Assembly (NCBI RefSeq): GCF_013315695.1 | Contig: NZ_CP054353.1 | Direction: 5' to 3' (one strand) | Length of the DNA stretch: 64,000 nucleotides | DNA from: Escherichia coli | GTDB taxonomy: Bacteria; Pseudomonadota; Gammaproteobacteria; Enterobacterales; Enterobacteriaceae | Shown: positions 1 to 64,000 of the stretch, piece by piece | Numbering within the stretch: position 1 is the first letter of the stretch | Layout of the letters: every line of letters starts with the position of its first letter | Notes under the pieces: model-generated | Database searches by the model: none | What the model saw: the letters and a program-made list of their open reading frames with translations, nothing else | Told to the model about the DNA's origin: nothing | Position numbers and translations under genes: made by a program

Positions 1-57
1 GTCGATATTCGCCAGCGCATCTGGCAACCCACTCAACTGGAAGGAAAACAATTATGA
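1..57 (+). CDS. ssuA: 3' end of sulfonate ABC transporter substrate-binding protein (partial, upstream gene of ssuD)
   Basis: Frame-1 reading ends at TGA 55-57, overlapping the ssuD ATG (ATGA); position upstream of ssuD matches the ssuEADCB operon order. Only 19 codons visible. Confidence 0.5.
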
Positions 58-1199
58 GTCTGAATATGTTCTGGTTTTTACCGACCCACGGTGACGGGCA
101 TTATCTGGGAACGGAAGAAGGTTCACGCCCGGTTGATCACGGTTATCTGCAACAAATTGCGCAAGCGGCGGATCGTCTGGGCTATACCGGTGTGCTGATC
201 CCGACGGGGCGATCGTGTGAAGATGCGTGGCTGGTGGCGGCGTCGATGATCCCGGTGACACAACGGCTGAAGTTTCTTGTCGCCCTGCGCCCCAGTGTGA
301 CATCGCCTACCGTTGCCGCCCGCCAGGCCGCCACGCTTGACCGTCTCTCTAACGGACGTGCGTTGTTTAACCTGGTCACAGGCAGCGATCCCCAAGAACT
401 GGCAGGCGACGGCGTGTTCCTTGATCATAGCGAGCGTTACGAAGCCTCGGCAGAATTTACCCAGGTCTGGCGGCGGTTGTTGCTTGGCGAGACAGTGGAT
501 TTCAACGGCAAACATATTCATGTACGCGGAGCCAAACTGCTCTTCCCGCCGATTCAACAGCCTTATCCTCCGCTTTACTTTGGCGGATCGTCAGATGTCG
601 CCCAGGAGCTGGCGGCAGAACAAGTTGATCTCTACCTCACCTGGGGCGAACCACCGGAACTGGTAAAAGAGAAAATCGAACAAGTGCGGGCGAAAGCTGC
701 CGCGCATGGACGCAAAATTCGTTTCGGTATTCGTCTGCATGTGATTGTTCGTGAAACCAACGACGAAGCGTGGCAGGCCGCCGAGCGGTTAATCTCGCAT
801 CTTGATGATGAAACTATCGCCAAAGCACAGGCCGCATTCGCCCGCACGGATTCCGTAGGACAACAGCGAATGGCGGCGCTACATAACGGCAAGCGCGACA
901 ATCTGGAGATCAGCCCCAATTTATGGGCGGGTGTTGGCTTAGTGCGCGGCGGTGCCGGGACGGCGCTGGTGGGCGATGGTCCTACGGTCGCCGCGCGAAT
1001 CAACGAATACGCTGCACTTGGCATCGACAGTTTTGTGCTTTCGGGCTACCCGCATCTGGAAGAAGCGTATCGGGTCGGCGAGTTACTGTTCCCACATCTG
1101 GATGTCGCCATCCCGGAAATTCCCCAGCCACAACCGCTGAATCCGCAAGGCGAAGCGGTGGCGAATGATTTTATCCCCCGTAAAGTCGCGCAAAGCTAA
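54..1199 (+). CDS. ssuD: FMNH2-dependent alkanesulfonate monooxygenase
   Basis: 381-aa ORF whose sequence ([19 protein letters not shown]...) matches the luciferase-like monooxygenase SsuD; followed directly by ssuC and ssuB. Confidence 0.93.
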
Positions 1200-1210
1200 G
1201 GAACACGATG

Positions 1211-2002
1211 ATGGCAACGCCAGTGAAGAAGTGGTTATTGCGCGTTGCCCCCTGGTTTTTACCGGTGGGCATCGTGGCGGTGTGGCAACTGGCCTCCTCG
1301 GTTGGCTGGCTATCGACGCGTATTTTGCCCTCACCGGAAGGAGTGGTGATGGCGTTCTGGACGCTCTCTGCCAGCGGCGAATTGTGGCAGCATCTGGCGA
1401 TCAGCTCCTGGCGGGCGTTGATTGGCTTTTCAATTGGCGGATCGCTGGGCTTGATTCTGGGACTGATTAGCGGGCTGTCGCACTGGGGAGAACGGCTGCT
1501 GGATACCTCCATTCAGATGTTGCGCAACGTGCCGCATCTGGCGCTGATCCCGCTGGTGATTTTGTGGTTTGGCATTGATGAATCCGCAAAAATCTTTCTG
1601 GTGGCGCTCGGTACGCTATTCCCCATTTATATCAACACCTGGCATGGCATCCGTAATATCGACCGTGGGCTGGTGGAGATGGCACGTAGCTATGGATTAT
1701 CCGGCATACCGCTGTTTATCCATGTGATCCTGCCTGGTGCCCTGCCCTCAATTATGGTCGGTGTGCGTTTTGCTTTGGGCCTGATGTGGCTGACGCTGAT
1801 CGTTGCCGAAACTATTTCTGCCAATTCCGGCATTGGTTATCTGGCGATGAATGCGCGGGAGTTTCTGCAAACGGACGTGGTGGTAGTCGCTATTATTCTT
1901 TACGCCCTGCTCGGCAAACTTGCTGACGTCAGCGCGCAGCTGTTAGAGCGTCTCTGGTTGCGCTGGAACCCGGCTTATCATTTGAAGGAGGCCACGGTAT
2001 GA
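1211..2002 (+). CDS. ssuC: alkanesulfonate ABC transporter permease
   Basis: Polytopic membrane ORF ([18 protein letters not shown]...) with ABC permease signature region; stop overlaps the ssuB start (ATGA at 1999-2002). Confidence 0.92.
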
Positions 2003-2766
2003 ATACTGCTCGTCTGAACCAGGGCACACCATTGTTGCTCAATGCAGTAAGCAAACATTACGCGGAAAATACCGTCCTGAACCAACTGGATTTACATATT
2101 CCGGCAGGTCAGTTTGTGGCGGTGGTGGGCCGCAGCGGTGGTGGCAAAAGTACCCTGCTGCGCCTGCTGGCAGGTCTGGAAACGCCAACCGCAGGCGACG
2201 TGTTAGCGGGCACCACACCGCTGGCTGAGATTCAGGATGATACGCGAATGATGTTTCAGGACGCGCGTCTGCTGCCGTGGAAATCGGTGATTGATAACGT
2301 TGGGTTAGGCCTTAAAGGCCAGTGGCGCGATGCGGCGCGTCAGGCTCTGGCTGCGGTAGGACTGGAGAATCGCGCGGGGGAATGGCCTGCCGCACTTTCT
2401 GGCGGGCAGAAACAACGTGTGGCGCTGGCAAGGGCGCTGATTCATCGACCGGGTTTATTGTTACTTGATGAACCACTCGGTGCGCTGGACGCTTTAACGC
2501 GACTCGAGATGCAGGATTTGATTGTGTCGCTTTGGCAGAAGCACGGTTTTACCGTTTTGCTGGTGACGCATGATGTGAGCGAAGCGGTAGCAATGGCTGA
2601 CCGGGTGTTGTTAATTGAAGAGGGAAAAATTGGTCTGGATTTAACAGTGGATATCCCCCGTCCGCGTCGGTTAGGGTCGGTACGATTAGCAGAGCTGGAA
2701 GCGGAAGTATTGCAGCGGGTGATGAAGCGTGGTGAATCTGAAACTCGCCTGAGAAAACAGGGGTAA
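1999..2766 (+). CDS. ssuB: alkanesulfonate ABC transporter ATP-binding protein
   Basis: Walker A (GRSGGGKST), ABC signature (LSGGQKQR) and Walker B (LLLLDEP) motifs visible in the translation. Confidence 0.93.
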
Positions 2767-2774
2767 ATTCTCCA

Positions 2775-2798
2775 AATGGCGGCGCTATTGCCGCCATT
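2775..2798. terminator. GC-rich hairpin between convergent ssuB and pepN (probable bidirectional terminator)
   Basis: Perfect inverted repeat AATGGCGGC...GCCGCCATT with a T-rich flank, in the 42-bp gap between two convergent stop codons. Confidence 0.6.
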
Positions 2799-2808
2799 CG
2801 GTTATTTA

Positions 2809-5421
2809 TTAAGCCAGTGCTTTGGTTATCTTCTCGTACAGATCGCCAGAGAGATTTTCCAGCCCTTTCAACTGCTCCAGCGCCGCGCGCATTTTCTCCT
2901 GACGTTTGGCATCGTAACGTTTCAGGCGAATCAGCGGCTCAATCAGGCGCGATGCCACCTGCGGGTTACGGCTGTTGAGGTCGGTAAGCATTTCCACAAG
3001 GAACTGATAACCGCTGCCATCTTCGGCATGGAACGCTGCCGGGTTGCTGCCCGCAAACGCGCCAATCAACGAACGAATGCGGTTCGGGTTGCTCATGGTA
3101 AATGAGCGATGCTGCAACAGACCGCGCACCGTCTCCAGCACATTCGCCGCCGGGCTGGTGGCTTGCAGGATAAACCATTTATCCATCACCAGACCGTCCA
3201 GATGCCACTTATCGTCGTATTCCTGCATCAGCGCATCACGGCATGGCAGTTGTGCGGCAACCGCCGCAGAAAGCGCCGCCAGCGCATCGGTCATATTGTT
3301 CGCTTCGTGGAACTGCTTGCTCACCAGCACGTCAGCCAGATGCGTTTCACCAAAAGCAAGGAAGCGCAGGCAGGCATTACGCAGAGTGCGTTTCGCAATA
3401 TCTTCATGCTCAACACGGTACTCGCTCTGGTAATTCGCGTTGTAAATAGCCAGCAGCTCATCCGCCAGTTCAGTCGCCAGAGTACGAGTGAGTGCTTCGC
3501 GTACTTCGGCAATAGCAATCGGGTCGATGATATCGAACAGTTCAGCCATTTCATTGACAGAAGGCAGCGTCAGGATTTCTGCCGCCAGCGCCGGATCAAT
3601 CTTCTCATCGAGCAGCACCGCGCGGAAAGCGTCAGCCACATGCACCGGCAGAGACAGCGGCTGCCCTTGCTGATGACGGGCGACGTTTAGCTTGATGTAG
3701 GTTGCCAGCAGGCTTTGCGCCGCATCCCAACGGGAGAAATCATTACGCGCATGACGCATCAGGAAGGTCAGTTGCTGATCGCTCCACTTATATTCCAGTT
3801 TCACTGGCGCAGAGAATTCGCACAGCAGCGCAGGCACCGGCTGGAAGTAGACATTATCAAAGACAAAGGTCTGTTCCGCCTGAGTGACGTTTAGCACGGA
3901 ATTCACCGGATGACCGCCTTTCTGCAACGGGATCACTTTGCCTTCGTTATCATACAATTCGATTGCAAACGGAATATGCAGCGGTTGTTTTTCTGCCTGA
4001 TCCGGCGTAGCTGGCGTGCGCTGGCTGATGGTCAGGGTGTACTGCTCGGTTTCCGGATTATAGTCGTCTTTGACGGTCACAACCGGCGTACCGGACTGGC
4101 TGTACCAACGGCGGAAATGAGAGAGATCGACATTCGACGCATCTTCCATCGCCTGAACAAAGTCGTCGCAGGTTGCCGCGCTGCCATCATGGCGCTCGAA
4201 ATAGAGCTGCATCCCTTTCTGGAAGTTTTCTTCGCCCAGCAGGGTGTGGATCATGCGAATCACTTCCGCGCCCTTCTCGTAAACGGTCAGGGTGTAGAAG
4301 TTGTTCATCTCAATGACCATATCCGGGCGGATCGGGTGCGCCATCGGGCTGGCGTCTTCCGCAAACTGCAATCCGCGCATGGTGCGCACGTTGTTGATAC
4401 GGTTTACCGCGCGAGAACCAAGGTCAGAGCTGAACTCCTGATCGCGGAAGACGGTTAAACCTTCTTTCAGGCTGAGCTGGAACCAGTCGCGGCAGGTCAC
4501 TCGGTTACCGGTCCAGTTATGGAAATATTCATGGCCGATAACGCGTTCAATATCGAGGTAATCTTTGTCGGTGGCGGTATCGGTGCGGGCCAGCACATAT
4601 TTGGAGTTAAAGATATTCAGCCCCTTATTCTCCATTGCGCCCATATTGAAGAAATCCACCGCGACGATCATATAGATGTCGAGGTCATACTCCAGGCCGA
4701 AGCGCTCTTCATCCCATTTCATGGAGTTTTTCAGCGAGGTCATCGCCCACGGCGCACGATCAAGGTTGCCGCGAACGACGTACAGCTCCAGCGCAACTTC
4801 GCGACCAGAACGCGTGGTGAAGGTGTCGCGCAGCACGTCGAAGTCGCCTGCCACCAGCGCAAACAAGTAGCACGGTTTAGGGAACGGGTCCTGCCACTGT
4901 ACCCAGTGACGTCCGTTTTCCAGTTCGCCTTGCGCAACGCGGTTACCGTTGGAAAGCAGGAAGGGATATTGGGTTTTATCGGCAATAATTTTGGTGGTAA
5001 AACGCGCCAGCACGTCCGGGCGGTCGAGATAATACGTAATATGGCGGAAACCTTCGGCTTCACACTGGGTGCAAAGCGCATCGCCTGACTGATAAAGCCC
5101 TTCCAGCGCGGTATTCGTCGCCGGGCTAATTTCATTAACGATCTTAAGCGTAAAACGCTCCGGCAAATTACTGATGACCAGTGCGCCCTCTTCTTCTTTC
5201 CAGGCGGTCCACGGCTCATCATTAATATGAACAGAAACCAGTTTAAGATCTTCGCCATCAAGACGAAGCGGAGCATCTGATGCACCATGACGGACAGCCT
5301 GGCTGACCGCGGTAACGACCGTCTTTTGCGCGTCCAGGTCAAAGGTCAAGTCAATATCAGTAATCTGGTAATCCGGCGCACGATAATCGTGACGGTATTT
5401 GGCTTGTGGCTGTTGAGTCAT
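2809..5421 (-). CDS. pepN: aminopeptidase N
   Basis: 870-aa ORF with M1 zinc-metallopeptidase motifs GAMEN and HEYFHNWTGN(x18)E; length and sequence match PepN. Confidence 0.95.
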   Translation of the reverse strand: MTQQPQAKYRHDYRAPDYQITDIDLTFDLDAQKTVVTAVSQAVRHGASDAPLRLDGEDLKLVSVHINDEPWTAWKEEEGALVISNLPERFTLKIVNEISPATNTALEGLYQSGDALCTQCEAEGFRHITYYLDRPDVLARFTTKIIADKTQYPFLLSNGNRVAQGELENGRHWVQWQDPFPKPCYLFALVAGDFDVLRDTFTTRSGREVALELYVVRGNLDRAPWAMTSLKNSMKWDEERFGLEYDLDIYMIVAVDFFNMGAMENKGLNIFNSKYVLARTDTATDKDYLDIERVIGHEYFHNWTGNRVTCRDWFQLSLKEGLTVFRDQEFSSDLGSRAVNRINNVRTMRGLQFAEDASPMAHPIRPDMVIEMNNFYTLTVYEKGAEVIRMIHTLLGEENFQKGMQLYFERHDGSAATCDDFVQAMEDASNVDLSHFRRWYSQSGTPVVTVKDDYNPETEQYTLTISQRTPATPDQAEKQPLHIPFAIELYDNEGKVIPLQKGGHPVNSVLNVTQAEQTFVFDNVYFQPVPALLCEFSAPVKLEYKWSDQQLTFLMRHARNDFSRWDAAQSLLATYIKLNVARHQQGQPLSLPVHVADAFRAVLLDEKIDPALAAEILTLPSVNEMAELFDIIDPIAIAEVREALTRTLATELADELLAIYNANYQSEYRVEHEDIAKRTLRNACLRFLAFGETHLADVLVSKQFHEANNMTDALAALSAAVAAQLPCRDALMQEYDDKWHLDGLVMDKWFILQATSPAANVLETVRGLLQHRSFTMSNPNRIRSLIGAFAGSNPAAFHAEDGSGYQFLVEMLTDLNSRNPQVASRLIEPLIRLKRYDAKRQEKMRAALEQLKGLENLSGDLYEKITKALA

Positions 5422-5686
5422 AAATAACCTTTAGCATCTTTTATAGAGTCTGGTGTTCAGTCTATTCCTGTTGCGTAAATCGCGCTATGCAGAATCTTCA
5501 TCTTTTCAGGTACAAACGCCTTTATTGCTACATTTTTATAACATACACCGCGTAATGCCATCGACCAGAAAGGTGGCATATGGTGTGATCGGGGTTCAAT
5601 AAATTGCGAAACAAGGTATACTCCAGCAGTTCCTGAAGATGTTTATTGTACTAAACGCTCCTGTACGAGGACGCTACTGCGCACCT

Positions 5687-6889
5687 ATGACACAATTCGC
5701 TTCTCCTGTTCTGCACTCGTTGCTGGATACAGATGCTTATAAGTTGCATATGCAGCAAGCCGTGTTTCATCACTATTACGATGTGCATGTCGCGGCGGAG
5801 TTTCGTTGCCGAGGTGACGATCTGCTGGGTATTTATGCCGATGCTATTCGTGAACAGGTTCAGGCGATGCAGCACCTGCGCCTGCAGGATGATGAATATC
5901 AGTGGCTCTCTGCCCTGCCTTTCTTTCAGGCCGACTATCTTAACTGGTTACGCGAGTTCCGCTTTAACCCGGAACAAGTCACCGTATCCAACGATAATGG
6001 CAAGCTGGATATTCGTTTAAGCGGCCCGTGGCGTGAAGTCATCCTCTGGGAAGTTCCTTTGCTGGCGGTTATCAGTGAAATGGTACATCGCTATCGCTCA
6101 CCGCAGACCGACGTTGCGCAAGCCCTCGACACGCTGGAAAGCAAATTAGTCGACTTCTCGGCATTAACCGCCGGTCTTGATATGTCGCGCTTCCATCTGA
6201 TGGATTTTGGCACCCGCCGCCGTTTTTCTCGCGAAGTACAAGAAACCATCGTTAAGCGTCTGCAACAGGAATCCTGGTTCGTGGGCACCAGCAACTATGA
6301 TCTGGCGCGCCGGCTTTCCCTCACGCCGATGGGAACACAGGCACACGAATGGTTCCAGGCGCATCAGCAAATCAGCCCGGATCTAGCCAACAGCCAGCGA
6401 GCTGCACTTGCTGCCTGGCTGGAAGAATATCCCGACCAACTTGGCATTGCATTAACCGACTGCATCACTATGGATGCTTTCCTGCGTGATTTCGGTGTCG
6501 AGTTCGCCAGTCGCTATCAGGGCCTGCGTCATGACTCTGGCGACCCGGTTGAATGGGGTGAAAAAGCCATTGCACATTATGAGAAGCTGGGAATTGATCC
6601 ACAGAGTAAAACGCTGGTTTTCTCTGACAATCTGGATTTACGCAAAGCGGTTGAGCTATACCGCCATTTCTCTTCCCGCGTGCAATTAAGTTTTGGTATT
6701 GGGACTCGCCTGACCTGCGATATCCCCCAGGTAAAACCCCTGAATATTGTCATTAAGTTGGTTGAGTGTAACGGTAAACCGGTGGCGAAACTTTCTGACA
6801 GCCCTGGCAAAACTATCTGCCACGATAAAGCGTTTGTTCGGGCACTGCGCAAAGCATTCGACCTTCCGCATATTAAAAAAGCCAGTTAA
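5687..6889 (+). CDS. pncB: nicotinate phosphoribosyltransferase
   Basis: Translation from ATG 5687 ([24 protein letters not shown]...) matches PncB; the track ORF start at 5639 is an upstream in-frame extension. Confidence 0.92.
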
Positions 6890-6897
6890 TATCATCA

Positions 6898-6922
6898 GGG
6901 AGCTAATCGGCTCCCTTTTTTA
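6898..6922 (+). terminator. rho-independent terminator of pncB
   Basis: Hairpin GGGAGCTAATCGGCTCCC followed by TTTTTT immediately after the pncB stop. Confidence 0.65.
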
Positions 6923-7056
6923 CCTTTAATTCCGAAATCTTTCGCTGCATTTGCGAATTCTGCTTGTCTGATTGCAGATGCCAGGTAACATAGGTATCCC
7001 CCCATTTACGGGTGGACAAGTGTTTATTTTTTCCGACTATTAACAGAGAGAATATT

Positions 7057-8457
7057 ATGAGCGTTGTGCCTGTAGCCGACGTACTCCAGGGCCGCGTAGC
7101 CGTTGACAGCGAAGTCACCGTGCGCGGATGGGTACGTACCCGCCGAGATTCAAAAGCTGGCATCTCCTTCCTCGCCGTTTATGACGGTTCCTGCTTTGAT
7201 CCTGTACAGGCTGTCATCAATAATTCTCTGCCCAATTACAATGAAGACGTCCTGCGTCTGACCACCGGCTGCTCGGTCATTGTGACGGGTAAAGTCGTGG
7301 CGTCGCCGGGCCAGGGGCAACAATTTGAAATTCAGGCCAGCAAGGTTGAAGTTGCTGGTTGGGTTGAAGATCCAGACACTTACCCGATGGCGGCAAAACG
7401 CCACAGCATTGAGTATCTGCGTGAAGTCGCTCACCTGCGTCCGCGCACAAACCTGATTGGTGCCGTCGCGCGCGTTCGCCATACGCTGGCGCAGGCGCTG
7501 CATCGCTTCTTTAACGAGCAGGGATTCTTCTGGGTTTCAACGCCACTGATTACTGCGTCTGATACCGAAGGGGCTGGCGAAATGTTCCGCGTTTCTACGC
7601 TGGATCTGGAAAACCTGCCGCGTAACGATCAGGGCAAAGTGGATTTCGACAAAGACTTCTTTGGTAAAGAGTCTTTCCTGACCGTATCTGGCCAGTTGAA
7701 CGGCGAAACCTACGCTTGCGCATTATCCAAAATTTATACCTTCGGCCCGACTTTCCGTGCTGAAAACTCCAACACCAGCCGTCACCTGGCGGAATTCTGG
7801 ATGCTGGAGCCGGAAGTGGCGTTTGCTAACCTGAACGATATCGCGGGTCTGGCTGAAGCCATGCTGAAATATGTCTTCAAAGCGGTTCTCGAAGAACGCG
7901 CTGACGACATGAAATTCTTCGCTGAACGCGTAGATAAAGATGCCGTTTCACGTCTGGAACGCTTCATTGAAGCCGATTTTGCGCAGGTGGATTACACCGA
8001 CGCAGTGACCATTCTCGAAAACTGCGGCAGGAAGTTTGAAAACCCTGTTTACTGGGGCGTTGATCTCTCTTCTGAGCATGAGCGTTATCTGGCGGAAGAA
8101 CACTTTAAAGCACCGGTAGTGGTTAAAAACTATCCGAAAGATATTAAAGCGTTCTATATGCGCCTTAACGAAGACGGTAAAACCGTTGCGGCTATGGACG
8201 TTCTGGCTCCGGGCATCGGTGAGATCATTGGTGGCTCTCAGCGTGAAGAACGCCTGGACGTGCTGGACGAGCGTATGCTGGAAATGGGCCTGAATAAAGA
8301 AGATTACTGGTGGTATCGCGATCTGCGTCGCTACGGTACTGTTCCGCATTCAGGTTTCGGTCTTGGTTTTGAACGCCTGATTGCTTACGTAACTGGTGTG
8401 CAAAACGTGCGTGATGTGATTCCGTTCCCACGTACTCCGCGTAACGCCAGCTTCTAA
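7057..8457 (+). CDS. asnS: asparagine--tRNA ligase
   Basis: 466-aa class II aaRS ([13 protein letters not shown]...; C-terminal GLGFERL motif); the track ORF start at 7012 is an upstream extension. Confidence 0.95.
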
Positions 8458-8470
8458 TTTAGCGTCTTCA

Positions 8471-8499
8471 AGAGCCAGCGCCCGCTGGCTCTTTTTTTA
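8471..8499 (+). terminator. rho-independent terminator of asnS
   Basis: Hairpin AGAGCCAGCG-CCCGCTGGCTCT followed by a run of seven T. Confidence 0.7.
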
Positions 8500-9058
8500 T
8501 CCTTTCTGTCAAGTTATCTGTTTGTTAAGTCAAGCAATCTATTTGCAACCCCGCCATAACGATCATCCTGTTACGGAATATTACACTGCAACATTTGCGC
8601 ACAAAAAATAATCCGCATTCTTATTGCGGATTAGTTTTTTCTTAGCTGATAGCACAATTTTCATACTATTTTTTGGCGTTCTGGATGTCTGAACGAGGAT
8701 TTAGTGCCAGGTCGATAAAGTTTCCATCAGAAACAAAATTTCCTTTTAGTTAATTTAAATATAAGGAAATCATATAAATAGATAAAAATTGCTGTAAATA
8801 TCATCACGCTTCTATGGAAATATGACGGTGTTCACAAAGTTCCTTAAATTTTACTTTTAGTTACATATTTTTTCTTTTTGAAACCAAATCTTTATCTTTG
8901 TAGCACTTTCACGGTAGCGAAACGTTAGTTTGAATGGAAAGATGCCTGCAGACACATAAAGACACCAAACTCTCATCAATAGTTCCGTAAATTTTTATTG
9001 ACAGAACTTATTGACGGCAGTGGCAGGTGTCATAAAAAAACCATGAGGGTAATAAATA
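8500..9058 (+). promoter_or_regulatory. long AT-rich ompF upstream regulatory region (promoter, expected OmpR/IHF binding region)
   Basis: About 560 bp of AT-rich non-coding DNA directly upstream of ompF; individual OmpR boxes and the -10/-35 were not mapped here. The assignment rests on known ompF regulation. Confidence 0.55.
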
Positions 9059-10132
9059 ATGATGAAGCGCAATATTCTGGCAGTGATCGTCCCTGCTCTG
9101 TTAGTAGCAGGTACTGCAAACGCTGCAGAAATCTATAACAAAGATGGCAACAAAGTAGATCTGTACGGTAAAGCTGTCGGTCTGCATTATTTTTCTAAAG
9201 ACAATGGTGTAAACAGTTACGGCGGAAACGGCGACAAAACTTATGCCCGTCTTGGTTTTAAAGGGGAAACACAAATCAATTCCGATCTGACCGGCTACGG
9301 TCAGTGGGAATATAACTTCCAGGGTAACAACTCTGAAGGCGCTGATGCCCAGAAAGGTAACAAAACTCGTCTGGCATTCGCAGGTCTGAAATTCGCTGAT
9401 GCGGGTTCTATCGACTACGGTCGTAACTACGGTGTGGTTTACGACGCACTGGGTTACACCGATATGCTGCCTGAGTTCGGCGGTGACACGGCATACAGCG
9501 ATGACTTCTTCGTTGGTCGTGTAGGCGGCGTTGCTACCTATCGTAACTCCAACTTCTTCGGTCTGGTTGACGGCCTGAACTTTGCCGTTCAGTACTTGGG
9601 CAAAAACGAACGTGCTGGTATTCCTGAGCGTTCCAACGGCGACGGCGTCGGTGGCTCTATCAGCTACGAATTCGAAGGCTTTGGTATCGTAGGTGCTTAC
9701 GGTGCAGCAGACCGTACCGACGCCCAGGAAGCCGAATTCCGCGGTCAGGGTAAAAAAGCTGAACAGTGGGCAACTGGTCTGAAGTATGACGCGAACAACA
9801 TCTACCTGGCAGCGAACTACGGTGAAACCCGTAACGCTACGCCAATTGAAGGCGGCTTCGCCAACAAAACGCAAGACGTTCTGTTAGTTGCGCAATACCA
9901 GTTCGATTTCGGTCTGCGTCCGTCCATCGCTTACACCAAATCTAAAGCGAAAGACGTAGAAGGTATCGGTGATGTTGATCTGGTGAACTACTTTGAAGTG
10001 GGCGCAACCTACTACTTCAACAAAAACATGTCCACCTATGTTGACTACATCATCAACCAGATCGATTCTGACAACAAACTGGGCGTAGGTTCAGACGACA
10101 CCGTTGCTGTGGGTATCGTTTACCAGTTCTAA
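9059..10132 (+). CDS. ompF: outer membrane porin F (loop-variant allele)
   Basis: 357-aa ORF with signal peptide [22 protein letters not shown], a C-terminal ...VGIVYQF beta-barrel terminus, and conserved barrel strands. Confidence 0.93.
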
Positions 10133-10162
10133 TAGCACACCTCTTTGTTAAATGCCGAAAAA

Positions 10163-10188
10163 ACAGGACGTTGGTCCTGTTTTTTTTA
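10163..10188 (+). terminator. rho-independent terminator of ompF
   Basis: Hairpin ACAGGACGTTGGTCCTGT followed by eight T. Confidence 0.75.
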
Positions 10189-10316
10189 TGCCTTCCAGAG
10201 CAATCTCACGTCTTGCAAAAACAGCCTGCGTTTTCATCAGTAATAGTTGGAATTTTGTAAATCTCCCGTTACCCTGATAGCGGACTTCCCTTCTGTAACC
10301 ATAATGGAACCTCGTC

Positions 10317-11507
10317 ATGTTTGAGAACATTACCGCCGCTCCTGCCGACCCGATTCTGGGCCTGGCCGATCTGTTTCGTGCCGATGAACGTCCCGGCAAA
10401 ATTAACCTCGGGATTGGTGTCTATAAAGATGAGACGGGCAAAACCCCGGTACTGACCAGCGTGAAAAAGGCTGAACAGTATTTGCTCGAAAATGAAACCA
10501 CCAAAAATTACCTCGGCATTGACGGCATCCCTGAATTTGGTCGCTGCACTCAGGAACTGCTGTTTGGTAAAGGTAGCGCCCTGATCAATGACAAACGTGC
10601 TCGCACGGCACAGACTCCGGGTGGCACTGGCGCACTACGCGTGGCTGCCGATTTCCTGGCAAAAAATACCAGCGTTAAGCGTGTGTGGGTGAGCAACCCA
10701 AGCTGGCCGAACCATAAAAGCGTCTTTAACTCTGCAGGTCTGGAAGTTCGTGAATACGCTTATTATGATGCAGAAAATCACACCCTTGACTTCGATGCAC
10801 TGATTAACAGCCTGAACGAAGCTCAGGCTGGCGACGTAGTGCTGTTCCATGGCTGCTGCCATAACCCAACCGGTATCGACCCTACGCTGGAACAATGGCA
10901 GACACTGGCACAACTTTCCGTTGAGAAAGGCTGGTTACCGCTGTTTGACTTCGCTTACCAGGGGTTTGCCCGTGGTCTGGAAGAAGATGCTGAAGGACTG
11001 CGCGCTTTCGCGGCTATGCATAAAGAGCTGATTGTTGCAAGTTCCTACTCTAAAAACTTTGGCCTGTACAACGAGCGTGTTGGCGCTTGTACTCTGGTTG
11101 CTGCTGACAGTGAGACCGTTGATCGCGCATTCAGCCAAATGAAAGCGGCGATTCGCGCTAACTACTCTAACCCACCAGCACACGGCGCTTCTGTTGTTGC
11201 CACCATCCTGAGCAACGATGCGTTACGTGCGATTTGGGAACAAGAGCTGACTGATATGCGCCAGCGTATTCAGCGTATGCGTCAGTTGTTCGTCAATACG
11301 CTGCAGGAAAAAGGCGCAAACCGCGACTTCAGCTTTATCATCAAACAGAACGGCATGTTCTCCTTCAGTGGCCTGACAAAAGAACAAGTGCTGCGTCTGC
11401 GCGAAGAGTTTGGCGTGTATGCTGTTGCTTCTGGTCGTGTGAACGTAGCCGGGATGACACCAGATAACATGGCTCCGCTGTGCGAAGCGATTGTGGCAGT
11501 GCTGTAA
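10317..11507 (+). CDS. aspC: aspartate aminotransferase
   Basis: 396-aa ORF ([36 protein letters not shown]...) containing the PLP-lysine motif SYSKNFGLY. Confidence 0.95.
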
Positions 11508-11522
11508 GCGTTAAAAACAATG

Positions 11523-11550
11523 AAGCCCGCTTAAAAAGCGGGCTTTTTTA
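11523..11550. terminator. hairpin between convergent aspC and gloC (bidirectional terminator)
   Basis: AAGCCCGCTT-AAAAAGCGGGCTT stem with T/A tracts on both sides. Confidence 0.65.
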
Positions 11551-11557
11551 TGCGCCT

Positions 11558-12205
11558 TTACCAGACGGGCATTTCGTCTTGCAGGAAGGGATTATGCAGG
11601 CGCTCATAACCAAGTGTGGATAATGGTCCGTGACCCGGAATAAATGTCACGTCATCCCCCAGTGGCAGCAATTTATCTTTGATTGAAGAAATCAGTTGAT
11701 TATGATCGCCACGCGGGAAGTCACTGCGCCCTACTCCACCTTTGAAAATAACGTCGCCAGAAATCAGCAGCCTTGCCCGCTCATCAAAAAACACGACATG
11801 ACCCGGCGTATGCCCAGGGCAATGTAACACCTGTAAAGTCACATTCCCTATGCTGATGGTATCGCCTTCGTTCAGCCAACGATCTGGCGTCAGCGGCTGG
11901 CACTCTTCCAGACCAAACATACGACTTTGCGCAGGCAAGCCTTGCAGCCAGAACTCATCTTCTTTTTCCGGGCCAAAAACCGGCACGCCGTAATGTTGCG
12001 CCAGTTCCGCCGCTGCGCCAACGTGGTCCAGATGACCATGAGTCAGCAGGATCTGCATCAGTGTCAGGCCGCTGGCATCAACTTCCTGTTTGATTTTTTC
12101 CGCATCGCCGCCAGGATCGACCAGTGCGGCCAGACGGGTTTGTTCACACCAGATCAATGAACAGTTCTGGGAGAATGCGGTGACCGGAATAATACGATAG
12201 TTCAT
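11558..12205 (-). CDS. gloC: metallo-beta-lactamase-fold hydroxyacylglutathione hydrolase (glyoxalase II family)
   Basis: 215-aa ORF with the MBL motif THGHLDHVG; position beside aspC matches ycbL/gloC. Confidence 0.85.
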
Positions 12206-12231
12206 ACTGCCCCTGTTTCGTTAAGCGATTA

Positions 12232-12780
12232 CTACCAGTGCCGTGCTGGCCCGGTATCAATATGCACAAAGTTACTACGTGGGTAATATCCTACACCACC
12301 TGCGCGCATAGATAACGCGGCTTTGCGAATATTGCTTAACGCGATACCTTCAATATGGAAATCCATCGCCTGCCCTTTCGTGTGATAGCTTTTCTTCGCT
12401 ACTCCACGGCTGCGGGCGCGTAGTTCATTGTTGGTATCAATGGAACGATAACCGGAAATGAGTTGCACCGGTTTGCGGGTACCTAATAACCCTTGCAGGC
12501 GATACAACTGATCGAACAATCCTGGGTCGATGGACTTTATTTTGTTCGCGCGGTAATCGCGGAAAAAATGGTTAAGTTTTGCCAATTCTTCCTGAATATA
12601 GCCTCTGCCATCGAAAAACTCCGCTTTGATTGACTCTCCGGTATGAAGATTATTGAGTGTCAAAATGCGCGGGCGTGGGGTAGAGAGTGTTGCAAACGCA
12701 GGGGTCGGCAGGATGGCGGCACCGAGTGCAACGCCACCAAGCGCCAGCAGTTTGCGGCGATTAGCGTCGAATTTGTCCAT
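12232..12780 (-). CDS. mepK: peptidoglycan L,D-endopeptidase (Tat-secreted, peptidase M15 family)
   Basis: ORF with a twin-arginine signal (NRRKLLALGGVALGAAILPTPAFA); start taken at MDKFD; position matches ycbK/mepK. Confidence 0.82.
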   Translation of the reverse strand: MDKFDANRRKLLALGGVALGAAILPTPAFATLSTPRPRILTLNNLHTGESIKAEFFDGRGYIQEELAKLNHFFRDYRANKIKSIDPGLFDQLYRLQGLLGTRKPVQLISGYRSIDTNNELRARSRGVAKKSYHTKGQAMDFHIEGIALSNIRKAALSMRAGGVGYYPRSNFVHIDTGPARHW

Positions 12781-12960
12781 GATAATCAAGTCTACAGGTC
12801 AATGTTATCGTTTATATGCACTTCTGGCGCACAAGAGGCACCTTAACCGTCAGTAAAGCTGACGTCAAGATGACTCAACCCCAGCAGTGACGGGGGCTGC
12901 AGAGAATCGCCCCCGATCATGCTAATTATTACGACAACTGATTTCCCCGAACTGCTTCAT

Positions 12961-14808
12961 TTACCTGATTAATTGTTCCGCTTTCGATACGATTTGCGAG
13001 CTGGATCGCGCAGGCAGATCATAATTGTAAATATCTGTACGATACTGGGTACGACCATCTGCACCAACAAAGGCCGTCAGGTAGTAGAGATTCACCGGAA
13101 TCGACTGCCGAATATTGACGTAACGCGTATCGCCCTGCTTCAGCGCATCAGAAATACGTTTGTCATTCCATCCTGCATCCTGCAACAGCATATTCGCCAG
13201 ATCGGAAGCTTTATTCACTCGTACACAGCCTGAGCTCAATGCGCGTGTATCACGTTTGAACAGATTGTGGTTCGGCGTGTCATGCAAATAAATGGCCTCT
13301 GAACTCGGCATATTGAATTTATAGCGCCCCAGCGAGTTCCGTGGGCCTGGAGCCTGCTGGAAGCGAAACGGTAAATTCGAGGCCGTGATTGTAGACCAGT
13401 CAACCTGCCATGGGTCAATCGCTTCTCTGTTGTTCCAGCCGCGCATCACCGTATAGCCATGGCTTTCGAGATACCCAGGATCATTGCGCACTTTCGGCAG
13501 AATATCTTTGCGTGCCAGAGTTGGTGGTACGTTCCACGGCGGGTTTACCACTACGTTGTTAAGTGCACTGCTCATCATCGGCGTTTTGCGATCGGGGCGA
13601 CCGACAATGACTCGCGAATCCAGCACCTGATTGCCGTTCTGATAGTAGACCAGCGAATAGGCTGGAATGTTAACCATGATCCCGGTAGAAAGCTCTGTTG
13701 GCAGCAAGCGCAATCGCTGGATGTTGAGTGCCAACACGCCAGCACGTTGGGCGGGCGTTACGTTTAACCAGTCACGCGTTGCCGGGCCAATAGCACCATC
13801 TGCCCCCAATCCTTGCCATGCCTGAAAACGTTTAACGGCTTCCACCAGTTCATTATCGTAGGCGGCACGAACGGCAGGCGCAGGTTTACTACGAGACGTC
13901 GTTTGCTTGTCCATCGGCTTAGTTTCTGCTGTTTCAACAGTAACAGCGGATGGGCTGACTACCGTGTCAGTTGGCGTGTCATCGCCAGGTAGCGTAATTT
14001 TCGGCCCCCCGTCCAACATGCCTGTGCGTTGCAATATTTCGCGCAACGCCGGTACGTCGTTACTCCACTGCCCTGGGCGCAACGTTGCTTTGCCGGTCAG
14101 TTGGGGCCACGGTTTGGTGTCACTGAGTAAGGCCAGTAACGATTCATGCATCGCTGCATATTGCGGATGCTGCGGTGCCAGACCTGCAACAAACGTCGGC
14201 AATTGACCTTTATCCAGCGCCAGCTGCCATTGGTTAATCACCGAAAGCGGCGGCGTTGAAAGCGCATAAGGTTTACTGCTATATAGCCAGCGAGTGCCTT
14301 TGACCGGAATATTTGCAATGAAATGGAGATAGCCCATCATCGCATCAGAGAGCACGACGTCGCGTGCCATCCCGTTAACACCAGGATCGGTCAGTAACTC
14401 TACCCATTTATTAAACTGCGGCTGGAAACCGGCAATCGCCACTTCTGCCAGCTGTTGCTGGAAGGCTTTAACAGCATCACGGTTTTCCCACATGGGTTGC
14501 ATATCGCGTGCGGCATACAACAGTTGAAGCTGGTTAAGATAAACCGGCTTATAGCCTGCAGGTAATTGAGATTCGATTTGCGTGCGGGCTTTTTCTGCCG
14601 CACCTTCAGGCAATGGCTGGATCCCCGCCATTATTGCCGTGGCCTGCGCCTGCGGCAGTGCCTCGCCCTGTTCGCTGACAGCCACCGGGCTGTCGCCAGG
14701 GATTACTTCAGGCTCATCGGCCTGCGCATTGAACAGTGGAGCGAATGTTACGGCCACGCACAAACTGATTGCCGACAGCCGACGACCACACATCATATTA
14801 AGCAACAT
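12961..14808 (-). CDS. ldtD: L,D-transpeptidase (YkuD domain, peptidoglycan 3-3 cross-linking)
   Basis: 615-aa ORF with signal peptide and a C-terminal YkuD catalytic region (...[25 protein letters not shown]...); matches YcbB/LdtD. Confidence 0.88.
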
Positions 14809-15044
14809 CCCTTGCCCCCTGTTTTTATCATACTCTGAATAGCCAGGCTGTTATTTTACGACTTGCCTGTACAACGCCAATACTCACGAAAGTATGACGA
14901 GCAAGCCTGTTACTCATCAGGCTTATCTTCAGTATATAAACGCCGATACGTTTTTACATAACCTAATGTAAAGAAGTTTAAAGAAAAGCGCGCCAGAATG
15001 TGGCACTTTTTTAGTGCAGAAACGGAGTTTTCAGAAACAGGAAA

Positions 15045-15062
15045 GGCGGCATCGCTGCCGCC
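15045..15062 (-). terminator. hairpin just downstream of the mukB stop
   Basis: Perfect GGCGGCATCGCTGCCGCC palindrome 7 bp after the mukB stop codon. Confidence 0.5.
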
Positions 15063-15068
15063 TCAATC

Positions 15069-18000
15069 TTAGCTCGCCTGGGAAGGCGCTTCGTCAGTTC
15101 CTGGAAGTGTTTCAGGGAGTTGCGGTGCAAAGCCACGCAGGCCGACGACGTGAACGTGTTCGGTATTCTGGAAGACTTTACGTACCAGTTTATAGGTGGT
15201 GCCTTTTTCCGGACTGATATTTTCCGGCGCTGCGATGATGAGCTGCATTTGCAAACGCTCACACAATTCAAACAGCGTGGCGATGGAACGAGCATCCAGT
15301 CGCGCTGCTTCATCAAGGAACAGCAGACGGCAAGGAGAGATATCTTTACCGCGCAAGCGGCGAGATTCATCTTCCCAACTCTGTACCACCATCACCAGAA
15401 TCGACATACCGGTACCAATAGCCTCACCGGTCGACAATGCACCAGACTCCGCGCGCAACCAGCCATCGGAACCACGGTTAACCTCAACTTCCATTTCCAG
15501 ATAGTTGCGGTAATCCAGCAGTTCTTCGCCAATGGTCTGCGGCGTGCGTTGCCCCATATCAATCTGCGGATTAAGACGCTGATACAGTTTCGCCAGCGCT
15601 TCTGAGAAGGTCAGACGGTTGCTGTTAAACAGATCCTGATGTTGCTCATGCTGTTCAGAGAGCACATCCAGCAGCATGGCGTGCGTTTCACGCACGTTCA
15701 CGTTGAGACGCACGCTGTTCACCTGGCCAAACGATACGCTCTGCAAGCCCTGGTTGAGCATACGGATACGGTTCTGCTCGCGCTGAATGGTTTTGCGAAT
15801 AATGTTCGCCACGCTGCGGGAACTGATCGCCAGTTTCTGTTCGCGGGAGGTTAACTCTTCGGTCAGACGGCTAAGTTCGATCTCCATCTGTTCGATAGCT
15901 TCCACCGGATCATCGGTACGAATAATATCCTGACGAATACGTTCACGCAGATGCTGATAAACCGCCACGAAGAACTGAATTTTACGTTCCGGACGTTTTG
16001 GATCTTCCGACATACGCAGCACGTCGCGCAGATGTTCGTTATCCGCCACCGCCAGACGCAGCGCACCTAACGCCTTATCCGACATGGAACGCAAATCATC
16101 AGCGGAGAGATAAGCCAGCTCACGACGGTGTAAGCGGCGCTCAACGCCGTTATCTTTCACCATGCGCATGACTGCACACCAGCCCGCTTTCGCGGTCACT
16201 ACCTGCTCGCGCATCTCAAAGTAATCCCGCTCCAGCTTGCGCAGTTTGCGGGTCAGGTTGTCCATCTCTGCTTCGCAGAAGGTAAGCGCTTTTTCCAGTT
16301 GATTGCGGCGTGAACGGTTATTGCTCAGTTGCGCGTGCAACTCGTCACGGCGAATACGCGCCCGCTCTTCTGCCCCGCTATCAGCACGCACGCCGATATC
16401 CTGCAATTCACGTTGCAGATCGTTGAGTAGCTCTTTTTTGGTGTCGTAAGAACTTTTCAGCGAAGCCAGCACCTGGTTGTACTGACTCAACTGCGCTGCG
16501 TGTCCGCGCAACGCTTCACGCGCGCGGGTACGCTCCGCTTCCGCCTGTTCCAGACGTTCACGCAGTTTTTCGTTGAGATCGCTGTTACCGCTAAGCATTT
16601 CTGCCGAGTCAGAGTAGCTAAAGTGCGCACGACGCTGCACCACTTCCGTCAGGGCAAACGCCTGCTGACGGGCATCGCGCTGCATCTGCTGAGAGTACGC
16701 GTAATCTTCTTTTAATTGTTCGAACTGTTCCGGGTCACTCTGCAATACCGAAACGATCGGTTCCAGTTTCGCCAGTTGATTACCGAACTGCTGAACAAAA
16801 CGCGCGGCTTCCTGGGCTTCATCCAGACGTTCGCGGATTTCATCGACGCGATCCGCCAGGCTGTCATCAGCCAACAAGTTGAGACGCGGCAGAATGCGGT
16901 TCAGCGCCGTAACACCCTCTTTCGCCTGCTCAAACTGAATACGCTGCTGCTGGTTATCATTTTCATGATTACTCAACGCCCGCTCCAGTTCGACGCGACG
17001 GCTGTTCAGTTGACGGATTTCGGCTTCCGGATCAGACTCAAACGCCACCGCCAGGTGGCTGCCGATAAAGCGGCTGAACGCCTGATGCAGACGCTGGGTT
17101 TTCTGTACATCAAAGGAGAGCGTGGCGAAGCGTTCGGAAAGCACTTCACGCTCGGCATGGAGGCTTTCAATACGGCTTTCACGCGCAGCACGACCAAACA
17201 GCGGCACTTCCGGGAAACGTGAATAACGCCACTGACGATCGGCGATTTTCACCACCACCGCTTTTTCCAGCTCATCAACGCTGAACACGCTGTCATCGAA
17301 TGACTGCGGATCCCCTTCGATCAGATAGAGATCTTCCGGGCAATCGGTCAAGCCTTCCAGGTGTTCGGTTACCTGTGACAGATCTGGCACCACGATGGCG
17401 TGGCGTGACGGGCCATACAGCGCTGAGAAGTACGGCGCATCTTCCAGGCTAACGTCGTCATAAATTTCTGACAGCAGCACGCCGCCAAAACGCTCCGCCA
17501 GCGCATTCAGACGCTGGTCTTCAGAACCACCTGGCTGGCTTAAACGTTCGATCTCTTCATCGACGGCGTTTTTGCGCGCGCCTACTTCATCGCGTTCAAC
17601 AATGGCTTCGCGCTCACGCTCCAGCAACTGTTGCAGATATTCGGTGACATCCTGGCTGGAGGAGAACTCTTCGCCGCACTGTTCGCTCAACTGGTTGAGA
17701 CTGTTTTGCGCAGCCAGCCAAACCGGCGCACGCCGCATCAAACTCTGAATGCGAGACTGCAGCTGTTCCTGCTCCTGGCGCAGTGTCATCCGCTCTTCAC
17801 GGGCGTTAGACACGCTATCGGAAAGAGAGGCAATGCGTGCTTCCAGCTCCTGATGCAGAGCTTCCAGCTCGTCAATGTCAAAATTCTTGCCCTGACGTTT
17901 GCAGAAATCTGCCAGCAGACGCTCAGCTTCTTGCTGCTCACGCAGACGCTGTTCCAGTTCGCTTAAGCGCATCCGCAACGGCTGAACCTGCTCTGCCAGG

Positions 18001-19529
18001 TGACGCTGATCGACCCCTTCGCGCAATAGTTCGCGAGCGACATCCCACGCCTCGTTACGCGCCAGCGGGCCGTTGATTGCCACCACCAGCTGATAAGCCT
18101 GCTCAAACTGGCTGTGCGCGGTTTGCGCCATGCTCATTTTCTGCTCAAGAGAGAGCATTTTTTCGGTCGCTTCCAGCTCTTTCGCCTGGAAGGTTTCCAG
18201 CCATTCGGCGGCGCTGTCGGCGGTTAAGTCCGGCAGATGGCACAGTTCTTTGGCACGATTAAGCGCAGCAATCGCCTGGTTATACTGGATCGCGCGCGTT
18301 TGCTGGACGTCCAGCGCCTGCTGGTAGTCAGCAAGCTGGCTTTTCAGCTCGTCCACTTCCAGTTCGGCAGCTTCCGCACGAGCCTCGTTCTCTTCCTGGC
18401 GTTCGATGGCTTCTGCCACCACTTCGTTTTGCTCTTCCAGACGGATCTGCAGCTCATCGAGATCCGCTTCGTAGCGTTCGATCTTCTCCTGCTGACGCAG
18501 TGCGGTTTGCACCAGGTTCAGGTGATCGCTGGCCGCCTGATAATCTGCTTCCAGATCGCCTTCGGCACCGTTGTGCTCTGCCAGCTCACGCGCCATATCG
18601 ACGTGTTTGTAATGCTCAGCCGCCAGTTGCTGACGCGAAGTGTGTAGCTCGCGACGAAACTCCAGGGCTTTGTCGAGATGGACACGGCGCTCGTTGGCGT
18701 GACGCATGTAGTCCGCCGCCACGTAGTTGGTGGCTTCGCTAATCAGATGCTTAAACAGGTCGCGGTCCGACTGGGTGACACGAATCGCTTCCAGCGTCAT
18801 GCGGTTTTCGCGCAGCGCCGCTTCCATGTCCTGGAACGCTTTCCGCACGCCGCTGTTTTCCGGCAACAGGTAGTCGCGCAGAGAGCGCGTAATGGCGCTG
18901 GAGATCCCGCCGTACAGCGAAGCTTCGATCAGACGATAGAATTTACTACGGTCAGACGCTGAGCGCAGACGACGCGCGATGATGCCCAGATCGAACATCA
19001 GCGAGTGGTAATCGGTAATGGAGTTGAACTGTTTAAACTGCACGCCTTCCATCGCCTCGAGCTTGTCTTTCAGCTCGTTAAGCGGCAGCACGCGCGCCTG
19101 ACGTTCGCTCAGGGTTTCGGTCACCAGTTGTGTCGGCTGCACCGACATCGGTAAACCCTGAATGGCAAACGGTTTGATATCCACTTTACGATCGCGTCCG
19201 GCAACCTGTTGCAGACGCACACCGACCACCACGCGCTGGTGGCGCGAGTTAATGGTGTCGAGCATCGAATAACAGACACCCGCTTTCAGCTTACCGTGCA
19301 GACCTTTATCGCGCGAACCGCTGGTGGCCCCGGCTTCCGTGGTGTTACGGAAATGCAGCAGGGTCAGGTCGGGGATCAGCGCCGTAACGAACGCCGCCAT
19401 GGTGGTGGATTTACCCGCCCCGTTACCGCCAGAAAGCGTCGTGACCAGCTCGTCAAGGTCAAAAGTTCGGGCAAAAAAGCCGTTCCAGTTAATCAGCGTC
19501 AGTGAGCGAAATTTACCGCGTTCAATCAT
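15069..19529 (-). CDS. mukB: chromosome partition protein MukB (SMC-like condensin)
   Basis: 1486-aa ORF with N-terminal Walker A (GGNGAGKST), long coiled coils, and a C-terminal head. Confidence 0.96.
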
Positions 19530-20233
19530 TATTCTTCCTCTCCGCTATCTGGCTGATTCTCTTCGGTTTCATCGTTGAGTTGCAGATGATTTTCAATCGG
19601 CATTGCTTCGCCATCACGAATCAGGCGACGCTGTGCTTCACGGGGATCGTCGCCAGCACGCACATCGGCTCCGAAGCGGAACACCGATTCGGTAATGCGG
19701 AACTTGCTGCTGTCGTGGCCCATAAACCACACCATACCCAAACGACGCAGACGGTTGAGCGAAGAACGTACTTTCTCCTGCAACTTCTGGCGGTCAACGT
19801 CTGAACCGGTTGAACGGTTGTTCACCAGTTTCAGCAGTTTCGCTTCATCGGCCAGGGTGAGCAGTTCGTCGTACAGTTCCTGCTGGGTGAAAATCCCCTC
19901 GTTCGCCAGCCGTTCCGGGCTGAGATAGAGATAACAGAGGATTTTCCCGACCATCATATCCAGTTCCGACAAGACGGAACGCGGGATAAGAGTGGTGGAA
20001 CGTGGGCGTAAATAGAAGAACCCTTCCGGTGCGCGAATAAGCTCAACGTTATAACGCGCGTAAAACTCTTCCAGATATTCCTGAAAATCCATCAGGAATG
20101 CATGATTATCCAGTTCGTCGAGGCCAATATGGCGGCCTGAACGTAAGGCGCTATCCAGCGCCGGAAATAACGGATTCGCCAGCGCCTGCGCCAGCTTAAC
20201 CGGCATCACTTGTTCAATATTTGTCGATGACAT
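19529..20233 (-). CDS. mukE: chromosome partition protein MukE
   Basis: ORF overlapping the mukB start; start chosen at [14 protein letters not shown] (234 aa). The track ORF extends to 20260 in frame. Confidence 0.88.
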
Positions 20234-21536
20234 GCGCCTGTACCTTGGCTCCGTAATCATTAATCGGCTGCCATTTCGCTGGCAGTCCGGTGAAATCTGC
20301 TTGCGCTACGCCAAGACGTACCGCCTGATCAATAACAATGCGCGCAACGTCAAAGTGACGTGCACGCGGATACTGTGACAGATATTCGCGTACCACCAGA
20401 CCAAGATCCAGCGGCACTTGTCTGGTTTTGTACACGGCAAGTTGTTCTTCAATGATCGCCGCCAGCTGTTCGCGGATCTCGTTAAACTCTTCGTACTCCA
20501 GATCCTCAGGAAGTTCCCCAGTCACTTCTTCATCGCGCAGTGCCATCTCTTCGTCACGCATATCCAGCAGACGATCGGCATTGGCATAAGTTAGCGCCCA
20601 CGGCTCATCAAAATAGGTTTGTACCGACTGACGTAACCGCTGAGCAAAGACGCGGTTTTTATCCATATCGATTGCGGTACGGATAAATTTGTGTACGTGG
20701 CGGTCGTAGCCAATCCACAAGTCGATGGATTGCTGGCCCCAACTGATAATACGGTCAAGTTTGCTCTGCAGATCGAACACCAGACGATCGACAAAATGCA
20801 GATCGTCATGGGTCATCGTCGCATCCTGAATGCGCAACAGATTAGCCTGCAATTTGTCGCCTGCCGCTTCCAGCGTATCCTGCAATTCACGCAGCGTTCC
20901 GGAAGTTTCCGAAAGCAACAATTCACAGCTGGAGATCGCCGCCCGCCAGTCTTTGTTCAGCAACTGGGCGATATCGTCCTTCACCTGCTGCTGCTGTTCG
21001 TCCATCAGACGTTGCGTCAGGTCGATACTGTCGAAAATTTCTGCTACCGAATATTTCAGTGGCGCATAAACATTACGGTGCCAGTGAAATTCATCACCGC
21101 CCTCTTCGGCGGCATCTGCCGCGCGTTTGAGCTCACCCGCCACAATCGACAACTGCATAGAAAGGCGCAGCGTAGAAAACTCGCGCTGACGGATGTAATA
21201 GTCAGTAATGCCGATGCCGAGCGGCGTCAGACGGTAAATTGCGTTCCCTTCCGCCTGCTCGCTGGTAAAGCGGTTCAGCAGACGTTGACGCACCATGTCG
21301 TTGATCGCGTTGTTGGCACGCACGCCGATGGTTTCGCTGGTTTGCTCAAACGCATCACTCACATGGCGGAATGCATCCACCAGCTCGCCTTCACTCATCT
21401 CACCATCCAGACGCTCTCCGTTCAGCGTGGCAACCGCCAGCAGAAAAGAGAGTCGGTCTACCGGCAGCGAGATGGAGAAGTCATTTTTTCTGGCCCAGGC
21501 AACCAGTTCGGGGACTGTCTGGGAAAATTCACTCAT
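20214..21536 (-). CDS. mukF: chromosome partition protein MukF (kleisin)
   Basis: 440-aa ORF ([33 protein letters not shown]...) matching MukF; upstream of mukE and mukB. Confidence 0.95.
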
Positions 21537-22318
21537 ACTTTATCCTTGCTCTGCGGTTTGCGCGCGGTGACATGAATATAACGCCCCAGGGTAATATACG
21601 GTTCCTGACGGCAATAACGCGTTTCTAATTCAAGTAATGCTTCATAGCAGTCGCGCTGCTGGTGCTTCTCGCGCAGATAATCATGAAACACACGAACGCC
21701 TGTCTTACCCATAATTTGCCAACCAGCTTCTTCCAGCCACAGATAAACCTGCGCCGGGTCGCGTGGATAATCTGGCGAAAGCGTCCGTTTTTTCTTTTTC
21801 GGCATTCCCGCCTGCACGTAATCAAAATTCCCGGCGACCATGTTATGCATCAGCAAGCCGTGCGCATTGTAGAACATTAACGACAACACGCCGCCTGGAC
21901 GCAACACTGACCACAGGGTCTGTAATACGCTGCGGGGATCGGCCACCCACTCGAGCACCGCATGGAACAATATCAGATCAACGGGCGTTTCCAAATGCGA
22001 AGCAACATCCTGAGCGGCGCAATGTATAAATTGCATGTTGTCGCTCACACCTTTTGCTTCTGCCGCCTGTTTTGCGCGGTCGATCATCTGCGCAGAAAGA
22101 TCGCATAAAATGACCTGATGCCCGCGCTCAGCCATTTTGATTGCGGTCTGCCCTTCTCCACCGCCAGCATCCAGCACACGCAGTTTTTGCGGGCCCATTT
22201 CCGCCAGCACGCGATCGAGATCCTGCCACAGAATAGCCTGTCGAAGCTGCCCTTTGGTGGTGCCGTAAATGTTACGGGAAAACTTTTCCGCAATATCATC
22301 AAAATTGCGATCCTGCAT
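21533..22318 (-). CDS. cmoM: SAM-dependent tRNA cmo5U methyltransferase
   Basis: Methyltransferase ORF ([13 protein letters not shown]...[10 protein letters not shown]...) directly upstream of mukF with a 4-bp overlap; matches smtA/cmoM. Confidence 0.85.
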
Positions 22319-22453
22319 TGCTTTCTCCACCGGTTGGCTAAGACGTTTTCTGATAAAGACGCTATTTTGTCACAGCCACGGCGAGAATGAACCCGTCTGG
22401 TGTAATATCGCTGGCGATCCCTTGCTATATGGTTAAAAAAGGAACCAGAAAGG

Positions 22454-23233
22454 ATGCTTTTTACACTGAAAAAAGTGATTGGCAATATGTTGCTGCCACT
22501 TCCGCTGATGTTGTTGATTATTGGCGCTGGCCTGGCGCTGCTGTGGTTTAGCCGTTTTCAAAAAACCGGGAAGATTTTTATTAGCATTGGGTGGCTGGCG
22601 CTCTTGTTATTGAGTTTGCAACCGGTAGCCGACCGCCTGCTGCGTCCCATCGAAAGCACCTATCCGACATGGAATAATTCGCAAAAAGTGGACTATATCG
22701 TGGTGCTCGGAGGCGGTTATACCTGGAACCCACAGTGGGCACCGAGTTCGAATTTAATCAATAACAGTCTGCCACGCCTGAATGAAGGTATTCGCTTATG
22801 GCGCGAAAATCCGGGATCAAAACTGATCTTCACGGGAGGCGTAGCAAAAACCAATACGGTGAGTACAGCGGAAGTAGGTGCCAGAGTTGCGCAATCGCTG
22901 GGCGTACCGCGCGAGCAAATTATCACCCTGGATTTGCCAAAAGATACCGAAGAAGAAGCTGCGGCAGTGAAACAGGCGATTGGTGACGCACCTTTCCTGC
23001 TGGTGACATCTGCGTCTCATTTGCCGCGGGCGATGATCTTTTTTCAGCAGGAAGGGTTAAATCCGCTACCAGCCCCGGCGAATCAGTTGGCCATCGACTC
23101 GCCGCTTAACCCGTGGGAACGGGCAATCCCTTCTCCGGTCTGGTTGATGCATAGCGATCGTGTTGGCTATGAAACGCTTGGCCGCATCTGGCAGTGGCTA
23201 AAAGGTTCGTCAGGCGAGCCACGGCAAGAGTGA
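22454..23233 (+). CDS. elyC: envelope biogenesis factor (DUF218 membrane protein)
   Basis: 259-aa ORF with an N-terminal TM helix and DUF218-like body; divergent from cmoM as for ycbC/elyC. Confidence 0.82.
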   Translation: MLFTLKKVIGNMLLPLPLMLLIIGAGLALLWFSRFQKTGKIFISIGWLALLLLSLQPVADRLLRPIESTYPTWNNSQKVDYIVVLGGGYTWNPQWAPSSNLINNSLPRLNEGIRLWRENPGSKLIFTGGVAKTNTVSTAEVGARVAQSLGVPREQIITLDLPKDTEEEAAAVKQAIGDAPFLLVTSASHLPRAMIFFQQEGLNPLPAPANQLAIDSPLNPWERAIPSPVWLMHSDRVGYETLGRIWQWLKGSSGEPRQE

Positions 23234-24103
23234 TTTTGATGCCAGATCGAAGTTACGCCGACTAAATCGTCCGGTGTTGACCAGTTGCGCAACTTCATCC
23301 CATAACACATACAACCAACGCCGCCAGATGAACGACTCCGCCACTGGCGCGCGTTGCAGGTAACTCCAGAGCAAATCTTCCGCCAGAGAATTATCCATTA
23401 GTCGGAACAGTTCGTATTCTCGCGGTGCCCAAAGCATTAGTCCCGGTCCGACCATCGCCAGTAACTGATCGCTGCGCGAATCTTTCAGCATGCTGCGTAA
23501 ACAGAAGTTACCGTGAATCAGTACACAATTGTCGTTAAAGCCTTCAAATAATGCCGGGAGACATTCGCGAGTGCGAAACAGGATCCGCTTATCCTGCATC
23601 GTCAGACCGGTGTTATTGAACTGATTGAGCGTGGTCCATAGCACTTCAACATGTTGCCGGTACCATGAGGGCCAGAAATTTTCCTGAGTATTGTCGACCG
23701 CGCCGACGCAACCACGACTGTCCTGACGGTGCCAGGCCAGTAAGGCTTCAACGATTTGATCTTTGAGTTGTTCCCAGCGTTCTGGTGTTCGGGCTGGTGC
23801 CTCCACCGAAACACCACGCATTCGCTCCAGTAGCAGGACATCGGGGCCGGGGTGTTCTTCATGCGTCATCACACCATAAATAGTCGGCATACGGACAGTC
23901 CCACTTCTTGCCAGCATGGTGGTTTTCCATGCCAGTTGTCGGGCTTTTCCGGGCGCACTAAAGCTTCTTGCCATTAACGGCATTGGGTTTCCCTGGCTGT
24001 CATACAAAGCCCACAACGCCGTATCCGCTTTTTCATTGACGCACTCAATACGACTGAGTTTTTCGCCCAGTAAATGGCTTAATTCGGCACGCAGCTGTTC
24101 CAT
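23210..24103 (-). CDS. ycbJ: uncharacterized kinase-like protein YcbJ
   Basis: 297-aa ORF; its 3' end overlaps the elyC 3' end by 24 bp (convergent). Confidence 0.8.
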   Translation of the reverse strand: MEQLRAELSHLLGEKLSRIECVNEKADTALWALYDSQGNPMPLMARSFSAPGKARQLAWKTTMLARSGTVRMPTIYGVMTHEEHPGPDVLLLERMRGVSVEAPARTPERWEQLKDQIVEALLAWHRQDSRGCVGAVDNTQENFWPSWYRQHVEVLWTTLNQFNNTGLTMQDKRILFRTRECLPALFEGFNDNCVLIHGNFCLRSMLKDSRSDQLLAMVGPGLMLWAPREYELFRLMDNSLAEDLLWSYLQRAPVAESFIWRRWLYVLWDEVAQLVNTGRFSRRNFDLASKSLLPWLA

Positions 24104-24256
24104 TCAGATTACCCTCATAAAAGCTACTGCTTTCATAATGAGCGCCAATATAAAAGATGTCACCTGAATGAGATCAATTGTTGAAAAGAAAAATTGAGGA
24201 AAATCGTAACGGTACGACACTCCTCCCAAAATTGGCTGGAGTGTCGTGAAGTGAAA

Positions 24257-25182
<926 letters not shown>

Positions 25183-25233
25183 AGTTCCTCCAGATGGATC
25201 GGGTTATGAATGCATAAATCTTATCATAATCAT

Positions 25234-26466
25234 TTATGCGACGGGGTCTATTTCCCAGCCGGTGCGGCAATCAGTAAAGAGGCCTTGCGGGCAGCGTCCT
25301 AATGTCACCCGCGTTGCCTGCTGCCAGTTAGCGAAATCAGTAATCGCCTGACGTAACCCTTTTTGCAGCGTTGTCGTTGGTTTAATACCTTCCTGTAACC
25401 ACAGAGAGATAACTTCAAGGATGCCTGTCTGGCGATGCATTTTGGCATCCATTCGCCCAACTAATTGCCCACGATGTAATAACGGCAGAACAAAATAGCC
25501 ATACTGGCGTTTCGGCGCTGGGGTATAGCACTCCAGCCGGTAGCTAAAATCAAAAAGCTGCTCTGCGCGTTTGCGATCCCAGACAACAGGATCAAAAGGC
25601 GAAAGTACCGCGCTGTGCGTTGCAGTGAGCTTTCCGGCGAGCGCACGCTCGAGTAGCGGCAGCAAATCAGCATGCAGCCAAAGATTGCCCAATTTTTCAA
25701 CATGCACAGCAATGATTTGCTGCTGTTCAGCCCTCGCTTCGCGCCAAGCCGCCAGTGCCGGACGTTTCAGCCGATAGTAATCTGCCAGCCACTGTTCGCG
25801 GAATATGCCCAGGCTACGCGCACTGTTATCCAGCATGATGATTTCTGCTTCTGTTTGCGAAACGAGATCGCGCTCATCATCCCAGTCAGGCATGACACGG
25901 TGGGTTAAATCATAAACGCGCTGGAAGTTGCGCCGTTCAATCACCATCACCTTTCCGGCAGTAAATAAACCTTCCAGATGCCGTTTATGCGGCTTCCATT
26001 CCCACCAGCCGCTTGCACCTTTACGAGAATGCTCGAAATCGGCTGAACGTACCGGCCCCTTATCATGAATATGCTGAATTAACTGTGCAATTTCCGCCGC
26101 ATGTTCCTGCATCCAGGCGTCTTTGTATTTCCAGCCCATTTTTTCAGGTGCCAGCATGCGGTGGCGAATAAGACGAAAGTCGCTACGCGGCATAAAGCAG
26201 GCTTCATGCGCCCAGTATTCCATTAATTCGCCACGCGCCAGAGACTCATCCAGCCACTGGGCAGGATAATTTCCCAGACGACTGAAAAGCACCAGATATG
26301 GGCTACGGGCAACAATATTAATGGTATCGATTTGCAGCAAGGACATGCGGGAGATCGTTGCCGGAATATCCTCCAACGACGCTCGACGGCGGGGTTTGTT
26401 TAACAGGCCTTGCGCGGCGAGGTGAAGATTACGCGCATCAGCAAGAGAGAGGTGCGGCAGCGACAT
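25234..26466 (-). CDS. ycaQ: winged-helix DNA glycosylase-like protein YcaQ
   Basis: 410-aa ORF between lpxK and ycaR, same strand, as in the msbA-lpxK-ycaQ-ycaR-kdsB cluster. Confidence 0.85.
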   Translation of the reverse strand: MSLPHLSLADARNLHLAAQGLLNKPRRRASLEDIPATISRMSLLQIDTINIVARSPYLVLFSRLGNYPAQWLDESLARGELMEYWAHEACFMPRSDFRLIRHRMLAPEKMGWKYKDAWMQEHAAEIAQLIQHIHDKGPVRSADFEHSRKGASGWWEWKPHKRHLEGLFTAGKVMVIERRNFQRVYDLTHRVMPDWDDERDLVSQTEAEIIMLDNSARSLGIFREQWLADYYRLKRPALAAWREARAEQQQIIAVHVEKLGNLWLHADLLPLLERALAGKLTATHSAVLSPFDPVVWDRKRAEQLFDFSYRLECYTPAPKRQYGYFVLPLLHRGQLVGRMDAKMHRQTGILEVISLWLQEGIKPTTTLQKGLRQAITDFANWQQATRVTLGRCPQGLFTDCRTGWEIDPVA

Positions 26467-26502
26467 TCATGACTCCATCAATCGAACGCTGCCGCGGCGT
26501 AA

Positions 26503-27489
26503 CTAGTTGCCAGAAGCCAGCGAGGTTAGTTGCGCAAGCAGTTTCGCTGGTTCATCACCTGAAAGCTGTGCGTCTACAGGCAAATACCACCAATTTTCTT
26601 CTGCAAAGGCCCGGCATTTCACCGCATCTTTTTCAGTCATTACCAGCGTTTGCCCAGCGCTGACCAACGCGCTGACATCCGCATGATTCAAAGACTGATG
26701 ATCGGCCAGCGGTACACATTTTTCCGGTTGTACGCCACACATCTTCAGCGTGGCAAAAAAGCGCGGCGGATGACCAATCCCTGCCATCGCCACCACATGT
26801 TCAAGCTGAGCAACGTCACAACGCGTACCGGTACGTAAATTCACCGCCTGACCCGGCAGCAGATGCATGGGGATTTCACCGCTGCGGGGGACACCACCGT
26901 TGACGATTACCGCATCAACGGACTTTAAGCGCCCCGCTCGCTCACGCATTGGCCCCGCCGGCAACCACCAGCCATTGCCAAAGCGACGCACACCATCAAT
27001 AACGACAATTTCCACATCACGCGCCAGACGGTAATGCTGTAAACCGTCGTCGGTTACGATGATCTGCACATCAGGGTGTTGCGCCAGAATGGCTTTTATC
27101 GCATCAGAACGCACGGGAGAAACCGCAACAGGCGCATCAGTGCGTTGATAAATCAACACAGGTTCATCACCCGCCTGTGCTGTGGTGGTATCTGCCGACA
27201 ATAACAGCGGATAAGATTCAGCCTTACCACCATATCCCCGCGATACGACCCCCACGCGAATACCGCGCTGTTGCAACTGTTCCACCAGCCAGACAACGAC
27301 CGGGGTTTTTCCGTTGCCGCCTGCGGTGAGATTACCAACCACGACAACCGGTACGGGGGCACGCCAGGCGCGCTTCAGTTTTAGTTTATAGCAAAGACGG
27401 ATCGCGCCACTCACCAGGCCATACAACCAGGAGAGTGGCAGCAATAGCCGCCACAAAGGGGATTCACCAGACCAGATTTTTTCGATCAT
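26503..27489 (-). CDS. lpxK: tetraacyldisaccharide 4'-kinase
   Basis: 328-aa ORF with P-loop [12 protein letters not shown]; start overlaps the msbA stop (ATGA). Confidence 0.94.
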
Positions 27490-29234
27490 TGGCCAAACTG
27501 CATTTTGTGAAGTTGCGCGTAAACGCCACGGTGCTCAAGCAAATCGTTATGCGTACCGCGTTCCACAATGACACCATCCTCGACGACCACGATTTCGTCT
27601 GCCTTTTCAATGGTAGACAAGCGGTGGGCAATCACCAGAGAGGTACGGTTTTTCTGCAACTCATCCAGTGCCGCCTGAATCGCACGTTCGGATTCGGTAT
27701 CCAACGCCGAGGTAGCTTCGTCCAGAATCAGTATCGGGCTATCACGCAACAAGGCTCGAGCGATAGCAATACGCTGACGCTGACCGCCAGAGAGCAGCAC
27801 GCCGTTTTCACCAATGACTGTATCGAGACCGTTATCCATCTTATTGATGAAGTCCATGGCGTAGGCCATACGCGCCGCTTCTTCAATTTGCTCACGGCTG
27901 TACTGTTCAGTCCTTGCGTAAGCAATGTTGTTGGCAACCGTATCGTTAAACAGATGGACATTCTGCGACACCAGAGCAACCTGGTTACGTAACGACGCCA
28001 GGGTATACTCGCGCAGATCGTGACCATCCATCAGGATTTCGCCTTCATCAATATCGTAAAAACGTGTGATCAGGCTGGCGATGGTTGATTTACCCGAACC
28101 AGAGCGTCCAACCAGAGCAACCGTCTTCCCTGCCGGAATTTTCAGGTTGATGTTACGCAATGCGGGTACGTCACGTCCCGGATAAGTAAAGGTGACATTG
28201 CGGAATTCCACGTCACCAGTCGCACGCTCGATCACGCGCTTACCTTCGTCTTTCTCCTGCTCACTGTCCAGAATGGTAAACAGCGTCTGACAAGCCGCCA
28301 TACCGCGCTGGAACTGGGCGTTAACGTTGGTCAGCGATTTCAGTGGACGCATCAGTGCAATCATTGAAGAGAAAACAACGGTAATCGTACCGGCAGTCAG
28401 GCTATCCATGACACTTGGGAAGCTTGCCGCATACAGAACAAACGCCAGCGCCAAAGAGGCGATCAGCTGAATGATCGGATCAGAGATGGAAGAGGCTGAA
28501 ACCATTTTCATCCCCTGAAGACGCATTCGGTTACTGACTTTATCGAAGCGTTTCGTTTCCACTTCCTGACCACCGAAAATCAATACTTCTTTGTGGCCCT
28601 TCAGCATTTGTTCAGCGCTGGTGGTCACCTGTCCCATGGTGTTCTGCATGTTTTTACTGATGTTGCGAAAACGCTTCGATACAACGCGAATCGCAATCGA
28701 AACAATCGGTGCCAGCACAATCAAAATGATCGACAGTTGCCAACTGTAATAGAACATCATGATGAACAGGCCGATGATCGACGCACCTTCACGCACAACA
28801 GTAATCAGTGCGCCGGAAGAGGAAGAAGCAACCTGTTCGGAATCGTAGGTGATACGTGACAACAGCGTACCCGTTGACTGTTTGTCAAAGAATGAAACCG
28901 GCATTCCCATCATGTGACCAAACAGGCGGCGACGCATGGTCATTACCACCTTTCCTGATACCCAGGAGATACAGTAGCTGGAGACATAGCTGGTGATACC
29001 ACGCAAAATCATCAGCCCGATCACCACCAGCGGCATCCACACCAGCACGGAGCGATCTGTTTTACCAAAGCCATCATCAAGAAGTGGCTTAAGGAGCGAT
29101 AACATGAAGGTATCGCTGGCTGCGTTGAGGATTAACGCTACGCCCGCCACGATCAGACCCGCTTTAAAAGGCGCAATGGTTGGCCACAGTCGGCGGAATG
29201 TCTGCCACGTAGAGAGATCTTTGTCGTTATGCAT
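27486..29234 (-). CDS. msbA: lipid A/LPS flippase ABC transporter
   Basis: 582-aa ORF with six-TM domain, Walker A (GRSGSGKST), signature LSGGQRQR and Walker B ([12 protein letters not shown]). Confidence 0.96.
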
Positions 29235-29270
29235 TCAAAAAACCAGCATTTGTTGAAATAGCCGCATATT

Positions 29271-31535
29271 CTACCCGTTATCCACTGGCACGCCAAACCA
29301 CTGATGATACCAACGAGGTAAAATTTGCTCTCTGAGGCTGCTAATCCGCCAGCCTTGCGCTGAAAAATTGACCGTCACTTGACCCTGATGTGGAGTATCA
29401 CCCCATTGATATCCTTGCTGTTGATAGCGATGCTTAACTTTGTTAGAGGGCAATCGCCATGCGTTATAGCGCGATGCCGATGCGAGTGCCACTTTTCCAT
29501 TCACTCGCTGAATTAATGGCAACGATGATGAGGTATTACTGCCATGGTGAGGTACCTGAAGCAATGTTGCCTGCACTTGCTGCCAGTAACGGCTTAGCAT
29601 CTTTTGTTCAGCGGGGGCTTCAATATCACCGGTTAGAAGAATGCTATTCGTCCCGTCATCAACCTTAACCACACAGGAATGGTTATTTCCTTTATCGTTG
29701 CTAGCTTGTAAAGGCCAGTGCACGCTGAAACGCAATCCTTGCCATTGCCACGCTTCGCCACGCACACAGGGCTGATGGTGTTCCCAGTTTAACGGACTTC
29801 TGATCCATAACATCGGCCATGTATGCAATATTGAGTCCAGCCCTCCCCGGTGATCCAGATGTTCATGACTCAGAATAACGCCTTCCGGTTCAAGATTATG
29901 CCAGTGGAGCCAGGGGATAATCAGTTGTTGCCCACTATCCCCTTCAGGCCAGGCCAGTCCCGTGTCATAGAGAATCGCTTTGCCGTTTCTGGCTATCACC
30001 ATTGCCAGCCCTTGCCCGACATCAAGCATGTACACTTGCCACTCGTCAGGTCGAGGTTTTTGCCACAGCGGCCAGCACATCAGCAAGCCTCCAGCCACAC
30101 ACATTGCTGGCAACGTTCGCCAGGCATTTAATCGCCATACCACCAGTAAGAACCATGGGGAAAATGATAGCCATTGCCAACGTTCAGCAATGTTGATCCA
30201 CCCTTCCGGCAAACTCTTTAACCCCCAGAAAAGTAAAGCCAAAGACCGGTCGGCAAGAAACCATAATCCCTCTTCCAGGATTAACGGCCCGCTTAAATGC
30301 ACAACCATAGCGGCGAGGATCAACGGAACCGTGATAAATGTCACCAGGGGAATTGCAAATAGATTTGCAATAAACGAGGTCAGACTAATGCCATGAAATA
30401 TGACGATTTGCACGGGCATAAGCAGGAGTGTGATTCCCAGTTGCAGATGGATGAGGGAAACAACTGCACGCAATACCGGCGGCAGTTGCCACTCAGGACC
30501 GGGAAACCACTGATACCAAAAAATCAGTGCCGCGACCGCAGCGGCAGAGAGCCATAAACTTTGCGAGAGAATGGCAACAGGATCCATCAGCAAAATTGCC
30601 GCCAGACAACATATCCATACATCCCAGCCACTCCACTGTCGCCCACTTAACTTAAGCATTCCCCACGTAGCAAGCGCCACCACGGTACGCAATGCAGGAG
30701 GTTGCATTCCCGTCAGCCAGGCATAAAAAGCAGCACAGCAGATTCCGCCAATTAATGGCATTTGCCAGTGGATCCAGCGCCCAGGCAGAAAAATTTGTCC
30801 ACTGCGAATGAGTCCGGCAGCCAGCAACGCCGCAAAAGCGATGTGCAATCCCGATATCGCCATTAAATGCGCCGTTCCAGTATCGCGCATGATATTTTTG
30901 ATTTCTTTAGGGACGGATAACCGTTCCCCCATACCTAAACCAAGAATAACTGCATTCCACGGATAGGGTTGCAGCGTTGTTTGTAATGACGCCAGATACT
31001 GTGCACGCAAGCTACAATTCGGTTCAATGACACTTGCCTGCAGAAAGCGGCCGGTGAGCGGCTGATGCTGGGCAATGGCATAACGCTGGCTATCAAAGCC
31101 GCCATCATTAAGTTGGCCATGAACTGCACGAACTTTGAGTTTCATTGACCATTGTTGTCCAGCACAAACCGCTTGCGGAAGATATTCGCCATACAGCACG
31201 AGGCCTGGCGCAGGGAATATACGTCGACTTTGTAGATGAGTGATTTGACCGTAATGAGTGGTCATGCCGTCAGTAGCAGTGATCTCAACTATTGCATCCT
31301 GCGTCGCGCCAGTTAAGGTTTCTCCTGCCCACAAAATTTGCTTTGCCGCTGATATGCCCCAAAGAAAAAACAGCAACGTCAGCGCGATATAACGGACGGC
31401 TTTAAAAGGGATAAATACCAGTACGCAGGCGAAGACAGTCAGAAACGCAAGGGTTAATGTCCCAGGCAATTGGGGCAAAACCAGCAACGGAAAAATTCCG
31501 CAAATTATGCATACGCCGACTGTCGTTATTTTCAT
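29271..31535 (-). CDS. ycaI: ComEC/Rec2-family inner membrane protein with C-terminal MBL domain
   Basis: Polytopic membrane ORF with a C-terminal metallo-beta-lactamase motif (SHEHLDHRGG); start taken at MKITTVGV (754 aa), the track ORF extends upstream. Confidence 0.85.
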   Translation of the reverse strand: MKITTVGVCIICGIFPLLVLPQLPGTLTLAFLTVFACVLVFIPFKAVRYIALTLLFFLWGISAAKQILWAGETLTGATQDAIVEITATDGMTTHYGQITHLQSRRIFPAPGLVLYGEYLPQAVCAGQQWSMKLKVRAVHGQLNDGGFDSQRYAIAQHQPLTGRFLQASVIEPNCSLRAQYLASLQTTLQPYPWNAVILGLGMGERLSVPKEIKNIMRDTGTAHLMAISGLHIAFAALLAAGLIRSGQIFLPGRWIHWQMPLIGGICCAAFYAWLTGMQPPALRTVVALATWGMLKLSGRQWSGWDVWICCLAAILLMDPVAILSQSLWLSAAAVAALIFWYQWFPGPEWQLPPVLRAVVSLIHLQLGITLLLMPVQIVIFHGISLTSFIANLFAIPLVTFITVPLILAAMVVHLSGPLILEEGLWFLADRSLALLFWGLKSLPEGWINIAERWQWLSFSPWFLLVVWRLNAWRTLPAMCVAGGLLMCWPLWQKPRPDEWQVYMLDVGQGLAMVIARNGKAILYDTGLAWPEGDSGQQLIIPWLHWHNLEPEGVILSHEHLDHRGGLDSILHTWPMLWIRSPLNWEHHQPCVRGEAWQWQGLRFSVHWPLQASNDKGNNHSCVVKVDDGTNSILLTGDIEAPAEQKMLSRYWQQVQATLLQVPHHGSNTSSSLPLIQRVNGKVALASASRYNAWRLPSNKVKHRYQQQGYQWGDTPHQGQVTVNFSAQGWRISSLREQILPRWYHQWFGVPVDNG

Positions 31536-31690
31536 GCACCCCTCCCTGTTTATGGAAAGTGTGCAACTTTGTTGAGCGGTTGTCTGGTGGGAGTTTTGCG
31601 TTCCCCGAGGCACGTTCAGAAGAATTTAACGAGAGGGTGAAAACTGTTCAAAACTCTGCGAGACTGCTTCCAGTTCCAGATTAGAGAAAT

Positions 31691-31714
31691 GAAAAAAGCA
31701 CCCGACAGGTGCTT
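31691..31714 (-). terminator. rho-independent terminator of ihfB
   Basis: Hairpin AGCACCCGACAGGTGCT with an adjacent T-run on the minus strand, just after the ihfB stop. Confidence 0.7.
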
Positions 31715-31741
31715 TTCTCGCGTTCAAGTTTGAGTAAAAAC

Positions 31742-32026
31742 TTAACCGTAAATATTGGCGCGATCGCGCAGTTCTTTACCTGGTTTAAAGTGAGGAACGT
31801 ATTTTCCTTCCAGTTCTACTTTATCGCCAGTCTTCGGATTACGTCCGGTACGTGGTGCGCGGTAGTGCAAAGAGAAACTGCCGAAACCGCGGATTTCAAT
31901 ACGCTCGCCCTGCGCAAGAGTCGAGGCCATATGCTCCAGCATCTCTTTTACTGCATCTTCAACCGTCTTGGCGGGAATGTGCGATTGCTGGGTGGCAAGT
32001 CTTTCTATCAATTCTGACTTGGTCAT
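31742..32026 (-). CDS. ihfB: integration host factor beta subunit
   Basis: 94-aa ORF ([56 protein letters not shown]...) matching IHF-beta. Confidence 0.97.
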
Positions 32027-32080
32027 GATTCCTCCGGTTCCTTAAAGGCAAATTTAGCGGCTGCTGTTGCTGCATTGATT

Positions 32081-32102
32081 AAGGGCGGCCGTAGCCGCCC
32101 TT
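32081..32102 (-). terminator. hairpin terminator/attenuator downstream of rpsA
   Basis: AAGGGCGGC-CGTA-GCCGCCCTT palindrome between the rpsA stop and ihfB. Confidence 0.65.
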
Positions 32103-32185
32103 AGTGCTTGATTACAGGACGAAACCTGCAATCTGTCAAGTAAACTCAACAAACTTCGGAATAAAAATCCCGAAGAGTCAGAGAA

Positions 32186-33859
32186 TTACTCGCCTTTAGC
32201 TGCTTTGAAAGCTTCAGCCATTGCGTTGTTGGAGAAGTTTGCATCTTCCTGTTTGTTAACAGTTGCGATTGCATCTTTCTCGTCAGCTTCGTCTTTCGCA
32301 CGAACAGACAGGCTGATTGCGCGGTTTTTACGATCAACGCCGGTGAATTTAGCTTCAACTTCGTCGCCAACGCTCAGAACCAGGGTAGCGTCTTCAACGC
32401 GGTCACGGGATGCTTCAGAAGCACGCAGGTAACCTTCAACGCCGTCAGCCAGTTCTACGGTTGCGCCTTTAGCGTCAACTGCAGTTACTTTACCGGTTAC
32501 GATAGCGCCTTTCTTGTTCAGAGCAACCCAGTTGTTGAACGGATCTTCTGCGAGCTGTTTAACGCCCAGGGAGATACGTTCACGTTCTGCGTCAACCTGC
32601 AGAACAACTGCAGCGATTTCGTCGCCTTTTTTGTATTCACGAACTGCTTCTTCGCCTGCAACGTTCCAGGAGATGTCAGACAGGTGAACCAGGCCGTCGA
32701 TGCCGCCGTCCAGGCCGATGAAGATACCGAAGTCAGTGATAGACTTGATTTTACCTTCAACACGGTCACCCTTGTTGTGGGTTTCCGCGAACTGCTGCCA
32801 CGGGTTAGCTTTGCACTGTTTCAGACCCAGGGAGATACGACGACGTTCTTCGTCGATATCCAGAACCATAACTTCCACTACATCGCCAACGTTAACAACT
32901 TTGGACGGGTGGATGTTTTTGTTGGTCCAATCCATTTCGGAAACGTGTACCAGGCCTTCAACACCTTCTTCGATTTCAACGAAGCAGCCGTAGTCGGTCA
33001 GGTTGGTCACGCGACCAGTCAGTTTGGTACCTTCCGGATAACGTTTAGCGATAGCTACCCACGGATCTTCACCCAGCTGTTTCAGGCCCAGGGATACACG
33101 GGTACGTTCGCGGTCGAACTTCAGCACTTTAACAGTGATTTCGTCGCCCACGTTGACGATTTCGCTCGGATGCTTAACGCGTTTCCAGGCCATATCAGTG
33201 ATGTGCAGCAGGCCGTCAACGCCGCCCAGATCAACGAATGCACCGTAGTCAGTGAGGTTCTTAACGATACCTTTAACTTCCATGCCTTCCTGCAGGTTTT
33301 CCAGCAGCTGATCGCGCTCTGCGCTGTTTTCGGATTCGATAACGGCACGACGAGAAACAACAACGTTGTTGCGCTTCTGATCCAGCTTGATTACTTTGAA
33401 TTCAAGCTCTTTGCCTTCCAGGTGCAGAGTGTCACGCACCGGACGAACGTCTACCAGAGAACCTGGCAGGAACGCACGAATACCGTTCAGCTCAACAGTG
33501 AAGCCGCCCTTAACTTTGCCGTTGATAACACCGGTAACAGTTTCAGCATCTTCGTAAGCTTTTTCCAGCGTGATCCAGGCTTCGTGACGTTTAGCTTTCT
33601 CACGGGACAGCAGAGTTTCACCGAAGCCGTCTTCTACTGCGTCCAGAGCAACGTCAACTTCGTCACCTACCTGGATTTCCAGCTCGCCCTGGGCGTTTTT
33701 GAACTGCTCAGCCGGGATGGCGGACTCAGATTTCAGACCAGCGTCAACCAGTACTACGTCTTTGTCGATAGCAACAACAACGCCACGAACGATAGAACCC
33801 GGGCGGGTTTCGATTTCTTTTAAGGACTCTTCAAAGAGTTGAGCAAAAGATTCAGTCAT
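32186..33859 (-). CDS. rpsA: 30S ribosomal protein S1
   Basis: 557-aa ORF ([34 protein letters not shown]...) with repeated S1 domains. Confidence 0.98.
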
Positions 33860-33969
33860 GTTTAATCTTCAGGTTTATATTTAACGTCCACCTGGCTCCA
33901 TGCCGGATGGGGTTGTTTAACATACCCGCTGTCATTCCATTGCAACGGGGGTACTGCAAATTCGGTCGC

Positions 33970-34653
33970 TTATGCGAGAGCCAATTTCTGGCGCGCGTAT
34001 TGTAGCGCTTTTTCAATCACTTGCTCAATGCTTAAGGTGGTGGAATCCAACACTAAAGCATCGGCTGCCGGAACCAGTGGCGCTACCGCTCGGTTACGAT
34101 CGCGGTCGTCGCGTTCTTTGATCTCGGCCAAAAGGCGCTCAAAGTTAACACTAAAGCCCTTCTCCTGCAACTGTAGCATGCGGCGATGCGCACGTTCTTC
34201 CGAGGAGGCGTCAAGGAAAATTTTCACTGGCGCATCAGGGAATACCACCGTTCCCATGTCGCGGCCATCGGCAATCAGGCCTGGTAATTCGCGAAACGCG
34301 CGTTGGCGACGCAATAATGCTTCACGAACGCGTGGGAATGCCGCGACTTGTGAAGCAGCATTCGCCACTTCCTGAGTACGAATTTCGCCGCTGACATCTT
34401 CCCCTTCGAGGATCACTTCCAGATTGCCATTGGTCGACACAAAACGTACATCCAGATGGGATGCCAGCGGCACCAGCGCATCTTCCGAAGCAACATCAAC
34501 ATGGTGATGTAATGCCGCCAGTGCCAGTACGCGATAAATTGCACCCGAATCCAGCAGATGCCATTGCAACGCTTCCGCCATAGCCTTACACAAGGTGCCT
34601 TTCCCTGCACCGCTTGGGCCATCAATGGTAATAACCGGGGCAATTGCCGTCAT
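33970..34653 (-). CDS. cmk: cytidylate kinase
   Basis: 227-aa ORF with P-loop GPSGAGKGT. Confidence 0.96.
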
Positions 34654-34825
34654 CTTTATCTCCTTAAAACAGGCGTACCGTTAACATAACCGCGCGCATT
34701 ATACGCGCCGACGCCACAAATCGTTAACGTTGTGTGCAAAAACCAGTTTTGTCTGTATTCAGATGGGGATTTATTGCGCAATTATAGCGGGCTGGCAGAA
34801 GACCAGCCCGAAAGATGACAATGAT

Positions 34826-35590
34826 TTACTTACCAGAGGCGATACGATCACGGATGTGTTGCGCACGCTCTGTTGATGGTGGGTGAGAGTCAAACATGGA
34901 CTGGGTACGACCGCCATCCAGGCTGGCCAATTTTTCAAAGCTGCCAACCAGCCCCTGGGTGCTGATGCCACGTTTCTTCAACAGATCAAAGGAGAAATCA
35001 TCTGCTTCGGACTCTTTATCGCGGGAGTATTTAGCATTGATCGCGCCTTCTGCGATATCACCTAATTGTGAGCGAGAAAGCTGGGAAGCCACACCGCTGG
35101 TAGCGGAAATCGCATCACGTGCGGCAACGATCGCATAAGAAGCTTTCATTTCAGCCAGCGAGTGACCCAACGCGACGTGGCCCAGTTCATGACCCAGAAC
35201 GCCTTCAATTTCGTTGTCGTTCATCATGTCCATCAGGCCACTGTAGACACGAACACAGCCGTTCGCCATCGCCCATGCGTTGACGTCGCTGGTCATATAA
35301 ACCTTATAGTTGACCGGCGTGCCATTAATATTGTTACCCAATGCTTTGGCGATTTTTGCCAGACGTTTACCGTACTTGCTGGATTTACTTGCGACTTGAT
35401 TGCCGCTGTCCATTTCGGCACAGCCCTGATTGGCAATCGCTTTTGCATCAGCATCGCTTAACGTTGCTGCTTTATAGGCATTTAAACCTGAGCTGATAGC
35501 CATATTGGTATCAATACCGTGGGTATTTTGACACCCTGTCAGTAATGCTGCAGAGGCCGCAATCGCCAGCAGTAATTTAGTATTCTTCAT
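34826..35590 (-). CDS. ycaL: M48-family zinc metalloprotease lipoprotein
   Basis: ORF with lipoprotein signal (MKNTKLLLAIAASAALLTGC) and HELGH zinc motif; start taken at MKNTK, the track ORF extends 8 codons upstream. Confidence 0.88.
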   Translation of the reverse strand: MKNTKLLLAIAASAALLTGCQNTHGIDTNMAISSGLNAYKAATLSDADAKAIANQGCAEMDSGNQVASKSSKYGKRLAKIAKALGNNINGTPVNYKVYMTSDVNAWAMANGCVRVYSGLMDMMNDNEIEGVLGHELGHVALGHSLAEMKASYAIVAARDAISATSGVASQLSRSQLGDIAEGAINAKYSRDKESEADDFSFDLLKKRGISTQGLVGSFEKLASLDGGRTQSMFDSHPPSTERAQHIRDRIASGK

Positions 35591-35699
35591 GTGAATCATC
35601 CGTTGATTAATCATATATAAATATTATGTATCAACAACTTACATTGACAAGCGACGCTACCATTAATCAAAATGACTCACAAGGTCCGAAAAAAAACGC

Positions 35700-35712
35700 C
35701 GACAATGTGCCG
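35700..35712. repeat. 13-bp target-site duplication, left copy (CGACAATGTGCCG)
   Basis: Identical 13-mer immediately flanks both ends of the IS4 copy (the other copy is 37139-37151). Confidence 0.9.
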
Positions 35713-37138
35713 TAATGCCGATCAGTTAAGGATCAGTTGACCGATCCAGTGGCTGTGTAAGAATCCGGAAACGCTCACTTGTTTCCGGATTTTTTTATGC
35801 ACATTGGACAGGCTCTTGATCTGGTATCCCGTTACGATTCTCTGCGTAACCCACTGACTTCTCTGGGGGATTACCTCGACCCCGAACTCATCTCTCGTTG
35901 CCTTGCCGAATCAGGTACTGTAACGCTACGCAAGCGCCGTCTTCCCCTCGAAATGATGGTCTGGTGTATTGTTGGCATGGCGCTTGAGCGTAAAGAACCT
36001 CTTCACCAGATTGTGAATCGCCTGGACATCATGCTGCCGGGCAATCGCCCCTTCGTTGCCCCCAGTGCCGTTATTCAGGCCCGCCAGCGCCTGGGAAGTG
36101 AGGCTGTCCGCCGCGTGTTCACGAAAACAGCGCAGCTCTGGCATAACGCCACGCCGCATCCGCACTGGTGCGGCCTGACCCTGCTGGCCATCGATGGTGT
36201 GTTCTGGCGCACACCGGATACACCAGAGAACGATGCAGCCTTCCCCCGCCAGACACATGCCGGGAACCCGGCGCTCTACCCGCAGGTCAAAATGGTCTGC
36301 CAGATGGAACTGACCAGCCATCTGCTGACGGCTGCAGCCTTCGGCACGATGAAGAACAGCGAAAATGAGCTTGCTGAGCAACTTATAGAACAAACCGGCG
36401 ATAACACTCTGACGTTAATGGATAAAGGTTATTACTCACTGGGACTGTTAAATGCCTGGAGCCTGGCGGGAGAACACCGCCACTGGATGATACCTCTCAG
36501 AAAGGGAGCGCAATATGAAGAGATCAGAAAACTGGGTAAAGGCGATCATCTGGTGAAGCTGAAAACCAGCCCGCAGGCACGAAAAAAGTGGCCGGGACTG
36601 GGAAATGAAGTGACAGCCCGCCTGCTGACCGTGACGCGCAAAGGAAAAGTCTGCCATCTGCTGACGTCGATGACGGACGCCATGCGCTTCCCCGGAGGAG
36701 AAATGGCGGATCTGTACAGTCATCGCTGGGAAATCGAACTGGGATACAGGGAGATAAAACAGACGATGCAACTGAGCAGGCTGACGCTGAGAAGTAAAAA
36801 ACCGGAGCTTGTGGAGCAAGAGCTGTGGGGTGTCTTACTGGCTTATAATCTGGTGAGATATCAGATGATTAAAATGGCGGAACATCTGAAAGGTTACTGG
36901 CCGAATCAACTGAGTTTCTCAGAATCATGCGGAATGGTGATGAGAATGCTGATGACATTGCAGGGCGCTTCACCGGGACGTATACCGGAGCTGATGCGCG
37001 ATCTTGCAAGTATGGGACAACTTGTGAAATTACCGACAAGAAGGGAAAGGGCCTTCCCGAGAGTGGTAAAGGAGAGGCCCTGGAAATACCCCACAGCCCC
37101 GAAAAAGAGCCAGTCAGTTGCTTAACTGACTGGCATTA
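35713..37138 (+). mobile_element. IS4 insertion sequence, complete (1426 bp)
   Basis: 18-bp imperfect terminal inverted repeats (TAATGCCGATCAGTTAAG at 35713-35730; reverse complement of 37121-37138 matches 16/18), a single transposase ORF, exact 1426-bp length, and a 13-bp direct repeat on both flanks. Confidence 0.95.
35797..37125 (+). CDS. insG: IS4 transposase
   Basis: 442-aa ORF from ATG 35797 ([20 protein letters not shown]...) matching IS4 InsG; the track ORF start at 35779 is an alternative-start extension. Confidence 0.95.
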
Positions 37139-37151
37139 CGACAATGTGCCG
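37139..37151. repeat. 13-bp target-site duplication, right copy (CGACAATGTGCCG)
   Basis: Exact copy of 35700-35712 directly abutting the right IS4 inverted repeat. Confidence 0.9.
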
Positions 37152-37197
37152 ACGTTTTGATAAAGAAAGATTTGGCTATTTATTGCACGTTGTTCAT

Positions 37198-38481
37198 TCA
37201 GGCTGCCTGGCTAATCCGCGCCAGCTGCTCGAAATAATCCGGAAATGTTTTGGCCGTGCATTTGGGATCAAGAATCGTCACTGCCGTATCTGATAATGCG
37301 ACCAGCGAGAAACACATCGCCATCCGGTGATCATTATAAGTGGCGATCTCAGCAAATTTCAGTTTTTCCGGTGGCGTAATGCGAATAAAATCGTGCCCCT
37401 CTTCGACTTCCGCACCAACTTTACGCAGTTCTGTTGCCATCGCAAACAGGCGATCGGTCTCTTTAACACGCCAGTTATAGATATTGCGCAGCGTGGTGGT
37501 GCCTTTTGCAAATAACGCCGCCGTGGCAATGGTCATCGCCGCATCAGGAATATGGTTCATATCCATATCAATGGCGTTCAGTTCACCACGCGTGCAGGAA
37601 ATATAATCATCGCCCCAGCAAATGGTCGCACCCATTTTTTCCAGCACATCAGCAAAGCGAATATCACCCTGCATACTGTTGCGTCCAATGCCGGTCACTT
37701 TTACAGTGCCGCCTCTGATTGCTGCTGCTGCCAGGAAATAAGAAGCCGAGGATGCATCGCCTTCGACCAAATAAGTACCCGGAGACTGATAAGACTGCCC
37801 CCCTTTTACGACAAATTGTTGATAGTGCTGATTTTCAATTTCAACACCAAACGTCTTCATCAGATTGAGGGTGATGTCGATATAAGGTTTAGAAACCAGA
37901 TCGCCTTTAATACGAATCACCGTATCTTCCGACGCAAGAGGTGCAGTCATTAACAGTGCGGTGAGGAACTGGCTGGAAACGGAGCCATCAACGTCAACGT
38001 TGCCGCCAGTAAAGCCGCCCTGTAAACGCAATGGTGGATAATTTTCTTGTTCCAGGTAAGTGATCTTCGCCCCGCCCAGGCGCAGCGCATCCACCAGATG
38101 ACCAATGGGGCGTTCTTTCATACGCGGTTCACCGGTCAGCACAATATCATTGCTACCCAGACAAAGAGCTGCCGCCAGCGGACGCATTGCCGTTCCGGCG
38201 TTACCGAGGAACAACTCCAGGGCACTTTTTGCGTGTAATGGACCGCCGTTACCGATGATTTCGCAACGCGTACGATCGGCTGAAAGCGTATAGCTTACCC
38301 CTAACGCTGCTAATGCATTCAGCATATGGCGCACGTCATCGCTATCCAGCAGATTGGTTAATACTGTTTTGCCATGTGCTAATGCCGCCAGCAATAAAGC
38401 GCGGTTAGAAACGCTCTTGGAACCAGGCAGATTAATGGTGCCATCGACACGAGCGATGGGTTGTAACGTCAGGGATTCCAT
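37198..38481 (-). CDS. aroA: 3-phosphoshikimate 1-carboxyvinyltransferase (EPSP synthase)
   Basis: 427-aa ORF ([49 protein letters not shown]...) matching AroA. Confidence 0.97.
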
Positions 38482-38551
38482 GAACTCAACTCTCTACAAC
38501 AGAAATAAAAACCCCACAGGCTGGCTGTGGGGATTAAGCAAAATTTCGGCA

Positions 38552-39640
38552 TTAGCCGTGACGGCGTTCGAACTCAACCATGAAGTCTGTCAGCGCTTTA
38601 ACGCCTTCCAGCGGCATGGCGTTATAAATAGACGCGCGCATTCCGCCGACCACACGGTGACCTTTCAGCGCATGAAGGCCAGCAGCAAAAGACTCTTCAA
38701 GGAACAATTTGTCAAGCGCACTGTCCGCCAACTGGAACGGCACGTTCATCCGCGAACGGTTAGCTTTCGCCACGTCATTGCGGTAGAAATCGCTGTTATC
38801 AATCACCCCATACAGCAGTTCTGCTTTTTGCTGATTGATTTTATCCATTGCAGCTACACCGCCGTTCGCTTTCAGCCATTTAAAGACCAGACCAGACAGA
38901 TACCAGGCAAATGTCGGCGGCGTGTTGAACATGGAATCGTTATCGTTGAGGATGGAGTAATCCAGAATCGATGGGCAGGCGATATTCGCTTTGCCCAGCA
39001 AATCTTCACGAACGATGACGATTGTCAGGCCAGCCGGGCCGATATTTTTCTGCGCGCCAGCGTAAATTACCCCATAACGGCTGACATCAATCGGACGGGA
39101 AAGAATGGTTGAAGAGAAGTCGGCGGCGACCACCACATCTTTGCCGAAGTCTGGCGTTTCGTCGATGGCGATACCGTCGATGGTTTCATTCGGGCAGTAA
39201 TGCATATAAGCAGCATTATCAGAGAGCTGCCATTCTCGCATTGGCTTAACCGCGCGCAGACCATCAACAGTCACTTTGGCGTCAAAGACATTAGGCGTGC
39301 AGTATTTTTTCGCTTCTTTAATGGCACTTGCCGCCCAGTAACCGGCATCAACATAATCTGCAGTGGTTTTATCACCGAGAATATTCAGCGGAACAGCAGC
39401 AAACTGACCGCGACCGCCGCCATGGCAGAACAATACCTTGTAGTTGGAGGGGACATTAAGAAGATCGCGAAAATCCTTCTCGGCTTCCTCTGCAACCTGA
39501 ATGAACTCTTTGCCCCGGTGACTCACTTCCATCACCGACGTACCAAGACCGTTCCAGTCGCGCAGTTCCTGTTGAGCCTGTTTAAGCACCTCTGCCGGTA
39601 GCATTGCCGGACCAGAACTAAAATTGAAGATTTGAGCCAT
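38552..39640 (-). CDS. serC: phosphoserine aminotransferase
   Basis: 362-aa ORF ([46 protein letters not shown]...) matching SerC; upstream of aroA on the same strand (serC-aroA operon). Confidence 0.97.
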
Positions 39641-39838
39641 TTCCCCTCACCACGTTGCGTTGCTATTAACCCGCGGTCAATCGATTGCGACCACAGGTAA
39701 TACATTATTCCTGTGGCTATCGGTTTTATCATTCAGTGACACACATCGCAATGAGTAAAACCGTTGAGGGCAAAAATGTGGCTTGCATCACACAAAAGAA
39801 TCTCTCGGATTATTAGCAAAAAGCCGATGTTTTTACTG

Positions 39839-40531
39839 TCACGTCACCCGTTTTGCCCGACTTGCCTTCGTCCATTCTGGATTTGCACAGCGCGGACATA
39901 ATTGTTTTTCCCCCGCGTTCATATGAATGATTTCACTGCAACGAATGCAGGCATAGTCCGCCGACTCGGGTACCACTTTGTAACGCTGAGTACAATCACT
40001 GGGTAAAATAAGTAAACCCGGTTTCACCTTGTCATCTTCAAAGAAATAGACACTGATTTGCCCGTTGGTTTCGAGAATCGCCAGACGTACCTGCCCCAAC
40101 TGCTCCACTCCACGCAGTCGCAGCTCCATAAAGAACTCAAATTCCGTCATGTTGGAGTTATTAAGTTTCGACCAGGCCAGCTCACCATCCTCAATAATGA
40201 CAACCGGCTTGCCTTCCAGAAGATCTTCCAGTTTTTCACTGTGCGCCATCAACCACATTACCAGGCGGTATAACAAAGCCAGAGTAATAAAGACGATAAG
40301 TACCGGGACCATCGGCACATCATCATAAAACGCCACATCTCCCGCCGCTGACCCCAGCGTCAGAATGATTAACACTTCAAAAAGCGACATCTGCCGCACA
40401 CCGCGTCTTCCGGTCATTTTGAGGAACAAAAAAACCAGTACAAAGGTATAAAGACTACGTAGTGCCACTTCGCCAAGGAAATCAAAAGGCACTTTATCAA
40501 ATGCCATACGGTGGAGATCGAACGCCTTCAT
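39839..40531 (-). CDS. ycaP: DUF421 inner membrane protein YcaP
   Basis: 230-aa membrane ORF between serC and ycaO. Confidence 0.8.
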   Translation of the reverse strand: MKAFDLHRMAFDKVPFDFLGEVALRSLYTFVLVFLFLKMTGRRGVRQMSLFEVLIILTLGSAAGDVAFYDDVPMVPVLIVFITLALLYRLVMWLMAHSEKLEDLLEGKPVVIIEDGELAWSKLNNSNMTEFEFFMELRLRGVEQLGQVRLAILETNGQISVYFFEDDKVKPGLLILPSDCTQRYKVVPESADYACIRCSEIIHMNAGEKQLCPRCANPEWTKASRAKRVT

Positions 40532-40660
40532 TTTTATGCTCTTATCGTGGTTTATCCACTAAAAGCATAGTCAACAGTTCATCGGCATGGCGGCGGTGAT
40601 AGCGCCTTTGAGATAAAACCCGTATTATTGCGCGCTTTCCGTACGACTAAAGTGATTTTC

Positions 40661-42421
40661 ATGACGCAAACATTTATCCCCGGCAAAGATGCCGCACTGG
40701 AAGATTCCATCGCTCGCTTCCAGCAAAAACTTTCAGACCTCGGCTTTCAGATTGAAGAGGCCTCCTGGCTGAATCCCGTGCCTAACGTCTGGTCTGTACA
40801 TATTCGCGACAAAGAGTGCGCACTGTGTTTTACCAACGGTAAAGGCGCAACCAAAAAAGCGGCGCTGGCTTCTGCACTCGGTGAATATTTCGAGCGTCTC
40901 TCAACCAACTACTTTTTTGCTGACTTCTGGCTGGGCGAAACCATCGCCAACGGTCCGTTCGTGCATTATCCCAACGAAAAATGGTTCCCACTGAGCGAAA
41001 ATGACGATGTGCCAGAAGGGCTGCTCGATGACCGTCTGCGCGCATTTTACGATCCGGAGAATGAACTGACCGGCAGCATGCTGATTGACCTACAATCCGG
41101 TAACGAAGATCGTGGTATTTGCGGTCTACCGTTTACGCGCCAGTCCGACAATCAGACCATTTATATTCCGATGAATATCATTGGTAACTTGTACGTTTCT
41201 AACGGTATGTCTGCTGGCAATACCCGTAACGAAGCACGCGTTCAGGGGTTGTCCGAAGTTTTCGAACGTTACGTGAAAAACCGCATTATTGCTGAAAGCA
41301 TCAGCTTGCCGGAAATCCCGGCAGACGTGCTGGCGCGTTACCCAGCGGTGGTTGAAGCCATCGAAACACTGGAAGCAGAAGGTTTCCCAATCTTTGCTTA
41401 TGATGGTTCGCTTGGCGGCCAGTATCCGGTGATTTGCGTGGTACTGTTCAATCCTGCTAACGGTACCTGCTTTGCCTCTTTCGGTGCGCATCCTGATTTT
41501 GGCGTAGCACTGGAACGTACCGTGACCGAGCTGCTGCAAGGTCGTGGCCTGAAAGATTTGGATGTGTTTACTCCGCCAACCTTCGATGATGAAGAAGTTG
41601 CTGAACATACCAACCTCGAAACGCACTTTATCGATTCCAGCGGTTTAATCTCCTGGGACCTGTTCAAGCAGGATGCCGATTATCCGTTTGTGGACTGGAA
41701 TTTCTCCGGCACTACGGAAGAAGAGTTTGCTACGCTGATGGCTATCTTCAACAACGAAGATAAAGAAGTTTATATTGCCGATTACGAGCATCTGGGCGTT
41801 TATGCTTGCCGAATTATCGTGCCTGGCATGTCCGATATTTATCCGGCTGAAGATCTGTGGCTGGCGAATAACAGTATGGGCAGCCATTTACGTGAAACGA
41901 TTCTTTCGCTACCAGGTAGCGAGTGGGAAAAGGAAGATTACCTGAACCTCATCGAGCAACTGGATGAAGAAGGTTTTGATGACTTTACCCGCGTGCGTGA
42001 ACTGTTGGGTCTGGCGACCGGGTCGGATAACAGCTGGTACACTCTGCGTATCGGAGAATTAAAAGCCATGCTGGCGCTGGCTGGTGGCGATCTGGAACAG
42101 GCTCTGGTCTGGACCGAATGGACGATGGAGTTTAACTCATCAGTATTTAGTCCGGAACGCGCCAACTATTATCGCTGCCTGCAAACGTTGTTATTACTGG
42201 CGCAGGAAGAAGATCGCCAGCCGCTGCAATATTTGAATGCGTTTGTTCGCATGTACGGCGCAGATGCCGTGGAAGCCGCCAGTGCGGCAATGAGCGGTGA
42301 ATCGGCGTTTTATGGCCTGCAACCCGTAGATAGCGATCTGCACGCATTTGCTGCACATCAATCGTTGCTGAAGGCCTACGAAAAGCTGCAGCGCGCCAAA
42401 GCGGCATTCTGGGCAAAATAA
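40661..42421 (+). CDS. ycaO: YcaO-domain protein (ribosomal protein S12 beta-methylthiolation accessory factor)
   Basis: 586-aa ORF from ATG 40661 (MTQTFIPGKDAALEDSIARFQQ...); position upstream of focA-pflB. Confidence 0.9.
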   Translation: MTQTFIPGKDAALEDSIARFQQKLSDLGFQIEEASWLNPVPNVWSVHIRDKECALCFTNGKGATKKAALASALGEYFERLSTNYFFADFWLGETIANGPFVHYPNEKWFPLSENDDVPEGLLDDRLRAFYDPENELTGSMLIDLQSGNEDRGICGLPFTRQSDNQTIYIPMNIIGNLYVSNGMSAGNTRNEARVQGLSEVFERYVKNRIIAESISLPEIPADVLARYPAVVEAIETLEAEGFPIFAYDGSLGGQYPVICVVLFNPANGTCFASFGAHPDFGVALERTVTELLQGRGLKDLDVFTPPTFDDEEVAEHTNLETHFIDSSGLISWDLFKQDADYPFVDWNFSGTTEEEFATLMAIFNNEDKEVYIADYEHLGVYACRIIVPGMSDIYPAEDLWLANNSMGSHLRETILSLPGSEWEKEDYLNLIEQLDEEGFDDFTRVRELLGLATGSDNSWYTLRIGELKAMLALAGGDLEQALVWTEWTMEFNSSVFSPERANYYRCLQTLLLLAQEEDRQPLQYLNAFVRMYGADAVEAASAAMSGESAFYGLQPVDSDLHAFAAHQSLLKAYEKLQRAKAAFWAK

Positions 42422-42826
42422 AATCAAATAGCCTACGCAATGTAGGCTTAATGATTCGTCTGAGTTATATTACGGGGCGTTTTTTTAATGCCCCGCTTTA
42501 CATATATTTGCATTAATAAAATAATTGTAATTATAAAGTTAAATATCGGTAATTTGTATTTAATAAATACGATCGATATTGTTACTTTATTCGCCTGGTG
42601 CTCCCTTTTAATTAACTGTTTTAGCGGAGGATGCGGAAAAAATTCAACTCATTTGTTAATTTTTAAAATTTATTTTTATTTGGATAATCAAATATTTACT
42701 CCGTATTTGCATAAAAACCATGCGAGTTACGGGCCTATAAGCCAGGCGAGATATGATCTATATCAATTTCTCATCTATAATGCTTTGTTAGTATCTCGTC
42801 GCCGACTTAATAAAGAGAGAGTTAGT
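42422..42826 (+). promoter_or_regulatory. AT-rich focA-pflB multi-promoter regulatory region (includes ycaO terminator hairpin at about 42427-42453)
   Basis: About 400 bp of AT-rich non-coding DNA upstream of focA; known from the literature to carry FNR/ArcA/IHF-controlled promoters. Individual sites were not mapped. The 398-aa track ORF starting at 42488 is an artefactual extension of focA. Confidence 0.55.
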
Positions 42827-43684
42827 GTGAAAGCTGACAACCCTTTTGATCTTTTACTTCCTGCAGCAATGGCCAAAGTGGCCGAAGAGGCAGGTGTCTA
42901 TAAAGCAACGAAACATCCGCTTAAGACTTTCTATCTGGCGATTACCGCCGGTGTTTTCATCTCAATCGCATTCGTCTTCTATATCACAGCAACCACTGGC
43001 ACAGGAACAATGCCCTTCGGCATGGCAAAACTGGTTGGCGGCATTTGCTTCTCTCTGGGGCTGATTCTTTGTGTTGTCTGCGGAGCCGATCTCTTTACTT
43101 CCACAGTGTTGATTGTTGTTGCTAAGGCGAGTGGGCGCATCACCTGGGGTCAGTTGGCGAAAAACTGGCTAAATGTTTATTTTGGCAACCTAGTCGGCGC
43201 ACTGCTGTTTGTACTTTTAATGTGGCTTTCCGGCGAGTATATGACCGCAAATGGTCAATGGGGACTAAACGTCCTACAAACCGCCGACCACAAAGTGCAC
43301 CATACTTTTATTGAGGCCGTCTGTCTTGGTATCCTGGCAAACCTGATGGTATGTCTGGCAGTATGGATGAGTTATTCTGGCCGCAGCCTGATGGACAAAG
43401 CGTTCATTATGGTGCTGCCGGTCGCGATGTTTGTTGCCAGCGGTTTTGAGCACAGTATCGCAAACATGTTTATGATCCCGATGGGTATTGTAATCCGCGA
43501 CTTCGCATCTCCGGAATTCTGGACCGCTGTCGGTTCTGCACCGGAAAATTTTTCTCACCTGACCGTGATGAATTTCATCACTGATAACCTGATTCCGGTT
43601 ACGATCGGTAATATTATCGGCGGTGGTTTGTTGGTTGGGTTGACATACTGGGTCATTTACCTGCGTGAAAACGATCACCATTAA
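42827..43684 (+). CDS. focA: formate channel FocA (FNT family)
   Basis: 285-aa ORF from GTG 42827 (MKADNPFDLLLPAAMAKVAEEAGVYKATKHP...) preceded by AAAGAGAGAG RBS; in frame with the longer track ORF. Confidence 0.93.
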   Translation: MKADNPFDLLLPAAMAKVAEEAGVYKATKHPLKTFYLAITAGVFISIAFVFYITATTGTGTMPFGMAKLVGGICFSLGLILCVVCGADLFTSTVLIVVAKASGRITWGQLAKNWLNVYFGNLVGALLFVLLMWLSGEYMTANGQWGLNVLQTADHKVHHTFIEAVCLGILANLMVCLAVWMSYSGRSLMDKAFIMVLPVAMFVASGFEHSIANMFMIPMGIVIRDFASPEFWTAVGSAPENFSHLTVMNFITDNLIPVTIGNIIGGGLLVGLTYWVIYLRENDHH

Positions 43685-43738
43685 TGGTTGTCGAAGTACG
43701 CAGTAAATAAAAAATCCACTTAAGAAGGTAGGTGTTAC

Positions 43739-46021
43739 ATGTCCGAGCTTAATGAAAAGTTAGCCACAGCCTGGGAAGGTTTTACCAAAGGTGACTGGCA
43801 GAATGAAGTAAACGTCCGTGACTTCATTCAGAAAAACTACACTCCGTACGAGGGTGACGAGTCCTTCCTGGCTGGCGCTACTGAAGCGACCACCACCCTG
43901 TGGGACAAAGTAATGGAAGGCGTTAAACTGGAAAACCGCACTCACGCGCCAGTTGACTTTGACACCGCTGTTGCTTCCACCATCACCTCTCACGACGCTG
44001 GTTACATCAACAAGCAGCTTGAGAAAATCGTTGGTCTGCAGACTGAAGCTCCGCTGAAACGTGCTCTTATCCCGTTCGGTGGTATCAAAATGATCGAAGG
44101 TTCCTGCAAAGCGTACAACCGCGAACTGGACCCGATGATCAAAAAAATCTTCACTGAATACCGTAAAACTCACAACCAGGGCGTGTTCGACGTTTACACT
44201 CCGGACATCCTGCGTTGCCGTAAATCCGGTGTTCTGACCGGTCTGCCAGATGCTTATGGCCGTGGTCGTATCATCGGTGACTACCGTCGCGTTGCGCTGT
44301 ACGGTATCGACTACCTGATGAAAGACAAACTTGCACAGTTCACCTCTCTGCAGGCTGATCTGGAAAACGGCGTAAACCTGGAACAGACTATCCGTCTGCG
44401 CGAAGAAATCGCTGAACAGCACCGCGCTCTGGGTCAGATGAAAGAAATGGCTGCGAAATACGGCTACGACATCTCTGGTCCGGCTACCAACGCTCAGGAA
44501 GCTATCCAGTGGACTTACTTCGGCTACCTGGCTGCTGTTAAGTCTCAGAACGGTGCTGCAATGTCCTTCGGTCGTACCTCCACCTTCCTGGATGTGTACA
44601 TCGAACGTGACCTGAAAGCTGGCAAGATCACCGAACAAGAAGCGCAGGAAATGGTTGACCACCTGGTCATGAAACTGCGTATGGTTCGCTTCCTGCGTAC
44701 TCCGGAATACGATGAACTGTTCTCTGGCGACCCGATCTGGGCAACCGAATCTATCGGTGGTATGGGCCTCGACGGTCGTACCCTGGTTACCAAAAACAGC
44801 TTCCGTTTCCTGAACACCCTGTACACCATGGGTCCGTCTCCGGAACCGAACATGACCATTCTGTGGTCTGAAAAACTGCCGCTGAACTTCAAGAAATTCG
44901 CCGCTAAAGTGTCCATCGACACCTCTTCTCTGCAGTATGAGAACGATGACCTGATGCGTCCGGACTTCAACAACGATGACTACGCTATCGCTTGCTGCGT
45001 AAGCCCGATGATCGTTGGTAAACAAATGCAGTTCTTCGGTGCGCGTGCAAACCTGGCGAAAACCATGCTGTACGCAATCAACGGCGGCGTTGACGAAAAA
45101 CTGAAAATGCAGGTTGGTCCGAAGTCTGAGCCGATCAAAGGCGATCTCCTGAACTACGATGAAGTGATGGAGCGCATGGATCACTTCATGGACTGGCTGG
45201 CTAAACAGTACATCACTGCACTGAACATCATCCACTACATGCACGACAAGTACAGCTACGAAGCCTCTCTGATGGCGCTGCACGACCGTGACGTTATCCG
45301 CACCATGGCGTGTGGTATCGCTGGTCTGTCCGTTGCTGCTGACTCCCTGTCTGCAATCAAATATGCGAAAGTTAAACCGATTCGTGACGAAGACGGTCTG
45401 GCTATCGACTTCGAAATCGAAGGCGAATACCCGCAGTTTGGTAACAACGATCCGCGTGTAGATGACCTGGCTGTTGACCTGGTAGAACGTTTCATGAAGA
45501 AAATTCAGAAACTGCACACCTACCGTGACGCTATCCCGACTCAGTCTGTTCTGACCATCACTTCTAACGTTGTGTATGGTAAGAAAACTGGTAACACCCC
45601 AGACGGTCGTCGTGCTGGCGCGCCGTTCGGACCAGGTGCTAACCCGATGCACGGTCGTGACCAGAAAGGTGCAGTAGCCTCTCTGACTTCCGTTGCTAAA
45701 CTGCCGTTTGCTTACGCTAAAGATGGTATCTCCTACACCTTCTCTATCGTTCCGAACGCACTGGGTAAAGACGACGAAGTTCGTAAGACCAACCTGGCTG
45801 GTCTGATGGATGGTTACTTCCACCACGAAGCATCCATCGAAGGTGGTCAGCACCTGAACGTTAACGTGATGAACCGTGAAATGCTGCTCGACGCGATGGA
45901 AAACCCGGAAAAATATCCGCAGCTGACCATCCGTGTATCTGGCTATGCAGTACGTTTCAACTCGCTGACTAAAGAACAGCAGCAGGACGTTATTACTCGT
46001 ACCTTCACTCAATCTATGTAA
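43739..46021 (+). CDS. pflB: pyruvate formate-lyase (formate C-acetyltransferase)
   Basis: 760-aa ORF with the C-terminal glycyl-radical motif RVSGYAV and active-site cysteines (IACCVSPM). Confidence 0.98.
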
Positions 46022-46063
46022 TTAGATTTGACTGAAATCGTACAGTAAAAAGCGTACAATAAA

Positions 46064-46089
46064 GGCTCCACGAAAGTGGGGCCTTTTTT
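46064..46089 (+). terminator. rho-independent terminator of pflB
   Basis: Imperfect hairpin GGCTCCAC-GAAA-GTGGGGCC followed by TTTTTT. Confidence 0.6.
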
Positions 46090-46212
46090 AGCACGAGAGC
46101 CTTTTTTGTCAGCTATCTATACTTTAAGGTGACTGCCAAAACAGACTCGACGTAGCCTTCGAGCTGCGCACCAACACGGCCTCAGATGGGCCACATCTGG
46201 AGAAACACCGCA

Positions 46213-46953
46213 ATGTCAGTTATTGGTCGCATTCACTCCTTTGAATCCTGTGGAACCGTAGACGGCCCGGGTATTCGCTTTATCACCTTTTTCCAGGGCT
46301 GCCTGATGCGCTGCCTGTATTGTCATAACCGCGACACCTGGGATACGCATGGCGGTAAAGAAGTTACCGTTGAAGATTTGATGAAGGAAGTGGTGACCTA
46401 TCGCCACTTTATGAACGCTTCCGGCGGCGGCGTTACCGCATCCGGCGGTGAGGCAATCCTACAAGCTGAGTTTGTTCGTGACTGGTTCCGCGCCTGCAAA
46501 AAAGAAGGCATTCATACCTGTCTGGACACCAACGGTTTTGTTCGTCGTTACGATCCGGTGATTGATGAACTGCTGGAAGTAACCGACCTGGTAATGCTCG
46601 ATCTCAAACAGATGAACGACGAGATCCACCAAAATCTGGTTGGAGTTTCAAACCACCGCACGCTGGAGTTCGCCAAATATCTGGCGAACAAAAATGTGAA
46701 GGTGTGGATCCGCTACGTTGTTGTGCCAGGCTGGTCTGACGATGACGATTCAGCGCATCGCCTCGGTGAATTTACCCGTGATATGGGCAACGTTGAGAAA
46801 ATCGAGCTTCTCCCCTACCACGAACTGGGCAAACACAAATGGGTGGCGATGGGCGAAGAGTACAAGCTCGACGGTGTAAAACCACCGAAAAAAGAGACGA
46901 TGGAGCGAGTAAAAGGCATTCTTGAACAATATGGTCATAAAGTGATGTTTTAG
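46213..46953 (+). CDS. pflA: pyruvate formate-lyase activating enzyme (radical SAM)
   Basis: 246-aa ORF from ATG 46213 ([23 protein letters not shown]...) with the radical-SAM cluster motif [10 protein letters not shown]. Confidence 0.96.
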
Positions 46954-47019
46954 AACATCATTGCAGGTTGAATGTCGACCTGTAATTTTGGCTCCTTCCC
47001 CCTTCTTTTAGTTAGAATA

Positions 47020-47059
47020 AATAAATCAGCGTTGAGTGTATGCTCGACGCTGATTTATT
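47020..47059. terminator. 13-bp-stem hairpin between convergent pflA and bcsC-like gene
   Basis: AATAAATCAGCGT...ACGCTGATTTATT perfect inverted repeat with a 14-nt loop; the only strong structure in the 146-bp convergent gap. Confidence 0.5.
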
Positions 47060-47099
47060 GAGCTTAATTTTCGTACTGTAACTTTCCGATGCTACGTTA

Positions 47100-50000
47100 C
47101 TACCCGTCGGCGTAAGGTATCAGCGGCTGTGGCGGTAAATCCATATCGCCCTGCCATCCGGCGGCGGAATACCGTACATAGAGCTGGAAGTGACTTGGCG
47201 CATAATCCTTCGCTTTCTGGATATCAATCGCCGTACCAACAAACCAGTTGGACGTGACGCGACGTTCAAGTAATGCCCGTGCCGTGTAACCAAAACCCTG
47301 ACTGCTGCTACCACTGTTGGATTGTTGTGCTGCTTCTTCCTGCCAGTCGCTCGGGATCAGGTTCATCAGCGGATAACGCGGCATGGTTTTGGTCCGTGAG
47401 TGCGACCATGAACCTGAAGCCCCCAGCTCCCACGACCAGTTTTCCGTCCGCTCGCGCCACATCACCGGCACCGCAAACGACAGGTATTCCTGCGGGCTGT
47501 AGTAACCGCCCTGACCCAGTGAGTACTCACTCAGGTCTTTGTCGTAATGCCAGATCATGTTGTTCAGGCCAATGGTAACGCGGCGGTTATTCTCGTTGAT
47601 AATTTTATAGTAATAGCCCGTCATCCAGCGCACGCGCCAGTTATCTTCGACATTTTTACCGGTTAACTGATCACCGCTAAGCGATGCCCAGACGCCGTTT
47701 GCTTCACCTTTATCGTAACTCAGACTTAGCCCCACGCCGTCGGCACGCACGCCGCCCCATTTTTTCCCGGTGTTGCCCGGAGAATCTTTCTGCCCGCCGA
47801 AGGCCAGCATTGAGCTGGAGACAGGCCGACGATGTGCGTCAACGGTATAGCCGAGTGGGCCGATACTGTCGCTGTAACTGACAGCGCCGACCACATCCAC
47901 CACGTTGAATCCCATCGGTGTGGTGCCAATATCCCAGCTCCAGGTGTCGTTGCGCCAGCCAACCGCCACGCTTGTGCCGGAGTCTGACTGACTGCGGTTG
48001 CCGCTACACTCCTGCAGCGTACAGGTTCCCCAGTTATCATCCCATTTGCCATCGGCATTAGTGGAGAAACTGCCGACGTTCATATTGACGAAATCACTGC
48101 GAAAGAACATCCGACCGTCAGAATACGGCGCATCCACCTGCAACATGGTGGTATGTGCTTTCAGGTCAGAATAGCCGCCAGTGCCGTTTGATCCCCAGTA
48201 GTCGTGCTCCAGGGTGACATTGAGATCCTGCTGACGATAAAGATCTGCCGCATCGCTGCGCACGCCACGTTTCAGCCAGTCATCCTGCTCATCATTACGG
48301 GTAAGGCGGGTAAAGGTGTCGTTATCCTGCGGACGTGTCGTCGTCACGCCGGAAGCGATCATCGCATCTTTGTAGGTTTCCAGCGCCTGTTGCGGTTCAC
48401 CCGCCTGCGCCTCAAATTTTGCGCCATCGCGCAGTACCATCGCGCTTTCCATCGACGGCGGCTGAGATTTTGCCTGCAGGATCAGCCTGTTAAATGTCTG
48501 CTGTGCCGCTGCGGTATCGCCAAGCTGTGCCTGCACCAACGCCACGCGCCGCTGAGTGTTCAGCGAGGCGTTATCGGTGGCGGGAAGTTTCGCCAGTTGA
48601 CTGCGCGCCGCGGCTTTGTCGCCTGCGGCAATATCCACTTCCGTCAGGCCAAGAATGGCATCGGCGTTATTCGACTCCCGCGCCAGCACATTCTGATACG
48701 CCGTGCGGGCGGCGGTGTAATCGCGTCGCTGTTGTGCCCAGTCAGCCAGCGTAAGATCAATGCGCGTGGAAGGCGGTTGCTGGCGTAGCATCGCCTCCGC
48801 ATCCTGTTCTTTGCCACTGTCACGCAGGCGATTAGCCGTTTCCAGAATCTGATCGCTTTGCAGGCGATTCACCAGTTCCTGAATGTTGCCGTTCCACCGG
48901 GCGCGCGGCAGATTGTTAATATGCGCCAGCGCCGCCCGCTCCTGATCGTGACCGGAGAGATACAGTCCGTAAGCGTAAACCTGGTCCGGGTCGTTCGGCT
49001 TCTGTTGCGCCAGGTTACGCATTAACGTATCAGCCTGGGTACGTTGTCCGGCCTGCCAGAGATCCTGCGAAAGCCGGTAAGTTACCCACACACTGCCGGG
49101 GTCCAGCGCCAGTCGTTGCCGCTGAAGTGCTGCCGCCTGCGCCCATTTACCCTGATTTTCCAGCGCCTCCGCCTGCTGCGATAAGCGATCGTTTTGCAGA
49201 CTGCGTTCGATATCATCAATACTGCGCCGCTGGCTGGCAGAAAGTGACGCAATAAACGCTTCAGCTTTTTCCGGCGATTGCTGCCGATAAATGTTCGCCA
49301 GTCCACGCACGGCGTTAGTGTTGCCGCTGTCCATACGCAGGGTCTGCTGATAATAACGTTCGGCGGCGGGGTAATCTTTTCGCGCCATTGCCACATCACC
49401 CAGCCCCAGCACCGCATAGCTGTCGGTGTTATCGACATTGCGTGCCTGCAGGAACAGGCGTTCCGCCTGATCAGGATTGTTCGCTTTCAGTGCGGCATCG
49501 CCCTGTTGGATCGCCAGCCAATAACGGTTCACTTTCAGCAAACTGTTCCATTTGTCGTTGTTGCTGCTGTGCGGGCCCAGCGCGAGGGCTTTTTCCAGAT
49601 TTGCCACCGCATTCGCGCGATCGCCTTTCTGTGAATAAGCCTGGCCCAGCGCCCCCAATATTGCACCAGAGTTTGGGTTATCAATATTAAGTTTTTTCAA
49701 CTGACTAATTGCCTCGTTGCGACGAGATGCAATTTGCGCCACTGCACTCCAGTATTCCAACGCCATGCCGACATCTGACGGTACTCCGTTAAATAGCTTG
49801 TCATAACTGACAATAGCCTCCTCGTATCGCCCGGAGATAGCTTGTAAACGCGCCATTTGCAATGCCTGGCGCCCCTCAAGCGAAGAAAGTCGCATGACCG
49901 TACGCGATGCTTTATATATTTTTGAATCTGGGGCGATCAGAGAAAGTCTGGCAAGTTGTTTGTGTGCTCCGTCAATATCCCCCTTGCGAAGCAGATAGCG

Positions 50001-50207
50001 AAACCGAGCCGCAACGACATCAGGATTATTGGGCTCCACCAATTCAAGGCGATAAAGCGACTGCTCCACCAGTTCTTCACGGTGAGAGTCTTCTCCCAAT
50101 CGAATCTGTGCCATCAGCAGTTGATAAGCAGTTGGCGTGGCTTTTGCCATCGACATTACCGCCAAACCAAGAGATATGGTGAGTAAATTTAGGGTGAATT
50201 TGTGCAT
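47100..50207 (-). CDS. BcsC-like outer-membrane exopolysaccharide export protein (N-terminal TPR region + C-terminal beta-barrel)
   Basis: About 1035-aa ORF (ATG at 50207; track start 50219 is TTG) with signal peptide MHKFTLNLLTISLGLAVMSMAKA, multiple TPR-like repeats, and a C-terminal region rich in alternating aromatic/Gly beta-strands typical of BcsC barrels. Last gene of the co-oriented cluster. Confidence 0.8.
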   Translation of the reverse strand: MHKFTLNLLTISLGLAVMSMAKATPTAYQLLMAQIRLGEDSHREELVEQSLYRLELVEPNNPDVVAARFRYLLRKGDIDGAHKQLARLSLIAPDSKIYKASRTVMRLSSLEGRQALQMARLQAISGRYEEAIVSYDKLFNGVPSDVGMALEYWSAVAQIASRRNEAISQLKKLNIDNPNSGAILGALGQAYSQKGDRANAVANLEKALALGPHSSNNDKWNSLLKVNRYWLAIQQGDAALKANNPDQAERLFLQARNVDNTDSYAVLGLGDVAMARKDYPAAERYYQQTLRMDSGNTNAVRGLANIYRQQSPEKAEAFIASLSASQRRSIDDIERSLQNDRLSQQAEALENQGKWAQAAALQRQRLALDPGSVWVTYRLSQDLWQAGQRTQADTLMRNLAQQKPNDPDQVYAYGLYLSGHDQERAALAHINNLPRARWNGNIQELVNRLQSDQILETANRLRDSGKEQDAEAMLRQQPPSTRIDLTLADWAQQRRDYTAARTAYQNVLARESNNADAILGLTEVDIAAGDKAAARSQLAKLPATDNASLNTQRRVALVQAQLGDTAAAQQTFNRLILQAKSQPPSMESAMVLRDGAKFEAQAGEPQQALETYKDAMIASGVTTTRPQDNDTFTRLTRNDEQDDWLKRGVRSDAADLYRQQDLNVTLEHDYWGSNGTGGYSDLKAHTTMLQVDAPYSDGRMFFRSDFVNMNVGSFSTNADGKWDDNWGTCTLQECSGNRSQSDSGTSVAVGWRNDTWSWDIGTTPMGFNVVDVVGAVSYSDSIGPLGYTVDAHRRPVSSSMLAFGGQKDSPGNTGKKWGGVRADGVGLSLSYDKGEANGVWASLSGDQLTGKNVEDNWRVRWMTGYYYKIINENNRRVTIGLNNMIWHYDKDLSEYSLGQGGYYSPQEYLSFAVPVMWRERTENWSWELGASGSWSHSRTKTMPRYPLMNLIPSDWQEEAAQQSNSGSSSQGFGYTARALLERRVTSNWFVGTAIDIQKAKDYAPSHFQLYVRYSAAGWQGDMDLPPQPLIPYADG

Positions 50208-51968
50208 ACCTGGACTCAATCAGGTGTTAACTCACTTTTTATTAAAAAATGAATAAGCGCAGTTCCCTGCCCTGCCTGTTTAAGGCCAGAGCAGAGAGCT
50301 ACAAAGATGAATTACTGTTGATGAGGATTCAGACGACGATGGCTAATGATGCGTAGCAGACGCCAGACGACCCACGCCAGAAGCACCACACTCAGCATTG
50401 CCATTCCTGCCAGCAAAACAGGATGTTTCGCTAACATATATTGCGCGCGCTCAATCCAGGGAAGATGCCCCACATAATAGGTATCTCCAACCCGTAAACT
50501 ATCGACACCTGATTCACGAATAACCGCAACTGAGCCAAATATATTGCCACGTTTTGCACTATTAATTAGCGCATTATTAAGTAACTCGTCACCACGTGCC
50601 CCCTCGGTCATTAATGCAATTACGCTACGTTGGGGATGATATGGAGACTGGAAACCAACCACCGCGGCCATTGGCGATGGAGAGATCATGCTTGTTTGTG
50701 TTTCAGTTTTTTGGTTGTTTTCATCTGTCATAATTTGTGCGTTATCAGAGTGCCGCATTGGCGTTTTTACCCAACTAGCGGTTGCATCAATGAGCAGATT
50801 AATTTGCTGCTGACCTGCAAATTCTTGCGGAATTGCCCCTATCAGCAGGATGTCTGCATCCTTATTCTGGATGGAGCTTATATCATCAGTAACTGTCAGA
50901 TTAATTGCCGGAAATCCGGTTTGAGCACCAATCAATCCAAGGGTATTTAGCAATATTTCAACCTGCGTTGTACCAGGATGTTCAGGCATAACGATGACTG
51001 TTTCAGATAAATCGGCCATACGGCTAAAAGGAAAGCCTGAACTAGCAAAGGCGCGTAAATCTGGCATGGCGATAAAGTGATGATACTTTGAAAAATCGAT
51101 AGTAGAATCATCAGCAATAACTGCATGGTTATTCAGAGGCCGGGAAATAATACAACTCCCGTCATCAGTACTCGGTATCGTATTAACGTACTCAAAATTG
51201 AATCGTAATTGATTAAGTGCCCCCAATGTCAGCGCCGGAATGGTAATTTTATTATTGCTATCTGACAATTCTTGCAATAACGGTAAATGTAATAGCAGTC
51301 GATCAGTAGTCGAGCGCGGGCTTGGGCGAAAAGATTCAATGTACTGATTATTAAGATTAACATCAATACGAGAACCGCCTACCATTGGCGTGGTATAGCG
51401 ATAGTTAATCTTCATATCAACCCCACTATTACGTAACAGAAAGAGATCAGGCGGCAAATTGAATGAAACATTAATTGCTGCGATCTGCAGGGCACTTGCC
51501 TGTAACTGTCCTTCATAGTTTTTAAGCTCTGCGAAAGTTACAGGACGATCAGTGCGAACCCAGTTTGGCGCATCATAAGGTTTGCGTGGCAGCAGTGGTT
51601 TCACGTCATTTACAACCACACTATCGCCGCGAAACAGTATATTTCCCTGAGCGAGACCTTTTGCTGCCTGTAATAAATCTTTGTCATCGCGGCCCCAAAT
51701 TACCAACAATTTGACGAAAGGATTTTGTGGATGGTTAATCATCTTAATAACAGGTGCATTCACCAACGGATGATCACGCAAAAAGTCTGGCCGTCTATTG
51801 TTAGTGGCAAAGACTATAGCATTGCTTTCCGGTAACTGATTATAAAAAACTGGAAATTGATGACCACGCCACCCCGATTGCGAACCAAACCACGAAGCGA
51901 CAATTGCAGATGCTTGCTGCAAACCAGCCTCCGGTGGGCCAGCAAAAACCATCGGCAATGTATTAGTA

Positions 51969-51977
51969 CGGTTATCT
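51969..51977. repeat. 9-bp IS1 target-site duplication, left copy (CGGTTATCT)
   Basis: Identical 9-mer at 52746-52754 flanks the other end of IS1. Confidence 0.9.
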
Positions 51978-52032
51978 GGTGATGCTGCCAACTTACTGAT
52001 TTAGTGTATGATGGTGTTTTTGAGGTGCTCCA

Positions 52033-52308
52033 GTGGCTTCTGTTTCTATCAGCTGTCCCTCCTGTTCAGCTACTGACGGGGTGGTGCGTAACGGCAAAAG
52101 CACCGCCGGACATCAGCGCTATCTCTGCTCTCACTGCCGTAAAACATGGCAACTGCAGTTCACTTACACCGCTTCTCAACCCGGTACGCACCAGAAAATC
52201 ATTGATATGGCCATGAATGGCGTTGGATGCCGGGCAACAGCCCGCATTATGGGCGTTGGCCTCAACACGATTTTACGTCACTTAAAAAACTCAGGCCGCA
52301 GTCGGTAA
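52033..52308 (+). CDS. insA: IS1 InsA (transposition inhibitor / N-terminal part of InsAB' transposase)
   Basis: 91-aa [45 protein letters not shown]... matching IS1 InsA. Confidence 0.95.
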
Positions 52309-52730
52309 CCTCGCGCATACAGCCGGGCAGTGACGTCATCGTCTGCGCGGAAATGGACGAACAGTGGGGCTATGTCGGGGCTAAATCGCGCCAGCGCTGG
52401 CTGTTTTACGCGTATGACAGGCTCCGGAAGACGGTTGTTGCGCACGTATTCGGTGAACGCACTATGGCGACGCTGGGGCGTCTTATGAGCCTGCTGTCAC
52501 CCTTTGACGTGGTGATATGGATGACGGATGGCTGGCCGCTGTATGAATCCCGCCTGAAGGGAAAGCTGCACGTAATCAGCAAGCGATATACGCAGCGAAT
52601 TGAGCGGCATAACCTGAATCTGAGGCAGCACCTGGCACGGCTGGGACGGAAGTCGCTGTCGTTCTCAAAATCGGTGGAGCTGCATGACAAAGTCATCGGG
52701 CATTATCTGAACATAAAACACTATCAATAA
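52227..52730 (+). CDS. insB: IS1 InsB frame (expressed as InsAB' via -1 frameshift)
   Basis: 167-aa ORF in the -1 frame relative to insA, matching IS1 InsB. Confidence 0.9.
52282..52290 (+). promoter_or_regulatory. IS1 programmed -1 ribosomal frameshift site (TTAAAAAAC)
   Basis: The A6C slippery motif lies in the insA/insB overlap, where the IS1 frameshift site is known to be. Confidence 0.7.
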
Positions 52731-52745
52731 GTTGGAGTCATTACC

Positions 52746-52754
52746 CGGTTATCT
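52746..52754. repeat. 9-bp IS1 target-site duplication, right copy (CGGTTATCT)
   Basis: Exact repeat of 51969-51977. Confidence 0.9.
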
Positions 52755-53455
52755 CGCGGATCAAAGAATGGCACAGGAAAATATGAAAGATCATTTTGCA
52801 GATTGAGTTTCTGGACGACCAGACCAAGTTCACTGTTACGTCCAATATCAAGCCACAAGTTATTGCTGGTTGAGATTTCACAGCTATTCTGATAATGGCC
52901 AATTAATTCAAAACGCAAACGATTAAAATCCGAGAAATACAATGGGTTAAGCGTTATTTCCGCCAACGTTTTTTTTCCCAGTTGTTCTTTGGTAATCGGT
53001 AATACTCCCATCAACTCATCATTAAGATAAACTTTAAGCTGCGACTGAACGGGGATCAATGACGGTGACGGAGTATATTCAAGCTTTAGTTTTGCATCTG
53101 AAACTATCTCATCACTGCGCATACCAAATTCAATATACCCCAGTGGGTTGACACCATTCAAAACGATGTTACCAGGCGCTGGTGATATTTGTGTAAATGG
53201 AAGTTTAAAATGATAAGAGGAATCTTTCGCATAAACAGAGACGTTAGACTTCTCTATAGCGGGTAATACTATCCCGGAGGGAGACTTATGGATTATGGTA
53301 TCTAAAGCTGATGCAGCATTTGCCTGGTATAACCATAAAAACCCTAAGCAAATTATTGCAGTAATAAATTTTAAATATTTTCTTTCCATTTTAAAAATTT
53401 CAAGAGACATAATCAACACAAATAATATATTTAGTTGGTTAAATATAATCTAAAA

Positions 53456-55570
53456 CTAATTCTCACGACTATTTTTTAGTGTCCGCAGAATATAAAAAAT
53501 CATATTGTAATACCCTTTAAGAGAGATGATACATACGTCAAAAAAGCTCTTTAGTATATTATCTTGCTTAATTTTATCATTCCACTCTTGCCATAATGAA
53601 TCACGTGAAAATGTTACTCTGACATAATTAATATTCTGTTCATAAGTCATTGGCAAAATCTTCAGACCAATTTTATTTTTGTAAGCATGAACAACTTTTA
53701 CAGGAATATCACATTCCCCTTTATTATCACTCAGATAAAGAGACAAATGCTGAGTTTTTTCGATTTCTTTTACATCGGAGATGTGATCAACAATAACCCC
53801 CAGGCCACCTTCGGAGAAATCAATAACAGAACAGGGATAGCACCGTCCATCTGCTAGTTTTATCACACCTTTAAAAGAAACATCTATCCGAGGAGAAAAG
53901 CGGACCTGCTTTTGTTCAATAGAGACTGCCAGGGTTGCGCCAATAATAATTGTATTATAAATCAACCAAATCAAACAAAATAAATTTAATATAACAAGAT
54001 GACCTTGCAATCTATAAATATTAATAACACCTATTATTAGTCCAATTAAATTTAAAATAGCAAAAATAAGATAAGGATATGAGATTCGCCAGTCAACAAA
54101 TTTATTTTTTATTAACCCGCCCTTGGCAGTAACGTTAAATCGCCCTTTAGCTGGCGCAAGTAAGGCAACAAGCGTTGGTAGTGTAATATACCAGGCCAGA
54201 ACCATTTCATAAATTTCATTCCAAAATGAATGTCTGTATTCACCCTGAACTCTTGAGTTAGTAAAAATAATCACAAATAGATAAGGTAGAACATAAGACA
54301 TAATATCTGCAACCGACGCATCTATCAAATTAACTGAAAAGAAAATAGGACATAGTGGCGCGAATAAAAAAATCAGCCGTGGAACCCCTGATAAAAAATG
54401 CATCATGCTACTGAGATAGCAAAGACGCTGTGATAACGTCAGCCCTTTGCCCAATAATGGATTATCAATACGTAAGATTTGGATCATGCCCCTGGCCCAC
54501 CGTATTCGTTGTCCGATATGAGCAGACAATGTTTCGGTAGCAAGTCCAGCGGCCAGAGGATAGCGAAGATATGCGGAGCTGTACCCTGCACGATGCAAGC
54601 GTAGCGATGTATGCGCATCTTCCGTTACCGTTTCAACTGCAATGCCTCCAACCTCATCTAATGCAGACCTACGGATAACCGCGCATGAACCACAAAAAAA
54701 TGAAGCATTCCATGTATCGGTGCCATTCTGGATTAAACCATAAAAAAGATGTCCTTCATTTGGTTTCTGCCGAAATTGCCCCAAGTTTCGCTCAAAAGGA
54801 TCGGGAGAGAAAAAATGATGTGGTGTTTGCAGCATCGATAGTTTTTTATCGGCAATAAACCAGCCCATCGTTTTTTTTAAAAAAGAAACGGAAGGAATAT
54901 GATCACAATCGAAAATAGCAACAAATTCGCCGTTAGCTATTTTAAGCGCATTGTTTATATTTCCAGCTTTCGCATGTTCATGCGTTTCTCTTGCAACATA
55001 GCAAATACCTGACTCATCAGCAAATTTCCTGAATTCGTCTCTGGCACCATCATCAAGAAGCCAGACATGTAATTTATCTTTTGGCCAGTCTAAAGCCAGC
55101 GCTCCATAAACTGTATTCTTCACGACAGTAAAGGGTTCATTATATGTAGGTATGAATATATCGACATCAGGCCATTCTTCTTTATTATCTGGTAAAGGTA
55201 TGCTTTCCCTGTTCAATGGGAAACAGACCTGAAAATAACCAAGTAATAAAACAAACCATGCATACGTTTCAGCAGCTAACAGCGTCAATGAAAAGAAGCT
55301 GTCAGGAAACTCATCAAGAATAACTGAAGAAGAGTAACGCCACCATAGATACCTTGTGGATATAAGTATACCAATACCCATTAAGATCAGGGTAATCATC
55401 CTTCCCCTGAGCAAATTGAGGAGAAAAACAGAGATACAAATGATAATCGAGAATAGTGTTTGTTGATAAAAACCGAGCGGCTGTTCAACAATTGACAAAA
55501 AAACAAAACATAGCAATATAGCAACAAAAAGAAAAATTTTGTTGTATATTTCTTTATTTTTTAAATTCAT
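53456..55570 (-). CDS. BcsA-like processive family-2 glycosyltransferase with C-terminal PilZ (c-di-GMP-binding) domain
   Basis: 704-aa ORF with eight or more predicted TM helices, GT2 motifs (LLDDGARDEF, FDCDH, TVTEDAHT, QRIRWARG, FFCGSCAV) and PilZ motifs (RFSPR = RxxxR; DFSEGG = DxSxxG). About 35% GC. Confidence 0.88.
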   Translation of the reverse strand: MNLKNKEIYNKIFLFVAILLCFVFLSIVEQPLGFYQQTLFSIIICISVFLLNLLRGRMITLILMGIGILISTRYLWWRYSSSVILDEFPDSFFSLTLLAAETYAWFVLLLGYFQVCFPLNRESIPLPDNKEEWPDVDIFIPTYNEPFTVVKNTVYGALALDWPKDKLHVWLLDDGARDEFRKFADESGICYVARETHEHAKAGNINNALKIANGEFVAIFDCDHIPSVSFLKKTMGWFIADKKLSMLQTPHHFFSPDPFERNLGQFRQKPNEGHLFYGLIQNGTDTWNASFFCGSCAVIRRSALDEVGGIAVETVTEDAHTSLRLHRAGYSSAYLRYPLAAGLATETLSAHIGQRIRWARGMIQILRIDNPLLGKGLTLSQRLCYLSSMMHFLSGVPRLIFLFAPLCPIFFSVNLIDASVADIMSYVLPYLFVIIFTNSRVQGEYRHSFWNEIYEMVLAWYITLPTLVALLAPAKGRFNVTAKGGLIKNKFVDWRISYPYLIFAILNLIGLIIGVINIYRLQGHLVILNLFCLIWLIYNTIIIGATLAVSIEQKQVRFSPRIDVSFKGVIKLADGRCYPCSVIDFSEGGLGVIVDHISDVKEIEKTQHLSLYLSDNKGECDIPVKVVHAYKNKIGLKILPMTYEQNINYVRVTFSRDSLWQEWNDKIKQDNILKSFFDVCIISLKGYYNMIFYILRTLKNSREN

Positions 55571-55643
55571 GGTACGTAACTATTCATTAATACTATGATT
55601 TGACTTTAAAAAAACGAATGAATGATGTCATAAAAATAAAATT

Positions 55644-56984
55644 TTAACACCAGGTTACCTGTGCTCTTCCATTTTGCTTACTTTTGTATAATCGTTCATC
55701 TGCCAGTAATTTCAACCGTTCAATGTTATTCATGCACTCGTCAGTATTGGCAACACCAATACTGCAACTACAATTCAATCCACCTATTGAGAAATGGACT
55801 ATTCTGTGCAAAATTCTTGATAATTGATTTATATCTTTATCATGATAAATAATAGCGAACTCATCGCCACCAAATCGATAAACTTCACCTTTGCTGAGGG
55901 GTAATTCATCCTTAATAAGATTAACAAGTCTTATTAGTACTTCATCACCAAATAAATGACCAAACTTGTCATTAATGGTTTTAAACTTATCTACATCAAA
56001 CAGGCATAAATATCCAAAATCCTTACTCAGCATCCTGATATTTTTATCAAAAACACGACACCCAGAAGCTCGCGTCAATGCATCGTAAGTCCCGGAATCA
56101 TATATTTCTCTAATTGCATCAATCTCTTCAACGTTAAAGAATAGATTTTTTCCATGCAAATTATAATGATTATTCGATAATATAGATTCTTTTTCTGACT
56201 TACCCTTATTTATGATTTTTTGCATTAATTTAATGTAATGAAAATATATTAACCCCGCAGAAATCGCCGATGTGAAAACAAAAAACAAGCACATATAAAT
56301 ATACTTATCTTTTTTATAGGCAACAATAAACATTACTTCCGGGATATAAGAATAAGCAAGAGTGATCGCTGATTTCTCAAATACAGCATCATTAATCAAA
56401 AAATCATCACCCGCGATTTTCTTTTCATTATCATTGATATCATAAAATGAGACATATATATTTTCCCGTTCACCTGACTGATTTCTTATCAAAGCCAAAT
56501 AACGTTCAGGATCTACCACTGATATCAAACTTGTTCGTTTCGAAATAGGATGAGCATAATAAATATAATATTTATTATTTAAACTAATAATCCCTCTTTC
56601 AAAGATGTTACTTATACGGATAGAAGAAACTATGCCGTCACAAAAGTTATCCCCTTCCGTTGTAACTTTGGCGCATTTACCATCGCTAATGATATAGGGA
56701 CCTAGATCATAAATATATTCTGGTTTTTGAAAGTCAGCAAAACTATTGCGTATCCTTTTTAACAACTCTTCCGGAGAAATATCTAACCCATAAAATACAT
56801 TATTAAATACTAAGCGCCGATACTCAGACACATTAGCTATAGCAAGCCCACTATCTATGATCGATACCTTTACCGAATTGACTCGATCTTTAACGTAAAT
56901 AGTATACAGATAACATGTCATTACAGAGACACATAAAAAATACAAAAAACAGATCCCTGCTGCCTTTTTTTTATACTTAAACAT
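55644..56984 (-). CDS. membrane-anchored diguanylate cyclase (two TM helices flanking a periplasmic domain + GGDEF domain); DgcI/YliF-like by architecture
   Basis: 446-aa ORF with GGDEF-domain motifs DALT, FDVDKFKTINDKFGH, RFGGDEFAII and ADERLYKSKQNGR; no RxxD I-site five residues upstream of GGDEF. About 30% GC. Confidence 0.85.
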   Translation of the reverse strand: MFKYKKKAAGICFLYFLCVSVMTCYLYTIYVKDRVNSVKVSIIDSGLAIANVSEYRRLVFNNVFYGLDISPEELLKRIRNSFADFQKPEYIYDLGPYIISDGKCAKVTTEGDNFCDGIVSSIRISNIFERGIISLNNKYYIYYAHPISKRTSLISVVDPERYLALIRNQSGERENIYVSFYDINDNEKKIAGDDFLINDAVFEKSAITLAYSYIPEVMFIVAYKKDKYIYMCLFFVFTSAISAGLIYFHYIKLMQKIINKGKSEKESILSNNHYNLHGKNLFFNVEEIDAIREIYDSGTYDALTRASGCRVFDKNIRMLSKDFGYLCLFDVDKFKTINDKFGHLFGDEVLIRLVNLIKDELPLSKGEVYRFGGDEFAIIYHDKDINQLSRILHRIVHFSIGGLNCSCSIGVANTDECMNNIERLKLLADERLYKSKQNGRAQVTWC

Positions 56985-56988
56985 TGTG

Positions 56989-59337
56989 TTATTTTCTTTT
57001 TTTCGGTTTACTGTCTATATGCCACTCTGAAAACGGTAATGGTTTCTGGTATAAATATCCCTGAACATGGGAGAAGCCTAATTTTTGTAATTCTCTGGCC
57101 TGTCTTTCTGTTTCAACACCTTCAGCGATCACTGGCATATTTTCTTCTCGTGCAAGACTAGATATAAAACACACAACCCTGTTAGTTTCATCGAAAATAC
57201 CAGAAGTAAATTCTGAATCAATTTTGATGCTATCAGGTCTAACTTTGTATAATTTTTTCAAGTCAGCTAACCCACTGCCAAAATCATCAAGGGAAATTTT
57301 AATGCCATTTCTTCTTAAAAATTTTATATTATTATAAAAACTATCATTTATATCTTTCATTGCTGACTCGGTGATCTCCAGACAGATTTGTTCCGTATTT
57401 ACGCCAAATTTATTAATTAAATTCAAAACGCGGGTATGGAAATCAAATTCATTTAACTGCCAAGGTGAAACATTGATATGCAGAAGAAATTCTTTCGTAA
57501 TTTCATACTCACGACTAAATGAACCAAATTCACCAATAGCCGTTTCAAGAACAAAATCACCCAGTTCTTTAATTAAGCCAATTTCTTCAGCAACAGGCAC
57601 GAAAACTGATGGTGGTATTGCACCATTTTCAACGGACAACCAGCGGCATAACGCTTCGGCGCCAACAACATTATTACTATCCATATCAACAATCGGTTGA
57701 TATACTAAATAAAACTCACTACTCACAATTGCTTTTTTTATATTTCCAGCAACCCAAACCTTTTGATCAAGTTCATGAGCCTTAATATCATCATAAAATA
57801 TAAATTCAGATTCTTTATTTTCTCGCATAGCTGTTAATGCCAGTTTCAGTTTACCTTCATAAATCGACAAACTTTCCCCTGAAAAAGTTTCACAAATAGC
57901 AACCTTATGAACATAAATATTTCTTATGCAAAAAATATGCTCAGGAAAGTTTAAAACAGATAATCGTTCTATGAACTCTTCACAATGAGTGTGACACAGC
58001 AACAAATATGTTTCAGTAGAAATTTTTATAATATCACAATATTTAGAATACTTTGCTGATATCTTTGATTTTATATCATTAATGATCTCATAAAATTTCT
58101 GACTGCCATGTATAGCCTCTACAAACTCTAATCCATAGATACAAAGCATACCAACTGCTGAATAGGTTTTATTATTAGTTTCAATGACAGATTTGTTGAT
58201 ATAGAAACAACTTCCTTGTTCATAGGAAACAAGATTAAGTAACCGTTCCATCCGCTCTTTGTATTTGTCACTAATGTTATTAATGATTTTTTTGAGCTCA
58301 ATAATCTCACTACTGTCATTTTGCACGATTTCGATTTTATCATTTCGGTATACTGAGCTCGCTAATTTTTTCAGATGCTCAATTAGTTTACCAGAGTCGT
58401 TTCTAACCTTTTTTGTTATCTTTTCAAAAAGGTACCATAATAAACAGAAACAAACCAAACCACATACAAACATCAGTGTAAAATATTTATTTATGTTTGT
58501 GTCTTCTGCTTTTTGATAATGAAAATAATGAAATTTGACATCAGGAAGCCTGGGGAGTGAAATAATATCGTCCGTATAATTACCGTTATTATTACTTATG
58601 TTATAACGTCCAGATGCATCTCTAACAATAAGATGTAACATTGATTGTTCATTACCTACCATAATCCTTTTATTCTGTTCCATAAATAAAATATCTGCAT
58701 TTCCTCCTAATTTGTCCAGGAAATTGCTAAAATATCTTTCATCAAGATCTAAATGAATTAACTTCAGAGCAAATGAATCTTTTTCTGCTTCGGCTGGTCG
58801 TAATGAAAACGAAAAACATTTTTTCCCGGCAATGCCATAGCAGTTATACCATGGTGACCATTTTGAATAAGTCCCTGTTGGTAATTTATTCCAGGGACGG
58901 GATTCAGGATCAAAGTAGTTATCGTTAATTTCACCATCAGGGCTAGTAAAAGCATGACCTGGCTCTGATTGCCCCAAAAATTTAACATCACCATTATCAG
59001 TTCGAATAAAGCTAAGATACTTTCCATTATTTAGCATTATTCCGACTAAATTAACAGAATCTATCTTTTTCATCCGATGAAGAACTGCGCGTTTTATTTC
59101 ATTTTCATCGTGTAACAGATAAATGGCATCTTTTAAAGCATCCGCCTCTTTTTCAACTTTAGAAAAAAAGTTATTCAAATTATTATTGATAAGTATAAGA
59201 TTAATGCGTGAAGAGTTTTCTGCTATTTTTTTATAAAAATCAATGGCTGTAATAAATGATAAAATAATATAGACAGTGACAGCGAATATAAGCGCAGTGT
59301 TAAATCTTGAGTTTAATTTTTCTGTGATGCTATACAT
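56989..59337 (-). CDS. membrane-anchored c-di-GMP phosphodiesterase (periplasmic sensor domain + cytoplasmic linker + EAL domain); PdeI/YliE-like by architecture
   Basis: 782-aa ORF; EAL-domain catalytic motifs are intact (EALCRW, NVSPWQ, EITES, DDFGSGL, KIDSEF, EGVETE, GYLYQKP). Its stop is 4 bp from the dgc start. Confidence 0.85.
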   Translation of the reverse strand: MYSITEKLNSRFNTALIFAVTVYIILSFITAIDFYKKIAENSSRINLILINNNLNNFFSKVEKEADALKDAIYLLHDENEIKRAVLHRMKKIDSVNLVGIMLNNGKYLSFIRTDNGDVKFLGQSEPGHAFTSPDGEINDNYFDPESRPWNKLPTGTYSKWSPWYNCYGIAGKKCFSFSLRPAEAEKDSFALKLIHLDLDERYFSNFLDKLGGNADILFMEQNKRIMVGNEQSMLHLIVRDASGRYNISNNNGNYTDDIISLPRLPDVKFHYFHYQKAEDTNINKYFTLMFVCGLVCFCLLWYLFEKITKKVRNDSGKLIEHLKKLASSVYRNDKIEIVQNDSSEIIELKKIINNISDKYKERMERLLNLVSYEQGSCFYINKSVIETNNKTYSAVGMLCIYGLEFVEAIHGSQKFYEIINDIKSKISAKYSKYCDIIKISTETYLLLCHTHCEEFIERLSVLNFPEHIFCIRNIYVHKVAICETFSGESLSIYEGKLKLALTAMRENKESEFIFYDDIKAHELDQKVWVAGNIKKAIVSSEFYLVYQPIVDMDSNNVVGAEALCRWLSVENGAIPPSVFVPVAEEIGLIKELGDFVLETAIGEFGSFSREYEITKEFLLHINVSPWQLNEFDFHTRVLNLINKFGVNTEQICLEITESAMKDINDSFYNNIKFLRRNGIKISLDDFGSGLADLKKLYKVRPDSIKIDSEFTSGIFDETNRVVCFISSLAREENMPVIAEGVETERQARELQKLGFSHVQGYLYQKPLPFSEWHIDSKPKKRK

Positions 59338-60436
59338 ACTGGTGTTCTGACTAAAATGTTATCAATAATTTCGATATTACATTATATAAAGTTCGGTATA
59401 TGAAATGGTATTAATACTCCTCTTTATGATTTTCTGAATTAAATGATCTCCATTCTGTAAATATATCATAATGAGAAGATTGATTTTCTCTTAATTTACC
59501 AAAGTTATTATCATGCTTATTACTTTAACCAGAATGACATTATCATATATAGCGTTTATACTTTTGCATCTTCCACCCACGCTACCGCCTTTCGTTAATT
59601 TATCAACGAAATAATTTAGATATGAAAAAATCAATATATGACGCCTAAGCTATCACATTATGCATAGTTGCGACATTCACCTCTTTAATTATCCCAAAGA
59701 GGTATTAATGTGAATTCTCTATCATCCATTTTGCTGATTTATCTTTTTTCAGTCATGAGCAATCCGACTCTCTTAGCCAAAATAAATTAATAACCTTAAA
59801 ATGAGGTTTAATCAGAAAGTAGTAGCCACAGCTTGACTATTAAGACTATAAATTAGCCATAACGATGGACAGATAAATATGTTAATGAATACATGTTCAA
59901 TAAAACAATAAGGCACAACGCCAGGCCACCATTTTATTTTAAAAATAAAAGGCTGTGAACTATGCCAGGTATAATCTGATTCTATCGAGAGAGAATTTTT
60001 GTAAGTTACAAATACTGCAAAAGACACATTACACAAAATTTTTAACCACACAAACACCTTGTGTTCTGTATAACAGAACAATAGCTGTGGTCATTTTCAG
60101 CAAGTTTAACTAAAATTATCAAGAATTTTTTTTGATGTATATCAAAAACAATAGTCTTCGCGCATCCGTTACTGCTTAACATTTACCCACAAAGTTCATA
60201 TTTTCACCACACATAATCGTTCACTTCAGAACTTAAAATAATAACTTGCAAAATAACCAATAATTAAAACTATCACTGCATCTAAAAATAAAGATTAAGA
60301 TAACTAAAATTCGTATTATCACGGCATCGTTTATCGCCACCCGTCTCTTAAGAAAAATTTAACTTTGCTATTATCAGTCCTCTCCGAATTTCTCTTCTAT
60401 TTACTGCGATAACCCCGGCGAACCGGGGCATGATGA

Positions 60437-61856
60437 CTATTTCTTATTCGCTTTACGCGCAAGTAACGGGAATATCAGCCCCAGTCCAACCAGGACAAAT
60501 GGCGTCGCAATATTCAGCGCCAACTGAAAAGTCCACTCTGCGGTGAAGGCTTCCATTTTCGGGAAAATCCCTGTCAGGCAGGCAAAAGCGGTAAAGGTAA
60601 AACACCAGATCCCGACAGTCATCGCCAGCGGCCTGTTACGAATAAAGACATACTCTGGTTTATATTTCTGCGCCAGGCGAACGACTGCAATAAATGCAAC
60701 AAATACCCATAAATAACGCAGCGGCATCACTACCGAATTAAGGTTCAACAGCCATTTATAGAGATTGTTCATATCACCAATGCCGAGAGTCGGCAGCATA
60801 ATCAGAATCGCCACCAGTACCAGGGTCAGAAAATAGCCATTAACGGGCGTACCAGAAGCGTTGGTACGACATAAACTGGCTGGAATATATTTGCTATCAG
60901 CATCGCCTAATAGTACTTTAAGCGGCGCATCAATCGAGAATACCAGCGCAGCTACTTGTCCCAGGGTATTCGCAATGGCGTAAATCACCATTAAAGTATT
61001 ACCCATGTTGTAATACTCGCCCAGCTTCTGAAAGGCGTAATACTGACCGTTGGTCATTAAGTCATCCGGGATATTACGCGAATCAAACATCATCCCCATC
61101 GCCAGCGAGCCCAGAATGGCACAAACCGCAACCATCACCGCCAGGCATAACATCCCTTTTGGAAATTCTTTTCCTGGGTTGCGCGTTTGATTAACGTAAG
61201 GAGAAATCTTCTCTGCTCCGCCAACCGCGAAAACCAGCATTGAAATAGTGGTAATGTAGGTAAAGTCGATATGAGGAATGAACGTTTCCCAGGTAATGTT
61301 TGTGGTCGCAATATGCACTTCAGTAATTGCAGGCGCGGTTACCGCCATCGCCACATACAGGAGCGACATAACAAACATCGCAATCCCTGCCACAGAACCG
61401 ACGATTTTCAGCGATTTCATACCGCGTGAAGCAACCCACATAAAGAAGATAAACAGCACCAGCGTTAACCCCTGTAACGCTACGACTGAATATTCTTTGA
61501 TTAACGAACCGTCGCCTTTCATCGCCCAACCGAGCGCAATCAGTATTGCCTGGGGTTTTTGTGCCAGATAGGGAATATGCACTACCCAGTAGGTCCACGC
61601 GGCGAGGTAAGCCAGTCCGGGTCCCATCGTGTGTTTAATCCAGGTACTGACCCCGCCCTTCCCATCTTTGAAGGTCGAGCCTAACTGACCAACAATTAGC
61701 GCATAAGGTGTGAAATAGAGCGCAAAGATAAACACCCATGAAAAACCCCTGGTTGGCGTAGTTATTAACAACGTTGCCAAAACCCCAGACAGTGATAAAA
61801 GACATCAGCGCAATGTTGTACCATCGCAGCTGTTTTTCCTGAACATTCCCAGCCAT
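60437..61856 (-). pseudogene. ycaM: APC-family amino acid/polyamine transporter gene with a frameshift near the 5' end
   Basis: The N-terminal 37 codons (MAGNVQEKQLRWYNIALMSFITVWGFGNVVNNYANQG, from ATG 61856) are in one frame and the remaining 447-codon ORF (from 61780) in another; the frames switch at an A5/T5 homopolymer at 61741-61745. Confidence 0.7.
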
Positions 61857-62065
61857 AGACAAATCCTTCGCCAAAATTAAAGGGGCATCTGTAAAACGAG
61901 GGATTATGCGCGGCAAATAAGAAGTGCGGAAATAGCGAAATGCAAAATTATAACCTGCTGCACATTTTATTTTGAAACGAATAAAATTTGGAATAAAGCA
62001 AGTCAGATAGAAGAAACAAAAAAGCAGAGTGTGAAACAGTAAGTTCACACTCTGCGTTAATTCAT

Positions 62066-63214
62066 TTACACGTGAGCAACGGGTTTCGGCGTATGACCGG
62101 CGTTGCGAAGCAGCATCAGCAAATAGATAAACGATACGCTGGCGATCATGATAAACAATAAATTATCGGAGAAATTCTGCATTAGCATGGCAGTAAATGA
62201 CGGGCCAAGCAGACTTCCCACGGTATAGCTCAACAGTAAGGCCTGGTTCATCGCCACCAGTTGATGATGTTCAACTTTCTCGCAAGCCCATGCCATCGCC
62301 ACCGGATATAGCGTAAAGCCAGCGGCACCGAGGATGAATAACGCTGGGGCCATCGCCGCCTGGCTAAGCATCGCGATACTGCCGAGAATGACGACAAAGA
62401 CCTGAACACGCAACACCAGCAGTCGACCAAACTTATCCGCCAGACGTCCAATCGGCCATTGTCCAAGGATACCCGCACTGACCAGTACCGCCATCCAGAA
62501 ACCAATGCTGGCATTGCTCACCCCTTTGTGATTGAGGTACAGCGGCATCAGGCCATATAGAGATCCCAGAACGATTCCTGAGATAATGCAGCCATTCACG
62601 CCAAGCCGCGCCTGACGGAGTTTTAGCATTGACGTAATTGACGTCGCATCATGGTTTTCAGCCTGCTGATTCAGCACACGCGTAAACAACAGCGGTAAGA
62701 TCCCTGCCAACGTCAAACCTGTAACCCACGGCAATACGGACATCAGCTCGGTTGAAACTTTGCTGACCAGTAACTGGCCTAAAAACGTTCCCACGTAATA
62801 AACCATCATATACGCAGCAAGCAAACGCCCACGGTTACGTGACGTCCCACTGCACATCAGCGCGCTCTCAACAACCACCCAAATCATGGCACAGCCGACA
62901 CCGGCGACAAAACGCCAAGCCAACCAGCTCCAGAATCCAATCATCAGGCCAAGGCCGGCACAGCCAGCGGCAAAAATGAAGGAGGCCAGATAATAGCTGC
63001 GGTTAAAGCCAATGCGCTTAATGACATACCCTGTCAGCAATGTACCGACCAGGTTGCCGGTAAAATAGGATGAGCTGACAACGCCTACCTGCCATGTGGA
63101 CATGTGTTCCTGGGCGAGCCAAAGCGGCACGAGTGTATTTAACACTGCGATCGCCAGAGTCAACAAAAGCAGGCCAGACAGCAAAAGCATGACAGGCCGG
63201 GTATACGTGGACAT
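62066..63214 (-). CDS. ycaD: major facilitator superfamily transporter
   Basis: 382-aa 12-TM ORF ([46 protein letters not shown]...) matching YcaD. Confidence 0.9.
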
Positions 63215-63528
63215 GAATTAAAACCGTGAGGAAGTTCAAATTTCATGCGCATCATGCCACCGCCAAAAACATTGTCAATGGGTGAAAATACGCGCATATC
63301 GCAGCGGAGGTATTATCGATTTATATTACTCATTCATAACGCTAATGCTGGAGAGACGATTAATCTCATCTGATTGTTTTTATTGATCTAACACAAATTT
63401 CATACGCTTCGTTCAGTCGAAAAATTTCATGGTCACAGCAAACTCATATTTCCCGTCTATGCTTTCAGAGCAATGCATCGCGTCTGACCGATTTCAGACG
63501 TACCACTGACTCTCGAAAGGAGAAGAGG

Positions 63529-64000
63529 ATGACCAAACCGTATGTTCGTCTTGATAAAAATGATGCTGCCGTTTTGCTTGTTGATCACCAGGCTGGTTTA
63601 CTTTCCCTTGTACGGGATATCGAACCCGATAAGTTTAAAAATAACGTGCTGGCGCTGGGTGATCTGGCTAAGTATTTCAACTTACCTACTATTCTTACCA
63701 CCAGTTTTGAAACCGGTCCTAACGGCCCATTAGTTCCAGAACTGAAAGCACAGTTTCCCGATGCACCTTACATTGCTCGCCCGGGAAATATTAACGCCTG
63801 GGATAACGAAGATTTTGTAAAAGCTGTCAAAGCGACAGGTAAAAAACAGTTAATTATTGCCGGTGTGGTAACCGAAGTTTGCGTGGCATTCCCGGCGCTT
63901 TCAGCCATTGAAGAAGGGTTTGACGTCTTTGTCGTGACTGACGCGTCAGGGACCTTTAATGAAATTACCCGGCATTCGGCGTGGGATCGCATGTCGCAAG
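63529..64000 (+). CDS. ycaC: isochorismatase-family hydrolase (partial; 3' end beyond window)
   Basis: ATG 63529 preceded by AGGAGAAG RBS; translation MTKPYVRLDKNDAAVLLVDHQAGLL... with the cysteine-hydrolase motif VTEVCVAFPA; no stop before the window end. Confidence 0.85.
   Translation, partial: MTKPYVRLDKNDAAVLLVDHQAGLLSLVRDIEPDKFKNNVLALGDLAKYFNLPTILTTSFETGPNGPLVPELKAQFPDAPYIARPGNINAWDNEDFVKAVKATGKKQLIIAGVVTEVCVAFPALSAIEEGFDVFVVTDASGTFNEITRHSAWDRMSQ

Follow-up and report, generated by a model that had tools for sequence, protein, structure and literature searches.

A natural ompF allele class of Escherichia coli with a divergent, probably recombinant middle and changed surface loops

OmpF forms trimeric channels, and its expression is controlled by EnvZ/OmpR and micF. 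The window analysed here, a stretch of 64,000 nucleotides of Escherichia coli, carries an ompF gene whose product differs from the K-12 porin mainly in its external loops, and this raises the question of how such a surface arose, by recent change within the loops or by acquisition of an older haplotype, and of what it may mean for the agents that recognize OmpF from outside. The original prediction, made from the sequence alone, described an ompF allele encoding 357 rather than 362 residues, with conserved barrel strands and altered loops, and regarded this pattern as typical of diversifying selection by phages, colicins or immunity.

The gene assignment and the length of the product were both confirmed, and the gene resides at its native locus (Table 1), as the order asnS-ompF-aspC in the window is that of annotated E. 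coli chromosomes, a K-12-type chromosome included. The 357-residue product aligned over its full length with K-12 OmpF (residues 1-357 against 1-362 of PDB 3hw9, E = 7.8e-216), OmpF chains in the PDB scored far higher than those of PhoE and OmpC, and the precomputed Pfam domain is PF00267 (Porin_1). The reading frame is uninterrupted, with a signal peptide at the N-terminus and a C-terminus ending in VYQF, and an AlphaFold model built on a 50-sequence alignment displayed 16 strands and eight external loops at a mean pLDDT of 81, with a short helix predicted in the L3 segment (residues 124-154). At the nucleotide level the gene is 100% identical to ompF as annotated in strain MS 21-1, and the encoded protein is identical to OmpF of strains CE10 (O7:K1) and SMS-3-5, listed in RefSeq as WP_000977905.1 'porin OmpF', with three synonymous nucleotide differences from CE10 and about two from SMS-3-5. 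Taken together, we consider it very likely that the gene represents a functional, natural ompF allele class (the CE10/SMS-3-5 type) that occupies the native locus and carries a divergent recombinant middle. An antisense ORF of 257 residues at 9101-9874 was attributed to the strong bias of the ompF frame and is not regarded as a gene.

Among carriers of this allele class, disrupted forms do occur, with a frameshifted ompF in strain 98224 and two database proteins that carry deletions (P0010 and P0016), and these might lend some colour to the idea that the window gene is a pseudogene in decay or an error of sequencing or assembly. However, its frame, signal peptide and C-terminal YQF are intact, ompF DNA that is at least 99% identical was found in 484 of 5,426 complete E. 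coli genomes (approximately 9%) originating from humans, animals and water, the 90%-identity protein cluster to which the product belongs has 544 members, and the dN/dS of the strands is 0.04, so that we regard the chance of an artefact or pseudogene as practically negligible.

Table 1. Features of the ompF locus in the window, with differences from K-12 where these apply (codons in precursor numbering).
Feature	Position	Strand	Observation and basis
asnS, upstream neighbour	7057..8457	+	Marks the native ompF site; ORF and annotated E. coli loci
ompF upstream regulatory region and 5' UTR	8458..9058	+	15 substitutions and one 1-nt deletion compared to K-12
ompF CDS, CE10/SMS-3-5-type allele, WP_000977905.1	9059..10132	+	357 codons and stop; ORF, homology, nucleotide identity
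Signal peptide, codons 1-22	9059..9124	+	Same as K-12; alignment, mature PDB chains begin at query residue 23
Divergent recombinant block, codons 40-265	9176..9853	+	All 87 nucleotide substitutions and both indels compared to K-12
L1, codons 47-61	9197..9241	+	G48D, E51V, M60K; holds microcin PDI motif K47-G48-N49, here K-D-N
L2, codons 89-101	9323..9361	+	T99K; latch residue E93 kept
Periplasmic ends of strands 4 and 5 and turn T2, codons 112-118	9392..9412	+	Y112F, V115A, F118I; outside the surface loops
Constriction loop L3, codons 124-154	9428..9520	+	Protein same as K-12; 8 synonymous DNA differences, dS 0.52
L4, codons 181-195	9599..9643	+	NERAGIPER compared to K-12 NERD-TARR; 1-codon insertion, 4 substitutions, dN 0.19
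L5, codons 219-232	9713..9754	+	6 substitutions: N221D, L222A, Q226E, P227F, L228R, N230Q; dN 0.35
L6, codons 259-269	9833..9865	+	Short form PIEGGF, without K-12 TNKFTN
Probable intrinsic terminator of ompF, AAAAAACAGGAC-GTTG-GTCCTGTTTTTTTT	10158..10187	+	Direct reading of the sequence
aspC, downstream neighbour	10317..11507	+	ORF and annotated E. coli loci

Alignments were made to K-12 references (PDB 3hw9, 362 residues, and a K-12-type chromosome), and they showed that the K-12 OmpF sequence on which the original prediction relied was accurate and that every one of the four loop segments quoted there, which correspond to L1, L4, L5 and L6, indeed differs. In total, 20 substitutions and seven indel codons separate the two proteins (approximately 92.6% identity), one of which, T99K in L2, was absent from the earlier list. 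When mapped onto the AlphaFold model, 16 substitutions out of 20, together with the two indels, fell in the external loops L1, L2, L4, L5 and L6, amounting to an approximately 13- to 16-fold enrichment of changes in external loops (Fisher p = 6e-7 within the divergent block alone and 6e-8 for the entire protein). The most diverged loop is L5, the K-12 counterpart of which reads DRTNLQEAQPLGNG, and L6 is six residues shorter in the window (PIE------GG against PITNKFTNTSG), K-12 OmpF having one residue fewer in L4 and six more in L6.

The predicted conservation of the strands held with four exceptions, Y112F, V115A, F118I and Y205F (precursor numbering), all of them conservative and all on the periplasmic side, in turn T2 or where strands 4, 5 and 8 end; those at codons 112-118 may belong to the region that Chen et al. 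(2021) call 'HVR2', which is periplasmic. In all other respects the protein follows K-12 OmpF (P02931; PDB 2OMF, 3HW9), with which it shares the locus, the signal peptide, the 16-strand barrel and identical loops L3, L7 and L8. The pore and latch residues K38, R64, R104, R154, D135, E139 and E93 are unchanged, as are D135, E139, G141 and D143 when L3 is considered by itself, and the same pore and latch positions are invariant or nearly so in the 50-sequence alignment. In mature numbering, we take the constriction residues of OmpF to be K16, R42, R82, R132, D113 and E117. The latch residue is E71 of L2 in the mature protein (PMC5056734). Since neither the barrel nor L3 nor the residue that latches the trimer has changed, diffusion through the channel should resemble that of K-12 OmpF.

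At the DNA level the differences from K-12 are not spread over the gene. Within the block of 678 nucleotides 87 of 675 aligned sites differ (12.9%), while none of the 393 sites in the remainder of ompF does, and the block boundaries are sharp; the flanks of 1.4-1.5 kb on each side diverge from K-12 by 1.6-1.9%. This clustering is highly significant, both for the block compared to the remainder of the gene (Fisher p = 1e-18) and compared to the flanks (p = 6e-32). Moreover, 51 codons of the block, some of them in the strands and others in L3 despite its unchanged protein sequence, carry synonymous changes only, and the Nei-Gojobori method counted 27 synonymous differences in strands and turns and eight in L3. 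By the same method, the block dS between the window allele and K-12 was 0.535, close to the 0.528 obtained for the same block between K-12 and E. albertii, whereas the alleles of REL606, EDL933, ST131, A0 34/86, NCTC9112 and STEC276 gave values of 0.04-0.085 against K-12, so that the window allele is 6-14 times as far from K-12 in block dS as other E. coli alleles (0.04-0.09). A deep block enclosed by ordinary E. coli gene ends points to a divergent haplotype that entered by homologous recombination within the gene, and not to loop-directed point mutation. Codons 40-265 thus represent a deeply divergent haplotype between 5' and 3' ends of the gene that are of ordinary E. coli type, placed there by homologous intragenic recombination, which continues to reshuffle pieces of it. 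The between-species level of synonymous divergence of the block goes beyond the available text of the literature.

The same data bear on in-situ diversification, that is, on recent point mutations and small indels in the loops of a K-12-like ancestor under phage, colicin or immune pressure. The loop enrichment of amino acid changes, at least 13-fold, is what such a process could leave behind, and ompF has been listed among positively selected genes (Chen SL et al., 2006; Petersen et al., 2007; cited as references 30 and 31 in the available text of PMC5056734). On the other hand, it does not account for the synonymous-only codons in strands, turns and an invariant L3, for a dS that falls from its high block value to 0 elsewhere in the gene across sharp boundaries, for a dN/dS of only 0.15 in the external loops, or for a short L6 that is ancestral and not a new deletion (see below), and we therefore find this explanation very improbable.

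In pairwise Nei-Gojobori estimates the external loops had a dN/dS of 0.15, compared to 0 for L3 and 0.04 for strands and turns, and nowhere in the comparison of the window allele with K-12 did pairwise dN/dS exceed 1; L5 came near the neutral rate (approximately 0.95) only if the dS of the strands, 0.37, was taken as the denominator. The higher ratio of the loops indicates that they are less constrained than the strands, which together with L3 are under strong purifying constraint, and with a loop dN/dS of 0.15 no claim of selection can be drawn from the pairwise comparison. Thus, of the originally proposed pattern of diversifying selection, the concentration of changes in surface loops stands, but a block dS of 0.54 and the low loop dN/dS point to an old haplotype brought in by recombination instead.

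Comparison with outgroups allowed the polarity of several changes to be read. The short L6 is common to E. albertii, several Citrobacter species, Superficieibacter and the A25 and NCTC9112 alleles, and because outgroups and other E. coli alleles have the short form, the K-12 L6 (TNKFTN) is a derived insertion. The shorter L6 had been put forward as a change in the window allele, and it is on the contrary K-12 that has changed. Likewise, F112, A115/I118 and F205 of the window OmpF are common to outgroups, the combination F/A/I at positions 112/115/118 recurring in SCPM-O-B-8794 and, in part, in E. albertii and Citrobacter. Neither the synonymous depth of the block nor the derived state of the K-12 L6 is reported in the available text of Chen et al. 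(2021).

The source of the block was sought in several collections. In a scan of species-representative genomes 80 loci were kept among the matches listed, comprising E. albertii, SCPM-O-B-8794, Citrobacter and other genera and not including E. fergusonii, E. marmotae or E. ruysiae, and no donor of the block was present among these matches. E. albertii OmpF shares the short L6, F112 and I118 with the window OmpF, but its block diverges by 15% at the nucleotide level and it is not the donor; nor is Citrobacter, which shares the short L6 and an L5 beginning with 'TDAQ' but diverges by 21-23%. SCPM-O-B-8794, labelled E. coli although its flanks are approximately 10% from E. coli, diverges by 14%. 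In a search of 5.8 billion proteins the L4 (AGIPE) and L5 (EAEFRGQG) motifs were found only in E. coli proteins of the allele class, and the nearest match (P0002, 92%) has an L4 and L5 that are K-12/E. albertii-like. Neighbour-joining of the block, using all codons or strands and L3, gave bootstrap values of only 43-70% for its position relative to E. albertii and other Escherichia alleles, so that the trees are compatible with a branching either inside or outside E. albertii. In the phage and plasmid collections nothing was closer to the block than K-12-type ompF. The between-species depth of the block, with a source not found among the collections searched, is what remains as mildly novel.

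These searches also speak to gene conversion from a paralogous porin (ompC, phoE, ompN or nmpC) or from a porin borne by a phage or plasmid. E. coli does possess several porin paralogues, and lambdoid phage porins (lc, NmpC, OmpD) appeared as weak matches, but a diagnostic piece of 201 nucleotides spanning L4 and L5 occurred once per genome, always at ompF, in the 505 genomes that matched it, thereby excluding conversion from a paralogue. Phage porin genes were at most 69% identical to the block, the plasmid matches covering most of it were K-12-type ompF at 87% and others reached 60-80%, and the block protein is approximately 89% identical to K-12 OmpF, far closer than the OmpC and PhoE matches in the PDB. 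Conversion from another porin is accordingly scarcely credible as the origin of the block. The 87% matches in the plasmid collection lie mostly in very large records that resemble chromosomal sequence.

The distribution of the block among genomes demonstrated that recombination in ompF is modular and ongoing. A 70-nt probe for L1 matched 769 of the 5,426 complete genomes (approximately 14%), and the L4-L5 probe matched in 505, of which 485 at 99% identity or more; it follows that approximately 280 genomes carry the L1 module without the L4-L5 module. That the L1 module circulates independently, in some 14% of genomes compared to 9% for the full allele, is not contained in the available literature text. 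In STEC276 the window haplotype is present at codons 40-71 only, the L1 region, and the gene is K-12-like from codon 79, while SMS-3-5 carries the same allele as the window with an upstream flank that is 99.7% identical and a downstream flank that differs by 2%. Two further alleles extend this picture, the A25 allele being E. albertii-like along the whole of ompF and the NCTC9112 allele having the short L6 on a K-12-like background.

Such mosaics have been described before. According to the available text, E. coli OmpF falls into five major groups set by hypervariable regions in external loops and one periplasmic region (Chen et al., bioRxiv 2021), and these groups were explained by local recombination acting alongside selection, both positive and purifying (Chen et al., 2021; PMC12175518). 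The window allele fits this description, as its variation is limited to a small number of hypervariable regions, most of them at extracellular loop tips, and as local recombination with sharp boundaries has placed its modules in varied backgrounds. CE10 OmpF is among the proteins modelled by Chen et al. (2021), in the text available to us, and shows no substantive difference from the window OmpF, and a follow-up in 2025 repeats the group picture. The window ompF thus exemplifies a phenomenon and an allele group that have both been published and, as far as these sources go, is already known. For the window itself it carries little weight, being an ordinary ompF with an intact frame, whose allele class is common and described. 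A similar organization is known from OmpC, also a general porin with modular, recombining extracellular loops that occur in many combinations in E. coli (Beck et al., 2016, PMC5056734); there, L4 and L5 are proven to decide recognition by CdiA-EC536, in contrast to the window ompF, which is known by its sequence.

How a haplotype of this depth came to be maintained in E. coli can be explained in more than one way. As a tentative reading, and one that we hold possible without expecting it to be the correct one, the block may be a very old balanced polymorphism, a lineage dating back roughly to the divergence of E. coli from E. albertii that was kept by frequency-dependent selection from phages or bacteriocins, with recombination wearing the edges of the block and swapping loop modules. 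Alternatively, the block could have entered by introgression from an Escherichia-like lineage that is still unsequenced. It could also be that the haplotype is old or introgressed and that its loop changes are neutral, having accumulated in weakly constrained loops and spread by hitch-hiking with no escape from any receptor-binding agent. We regard such neutrality as unlikely, yet a serious contender, because dN/dS is at most 1 in every loop, including L5 at approximately 0.95 on the strand dS, because the allele is found in the lineage reference strains CE10 and SMS-3-5, and because long divergence under relaxed constraint fits the loop dN/dS of 0.15 equally well. Both strains are presumably of phylogroup F. 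Against neutrality it can be said that loop modules occur in varied combinations and on varied flanking backgrounds, that the changed loops have documented ligand roles, and that the published interpretation, in the text available, prefers selection, although none of these points is decisive.

Regulation of the allele is expected to be ordinary. All 15 substitutions in the upstream region lie upstream of position 8860, and the single deletion does not; the 199 nucleotides preceding the ompF ATG are the same as in K-12 except for one A fewer in the A-run at 9033. Downstream of the gene, the loop of the terminator differs from K-12 by one base, and a consensus terminator scan did not call the hairpin at 10158..10187. 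Judging from these flanks and from the conserved pore, we infer that the window OmpF would be a general porin under normal regulation, as permeable as that of K-12 but with a different exposed surface.

With the faces of L1, L2, L4, L5 and L6 replaced compared to K-12, recognition by phages, microcins and antibodies should change, and an altered receptor specificity of the window OmpF is plausible on the grounds of the predicted loop positions and of what is known about ligands of these loops. OmpF is used by T2-like Gp38 adhesins and by the BASEL phage Bas47, the regions bound by phage K20 are given in the available text as L5, L6 and L7, and published work, as far as available, has tied OmpF loop variation to phage, bacteriocin and immune pressure. 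Since the loops of OmpF dock T-even-like and other phages, microcins and antibodies, the allele can affect the host range in phage therapy, sensitivity to bacteriocins and the coverage of vaccine epitopes. Not every OmpF ligand need respond to loop changes, however, as the co-receptor role of OmpF for CdiA-EC536 tolerates OmpF as distant as that of Salmonella and Enterobacter (PMC5056734). For microcin PDI, susceptibility is governed by K47-G48-N49 of L1 according to published work that cites Zhao et al. (2015, PMC4579430), and the K-D-N found in the window allele, a point beyond the literature text available, offers a direct and testable prediction.

Damage to ompF was found in some carriers of the allele class to which the 357-aa ompF of the window belongs (CE10/SMS-3-5 type). 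In the urine isolate 98224, the gene of this class is frameshifted (locus L091, 1501-2578), and two database variants of the class, both retrieved in the search of 5.8 billion proteins, carry in-frame deletions; P0010 has lost L2/strand 4, and P0016 lacks most of L3. Such damaged genes are consistent with the porin loss that is frequent in clinical isolates. The same search returned P0006, a protein of 348 aa encoded on a metagenome contig of 2399 bp, in which the N-terminal 100 residues are OmpC-like and are followed from strand 4 on by the ompF allele of the window. P0006 may represent a natural fusion of ompC and ompF, or it may have been created by a chimeric metagenome assembly.

Other unusual ompF alleles of E. 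coli were also encountered. The gene of strain A25, from a monkey (locus L085, 1634-2704), is deeply divergent from K-12 along its whole length, with a dS of 0.49 to K-12 in the block, the deeply divergent part of the window's ompF, and a dS of 0.29 to the window outside it; the A25 gene resembles those of E. albertii and SCPM-O-B-8794. NCTC9112 (locus L084, 1634-2704) has a K-12-like gene, but with a short L6. The asnS and aspC flanks of SCPM-O-B-8794 (locus L074), titled Escherichia coli, are approximately 8-10% divergent from every E. coli compared, a distance equal to that of E. albertii, and this strain probably belongs to a cryptic clade or to a different species of Escherichia.

Around ompF, non-coding differences from K-12 were identified. 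Approximately 173 bases of the K-12 aspC-gloC intergenic region are missing from the window (approximately 11510-11560), from MS 21-1, the ompF of which is identical in nucleotide sequence to that of the window, and from several other strains, giving an intergenic length of 50 nt in MS 21-1 compared to 221 nt in the K-12-type locus; K-12 may have gained the surplus through insertion of a REP/BIME-type element. In the ompF 5' UTR, the A-run directly 5' of the Shine-Dalgarno sequence (window 9033) is A7 in place of the A8 of K-12, and the 199 nt that precede the start codon are otherwise the same as in K-12. The ORF found antisense to ompF is most likely a side effect of the biased codon usage of ompF and not a gene.

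Elsewhere in the window lies a cellulose-synthase-like gene cluster. Three of its products are Bcs-like: a TPR protein of 1039 aa resembling BcsC, a BcsB-like protein, and a GT2 and PilZ protein of 704 aa resembling BcsA. The cluster also encodes a GAPES2-GGDEF and a CHASE9-EAL protein. K-12 is not known to carry bcs-type genes at the matching position. The BcsB-like gene is cut in two by a copy of IS1, and the cluster is therefore probably inactivated.

Positions in the window of the antisense ORF, the cellulose-synthase-like cluster and its IS1 copy
Feature	Position	Strand	Length (aa)	Remark
ORF antisense to ompF	9101-9874	-	257	
Cellulose-synthase-like gene cluster	47100-59337	-		adjoins pflA
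BcsB-like C-terminal ORF	50312-51991		559	
IS1 copy	~52000-52767			inside BcsB-like gene
InsA of IS1	52033-52308		91	
InsB of IS1	52227-52730		167	
BcsB-like N-terminal ORF	52724-53419		231

Follow-up and report, generated by a model that had tools for sequence, protein, structure and literature searches.

IS4 has long had a target rule of its own: the classical formulation, AAA-N20-TTT, comes from the literature of the 1980s on galT, pheST-attenuator, and chromosomal sites, and the target-site duplication is given in the literature as 11-13 bp, about one helical turn. Related preferences occur elsewhere. For instance, IS231 of Bacillus thuringiensis, a member of the IS4 family, reportedly targets GGG-N5-CCC with flanking A/T tracts. 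It shares with IS4 a dyad-symmetric GC core, arms rich in A/T, and a duplication roughly one helical turn long, but differs in core consensus and host, and its preferred natural target is the end of Tn4430 rather than host terminators. Bacterial class C group II introns are said to insert just after intrinsic terminators and, like IS4, would be mobile elements using terminator stem-loops as low-cost landing sites. However, the introns are retroelements: they recognize a stem-loop in single-stranded DNA and enter on its downstream side, whereas IS4, a DDE transposon, cleaves inside the stem and leaves its core duplicated.

Other insertion sequences are drawn to a defined repeat: IS1397, ISKpn1, and IS621 target REP/BIME sequences (PMC1525189). 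These elements resemble IS4 in their strong preference for extragenic palindromes and in their recurrence at homologous sites, but their target is the repeated REP family, while that of IS4 is a class of sequence and structure—A-tract, hairpin, T-tract—and not a repeat family. Within subgroup IS4, striking target-arm specificity has been described (De Palmenaer et al. 2008; PMC2266710). The 22 IS4 sites compiled here agree with that specificity and with the AAA-N20-TTT rule, having A/T arms around an 11-14 bp duplication, and go beyond it in two respects: the arms mostly coincide with predicted intrinsic-terminator hairpins, and the sites downstream of aroA and eno are hot spots occupied in two orientations. 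In the literature searched, we found neither the coincidence of IS4 with terminators nor the aroA and eno hot spots stated.

The copy annotated in K-12 MG1655 (insG, NC_000913.3 4,502,090-4,503,515) provides the most direct comparison. Like the copy studied here, it is 1426 bp long, with the same 18-bp terminal inverted repeats and a single DDE transposase open reading frame; the two differ at 4 of 1426 nucleotides, and their transposases at two amino acids. They differ, too, in chromosomal location: as the preliminary description had said, the annotated K-12 element lies elsewhere, and in a comparison of the kind that description proposed, with IS-free strains, the aroA-ycaL spacer of MG1655 is empty. 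The K-12 site also has AAA...TTT arms, with a 12-bp duplication. Its palindrome is weak (-8 kcal/mol), unlike the aroA site with its predicted terminator hairpin. Against this annotated K-12 copy, E. coli MSB1_4I has about 18.

The copy described here lies in a window of 64,000 nucleotides of E. coli DNA, the whole stretch that was analyzed, which is 100% identical across 24 kb to MSB1_4I (NZ_LR898874.1), a rectal-swab isolate from Australia. The features needed for the argument are as follows.

34826-35590, minus strand: ycaL, an M48 metallopeptidase lipoprotein of 254 aa (annotation and open reading frame).
35623-35650, minus strand: promoter-like element upstream of ycaL, TTGTCA-16-CATAAT (consensus scan; putative function).
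35689-35699, no strand: left target arm, an A8 tract (35689-35696) plus CGC, one half of the split putative aroA terminator.
35700-35712, no strand: left 13-bp target-site duplication, CGACAATGTGCCG (direct repeat).
35713-37138, plus strand: complete IS4, 1426 bp (repeat and inverted-repeat anatomy).
35713-35730, plus strand: left terminal inverted repeat (IRL), 18 bp, matching IRR at 16 of 18 positions.
35737-35764, plus strand: transposase promoter-like element TTGACC-16-AAGAAT, TG-extended (consensus match; putative function).
35760-35796, plus strand: inward-facing terminator-like hairpin directly 5′ of the transposase ATG (fold).
35797-37125, plus strand: IS4 transposase coding sequence, 442 aa from ATG (open reading frame; Pfam record).
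37099-37134, minus strand: inward-facing terminator-like hairpin at the right end, facing transcripts from aroA (fold).
37121-37138, minus strand: right terminal inverted repeat (IRR), 18 bp (inverted-repeat match).
37139-37151, no strand: right 13-bp target-site duplication (direct repeat).
37152-37158, no strand: right target arm, ACG then TTTT, completing the putative aroA terminator that IS4 has split.
37198-38481, minus strand: aroA, EPSP synthase, 427 aa (annotation and open reading frame).
38552-39640, minus strand: serC (annotation and open reading frame).
46055-46092, no strand given: predicted pflB terminator in the pflB-pflA spacer, the best match to the IS4 target matrix in the window.

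Exactly two copies of CGACAATGTGCCG occur in the window, at 35700-35712 and 37139-37151, and the repeat can be extended on neither side. The 1426 bp between them (35713-37138) end in imperfect 18-bp terminal inverted repeats that match at 16 of 18 positions, a pattern found nowhere in the window except at the two IS4 ends, with 0 matches expected by chance. The flanks are syntenic with K-12, serC-aroA on one side and ycaL-cmk-rpsA on the other. The preliminary description had presented the element as a complete IS4 in a simple insertion, with an intact transposase and perfect 13-bp flanking repeats; the length, inverted repeats, and flanks all agree with that account, the transposase is an uninterrupted frame of 442 codons, and the two repeats proved identical when rechecked. 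Its placement of the site is equally sound, as IS4 ends 59 nt past the aroA stop codon (37198), the duplication copy counted in, and starts 122 nt before the ycaL ATG (35590). Both the 13-bp duplication and the A/T arms are those of an IS4 insertion, the 22 sites having duplications of 11-14 bp.

This is an ordinary intact copy of a known E. coli insertion sequence. Its exact 442-aa protein has Pfam Nterm_IS4 (PF13006) and DDE_Tnp_1 (PF01609) on record, and is itself recorded in thousands of assemblies, with ten copies within one genome. Records differ over where the transposase starts: PGAP places it at a TTG at 35779 (448 aa), which sits in the loop of the 5′ hairpin, while K-12 insG begins at the ATG 18 nt downstream (442 aa). 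Across complete E. coli genomes IS4 is present in 2686 of 5426; the median number of places is one, the highest 32. Counted genome-wide, as the preliminary description had suggested, the MSB1_4I chromosome gives 18 matches to the IS4 left end, or about 18 copies. The five genomes whose flanks are identical to the window's have 18 (NZ_LR898874.1), 18 (NZ_OZ547117.1), 12 (NZ_CP146670.1), 15 (NZ_OZ546925.1), and 15 (NZ_OZ546911.1) such ends, and these differing copy numbers suggest that gain or loss of IS4 is ongoing inside the lineage. The intact frame and ends, the 12-18 copies in near-identical genomes, and the many copies encoding an identical protein are indirect signs of a copy of the active type that may still be mobile.

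Our reading of the locus, which we hold with a probability of roughly 85% when taken as a whole, is that IS4 transposed into the putative Rho-independent terminator ending the serC-aroA transcript, that it has done so recurrently and independently in E. coli, and that the outcome is probably near-neutral. IS4 prefers a target composed of an A-tract, N3, an 11-14 bp core cut in a staggered manner, N3, and a T-tract, usually with a GC-rich central dyad, and intrinsic terminators that look bidirectional have exactly this form. The putative aroA terminator, AAAAAAAACGC[CGACAATGTGCCG]ACGTTTT, fits it, with the duplication (in single brackets) centered on the dyad. On this reading, the quality of the target explains why IS4 has entered it repeatedly and independently in many E. 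coli lineages, in both orientations.

Evidence on the target itself comes from the empty site, reconstructed by deleting IS4 together with one duplication copy (AAAAAAAACGC-CGACAATGTGCCG-ACGTTTT). The RNA of the aroA strand forms a stem of 12 bp closed by a 3-nt loop, with U8 after it; at -15 kcal/mol (z = -4.2), this fold was equaled by none of 200 shuffled sequences. The hairpin begins 39 nt past the aroA stop codon and, with its U-tract, is conserved in all 13 aligned lineages. In the target, the hairpin stands between A8 and T4; the core measures 19 nt, and the 13-bp duplication takes up its positions 4-16, centered on the dyad of the hairpin. By sequence criteria, the target is the predicted intrinsic (Rho-independent) terminator of serC-aroA, and the native hairpin would serve as a terminator; the literature searched yielded no mapped RNA 3′ end at the aroA U-tract and no report of a serC-aroA terminator. 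The insertion has destroyed this hairpin. While the preliminary description was right to place IS4 between aroA and ycaL, it overlooked that this location is inside the predicted aroA terminator.

The same target layout recurs at other IS4 sites. Our set comprised 22 distinct sites, the window site and 21 contexts from protein look-ups; the transposase variant of IAI39 supplied two contexts only, the aroA site and one beside clpB, of which one was new. The shared pattern is an A-tract, N3, an 11-14 bp duplication, N3, and a T-tract. Counted from the duplication, A stands at -6 in 22 of 22 sites and at -5 in 21, while T fills +4 to +7 past the duplication in 19-21 of the 22; the three bases on either side of it are G/C-rich and mostly complementary. 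Compared with random 44-mers drawn from the window, 64% of the sites fold as well as the top 5%. Many of the sites lie at gene 3′ ends: after adhE, eno, and rpoD, between degS and mdh, and beside clpB. IS4 sites appear, on these features, to be mostly terminator-like. At the K-12 site the arms fit and the palindrome does not. Two copies in GCA_900448835.1 (L021, L022) sit inside a DUF4049 gene and bcsG, with A/T arms and little dyad symmetry, so terminator structure is not obligatory for insertion.

With the aroA site left out of its training set, a position weight matrix (PWM) for the IS4 target placed 35700 third of about 62,500 positions in the window cleared of IS4, and chose the correct 13-bp duplication length there. 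Two unoccupied stretches of the window, 10167-10179 and 14991-15002, have PWM scores equal to that of the aroA site. The best PWM site in the window is the pflB terminator at 46067, tacaataaaggc[TCCACGAAAGTGGG]gccttttttagc, where occupancy had been expected; searched in both orientations, IS4 was found there in 0 of 5426 genomes. It follows that arm and core sequence alone fail to predict occupancy; other influences must act as well, whether selection, local context, or a determinant outside the model. For pflB itself, selection against parting pflB from pflA is our guess. Target sequence is necessary, then, and not sufficient. IS4 occupies the eno terminator (L018, GCA_900448835.1) in 83 and 78 genomes in opposite orientations, 161 in total, making it a more frequent IS4 hot spot than aroA. 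Since eno is also occupied both ways, the aroA site is one hot spot among several and not special. Palindromic cores are found at 10 of the 22 real sites versus 2 of 35 window matches that have the arms only (p = 6e-4). This excess could reflect survivorship, with insertions in terminators tolerated and those in genes lost, as well as a preference of the transposase.

IS4 also brings hairpins of its own. At the left end, a 14-bp stem (35760-35773 with 35780-35793) runs into T7/U7 and folds at -23.5 kcal/mol (z = -6.3). The right-end hairpin, on the minus strand (37134-37099), starts three nucleotides inside IRR, with a perfect 11-bp stem, GCCAGTCAGTT/AACTGACTGGC, and a 4-nt loop, and then TCTTTTTCGG; UCUUUUUCGG lies after the stem. 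Outside transcripts would, from these folds, meet a terminator-like structure in either orientation of IS4. The left-end hairpin shares part of its 5′ arm with the -10 (35759-35764) of the transposase promoter-like element, so transcripts from the element's own promoter-like sequence would lack that arm. This arrangement resembles the protection of IS10 and IS50 against outside transcription. Because hairpin-plus-U-tracts face inward at the IS4 ends, aroA transcripts are predicted to end about 40 nt inside the element.

What would this mean for the neighboring genes? Between IS4 and ycaL, a 5-bp residual hairpin and T8 are left on the minus strand; ycaL would keep these along with its own promoter-like element (35650-35623), which is largely conserved in 13 aligned loci. 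The preliminary description held that the insertion displaces ycaL from upstream promoters or read-through from serC-aroA, and this is not supported: the target being the predicted aroA terminator, ycaL would already have been insulated from such read-through, and its promoter-like element is kept. Nor was its suggestion of outward promoter activity supported, as a consensus scan, a crude tool that weak promoters may escape, found no outward-facing promoter-like element at either IS4 end; the only minus-strand matches were in the native spacer (35650) and inside aroA (37362). With the end hairpins facing inward and the ycaL promoter-like element retained, the effect on aroA and ycaL is probably small, close to neutral.

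It is tempting to go further and to regard IS4 as a dedicated terminator-seeking element, whose transposase senses dyad hairpin DNA together with the A/T arms and whose end hairpins replace the terminator that is destroyed. We consider this extension possible but, on balance, less likely than not. If it were true, insertions would be nearly neutral either way round, a few host terminators would become homoplasious hot spots, and IS4 occupancy would be an unreliable phylogenetic marker.

The hot-spot character of the aroA-ycaL site is an observation. The same junction in the window's orientation is present in 39 of 5426 complete E. coli genomes, which fully cover a 400-bp query in which the ycaL flank runs into the left end of IS4; the same ycaL flank joined to the reverse-complemented IS4 right end, again at full coverage, revealed the opposite orientation in 70 further genomes. 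Together these 109 genomes make up 2.0% of those searched and 4.1% of IS4 carriers, and the site accounts for 2.0% of the roughly 5480 IS4 places. They include IAI39, CE10, NCTC86, SMS-3-5, and UMNF18.

A reduced form of the element is also seen between aroA and ycaL. The O121 strain 201805972 (L007, 5201-6197) carries a 997-bp IS4 derivative with a 429-bp internal deletion, covering IS positions 44-472, through which the promoter region and the N-terminus of the transposase are lost. The two IS ends and the 13-bp duplication are intact, and this non-autonomous derivative could in principle be mobilized in trans.

Frequent occupancy invites the idea that positive selection is the main driver, with IS4 usefully altering aroA or ycaL expression and target preference being secondary. 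The empty pflB terminator, which scores equally well, does indicate a factor beyond target score, but differential tolerance, in the form of purifying selection at pflB-pflA, explains that contrast equally well. Both orientations are common at aroA (39 and 70 genomes) and present different IS ends to each gene, and the scan described above found no outward promoter-like element with which IS4 might drive a neighbor. Moreover, ycaL retains its promoter-like element and a residual terminator, and IS4 likewise recurs in both orientations at the terminator of eno, an unrelated site. We therefore consider selection improbable as the main driver and retain a favored target, entered repeatedly, as the better account.

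How often the site was entered can be judged from a base-by-base comparison that covered 12 of the 109 occupied loci (11 fetched, and L035 via protein look-up) and two empty ones. IS4 sits at the identical nucleotide in all 12. Of the 11 fetched loci, six carry IS4 pointing the same way as in the window and five the other way. All compared loci have a 13-bp duplication except CFSAN061772 (12 bp), and the duplication tracks the local target allele, CGACAATGTGCCG or CGGCAATGTGCCG: IAI39, SMS-3-5, MS20645, and OZ038879 have CGGCAATGTGCCG, with its G in both copies of the duplication. The IS4 copies at the aroA site differ from the window's by 0-11 nucleotides, and that of MS20645 has 11 mismatches and a 2-bp frameshift. 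The flank comparison, too, supports independent events. K-12, NCTC86, UMNF18, and CFSAN061772 have flanks just 1-6 SNPs apart in 8.8 kb; K-12 is empty, NCTC86 has IS4 in plus orientation with a 13-bp duplication, UMNF18 in minus orientation with 13 bp, and CFSAN061772 in minus orientation with 12 bp. In OZ038879, the IS4 copy has the same sequence as the window's, but 265 of 8804 flank positions are different.

Because orientation, target allele, and duplication length differ, as do the IS variants, at least five independent insertions have occurred at the aroA site. The flank tree suggests more, eight or more among the 11 fetched loci.

One or a few insertions might instead have been spread by homologous recombination of the aroA-ycaL region. 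E. coli recombines, and several same-orientation carriers (H1-H7) share identical 400-bp junctions while their wider flanks are just 98.6% identical, so recombination may explain some of the sharing within one orientation, not the whole pattern. It cannot yield opposite orientations or differing duplication lengths, and in OZ038879, MS20645, and IAI39 the bases adjoining IS4 are the alleles native to the recipient lineage. We reject it as the main explanation on the strength of orientation, duplication length, duplications that match the local allele, and differing IS variants, and give it little credence in that role.

Weaker still, and scarcely credible, is a single ancient insertion ancestral to much of E. 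coli and mostly lost by precise excision, with the window copy as a relic: occupancy of the same position in distant lineages and the decay of the MS20645 copy speak for it, but both orientations occur, duplications of 12 or 13 bp equal the local target allele on both sides, IS4 identical or nearly identical to the window's lies in flanks 3% diverged, and only 2% of genomes are occupied, so that orientation, duplication length, allele-matched duplications, and IS variants again lead us to reject it as the main explanation.

IS4 is present at the site in each of the five genomes whose flanks are 100% identical, and the closest genomes with an empty site have 99.2% flank identity. The window's IS4 is thus ancestral to its small clade: MSB1_4I and four near-identical genomes inherited this copy from a common ancestor. 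The preliminary description had raised the prospect that reference genomes share the same IS4 at this site as an ancestral feature. That is so within the five-genome lineage; species-wide, the insertions are recurrent and independent.

The element is a known one with known target behavior, and what is added here is modest: the aroA terminator as a target by sequence criteria, a hot spot used in two orientations in 109 of 5426 genomes, and IS4 sites that appear mostly terminator-like. For aroA and ycaL biology, the predicted effect is small. For the use of IS4 in comparing strains, the consequence is more direct. IS4 insertions between aroA and ycaL, like those after eno, are homoplasious: they have arisen repeatedly and in both orientations, and should therefore be taken neither as a marker of shared ancestry nor as a strain-specific regulatory mutation. 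The locus provides a clean natural example of how an insertion sequence may use intrinsic terminators as low-cost landing sites while bringing terminator-like hairpins of its own, and landing in terminators would help to account for genomes that hold 18-30 copies of IS4 and show no obvious damage.

Follow-up and report, generated by a model that had tools for sequence, protein, structure and literature searches.

What lies between pflA and ycaM in this Escherichia coli chromosome, and how did it come to be there? The preliminary description, starting from the K-12 gene order, expected ycaK and ycaN at this position and reported 13.5 kb of different DNA instead, which it took for a likely replacement-type accessory island at a conserved chromosomal site. 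We addressed the question in the window, the whole stretch of 64,000 nucleotides that was analysed, to which E. coli MSB1_4I (NZ_LR898874.1) is a 100% match.

The pflA-ycaM interval and its contents

The expected order is that of strain 55989 (pflA-ycaK-ycaN-ycaM). In a BLAST comparison with this strain, window positions 42002-46952 and 60438-64000 align, with zero homology between them. Homology to ordinary E. coli breaks off with the stop codon of pflA (46953) and is restored at that of ycaM (60437), so that the inserted block and its two edges, mapped to the base, are as had been claimed. The insert is 13,483 bp long (12,706 bp without IS1 and one copy of its target duplication), and the sequence it displaced spans 1,680 bp with ycaK and ycaN in strain 55989.

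The proposal of a replacement-type accessory island is supported, and the segment has no mobility genes, but the site is less conserved than assumed. Among complete E. coli genomes (n=5,426), ycaK-ycaN is found at a coverage of at least 80% in 3,323, as remnants only in 1,721, and has no match in 382. The pflA-ycaD interval takes at least five structural forms, and pflA is joined directly to ycaD in some strains. The K-12 arrangement of the pflA-ycaM interval is not universal. Nor is the island the common state of the species: it is present in 9 of these 5,426 genomes (0.17%), on the chromosome and at the same site in all nine. E. ruysiae and E. marmotae have it at the same locus. In the window, ycaM is a pseudogene, while the sister carrier MS 21-1 has an intact copy. 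A protein search contradicted the idea that ycaM stands beside pflA in Salmonella, as YcaM is nearly without enterobacterial relatives outside Escherichia, and no ancestral state of the site is argued from it.

The cargo, which the preliminary description did not identify, is an accessory bcs cellulose-synthase cluster with c-di-GMP enzymes of its own. The island consists of five genes and an IS1, with intergenic gaps of 4-104 bp, the leader excepted. The genes form an operon on the minus strand, in the order leader, pdeI-like, dgcI-like, bcsA3, bcsB3, and bcsC3; none of bcsE, bcsF, bcsG, bcsQ, bcsR, and bcsZ is found in the island. The features are, in window coordinates:

46954..47099, no strand: spacer between the convergent genes pflA and bcsC3; 38.4% GC, no homology to 55989
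47100..50207, minus strand: bcsC3, outer-membrane cellulose exporter, 1,035 aa; NCBIfam BcsC NF008520, 1859.9 bits against a cutoff of 858
50312..51977, minus strand: bcsB3 3' fragment (C-terminal 555 aa); NCBIfam BcsB NF008325, profile positions 211-765
51978..52745, plus strand: IS1A in bcsB3, 768 bp; annotated transposase with programmed frameshift
52746..53410, minus strand: bcsB3 5' fragment (N-terminal ~220 aa); NF008325, profile positions 3-216
53456..55570, minus strand: bcsA3, short-form cellulose synthase catalytic subunit, predicted to be c-di-GMP-gated, 704 aa
55644..56984, minus strand: predicted DgcI (YliF)-like diguanylate cyclase; Pfam GAPES2 1.2e-39, GGDEF 2e-21
56989..59337, minus strand: predicted PdeI (YliE)-like c-di-GMP phosphodiesterase; Pfam CHASE9 7.9e-38, EAL 2.1e-64
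59338..60436, minus strand: AT-rich non-coding leader/putative promoter region of the island operon; 1,099 bp, 31% GC
60437..61856, minus strand: ycaM pseudogene; 11-bp deletion near 61746 leading to a frameshift (gap against 55989; annotated as frameshifted)

The catalytic subunit BcsA3 scores 1012.8 bits with the NCBIfam BcsA equivalog NF008558 (cutoff 992) and aligns to residues 160-829 of the E. coli BcsA structure 7LBY. This alignment shows that it keeps the GT2 motifs LDDG, DCDH, TED, QRIRW, and FFCGS. Its PilZ domain (Pfam PF07238, precomputed) has RFSPR and DFSEGG (RxxxR and DxSxxG) where E. coli BcsA has RRSHR and DFSDGG. Clusters with such a short BcsA are few: among 5.8 billion proteins we found only three, all in Escherichia, and the next matches are at 56%.

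The bcsB3 gene is present directly downstream of bcsA3 but split by the IS1, and its 3' fragment is annotated as a pseudogene lacking the N-terminus. The assignment to the BcsB family holds, because the intact orthologue of MS 21-1 (766 aa) exceeds the NF008325 cutoff (1159.8 bits against 922). The IS1 is 99-100% identical to IS1A copies and is flanked by 9-bp target-site duplications (CGGTTATCT, at 51969-51977 and 52746-52754); carriers with an intact bcsB3 align straight across the site. BcsA requires BcsB for catalysis. Since the IS1 splits bcsB3, the operon is, as judged from its sequence, dead in the source strain, and the insertion should also be polar on bcsC3. The native bcs locus of this strain was hit as well, another IS1 having removed the 5' end of bcsE, the divergent promoters, and the 5' end of bcsR.

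The two upstream genes encode a predicted c-di-GMP signalling pair. The DgcI-like protein has an intact GGDEF motif, and the PdeI-like protein has EALxR, DDFGSG, and EGVE. An assignment of CHASE9 and GAPES2 to PdeK and DgcQ was rejected: direct alignment and the text of a recent preprint (10.1101/2025.05.09.653004) identify the homologues as PdeI and DgcI. In distant BLAST searches of plasmids, the two genes matched only dgcI/pdeI, of the core genome or of plasmids, at 64-68%.

The 1.1 kb of AT-rich non-coding DNA that had been noticed next to ycaM is indeed there: it is the leader of the operon, 1,099 bp at 31.1% GC, with a GC-rich hairpin adjoining the ycaM stop. Its length is the same in alleles A and B (see below), but it is the least conserved segment of the island (72-74% between allele groups). 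The alleles share no ORF in it, and a distant BLAST against the plasmid collection found no match to it. A search of Rfam with 46000-61000 (E <= 1) gave zero matches; therefore the leader has no c-di-GMP riboswitch or sRNA known to that database. We infer that it carries the operon promoter. A promoter/terminator consensus scan returned 55 promoter-like sites against 38.7 +/- 6.3 expected, scattered across AT-rich coding DNA, and was not above background within the leader. At the other end of the operon, the spacer between pflA and bcsC3 contains a hairpin at 47020-47059 (inverted repeat I8; 17-nt arms, 94% complementary, 6-nt loop) that is likely a bidirectional terminator for the two genes.

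Entry of the island into E. coli

The flanks of the island are informative about its arrival. Divergence from 55989 rises to 11-15% across the terminal 150-200 bp of pflA and ycaM, in two tracts:

46800..46953, plus strand: left recombination tract, pflA 3' end; 17 mismatches in 154 nt against 55989, upstream 0-3 per 100 nt
60437..60640, minus strand: right recombination tract, ycaM 3' end; 30 mismatches in 200 nt against 55989, beyond it 0-4 per 100 nt

By the mismatch profile, the exchanges took place within the two genes rather than at their ends, near 46800 in pflA and near 60640 in ycaM. The left-tract pattern is common to the other allele-A carriers, while allele-B carriers have a longer pflA tract, which matches the E. 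ruysiae-like strain E69; their tracts at both ends of the island follow the E69 pattern. There is no tRNA in 40000-64000, no integrase in the annotation or in the list of open reading frames, and the repeat search revealed no att-like or boundary repeats flanking the island. The segment is thus not an integrase- or tRNA-associated genomic island, and the lack of these elements, together with the divergent ends of pflA and ycaM, points to entry by homologous recombination. Very probably, what recombined into E. coli here is a second, accessory operon for cellulose synthesis from an Escherichia lineage carrying the cluster at the same locus, and the 3' part of its bcsC3 has since been converted.

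The alleles show at least three such entries. The allele of N3 and GF43 is 97.5% identical to that of E. ruysiae, and the allele of 06-00048 is 99.2% identical to that of E69, so that both clearly came from E. ruysiae-like donors. The remaining entry would be allele A, the allele of the source strain, which occurs only in genomes labelled E. coli and differs by ~15% from the alleles of E. ruysiae and E. marmotae. Its donor was not found among the Escherichia alleles compared. A scan of the GTDB species representatives for BcsA3 peptides (exact 8-mers of allele A) gave only E69; it missed E. marmotae, which bears the island, and its negatives are therefore weak.

Could the cluster instead be ancestral at the pflA locus of Escherichia and vertically inherited, with allele A as the surviving E. 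coli version and the flanking tracts as old linked polymorphism? The locus shared by E. coli, E. ruysiae, and E. marmotae, the confinement of allele A to genomes labelled E. coli, and the absence of mobility genes would all fit such a relic, as would the fact that the three allele groups are about equidistant (84-86%), near the between-species figure of ycaD (87.5-88.8%). However, between E. ruysiae and E. marmotae the island has diverged about twice as fast as ycaD (14% against 7%), and a vertically inherited E. coli allele should therefore be ~23% away, not 15%. A long-term resident should also be at least as homogenised with the native bcsC as the B alleles of E. ruysiae-like donors, which already have long native-type blocks, whereas the 3' part of allele-A bcsC3 is still 10-12% from every native bcsC of E. 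coli that we examined. Finally, allele A is present in only 0.11% of genomes (6/5,426), and five of its six carriers have identical flanking PflB, YcaD, and DmsC proteins, apparently representing one clone. We thus regard vertical descent as unlikely. Insertion of a classical mobile island or composite transposon, mediated by IS1 or an integrase, is far less probable still. It would account for the IS1 copy within the segment and for a GC content of only 31-37% over 7 kb, a low value typical of horizontally acquired DNA. Yet this single IS1 is a private insertion in bcsB3 with its own 9-bp duplication and is absent from seven of the nine carriers; the borders lack an integrase, a tRNA, an att-like direct repeat, or a second IS, and they fall exactly at two stop codons with graded divergence in the flanks. 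Recombination between homologous flanks remains our preferred explanation, and it would mean that an exopolysaccharide operon without mobility genes moves between Escherichia species via flanking homology.

Gene conversion of bcsC3 and predicted function

In the E. coli carriers, the resident paralogue has overwritten parts of the bcsC of the island. The gene is a chimera of an island-type 5' part (552 nt, 47.6% GC, 67-70% nucleotide identity to native bcsC) and a native-bcsC-like 3' part (2,556 nt, 47100-49655, 57.2% GC, 88-90% identity), and 366 nt (~120 aa) of native TPR sequence are missing from it. Alleles A, B, and C all have the same junction. Between N3 and E69, identity of bcsC3 falls from 99.6% in the 5' part to 93.6% in the 3' part. 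At the 149 sites where E69 differs from an invariant base of native E. coli bcsC, the native base is present at 104 in N3 and at 69 in 06-00048, and these sites lie in long blocks (62-74 runs would be expected, and only 13-15 are seen; z = -9.8). After entry, the resident native bcsC thus overwrites the native-like 3' 2.5 kb of bcsC3 block by block, by ectopic gene conversion. A tract of roughly 320 nt of allele A is also found in the native bcsC of ~84 island-free genomes of E. coli of ST648 type. It is conceivable, though we hold this only tentatively, that bcs3, instead of being a sporadic acquisition by horizontal transfer, is a long-standing second cellulose system of environmental E. marmotae and E. 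ruysiae at a fixed locus, from which it leaks into E. coli by homologous recombination, with bcsC3 kept compatible with the host by repeated conversion from native bcsC that also runs in the other direction. If true, two exopolysaccharide operons lying 1-3 Mb from each other would be evolving in concert, which would explain why bcs2 and bcs3 alike have a native-type bcsC.

The domain content and the established biology of Bcs systems suggest how an intact cluster would work. The CHASE9-EAL and GAPES2-GGDEF membrane sensors would set the local level of c-di-GMP, whose binding to the PilZ domain of the short BcsA3 would release autoinhibition. BcsA3 and BcsB3 would then polymerise UDP-glucose and push the beta-1,4-glucan across the inner membrane, and BcsC3 would export it across the outer membrane. 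Given the absence of bcsE/F/G/Z/Q/R, the cellulose made would carry no phosphoethanolamine and be unmodified. Inactivating lesions are found in five of the nine carriers and arose in three independent events (an IS1, an IS3, and a frameshift in the phosphodiesterase gene). One may thus ask if the cluster makes no cellulose even when intact, being a transient, decaying paralogue or chiefly a c-di-GMP signalling pair, as these lesions, the strong AT drift of the genes, the TPR deletion in BcsC3, and the failure of second bcs operons to become established in E. coli (according to the text of 10.1101/2025.05.09.653004) could indicate. We find this improbable, since BcsA3 retains every catalytic and c-di-GMP-binding motif, the GGDEF and EAL motifs are likewise intact, and the five open reading frames are full length in four carriers (MS 21-1, E7-1N7, N3, and 06-00048) as well as in E. 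marmotae and E. ruysiae. That they remain so despite ~15% nucleotide divergence between alleles implies purifying selection.

In E. coli, cellulose is both an anti-virulence factor and a major component of the biofilm matrix. A second synthase under different regulation could therefore alter how biofilms behave in the few lineages retaining it. The frequent inactivation fits the view, expressed in the text of 10.1101/2025.05.09.653004, that E. coli is not a favourable host for a second bcs operon.

Comparison with known bcs systems

This kind of cluster is already known from the text of the preprint cited above (10.1101/2025.05.09.653004; Hosseinpourlamardi, Römling et al., bioRxiv 2025), which reports, from Escherichia only, BcsA3 clusters (bcsABC) on the chromosome next to homologues of YliE/YliF. 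By this description and by percent identity, the island matches the BcsA3 type, whose reference sequence in the preprint is HDP8224287.1. Like the island, the clusters described there are chromosomal, consist of bcsABC alone with YliE/YliF-type EAL and GGDEF neighbours, and encode a short BcsA without the N-terminus of roughly 150 aa. Their BcsA has about 41% full-length identity to BcsA1, and that of the island 41.9% to native BcsA (365/872 residues). The experiments described in the preprint concern the unrelated type 4 cluster only, and its supplementary tables hold plasmid-borne clusters but no chromosomal carriers. Its text, figures aside (Figure 2A may show the context), mentions neither the pflA/ycaM site and the loss of ycaK-ycaN nor that E. 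marmotae and E. ruysiae have the cluster there. The same text is silent on recombination footprints and three deep alleles, on the chimeric bcsC and how the native gene converts it, and on the five broken carriers among nine and the IS1-hit native bcs of the source strain. As the type had been described and the copy in this island is broken, our finding is mainly a well-resolved example.

The core class II bcs locus of E. coli (bcsRQABZC / bcsEFG) makes phosphoethanolamine cellulose. The island shares its BcsA-BcsB-BcsC machinery and PilZ-gated mechanism, with 53% identity to the native protein for BcsA3 (over 689 aa), 66% for BcsB3, and 94-100% for the C-terminal 850 aa of BcsC3. In contrast to the core locus, it lacks the bcsE/F/G and bcsQ/R/Z sets that mark a class II phosphoethanolamine-cellulose system, the N-terminal extension of BcsA, and ~120 aa of TPR in BcsC. 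It also has its own diguanylate cyclase and phosphodiesterase pair inside the operon and a GC content of 31-47%, against about 52-57%. This pair shares gene order and domain layout with core pdeI-dgcI (yliE-yliF): one protein is CHASE9-...-EAL, 782 aa long in island and core alike, and the other is GAPES2-GGDEF. Identity is nevertheless only 38% to core PdeI (over 780 aa) and 41% to core DgcI (over the full length), and the core genes are linked to gsiABCD instead of a bcs operon. The plasmid BcsA2 cluster (p0111/IncFIB, e.g., pTB402, NZ_CP034786.1) resembles the island in having bcsABC alone, a native-derived bcsC, and a short BcsA, 73% identical to BcsA3. It differs in being carried by plasmids with flanking IS elements, in the group II intron between its bcsB and bcsC, in a BcsB2 only 61% identical to BcsB3, and in a BcsC2 that, unlike BcsC3, is full length and 98.4% identical to the native protein throughout.

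The insert between pflA and ycaM

The window is identical in sequence to part of the chromosome of E. coli MSB1_4I (NZ_LR898874.1), a human rectal-swab isolate. Positions 1-42000, from ssuA to focA, are ordinary core genome; an IS4 transposase gene lies there between aroA and ycaL, at about 35779-37125 (position mapped from the RefSeq annotation). The alignment of the window to strain 55989, which has the K-12 order pflA-ycaK-ycaN-ycaM, comprises only 42002-46952 and 60438-64000, with homology breaking at the stop codons of pflA and ycaM. Hence ycaK and ycaN do occupy in 55989 the place where the preliminary description expected them and are missing from the window, the 1,680 bp that carry them being exchanged for 13,483 bp that do not align, which matches the ca. 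13.5 kb of different DNA reported at this site. The very AT-rich non-coding DNA noted beside ycaM corresponds to 59338-60436 (1,099 bp, 31% GC).

The preliminary description thus identified the anomaly and its nature correctly. Its idea of a replacement-type island holds, and the block is far from being carried by most E. coli (9 of 5,426 complete genomes), but the site is less conserved than assumed. The ycaK-ycaN pair is essentially complete in 61% of E. coli genomes, deletion forms are common, and the pflA-ycaD interval is a hot spot of structural variation, occurring in at least five forms among the compared loci (L002, L008, L009, L019/L020).

Forms of the pflA-ycaD interval
Form 1: ycaK-ycaN-ycaM
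Form 2: ycaN remnant and ycaM
Form 3: direct pflA-ycaD junction
Form 4: the island (bcs3) and ycaM
Form 5: bcs3 without ycaM (E. marmotae)

The flanking gene ycaM (60437-61856; 7632-9062 in L002) has its own peculiarities. Among 5.8 billion proteins searched, YcaM had almost no relatives in other Enterobacteriaceae, and the matches following the Escherichia clusters were permeases of Paenibacillus, Brevibacillus and Clostridium (63-70% identity). On this evidence, ycaM resembles an ancient acquisition from Firmicutes. Relative to 55989, it has an 11-bp deletion at 61746 that causes a frameshift, also present in the carriers AF14 and OZ546911 and absent from MS 21-1.

Genes and lesions of the island (46954-60436)
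PdeI-like phosphodiesterase (PDE) gene: minus strand, 782 aa, CHASE9 and EAL domains
DgcI-like cyclase (DGC) gene: minus strand, 446 aa, GAPES2 and GGDEF domains
bcsA: minus strand, 704 aa
bcsB: minus strand, 766 aa in its intact form
bcsC: minus strand, 1,035 aa
51978-52745: IS1A, 768 bp, inside bcsB, with a 9-bp target duplication

The island genes, which all lie on the minus strand, do not include bcsZ, bcsQ, bcsR, bcsE, bcsF or bcsG. The phosphodiesterase is 38% identical to the core PdeI/YliE over its full length, and the cyclase 41% identical to DgcI/YliF. BcsA, BcsC and intact BcsB pass the NCBI curated equivalog cut-offs. The island BcsA can be aligned with residues 160-829 of the E. 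coli BcsA structure 7LBY; it keeps all catalytic motifs and the PilZ c-di-GMP-binding motifs and lacks an N-terminal extension of about 150 residues. GC content climbs steadily along the operon, from 31-32% in the leader, PDE and DGC genes to 37% in bcsA, 38-44% in bcsB, and 48% and 57% in the 5' and 3' parts of bcsC. The leader (59338-60436) has no Rfam match and no ORF conserved between allele A, the version in the window, and allele B, the E. ruysiae-like versions. Both alleles have a short minus-strand ATG ORF at the same position (about 59440-59470, some 100 nt upstream of the PDE start), of 30 codons in A and 43 in B, with the common pattern M-YL--GD--I-K-IKR. This ORF may encode a leader peptide or have arisen by chance.

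MSB1_4I carries another IS1A copy in its native bcs locus, outside the window (NZ_LR898874.1 217974-221088; 2974-6088 of L011), where the 5' end of bcsE, the divergent bcsE/bcsR promoters and the 5' end of bcsR should be. Because IS1 disrupts both island bcsB and the native locus, the strain's two cellulose systems are probably inactive.

Distribution and mode of entry

In all 9 carriers the island lies between pflA and ycaM. Four of them have it intact (MS 21-1, E7-1N7, N3 and 06-00048). The other five have lesions that go back to three separate events: bcsB is interrupted by IS1 in MSB1_4I and OZ547117 and by IS3 in GF43, and the PDE gene is frameshifted in AF14 and OZ546911. Among 5.8 billion proteins, the short BcsA forms a clade made up of three clusters at 90% identity, each from Escherichia: the island's own (414 members, E. 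ruysiae included), that of E. marmotae (88% identity, 106 members), and a plasmid type (73%). Beyond this clade, the nearest proteins are ordinary 870-aa enterobacterial BcsA (52-56%). The cluster is found at the same locus in E. ruysiae and E. marmotae, in the latter without ycaM.

We found no integrase, tRNA or boundary repeat associated with the island. Relative to ordinary E. coli, its flanks are 0-3% divergent, rising to 11-15% in the final ca. 150 nt of pflA and the final ca. 200 nt of ycaM. In carriers of the second allele the divergent tracts are longer and match base for base those of the E. ruysiae-like strain E69, which shares 98.95% identity with E. ruysiae in ycaD. Compared over its unique 8.3 kb, the island falls into three deep allele groups about 15% apart: allele A, found only in E. 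coli and for which no donor was found, the E. ruysiae group, and E. marmotae. Within the second group, identity is 97.5% between E. coli N3 and E. ruysiae, and 99.2% between 06-00048 and E69. The simplest reading of these sequences is that the island entered E. coli at least three times by allelic replacement, through a double crossover in pflA and ycaM.

A chimeric bcsC

Over its first ca. 550 nt, island bcsC shares 67-70% identity with native bcsC; 366 nt of native sequence are then absent, and identity over the remaining 2,556 nt is 88-97%. Since the junction is identical in all alleles, the fusion is old. N3 and E69 share 99.6% identity in the 5' part of the gene, a value that falls to 93.6% in the 3' part. 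Of the 149 positions that distinguish E69 from the invariant native bcsC of E. coli, 104 have the native base in N3 and 69 in 06-00048, in long contiguous blocks whose limits differ between the two strains (runs test: 13 and 15 runs observed versus 62 and 74 expected, z = -9.8). This block-wise pattern indicates that the 3' part of the paralogous gene is overwritten by the resident one once in E. coli. All native E. coli bcsC genes compared still differ by 10-12% from the 3' part of the gene in allele A, which argues for a recent arrival of this allele rather than long-term residence. In the opposite direction, the ST648-type native bcsC (L006, from strains lacking the island; ca. 84 genomes in its identity band) has a tract of about 320 nt, at alignment columns 1737-2057, with 37 allele-A-specific bases and 100% identity to the island bcsC of the window.

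The plasmid-borne bcs2 cluster (pTB402, NZ_CP034786.1 10505-21426) repeats this pattern, with 98.4% identity to the native protein for BcsC2 and only 56-60% for BcsA2 and BcsB2. Its bcsB and bcsC are separated by the reverse transcriptase gene of a group II intron, and it has copies of IS1, IS3 and IS26 on its flanks. Several PLSDB records of 0.7-4.9 Mb (H80-H82, H132-H135) are evidently chromosomes or chromosome fragments, and account for spurious "plasmid" matches of native bcsC and dgcI/pdeI.

Relation to known cellulose synthase clusters

The cargo of the island is a rare, already known accessory cellulose-synthase operon, probably inactive in this strain. A preprint from the Römling laboratory (10.1101/2025.05.09.653004) describes, in its accessible text, accessory BcsA2, BcsA3 and BcsA4 clusters in E. 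coli, the BcsA3 type being a chromosomal bcsABC restricted to Escherichia, with adjacent YliE/YliF homologues and a short BcsA about 41% identical to BcsA1. The island matches all these features (41.9% identity over the full length), an assignment by description and percent identity. The same portion of the preprint does not mention pflA, ycaM or ycaK. Only the evolutionary mechanics go beyond the routine, namely the transfer between species driven by homology and the concerted evolution of bcsC. Set against the system described in the preprint, the insertion site, recombination footprints, allele structure and bcsC conversion appear to be added detail and not a new kind of system.

Follow-up and report, generated by a model that had tools for sequence, protein, structure and literature searches.

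Gene content and borders of the locus

A gene string between pflA and ycaM, in the 64,000-nucleotide stretch of Escherichia coli DNA analyzed here (contig NZ_CP054353.1; "the window"), raises the question of whether E. coli can carry a second, separately controlled cellulose-synthesis operon, and whether such an operon has been described before. The original prediction, made from the sequence alone, saw five co-oriented minus-strand genes (pde, dgc, bcsA′, bcsB′, and bcsC′) for a c-di-GMP-controlled synthase with its own cyclase and phosphodiesterase, and recognized no described E. coli system of this composition. The composition holds: gene order, strand, and gaps (4, 73, 36, and 92 bp, the last two being 45 and 104 bp with the NCBI ATG starts) agree with the open reading frames, Pfam and NCBIfam return the same domains (CHASE9–EAL, GAPES2–GGDEF, GT2–PilZ, BcsB, and BcsC), the catalytic and c-di-GMP-binding motifs are intact against solved structures, and the site is indeed away from the canonical bcs locus. 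The novelty does not hold, as RefSeq already names the genes (bcsA, bcsB, and bcsC plus GGDEF and EAL proteins) and a 2025 preprint of the Romling laboratory covers this kind of cluster (Hosseinpourlamardi, Labiba, Li, Dadvar & Romling, 2025; bioRxiv 10.1101/2025.05.09.653004). Though already annotated, the locus is not common—it occurs in 9 of 5,426 complete E. coli genomes (0.17%), invariably at pflA/ycaM. We consider it likely to be a chromosomal type 3 accessory cellulose cluster of Escherichia, made up of a PdeI-like phosphodiesterase, a DgcI-like cyclase, BcsA3, BcsB3, and a chimeric BcsC3, i.e., a rare second cellulose operon with its own c-di-GMP-making and -degrading sensor enzymes.

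In the window, a segment of 13,483 bp (12,706 bp once IS1 and its duplication are discounted) replaces the 1.68-kb K-12 counterpart, ycaN–ycaK (Table 1). The five genes are probably co-transcribed, judging by their short gaps and the lack of convincing internal terminators; a promoter scan of the locus was uninformative (55 matches vs. 39 ± 8 expected). The leader (1.1 kb, 31% GC) begins with the ycaM terminator hairpin, is the least conserved stretch among alleles (66–77%), and yielded neither an ORF conserved in the allele comparison nor a match in Rfam. At the other end, the hairpin between pflA and bcsC3 (13 bp + 3 bp stem, with A-rich and U-rich runs on either side) folds at −20.1 kcal/mol (z = −5.6), a stability equaled by 0 of 200 shuffles.

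Table 1. Features of the pflA–ycaM interval, in positions of the window.
Feature	Position	Strand	Basis or remark
pflA flank	46186–46953		
Replacement segment, pflA stop to ycaM stop	46954–60436		K-12 homology ends within both stop codons
Terminator-like hairpin, intrinsic, bidirectional, between convergent pflA and bcsC3	47020–47059		sequence, fold
bcsC3 (bcsC′), whole	47100–50219 (NCBI start 50207)	−	ORF
bcsC3 3′ part, ~855 codons (remaining TPRs + BCSC_C β-barrel)	47100–49660	−	identity, GC, domains
bcsC3 5′ part, ~180 codons, diverged, cluster-specific	49671–50207	−	identity, GC
bcsB3 3′ fragment incl. C-terminal membrane anchor	50312–51977 (ORF end 51991/51977)	−	ORF
IS1 (IS1A family), 768 bp	51978–52745	+	sequence, inverted repeats, duplication, annotation
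bcsB3 5′ fragment, ~codons 1–219 from ATG 53410	52746–53419 (ORF 52724/52746–53419)	−	ORF
bcsA3 (bcsA′), 704 aa	53456–55570	−	ORF; GT2 + PilZ
dgc, 446 aa	55644–56984	−	ORF; GAPES2 + GGDEF
pde, 782 aa	56989–59337	−	ORF; CHASE9 + EAL
Leader, AT-rich, non-coding, presumed promoter region upstream of pde	59338–60436	−	sequence, GC
ycaM flank	60437–...		

Relation to described cellulose clusters

The preprint reports accessory E. coli bcsABC clusters (BcsA2/BcsA3), both plasmid-borne and chromosomal, that adjoin YliE/YliF (PdeI/DgcI) homologues, restricts type 3 to Escherichia (E. marmotae among those listed), predicts unmodified cellulose, and states that BcsC clusters concordantly with BcsA; its experimental work concerns one type-4 plasmid only (bioRxiv 10.1101/2025.05.09.653004). 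By similarity and percentage identity, the locus is probably a member of the chromosomal type 3. Like type 3, it is chromosomal, has bcsABC only, adjoins YliE-like EAL and YliF-like GGDEF genes, and encodes a short BcsA, with neither the ~150-aa extension at the N-terminus nor the ~30-aa one at the C-terminus (~150 and ~36 aa here, relative to E. coli BcsA1). Full-length identity to BcsA1 is 41.7% (364/872, from 52.9% over 688 aa) vs. ~41% in the preprint for BcsA3, while the plasmid type gives 384/872 = 44% vs. ~43% for BcsA2. The window differs from type 3 as described in that bcsB is split by IS1. Absent from the preprint's text are the pflA/ycaM site, the replacement of ycaN–ycaK, and the chimeric, core-derived bcsC, as well as the purifying selection on all five genes, the species-level allele divergence suggestive of vertical descent, and the frequent inactivation in E. 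coli, all of which are set out below.

Type 2 clusters (E. coli plasmids and the E. fergusonii chromosome) share the pde–dgc–bcsA–bcsB order, domain architectures, and low GC, at identities of 73% (BcsA), 68% (PDE), 57% (DGC), and 60% (BcsB), but lie on plasmids or at a different chromosomal site. Their bcsC is missing from E. fergusonii, a whole core copy on p13QT4, and a 3′ remnant on p573-4; on the plasmids it is core-like (97–98.5%), in one case accompanied by ~120 nt from the 3′ end of bcsZ. With the core bcsRQABZC–bcsEFG system (class II pEtN-cellulose, E. coli/Salmonella) the locus has in common its BcsA GT2 and PilZ chemistry, c-di-GMP gating, and BcsB and BcsC partners; over its last 870 residues, BcsC is 93–97% identical. 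Unlike the core, it occupies another chromosomal site, has its own cyclase and phosphodiesterase, lacks bcsR, bcsQ, bcsZ, bcsE, bcsF, and bcsG, and encodes a BcsA without the N-terminal extension (BcsA 53% and BcsB 64% identical) and a shortened BcsC.

In intact alleles, the five genes would be read as a single transcript from the AT-rich leader. The phosphodiesterase and cyclase would use CHASE9 and GAPES2 to sense periplasmic signals and would adjust the level of c-di-GMP, c-di-GMP bound by the BcsA3 PilZ domain would open the gating loop, and BcsA3 with BcsB3 would convert UDP-glucose to β-1,4-glucan and pass it across the inner membrane for export by BcsC3, acting as a TPR scaffold and 16-strand barrel.

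A cyclase and phosphodiesterase encoded with the synthase

Both signaling enzymes retain their catalytic residues. The pde product comprises TM 14–32, a periplasmic CHASE9 region (Pfam 7.9e-38), TM 286–304, a middle domain, and an EAL domain at 533–766 (2.1e-64) whose motifs, aligned to DosP, are intact (EAL, N, EITES, DDFG, KID, EGVE, and QGY); that of dgc comprises TM 8–26, a periplasmic GAPES2 domain (1.2e-39), TM 228–251, and a GGDEF domain at 300–441 (2e-21), which in alignment to solved cyclases is intact including the Mg/substrate residues and has no RxxD I-site. They are 38.6% (across the full 782 aa) and 40.7% identical to K-12 PdeI (YliE) and DgcI (YliF), respectively, with equal lengths (782 and 442–446 aa), TM positions, architectures, order, and few-base gap. 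These are paralogues only, however, and no bcs genes adjoin the K-12 pair, so that the enzymes here could likewise serve the general c-di-GMP pool and merely adjoin the synthase—a reading also favored by the survival of intact pde and dgc where bcsB is destroyed (this window and strain GF43). We regard this as somewhat improbable, as the pde–dgc–bcsA–bcsB order, with gaps of 4 to ~70–85 bp, is common to type 3 in three Escherichia species and to type 2 (the E. fergusonii chromosome and remnants on plasmids), persists despite protein divergence of 57–74% between the types, and involves genes jointly under purifying selection. The originally proposed tie between a dedicated cyclase/phosphodiesterase pair and a PilZ-gated synthase thus gains support, and local signaling by pde and dgc is what the conserved arrangement suggests.

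Pairs of this kind have precedents in the pdeA–dgc "cdg" operons of Komagataeibacter xylinus and in the local control of E. coli BcsA by DgcC/PdeK, where a phosphodiesterase and a cyclase are dedicated to switching a PilZ-gated cellulose synthase. The Komagataeibacter pairs, however, consist of cytoplasmic PAS proteins and have operons of their own, and the BcsA controllers of E. coli K-12 are encoded elsewhere, whereas those described here are periplasm-sensing membrane proteins whose genes form one string with those of the synthase.

A chimeric bcsC3 and a probably old Escherichia locus

By identity and GC content, bcsC3 (TPRs and a BCSC_C barrel) is a chimera of a diverged 5′ part and a core-bcsC-like 3′ part, and most of it derives from core bcsC. 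Its 5′ ~180 codons share 64–72% nucleotide and ~60% amino acid identity with core bcsC (47.9% GC), while the 3′ part matches E. coli BcsC1 residues 287–1156 at 88% nucleotide and 92.8% amino acid identity (57.2% GC), and 122 TPR residues of BcsC1 are missing at the junction. The junction has the identical position in all alleles, and the final 2.56 kb are 88–96% identical to core bcsC; the two genes may still be exchanging sequence.

Could the cluster be a recent foreign island, acquired horizontally by this E. coli from a low-GC donor unrelated to it? This is the framing of the preprint's title (bioRxiv 10.1101/2025.05.09.653004). The pde and dgc genes have 32% GC and bcsA3 has 37%, compared with ~50% for the flanking DNA and 55% for core bcsA, carriage is rare, and the related type 2 clusters reside on plasmids with IS1 around them. 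Recent import is nonetheless unlikely. E. marmotae and E. ruysiae carry the same five genes at this site, with segment boundaries shared by all nine E. coli carriers; the borders hold no integrase, tRNA, or direct repeats, K-12 homology stopping at the two stop codons; and a search of 5.8 billion protein clusters found, outside Escherichia, no BcsA3 homologue closer than 56% and no full-length PDE relative. Moreover, all five genes are under strong purifying selection between allele classes (dN/dS 0.07–0.14) at a dS of 0.55–0.77, equal to that of core genes in the flanks when E. coli is compared with E. ruysiae or E. marmotae (0.60–0.80). This match between allele divergence and E. coli/cryptic-clade divergence suggests no recent import, and the cluster has the appearance of a long-established Escherichia locus, now lost from most E. 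coli. The low GC of pde, dgc, and bcsA3 is a sign of foreign ancestry at some point, but given the evidence against recent import, that ancestry would predate the Escherichia radiation. Homologous recombination in the flanks probably carries the cluster between lineages on occasion: in carriers the last 200–460 bp of pflA and ycaM are divergent, and the pflA end of strain N3 is 98.5% identical to that of the E. ruysiae-like strain E69.

The predicted product

BcsA3 matches NCBIfam NF008558 at 1012.8 bits, barely over the cut-off of 992, and TIGR03030 at 845.7 (cut-off 699.1). This marginal score, an identity to BcsA1 of only 53% in the aligned portion, and the lack of bcsZ, bcsG, bcsQ, and bcsR would suit a glucan other than cellulose (mixed-linkage or curdlan-like) or one differently modified. 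Such a product is very unlikely, however, as the catalytic core is 63–78% identical to BcsA1 (the PilZ region only 32–37%) and, compared with 7LBY, retains every cellulose-synthase motif (DDG, DCDH, TED, QRIRW, FFCGS, and the FNVTAK gating loop) along with the PilZ motifs (RFSPR and DFSEGG), its closest relatives are all enterobacterial BcsA, its partners are bona fide equivalogs matched above NCBIfam cut-offs, and the cluster encodes no modifying enzyme. Specifically, intact BcsB3 (E7-1N7, 766 aa, C-terminal TM 732–750) matches NF008325 over positions 3–765 of 766 at 1162 bits (cut-off 922) and is 64.3% identical to BcsB1. Cellulose is therefore the expected product, and, with bcsG/E/F missing from the cluster and no BcsA1-type N-terminal extension on BcsA3, it is probably unmodified.

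Gene disruption in this strain and among carriers

The original prediction only hinted at damage by speaking of repairing bcsB′; the cause is a complete IS1 oriented opposite to the operon. A script check found its 9-bp target duplication, CGGTTATCT, at 51969–51977 and 52746–52754, and removing the element with one copy in silico reopens the bcsB3 frame, whose 5′ fragment is annotated as a partial BcsB pseudogene. Since IS1 splits bcsB3, and BcsB is required for catalysis (bioRxiv 10.1101/2025.05.09.653004), the synthase of this copy is predicted to be dead; pde and dgc, upstream of the insertion, are intact.

Disruption recurs among the E. coli carriers, five of nine having a broken gene (bcsB was struck by two independent IS insertions and pde is split in two genomes), which argues that E. 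coli can do without the system or that selection acts against it there. That the entire cluster is no more than an inert relic, inactive in every carrier, is nevertheless extremely unlikely, even with a truncated 392-aa BcsA variant on 119 contigs, considering the low dN/dS of all five genes, the retention of all catalytic motifs, and the intact reading frames found in four E. coli genomes as well as in E. marmotae and E. ruysiae. The IS1 itself is missing from four of six near-identical loci, and the core bcs locus of the window's strain is likewise damaged by IS1.

A Five-Gene Cellulose Synthase Module Between pflA and ycaM

By ORF calls and annotation, the interval between pflA and ycaM holds just five genes, pde-dgc-bcsA'-bcsB'-bcsC' (primes denote the accessory copies), plus one IS1 element. 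The ORFs bear out the gene order and the gaps of 4, 73, 36, and 92 bp read in the original prediction, the last of these, between bcsB' and bcsC', spanning 92–104 bp. The predicted composition and probable function likewise hold, and the motifs reported as intact proved so for BcsA' (aligned to 7LBY), for the phosphodiesterase (PDE; against DosP), and for the metal and substrate residues of the diguanylate cyclase (DGC).

Coordinates of the accessory locus and its flanking genes in the window
Feature	Position	Strand	Remark
pflA	46186-46953	+	flank, convergent with bcsC'
bcsC'	47100-50207/50219	-	ORF
bcsB'		-	ORF, two pieces either side of IS1
IS1 (IS1A family)	51978-52745	opposite to operon	768 bp, complete, splits bcsB'
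bcsA'	53456-55570	-	ORF
dgc	55644-56984	-	ORF
pde	56989-59337	-	ORF
ycaM	60437 onwards	-	flank

BcsA' aligned residue by residue with the E. coli BcsA structure 7LBY (160–829). Relative to the motif set required (DDG, DxD, TED, QxxRW, and FFCGS; gating loop FxVTxK; PilZ RxxxR and DxSxxG), it carries LDDG, DCDH, VTEDAHTS, QRIRWARG, and FFCGS in the GT2 domain, FNVTAKGG in the gating loop, and, in a PilZ domain at 555–651 (Pfam, 1.8e-11), RFSPR and DFSEGG opposite RRSHR and DFSDGG of the core protein BcsA1. The protein passes the NF008558 model narrowly (1012.8; cut-off 992) and TIGR03030 at 845.7 (cut-off 699.1). At 704 aa it covers BcsA1 158–836, being shorter than BcsA1 by ~150 residues at the N-terminus and ~36 at the C-terminus, and shares 41.7% identity with it over full length (364 identities/872). 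An intact bcsB' allele matches the 766-position BcsB equivalog model end to end, and BcsC' has TPRs and a complete BCSC_C barrel.

The two signaling proteins have the PdeI/DgcI-type architecture, i.e., a ~782-aa two-TM CHASE9+EAL protein followed within a few bases by a two-TM GAPES2+GGDEF protein. Specifically, the PDE has membrane segments at 14–32 and 286–304, a periplasmic CHASE9 domain, and a C-terminal EAL domain whose catalytic residues all align with the active enzyme DosP, while the DGC has membrane segments at 8–26 and 228–251, a periplasmic GAPES2 domain, and a GGDEF domain with metal and substrate residues, the RxxD inhibitory site being absent from the motif alignment. K-12 PdeI and DgcI (YliE and YliF) match them in length and membrane positions and are similar over full length. 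Orthology is nonetheless ruled out by identities of 38.6% (PdeI) and 40.7% (DgcI) and by the different locus, and the pairs are paralogues.

The cluster differs from the class II pEtN-cellulose system in lacking bcsG, bcsE, and bcsF (core copies of which are present elsewhere in the genome), in lacking bcsZ between bcsB and bcsC, and in having dgc upstream of bcsA' where the class II system has bcsR and bcsQ.

Consensus scans for regulatory signals were uninformative, both for sigma-70 promoters in this AT-rich DNA (55 promoter-like matches versus 39 ± 8 expected) and for terminators (14 terminator-like matches versus 12 ± 4 expected). Of the terminator candidates, only a hairpin past bcsC', at 47020–47059 between the convergent pflA and bcsC', held up on folding (-20.1 kcal/mol, z = -5.6). 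Upstream of pde lies a 1.1-kb leader (31% GC) with no conserved ORF, and since an Rfam scan of 46000–62000 gave no match at E ≤ 0.1, we make no riboswitch or sRNA claim for it.

Prior Description and Assignment to Type 3

The original prediction also held that this was an undescribed system, a claim that fails: RefSeq annotates bcsA, bcsB, and bcsC with GGDEF and EAL proteins, and such accessory E. coli cellulose clusters (BcsA2, BcsA3, and BcsA4) were reported by the Romling laboratory in a 2025 preprint (bioRxiv 10.1101/2025.05.09.653004). There, BcsA2 and BcsA3 are short synthases of bcsABC-only clusters, truncated relative to BcsA1 by ~150 residues at the N-terminus and ~30 at the C-terminus, with BcsA3 about 41% and BcsA2 about 43% identical to it; they are confined to Escherichia, lie on p0111/IncF plasmids or, for BcsA3, the chromosome, and are directly adjoined by YliE and YliF homologues (bioRxiv 10.1101/2025.05.09.653004). 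The preprint puts forward c-di-GMP control as a hypothesis and expects the cellulose to be unmodified, with an experimental test of the type-4 plasmid only (bioRxiv 10.1101/2025.05.09.653004).

The window protein fits BcsA3, an assignment made by similarity and percent identity rather than by accession match, because it is 41.7% identical to BcsA1, 88% to E. marmotae BcsA sequences (the preprint lists a BcsA3 from that species), and 73% to the plasmid type. The reference BcsA3 sequences are HDP8224287.1, WP_309491259.1, and E. marmotae WP_000576412.1 (bioRxiv 10.1101/2025.05.09.653004), and these accessions did not occur among the members examined of the window protein's cluster. Plasmid type 2 BcsA, as measured here, is itself 44% identical to BcsA1 over full length. 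As in type 3, the window cluster has bcsABC only, is chromosomal, and is adjoined by YliE-like EAL and YliF-like GGDEF genes. The preprint text mentions neither pflA, ycaM, nor recombination, and our literature search found no further paper on these accessory clusters and no published functional test of type 2 or type 3. The system is already known, from one preprint that is bioinformatic only for this type, to which the present analysis adds that the site is fixed, the exporter chimeric, the history apparently vertical, and the cluster in decay within E. coli.

A Chimeric Exporter Gene

Judging from its identity profile, the exporter gene bcsC' is a chimera. Its first ~537 nt share 64–75% identity with core bcsC (about 60% in amino acids), while the remaining 2.56 kb are 88% identical in the window, 92% in the E. 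ruysiae-like strain E69, and 96% in strain N3, with a GC content (57.2%) equal to that of core bcsC. The junction, at which BcsC' lacks 122 TPR residues relative to BcsC1, is identical in all alleles examined. Along bcsB' there was no clear identity gradient of the kind that would signal a second chimeric junction.

Traces of later exchange are less clear-cut. In N3, several 150-nt segments of bcsC' are 99–100% identical to the strain's own core bcsC and differ from other strains' core genes (accessory locus L003 7089–9644 versus core locus L011 20611–24084). The N3 accessory copy carries 23/42 variants private to its own core copy versus 3/40 private to another strain, and the window bcsC' carries 15/40 variants private to its own core copy. 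The shared segments suggest that gene conversion between the two paralogues is ongoing, in one direction or the other, and the informative sites, which test for recent conversion, are no more than suggestive of it: because all accessory alleles have many of the "private" variants in common, retention of the ancestral state or accessory-to-core conversion could also explain them.

Type 2 clusters vary at the same gene. Plasmid p13QT4 (L007 13320–16449) carries a whole bcsC, 98.5% identical to core, with the last ~120 nt of bcsZ; plasmid p573-4 (L012) retains only the last 1,670 nt of bcsC; and a chromosomal module in E. fergusonii GCA_020168615.1 (L020 10001–18080), pde-dgc-bcsA (701 aa)-bcsB (715 aa), has no bcsC, its BcsA being 95.6% identical to plasmid BcsA2. 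Because bcsC is chimeric in type 3 and core-like, remnant, or absent in type 2, the part that holds together seems to be pde-dgc-bcsA-bcsB, its outer-membrane exporter being either taken from the resident system or used jointly with it. The reported concordant clustering of BcsC with BcsA (bioRxiv 10.1101/2025.05.09.653004) needs qualifying on this point.

The surroundings of these type 2 clusters also vary. In the plasmid clusters a group II intron (ltrA) follows bcsB2 and precedes the core-like bcsC, and in p573-4 the CHASE9 gene is truncated by IS1, with IS1 copies around the cluster. The E. fergusonii module occupies an unrelated site, with a TetR-family gene on one side (upstream neighbors include wrbA- and yccJ-like genes) and yedF/yedE-like genes on the other, past which come an alpha-amylase gene and fliT.

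Distribution and Evolutionary History

The locus is present in 9 of 5,426 complete E. coli genomes, every time between pflA and ycaM, where K-12 has ycaN-ycaK (1.68 kb) instead; homology to K-12 ends inside both stop codons. The E. coli copies form two allele classes (the window, E7-1N7, and four others versus N3, GF43, and 06-00048) with about 85% DNA identity. The same five genes occupy the same site in E. marmotae, in which the locus is common, and in E. ruysiae. In a set of 5.8 billion protein clusters, just three consist of the short BcsA, all from Escherichia, full-length PDE relatives are likewise from Escherichia only, and queries with BcsA' and PDE found no donor outside the genus, the next BcsA matches being ordinary enterobacterial BcsA at 52–56% identity. 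A scan of genome contigs with exact-peptide patterns returned a single locus, that of E69, and says nothing on absence elsewhere, since such patterns miss alleles 10–15% diverged; protein look-ups led to the loci of E. marmotae, E. ruysiae, and E. fergusonii. An identification of E69 as E. marmotae was dropped, as its flank dS shows it to be E. ruysiae-like.

Between allele classes, dN/dS is 0.07–0.14 at dS 0.55–0.77 for all five genes, showing that purifying selection acts on each of them. The flanking core genes ycaD, ycaC, and dmsC have dS of 0.60–0.80 between E. coli and E. ruysiae or E. marmotae, and the window allele stands at about that distance from the cryptic-clade alleles. Matching dS of this kind would be expected if the cluster had passed down vertically from an ancestor shared by these Escherichia and most E. 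coli had then lost it. The low GC of pde and dgc (32%) and bcsA' (37%) still suggests a foreign origin and, if so, an old one.

The N3-class allele has a different recent history. It is closest to E69 (93.8% over 17 kb), and the last 400 bp of N3 pflA are 98.5% identical to E69 and only 88% to K-12, which indicates introgression by flanking homologous recombination. More generally, the last 200–400 bp of the carriers' pflA (window 46700–46953; carrier loci L002, L003, and L005) are 88–93% identical to K-12 versus 99% further upstream; these divergent ends are recombination scars of the cluster moving between lineages.

Inactivation in This Strain and in Other Carriers

The IS1 copy has terminal inverted repeats GGTGATGCTGCCAACTTACTGAT / ...GGTAATGACTCCAACTTATTGAT, insA/insB, and a 9-bp target duplication CGGTTATCT. 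Removing it in silico with one duplicate copy reopens the bcsB' frame, and the restored product differs at 5/766 residues from that of the intact E7-1N7 gene. Because BcsB is needed for catalysis (bioRxiv 10.1101/2025.05.09.653004), the window synthase should be inactive. The element may also lower bcsC' expression, and the intact pde and dgc could still supply the cellular c-di-GMP pool.

The window is 100% identical to the chromosome of E. coli MSB1_4I, isolated from a human rectal sample. IS1 has also struck the core locus of this strain (NZ_LR898874.1 216298–230621; L014 26298–40621), where it lies between a 5'-truncated bcsE, whose N-terminus is lost, and a 66-nt bcsR remnant, so that the divergent bcsE/bcsR promoter region is removed. 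With bcsB' broken and the core cellulose locus damaged, MSB1_4I is probably cellulose-negative. Strain N3, unlike MSB1_4I, has a complete core bcs locus.

Broken genes occur in five of the nine E. coli carriers: bcsB' is interrupted by IS1 in MSB1_4I and OZ547117 and by an IS3-family element in GF43, while in AF14 one ORF holds the CHASE9 part of pde and another the EAL part, and pde is, going by annotation, split in OZ546911 as well. The breaks in GF43 (L021) and AF14 (L022) inactivated the cluster independently. Alleles of E7-1N7, MS 21-1, N3, and 06-00048 are intact. A BcsA variant truncated to 392 aa was found on 119 contigs.

Proposed Mechanism and Possible Significance

Cellulose is a main component of the E. 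coli biofilm matrix and acts against acute virulence. In our model, the five genes would form one transcription unit whose two membrane enzymes would respond to cues in the periplasm and adjust c-di-GMP, which would open the PilZ-controlled gate of BcsA3; BcsA3 and BcsB3 would then make and translocate beta-1,4-glucan for export by BcsC3. The polymer would be unmodified, given that there is no BcsG and no BcsA N-terminal extension, the same argument as that made in bioRxiv 10.1101/2025.05.09.653004. With a second, self-regulated synthase that bypasses the pEtN-modifying enzymes, some strains could build a different matrix in response to different signals.

Taken jointly, these data allow a tentative reading, one that we consider possible but would not yet favor: that the cluster goes back to the ancestor of Escherichia as a second cellulose system found across the genus and common in E. 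marmotae and E. ruysiae, both mainly environmental; that its periplasm-sensing cyclase/phosphodiesterase pair serves as a private circuit for an unmodified-cellulose synthase; that repeated gene conversion with core bcsC keeps the exporter interchangeable with that of the resident system; and that E. coli proper is losing the cluster. Of this reading, the preprint text (bioRxiv 10.1101/2025.05.09.653004) covers the predicted product only. The locus is a compact natural test case for local c-di-GMP signaling, with a single gene string encoding the sensor cyclase, the sensor phosphodiesterase, and the effector, and it illustrates how an exporter gene remains linked to its resident paralogue. For the window itself the message is modest: a known, rare accessory locus, inactivated here.

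Other Features of the Window

On the far flank, ycaM (60437–61856) carries an annotated frameshift, as it does in AF14. Its longest ORF (60437–61780) starts ~29 codons short of the 476-aa K-12 protein, and over its last ~460 bp identity to K-12 is only 93%, versus 97.6% further in. An IS4 element lies at about 35779–37125, between aroA and ycaL, and what remains of the window, from ssuA to dmsA, consists of ordinary core-genome sequence.

Follow-up and report, generated by a model that had tools for sequence, protein, structure and literature searches.

A chimeric bcsC in an accessory, AT-rich cellulose-synthesis operon of Escherichia coli, probably shaped by repeated conversion with core-type bcsC

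In the window, by which we mean the whole 64,000-nucleotide stretch of E. coli contig NZ_CP054353.1 (assembly GCF_013315695.1) that was analysed, the region between pflA and ycaM is an accessory AT-rich cellulose-synthesis operon, comprising genes for an EAL and a GGDEF protein, bcsA2, bcsB2 and bcsC2, together with a 1.1-kb leader. This module replaces ycaK-ycaN of the K-12 gene order pflA-ycaK-ycaN-ycaM. The features are as follows.

46186-46953, plus strand: pflA, the right flank; the module begins past its stop codon
47100-49655, minus strand: core-derived 3' segment of bcsC2 (codons 185-1035 and stop), GC 0.572, GC3 0.64
49656-50207, minus strand: native 5' segment of bcsC2 (codons 1-184), GC 0.476
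50312-51977, minus strand: 3' fragment of the interrupted bcsB2, GC 0.441, annotated by PGAP as "BcsB, incomplete"
51978-52745, plus strand: IS1A (768 bp) in bcsB2, GC 0.534, transposase annotated
52746-53389, minus strand: 5' fragment of bcsB2, GC 0.376
53456-55570, minus strand: bcsA2, accessory cellulose synthase of 704 aa, GC 0.369
55644-56984, minus strand: GGDEF-domain protein (YliF/DgcI-like, GAPES2 sensor), GC 0.322
56989-59337, minus strand: EAL-domain protein (YliE/PdeI-like, CHASE9 sensor), GC 0.321
59338-60436, no strand: AT-rich non-coding leader at the left module end, GC 0.311
60437-61867, minus strand: ycaM, the left flank, "frameshifted" in this strain according to PGAP

Collinearity with K-12 on the pflA side stops at 46952, and K-12 identity declines in the flanks approaching the module, from 98-100% further out to 93% in the last 250 nt of pflA, and from 97-100% to 86-94% in the 300 nt of ycaM adjoining the module. 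The leader, which contains no ORF longer than 89 aa and matches no Rfam family, occurs only in the nine module-bearing genomes, and homology to other E. coli starts at 60438, the ycaM stop. The module is scarce in E. coli (9/5,426 complete genomes) and is also present at the same pflA-ycaM site in E. marmotae, where its GC3 profile is the same as here, and in E. ruysiae; no module-bearing E. albertii genome was found. It has its own EAL/GGDEF pair and lacks bcsZ, bcsQ, bcsR, bcsE, bcsF and bcsG, and our best explanation takes it to be a cellulose-synthesis operon under c-di-GMP regulation. Elsewhere, the module has been inactivated by IS3 in GF43, by a split EAL gene in AF14, and by a stop codon in E. 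marmotae L055.

Residues 498-773 of the EAL protein were matched by EAL phosphodiesterase families in a profile search; PGAP names it "CHASE9 sensor", and Pfam CHASE9 and EAL are recorded for its orthologues. The GGDEF protein, termed YliF-like in a recent preprint (10.1101/2025.05.09.653004), matches the TIGR00254 GGDEF domain, and Pfam GAPES2 and GGDEF are recorded for its E. marmotae orthologue. BcsA2, BcsB2 and BcsC2 each score above the NCBIfam equivalog cut-off for BcsA, BcsB and BcsC, respectively. BcsA2 (NF008558, 1012.8 bits, cut-off 992) corresponds over residues 9-700 to profile positions 148-836 of 872, lacks the approximately 147-residue N-terminal extension of core BcsA, and shares 52% amino-acid identity with K-12 BcsA over 698 columns; among 5.8 billion proteins searched, those nearer to BcsA2 came from Escherichia only. 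Intact BcsB2 (766 aa) passes the BcsB equivalog NF008325 with 1159.8 bits (cut-off 922). In the window, bcsB2 is inactivated by IS1A, an element that matches the IS1A of thousands of records at 99-100% identity and is bounded by a 9-bp target duplication, CGGTTATCT, at 51969-51977 and 52746-52754. The 3' fragment is collinear with the intact bcsB2 of strain MS 21-1 (L003 7330-8995), and a 9-bp overlap of the L003 coordinates across the insertion agrees with this duplication.

Per-gene composition was computed on L003, an intact allele with the same bcsC2 sequence as the window. The initial annotation had estimated by eye a GC rise of about 30, 35, 42 and 55% along the module, with an AT-richer first 0.5 kb of bcsC, and the computed values agree with it: GC is 0.322 for the EAL gene, 0.324 for the GGDEF gene, 0.367 for bcsA2, 0.424 for bcsB2, and 0.555 for bcsC2, in which the first 552 nt stand at 0.476 and the other 2556 nt at 0.572. 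The corresponding GC3 values are 0.25, 0.28, 0.30, 0.365, and 0.605. Rather than the uniform composition that would speak against a mosaic, the five genes are heterogeneous in GC3 (chi-square p = 4e-66), and the EAL gene, the GGDEF gene and the leader lie 4.7-4.9 sd under the background beyond the module (500-nt windows, mean 0.511, sd 0.041).

The gradient suggested earlier thus holds for total GC but not in its smoothness, as synonymous-site composition changes in three steps. Likelihood segmentation of GC3 yielded a first block of 0.298 from the EAL gene to bcsB2 codon 713, a second of 0.470 from bcsB2 codon 714 to bcsC2 codon 183, and a third of 0.637 over bcsC2 codons 184-1035. GC3 does not differ significantly among the EAL gene, the GGDEF gene and bcsA2 (p = 0.09) and differs between bcsA2 and bcsB2 (p = 0.015). 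Codon positions 1 and 2 contribute most of the milder rise from 32 to 42% GC, and BcsA2 and BcsB2 take the same position in protein trees; different origins for the parts between the EAL/GGDEF genes and bcsB2, as had been considered, are therefore unsupported. A GC bump of 0.53-0.55 at 52.0-52.75 kb is due to IS1A and is separate from the operon's own composition.

It had been proposed that bcsC in this module might be a hybrid with the canonical gene, detectable as an identity breakpoint, and bcsC2 is indeed a chimera, the last 2.5 kb of which were presumably copied from a core-type bcsC. A maximum chi-square analysis placed the breakpoint at nt 550-552 (window 49656-49658), with a value matched by 0/1000 permutations, and mismatch to core bcsC is 32-33% on its 5' side and 6.6-11.9% on its 3' side; uniformly low identity was thus not what was found. 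The last GC3 step and this breakpoint fall together. The 5' segment, which encodes the signal peptide and TPR#1 to about TPR#4, is about 67% identical to all core bcsC (59-77% per 30-codon window), and the 3' segment, which encodes the distal TPRs and the beta-barrel, has the GC of core genes. Core bcsC has 366 nt (122 codons, core residues 177-298) that are absent from bcsC2, the gap lying between 49679 and 49680, and BcsC2 residues 177-1034 align with positions 299-1156 of the NCBIfam BcsC profile.

The expected partner, the canonical bcsC of the resident genome, was not the donor. The 3' segment shares 93.0% identity with the core bcsC of E. albertii vs 88.1% with the resident one, and a megablast search of 5,425 complete E. 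coli genomes matched 47101-49657 to core bcsC at about 88%, with a maximum of 88.6%, so that a core bcsC of any of these genomes was rejected as donor. An assembly chimera was likewise rejected, given the 88.1% identity to the resident gene. In the tree of the 3' 851 codons, the window bcsC2 is sister to E. albertii core bcsC (100% bootstrap), and in that of the 5' 176 codons the bcsC2 alleles all group in a single clade (100% bootstrap). The E. albertii-like segment contains small E. coli-like patches; since the type-strain core is only 93% identical, either the actual donor lies outside the sampled genomes or an old, patchy tract is involved. The four compared copies of this allele A (window, MS 21-1, AF14, and E7-1N7) lie 0-8 nt apart, which likewise speaks against an assembly chimera.

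In sister alleles at the same site, the 3' segment of bcsC2 resembles the core bcsC of its own lineage, a statement based on E69 and two E. coli tract types. The E69 segment is 97.6% identical to, and paired in the tree with, E69 core bcsC (100% bootstrap), and the allele-B segments fall within the E. coli core clade (bootstrap 94-97%). In N3, bcsC2 is nearer to the strain's own core bcsC than to K-12: it is identical at nt 556-827 and 99.0% identical at nt 1093-2604, amounting to 99-100% over about 1.8 kb with identical runs of 272 and 338 nt, and its last ~500 nt stay E69-type. The 06-00048 segment is E69-type for its first ~720 nt and E. coli-type afterwards, a tract different from that in N3 and GF43. 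Between copies of allele B, identity is 98-100% in the 5' part, divergence in the 3' part reaches 13%, and the tracts end at different places. All chromosomal alleles share the 5' boundary and the 366-nt gap. These nested tracts of unequal extent indicate that conversion by core bcsC recurs, so the partial replacement by recombination envisaged at the outset is supported, though not as a single event.

On the observed composition, breakpoint, segment-wise phylogeny, nested tracts and IS1 anatomy, we consider it likely (about 85%) that core-type bcsC has repeatedly converted the 3' part of the accessory bcsC2, the core-to-accessory direction being suggested by the phylogeny. In composition the module falls into three layers: a native AT-rich one that starts at the leader and stops shortly before the bcsB2 end; an intermediate one covering the last ~50 bcsB2 codons and the first 184 bcsC2 codons; and a host-like GC-rich one, bcsC2 codons 185-1035, which would have arisen because homologous recombination (gene conversion) with core-type bcsC overwrote this part of the gene. 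Plasmid-borne relatives bear out the same principle: their bcsA and bcsB share 57-67% identity with core, their bcsC is wholly core-type, and identity to K-12 is 97% over a stretch that begins in the last ~120 nt of bcsZ and runs to 10 nt short of the bcsC stop, with a degenerate native bcsZ remnant upstream of it. The 5' limit of conversion may have been fixed near bcsC2 nt 552-555, 24 nt downstream of the 366-nt gap, which could act as a heterology barrier where usable homology would end. Given its E. albertii-like segment, the window allele was presumably converted in some other Escherichia lineage, and the module may then have entered E. coli via recombination within the pflA and ycaM flanks. 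The segment of the other allele would have been re-converted on at least two independent occasions, each time by core bcsC of the present host, and the IS1A insertion, a separate block of 53% GC, inactivates bcsB2. This reading explains the intermediate block (GC3 0.47) and the difference between bcsA2 and bcsB2 only loosely, and simple homologous recombination does not account for the first entry of core-type sequence into a bcsC2 that is ~67% identical upstream.

It is possible, though we regard it as unlikely, that the operon is instead an old duplicate of an enterobacterial or Escherichia core bcsAB(Z)C, once homogenised over its whole length, in which successive deletions (the BcsA N-terminus, bcsZ, and 3.6 BcsC TPRs) pushed the conversion limit ever further 3'. 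GC and core identity would then drop with time since escape, from bcsC2 5' through bcsB2 to bcsA2, while the bcsC2 3' end is still being homogenised. Core identity does climb monotonically, from 55% (nt) in bcsA2 through 67-68% in bcsB2 and about 67-68% in bcsC2 5' to 88-99% in its 3' part, and GC3 follows the same order. No AT-rich donor lineage appeared outside Escherichia among the 5.8 billion proteins; core enterobacterial BcsA and BcsB come next in relatedness. Chromosomal and plasmid junctions lie at homologous, collinear positions. In addition, the nucleotide tree has the bcsC2 5' segment as sister of the Escherichia core clade (100%), and allele A has 4/12 Escherichia-specific residues vs about 8% of the diagnostic residues of other clades. 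However, these site counts are tiny, the relevant nodes of the BcsC N-terminus protein tree have <50% bootstrap, and in protein trees BcsA2 and BcsB2 join the Enterobacteriaceae core clade basally and not within Escherichia. The BcsA stem is very long (0.40) and that of BcsB short (0.046), which needs ad hoc rate changes, and the GC1/GC2 share implies that much of the total-GC trend reflects protein constraint.

Function, and not only a homology barrier, might hold the boundary, if the N-terminal TPRs must fit BcsB2 while host-like distal TPRs and beta-barrel work best, so that only recombinants of this very architecture would last; we find this about as doubtful. In the E. coli complex, all BcsC-BcsB contacts are made via TPR#1 (Gln30, Gln34, Leu37, Gln49, Arg53, Leu56, and Ile57) to BcsB residues 108, 162-166, and 207-210 (PMC11379886). 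TPR#1 falls in the unconverted native part of BcsC2, substitutions occur at partner positions (Q30L and I57V/A in BcsC2; F163Y, I164F, and V209L in BcsB2), and plasmid-type clusters have a host-type BcsC as well. Yet five of the seven BcsC contact residues are unaltered, and the plasmid clusters combine core-type BcsC, including TPR#1, with a BcsB 65% identical to core, so that a native TPR#1 is not obligatory. Frequent inactivation of the module (IS1, IS3, split EAL gene, stop codon) argues for weak selection, and the conserved C-terminal Trp is missing from allele A.

A single capture of a core bcsC fragment by an AT-rich bcsAB module, through illegitimate or rare recombination and followed by vertical divergence only, would predict the shared 5' boundary and 366-nt gap, but it is very improbable since it also predicts that the 3' segments are closest to one another; each pairs with a different core lineage (94-100% bootstrap), and neither the long identical runs in N3 nor the discordant tract ends of allele B fit it. 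Host-ward amelioration of a uniformly AT-rich foreign operon, fastest in bcsC and without sequence exchange, agrees with the core-like GC of the bcsC2 3' part and is rejected on the breakpoint, the segment-wise tree and the N3 tract, as it can produce neither a 93-100% nucleotide match with individual core alleles, nor a step confined to about 3 nt, nor lineage-specific pairing.

The module itself has already been described: Hosseinpourlamardi et al. (bioRxiv 10.1101/2025.05.09.653004) reported accessory Escherichia bcsABC clusters "bcs2/bcs3" (BcsA2/BcsA3), which, as here, are confined to Escherichia, are chromosomal or plasmid-borne, have bcsA without the N-terminal extension, bcsB and bcsC, lack bcsZ, bcsQR and bcsEFG, and adjoin YliE-like EAL and YliF-like GGDEF genes. 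According to that preprint, BcsB and BcsC "cluster concordantly" with BcsA; GC content, recombination, hybrids, pflA and ycaM go unmentioned in it. By contrast, BcsC here is chimeric (chromosomal) or wholly core-derived (plasmid), with lineage-specific conversion tracts, and the preprint describes neither the chimera nor its concerted evolution. The core class II locus bcsRQABZC-bcsEFG, whose equivalog cut-offs are passed by BcsA2, BcsB2 and BcsC2, supplies in its enterobacterial BcsA and BcsB the nearest relatives outside the accessory clade, but BcsC2 lacks 122 TPR residues and BcsA2 the N-terminal extension, the BcsG-recruiting part of core BcsA (PMC11379886).

The blocks of unlike divergence and composition in bcsC2, with sharp junctions and donors identifiable as related species, recall mosaic penicillin-binding-protein genes. 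Those of Streptococcus and Neisseria arose by inter-species homologous recombination; unlike them, bcsC2 has as donor a paralogue at another locus rather than an orthologous allele, and we know of no selective agent for it. Another parallel is tufA/tufB of Salmonella and E. coli, duplicates that evolve in concert by RecA-dependent gene conversion, in which there are likewise two copies per genome, copies within a genome are closer than orthologues between species, and tract limits are sharp. In contrast to tufA/tufB, bcsC2 is accessory and horizontally mobile with a core partner, only its 3' 82% is homogenised, and it carries its converted tract between species, so that it looks E. albertii-like in E. 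coli.

In the window, which is 100% identical to the E. coli MSB1_4I chromosome, an accessory cellulose module occupies the pflA-ycaM site, where K-12 carries ycaK-ycaN instead. The features of the module and of its flanks are as follows.

Features at the pflA-ycaM site (window coordinates, strand, description)
46186-46953, + strand, pflA, flank of the module
47100-50207, - strand, bcsC2, operon gene
50312-51977, - strand, 3' fragment of bcsB2, split by IS1A
52746-53389, - strand, 5' fragment of bcsB2, split by IS1A
53456-55570, - strand, bcsA2, operon gene
55644-56984, - strand, GGDEF gene, operon gene
56989-59337, - strand, EAL gene, operon gene
59338-60436, AT-rich non-coding leader of 1.1 kb, preceding the operon
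60437-61867, - strand, ycaM, other flank of the module

BcsA2, BcsB2, and BcsC2 pass their NCBIfam equivalog cut-offs. At 704 aa vs 872 aa, BcsA2 aligns over residues 9-700 to profile positions 148-836 of 872, lacking the ~150-aa N-terminal and ~30-aa C-terminal extensions and keeping the GT2 core and the PilZ domain, as in accessory clusters; an identical protein carries the Pfam entries GT2, Cellulose_synt, and PilZ. The gene set is likewise that of an accessory cluster, with bcsA-bcsB-bcsC only and YliE-like EAL and YliF-like GGDEF genes adjoining, and CHASE9+EAL and GAPES2+GGDEF are recorded on orthologues of the two adjoining proteins. The leader at 59338-60436 (31% GC, no ORF above 89 aa, no Rfam match) was found only in the nine module-bearing genomes; presumably it either regulates the operon or is what is left of a gene. 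Across 46.9-60.5 kb, nothing informative came from Rfam or from scans for consensus promoters and terminators.

The window's copy of the module is defective, as bcsB2 is interrupted by IS1A. The element has the size (768 bp), the 9-bp target duplication (CGGTTATCT), and the programmed frameshift of IS1, being annotated as a transposase with such a frameshift, with the InsB ORF at 52227-52730. The same IS1A transposase (WP_103215986.1) is also present in the core bcs locus, i.e., the canonical locus elsewhere in the genome (NZ_LR898874.1 219546-220243; 34547-35244 of the fetched locus L046), where bcsE is without its N-terminus and bcsR is a 66-nt fragment. Therefore, both cellulose systems of this strain are damaged by IS1A.

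The per-gene GC figures of the initial annotation, which had described a rise by eye from about 30% to about 55% across the module, proved accurate when recomputed gene by gene, and so did its remark that bcsC2 starts AT-richer (GC 0.476 in the first 552 nt vs 0.572 in the rest).

Base composition of the module genes
EAL gene: GC 0.322, GC3 0.25
GGDEF gene: GC 0.324, GC3 0.28
bcsA2: GC 0.367, GC3 0.30
bcsB2: GC 0.424, GC3 0.365
bcsC2: GC 0.555, GC3 0.605

Background 500-nt windows have a mean GC of 0.511 (sd 0.041), placing the AT-rich genes nearly 5 sd lower, and IS1A accounts for a bump of 53-55% GC at 52.0-52.75 kb. Synonymous sites resolve into three blocks (GC3 0.298, 0.470, and 0.637), with cuts at bcsB2 codon 714 and bcsC2 codon 184, and the GC3 values of the EAL gene, the GGDEF gene, and bcsA2 do not differ significantly (p = 0.09). 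Because the rise in total GC from 32% through 37% to 42% is carried mostly by codon positions 1 and 2, it suggests protein constraint rather than different origins of the genes.

Among 5,426 complete E. coli genomes, core bcsC matched only window 47101-49657 and at no more than 88.6% identity (megablast), and in codon alignments bcsC2 shares 59-77% identity with each core bcsC over codons 1-180. A 122-codon gap in bcsC2 corresponds to core residues 177-298, which are TPR-equivalent positions, and the sequence beyond the gap is core-like; the NCBIfam model NF008520, for a BcsC with 19 TPRs and a C-terminal beta-barrel, also matches BcsC2 in two stretches (1859.9 bits vs a cut-off of 858), with profile positions ~177-298 (~3.6 TPRs) absent. 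The maximum chi-square breakpoint lies at nt 550-552 (window 49656-49658; statistic 148.8-302.5, 0/1000 permutations as high), 24 nt downstream of the gap and coincident with the GC3 step. This is the sharp identity break of a hybrid bcsC that the initial annotation had proposed, and the hybrid reading is supported. The 5' limit of conversion is constant, beside the 366-nt heterology.

Two bcsC copies occur in one genome, namely bcsC2 and the core gene (227148-230621 of NZ_LR898874.1), as is also the case in strains N3 and E69. Misassembly with the resident core gene is ruled out, since the two share only 88% identity and their longest identical run is 65 nt. No part of the alignment shows conversion in the opposite direction, with bcsC2 as donor and the resident core gene as recipient. 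By neighbour-joining, every bcsC2 allele falls into a single clade in its 5' segment (100% bootstrap), and the 3' segment of the window allele is sister to the core bcsC of E. albertii (100% bootstrap), being 93.0% identical to the type-strain gene, with many 120-nt bins at 95-98%. This segment, E. albertii-like and with only 88.1% identity to the resident gene, suggests that conversion took place in another Escherichia lineage. The window's tract is thus a relic of an earlier host, and at 88.1% the closer likeness of paralogues within a genome is not seen here. Next to the module, identity to K-12 is reduced to 86-94% over the final ~300 nt of ycaM and ~250 nt of pflA, which fits import of the module by flank recombination. 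As for ycaM itself, it is frameshifted in the window's strain and in AF14 (1420 nt vs 1431) and intact in MS 21-1.

The module is carried by 9 of the 5,426 E. coli genomes, and all seven carriers inspected have it at pflA-ycaM. The carriers fall into two allele groups ~15% apart, allele A with six genomes, including the window's, and allele B with three (N3, GF43, and 06-00048). Four allele-A copies of bcsC2 (window, MS 21-1, AF14, and E7-1N7) differ by 0-8 nt. A further copy is present in "E. coli E69", a separate GTDB species representative, whose bcsC2 is 99-100% identical to allele B in its 5' part and, in its 3' part, shares 97.6% identity with the core gene of E69 itself vs 87.9% with allele A. 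The E. coli allele-B copies bear E. coli-type tracts of unequal extent: this sequence begins directly after the breakpoint in N3 and GF43, 06-00048 is still E69-type for the first ~720 nt, and in all three at least the last 240 nt remain E69-type. The tracts are independent and end differently, N3 and GF43 differing from 06-00048 and from E69. Compared with the N3 core gene, N3 bcsC2 is identical over nt 556-827 and 99.0% identical over nt 1093-2604, above its identity to K-12. Within the converted tract, paralogues of one genome are thus closer than orthologues between lineages in E69 and N3, which is not so in the window's genome. Since the E69 and N3 segments match their own core genes and tract ends vary among allele-B copies, the 3' 2.5 kb of bcsC2 is, judging from these sequences, repeatedly overwritten by the core bcsC of the same genome.

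E. marmotae and E. ruysiae also carry the module at the same position, with the same GC3 profile in E. marmotae. All core bcsC genes compared with E. marmotae bcsC2, which come from other species, are 88-92% identical to its 3' segment, an uninformative range. The E. marmotae annotation has no ycaM in the interval from ycaD to the EAL gene (3882-5222 of L054 and L055), and the left module boundary is therefore unlike that of E. coli and E. ruysiae. Both short-read contigs examined from E. ruysiae (L056 and L057) end at 14446 and 14328, 750-870 nt into bcsC2 and soon past its core-like start; these ends probably reflect near-identity to core bcsC, collapsed by assemblers. In plasmid-borne E. 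coli clusters, bcsA and bcsB are 57% and 67% identical to core, and from the last ~120 nt of bcsZ until 10 nt before the bcsC stop the sequence is 97% identical to K-12. Because the plasmid-type bcsC is also core-derived (97% to K-12), accessory Escherichia bcs clusters generally have a 3' end replaced by core sequence. One plasmid-type cluster (L006 8293-8872) contains, in its 580-bp bcsB-bcsC spacer, a degenerate bcsZ remnant covering BcsZ residues 291-362 (49% identity overall), of which the last ~120 nt are core-like, and in plasmid A of E. coli S56 the core-type bcsC is separated from bcsB by a group II intron (ltrA; L007 4893-6239).

For the native parts, a search of 5.8 billion proteins returned close relatives of BcsA2 and BcsB2 in Escherichia only; beyond it lies a flat plateau of core enterobacterial proteins (52-56% for BcsA2, 60-66% for BcsB2), and these searches identified no AT-rich donor lineage. 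The chromosomal and plasmid types are 73% identical in BcsA and only 61% in BcsB. Separate origins of bcsA2 and bcsB2, as topological discordance would indicate, were considered and dropped because the BcsA and the BcsB protein trees (neighbour-joining) each place their accessory clades beside the Enterobacteriaceae core clade as its sister; the trees agree and only branch lengths differ, strongly so for the stems (0.40 for BcsA vs 0.046 for BcsB). A diagnostic-residue test for an Escherichia origin, with 3-5 Escherichia-specific sites per protein, is suggestive at most. It is conceivable, although we consider it unlikely, that the composition profile is a clock of escape from concerted evolution. 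The operon would then have begun as a copy of core bcs in an Escherichia or enterobacterial lineage, in which successive deletions closed conversion further and further 3', the segments cut off drifted AT-rich and diverged fast, and homogenisation continues only in the final 2.5 kb of bcsC. As the module passes from one Escherichia species to another, this final stretch would preserve a record of the module's former hosts (E. albertii-like in the window's strain).

In the published structure, TPR#1 of BcsC makes all contacts with BcsB (PMC11379886). This repeat falls in the unconverted native part of bcsC2, which offers a lead towards a functional rationale for the chimera boundary. Contact sites are changed in both partners, namely Q30L and I57V/A in BcsC2 and F163Y, I164F, and V209L in BcsB2 (core BcsB residues 163, 164, and 209), and these changes may represent co-variation at the interface. 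Codons 30 and 57 of bcsC2 lie at about window 50037-50120.

The module is often decaying. All allele-A copies of bcsC2 end in ...PYADG (GGG TAG; window 47100-47105), with Gly replacing the conserved C-terminal Trp. The ending is ...PYADW (TGG TAA) in each core BcsC and each remaining chromosomal bcsC2 allele examined, and ...PYAND in the plasmid type. Assembly of outer-membrane beta-barrels may suffer from loss of the C-terminal aromatic residue. Elsewhere, GF43 bcsB2 contains an IS3 insertion (L053 4609-5837), in AF14 separate ORFs encode the CHASE9 and EAL parts of the split EAL gene (L052 11230-13577), and bcsC2 of E. marmotae CP056165.1 has an internal stop (L055 13601-16708).

Modules of this type, found only in Escherichia and adjoined by YliE/YliF-like genes, have already been described (Hosseinpourlamardi et al., 10.1101/2025.05.09.653004), in a preprint that makes no mention of GC content, recombination, or hybrids and reports that BcsC clusters "concordantly" with BcsA. 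Full-text literature searches found nothing on bcsC gene conversion. Gene conversion between paralogues is a known mechanism; what appears to be undescribed is the present case, together with its recurrence in different species and its general occurrence among accessory bcs clusters. The results correct the cluster description, in that neither the chromosomal nor the plasmid type inherits BcsC together with the synthase; instead, BcsC derives partly or wholly from the host core gene, and BcsC trees therefore cannot be read as cluster history. They also provide a clear natural example of a core gene repeatedly converting a mobile accessory paralogue; the nested tracts, which occur across species, are datable, and the converted tract marks earlier hosts. 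In addition, near-identity to core bcsC can mislead annotation and pangenome clustering, and a natural BcsC chimera with its boundary just past the BcsB-docking TPRs could guide domain swaps on periplasmic cellulose export.

With regard to known systems, the preprint names accessory synthases BcsA2 and BcsA3, with 43% and 41% identity to BcsA1, of which BcsA3 is chromosomal (10.1101/2025.05.09.653004). Because the window's cluster is chromosomal and its BcsA2 shares 73% aa identity with the plasmid type, sequence comparison assigns it probably to the "BcsA3" type. Class II (E. coli-like) bcs systems have bcsE/F/G (pEtN modification) and bcsQ/R/Z in the locus; by contrast, the module (46.9-60.5 kb) contains none of bcsZ, bcsQ, bcsR, bcsE, bcsF, and bcsG, and in the window's genome bcsZ, bcsQR, and bcsEFG are found only at the separate core locus.
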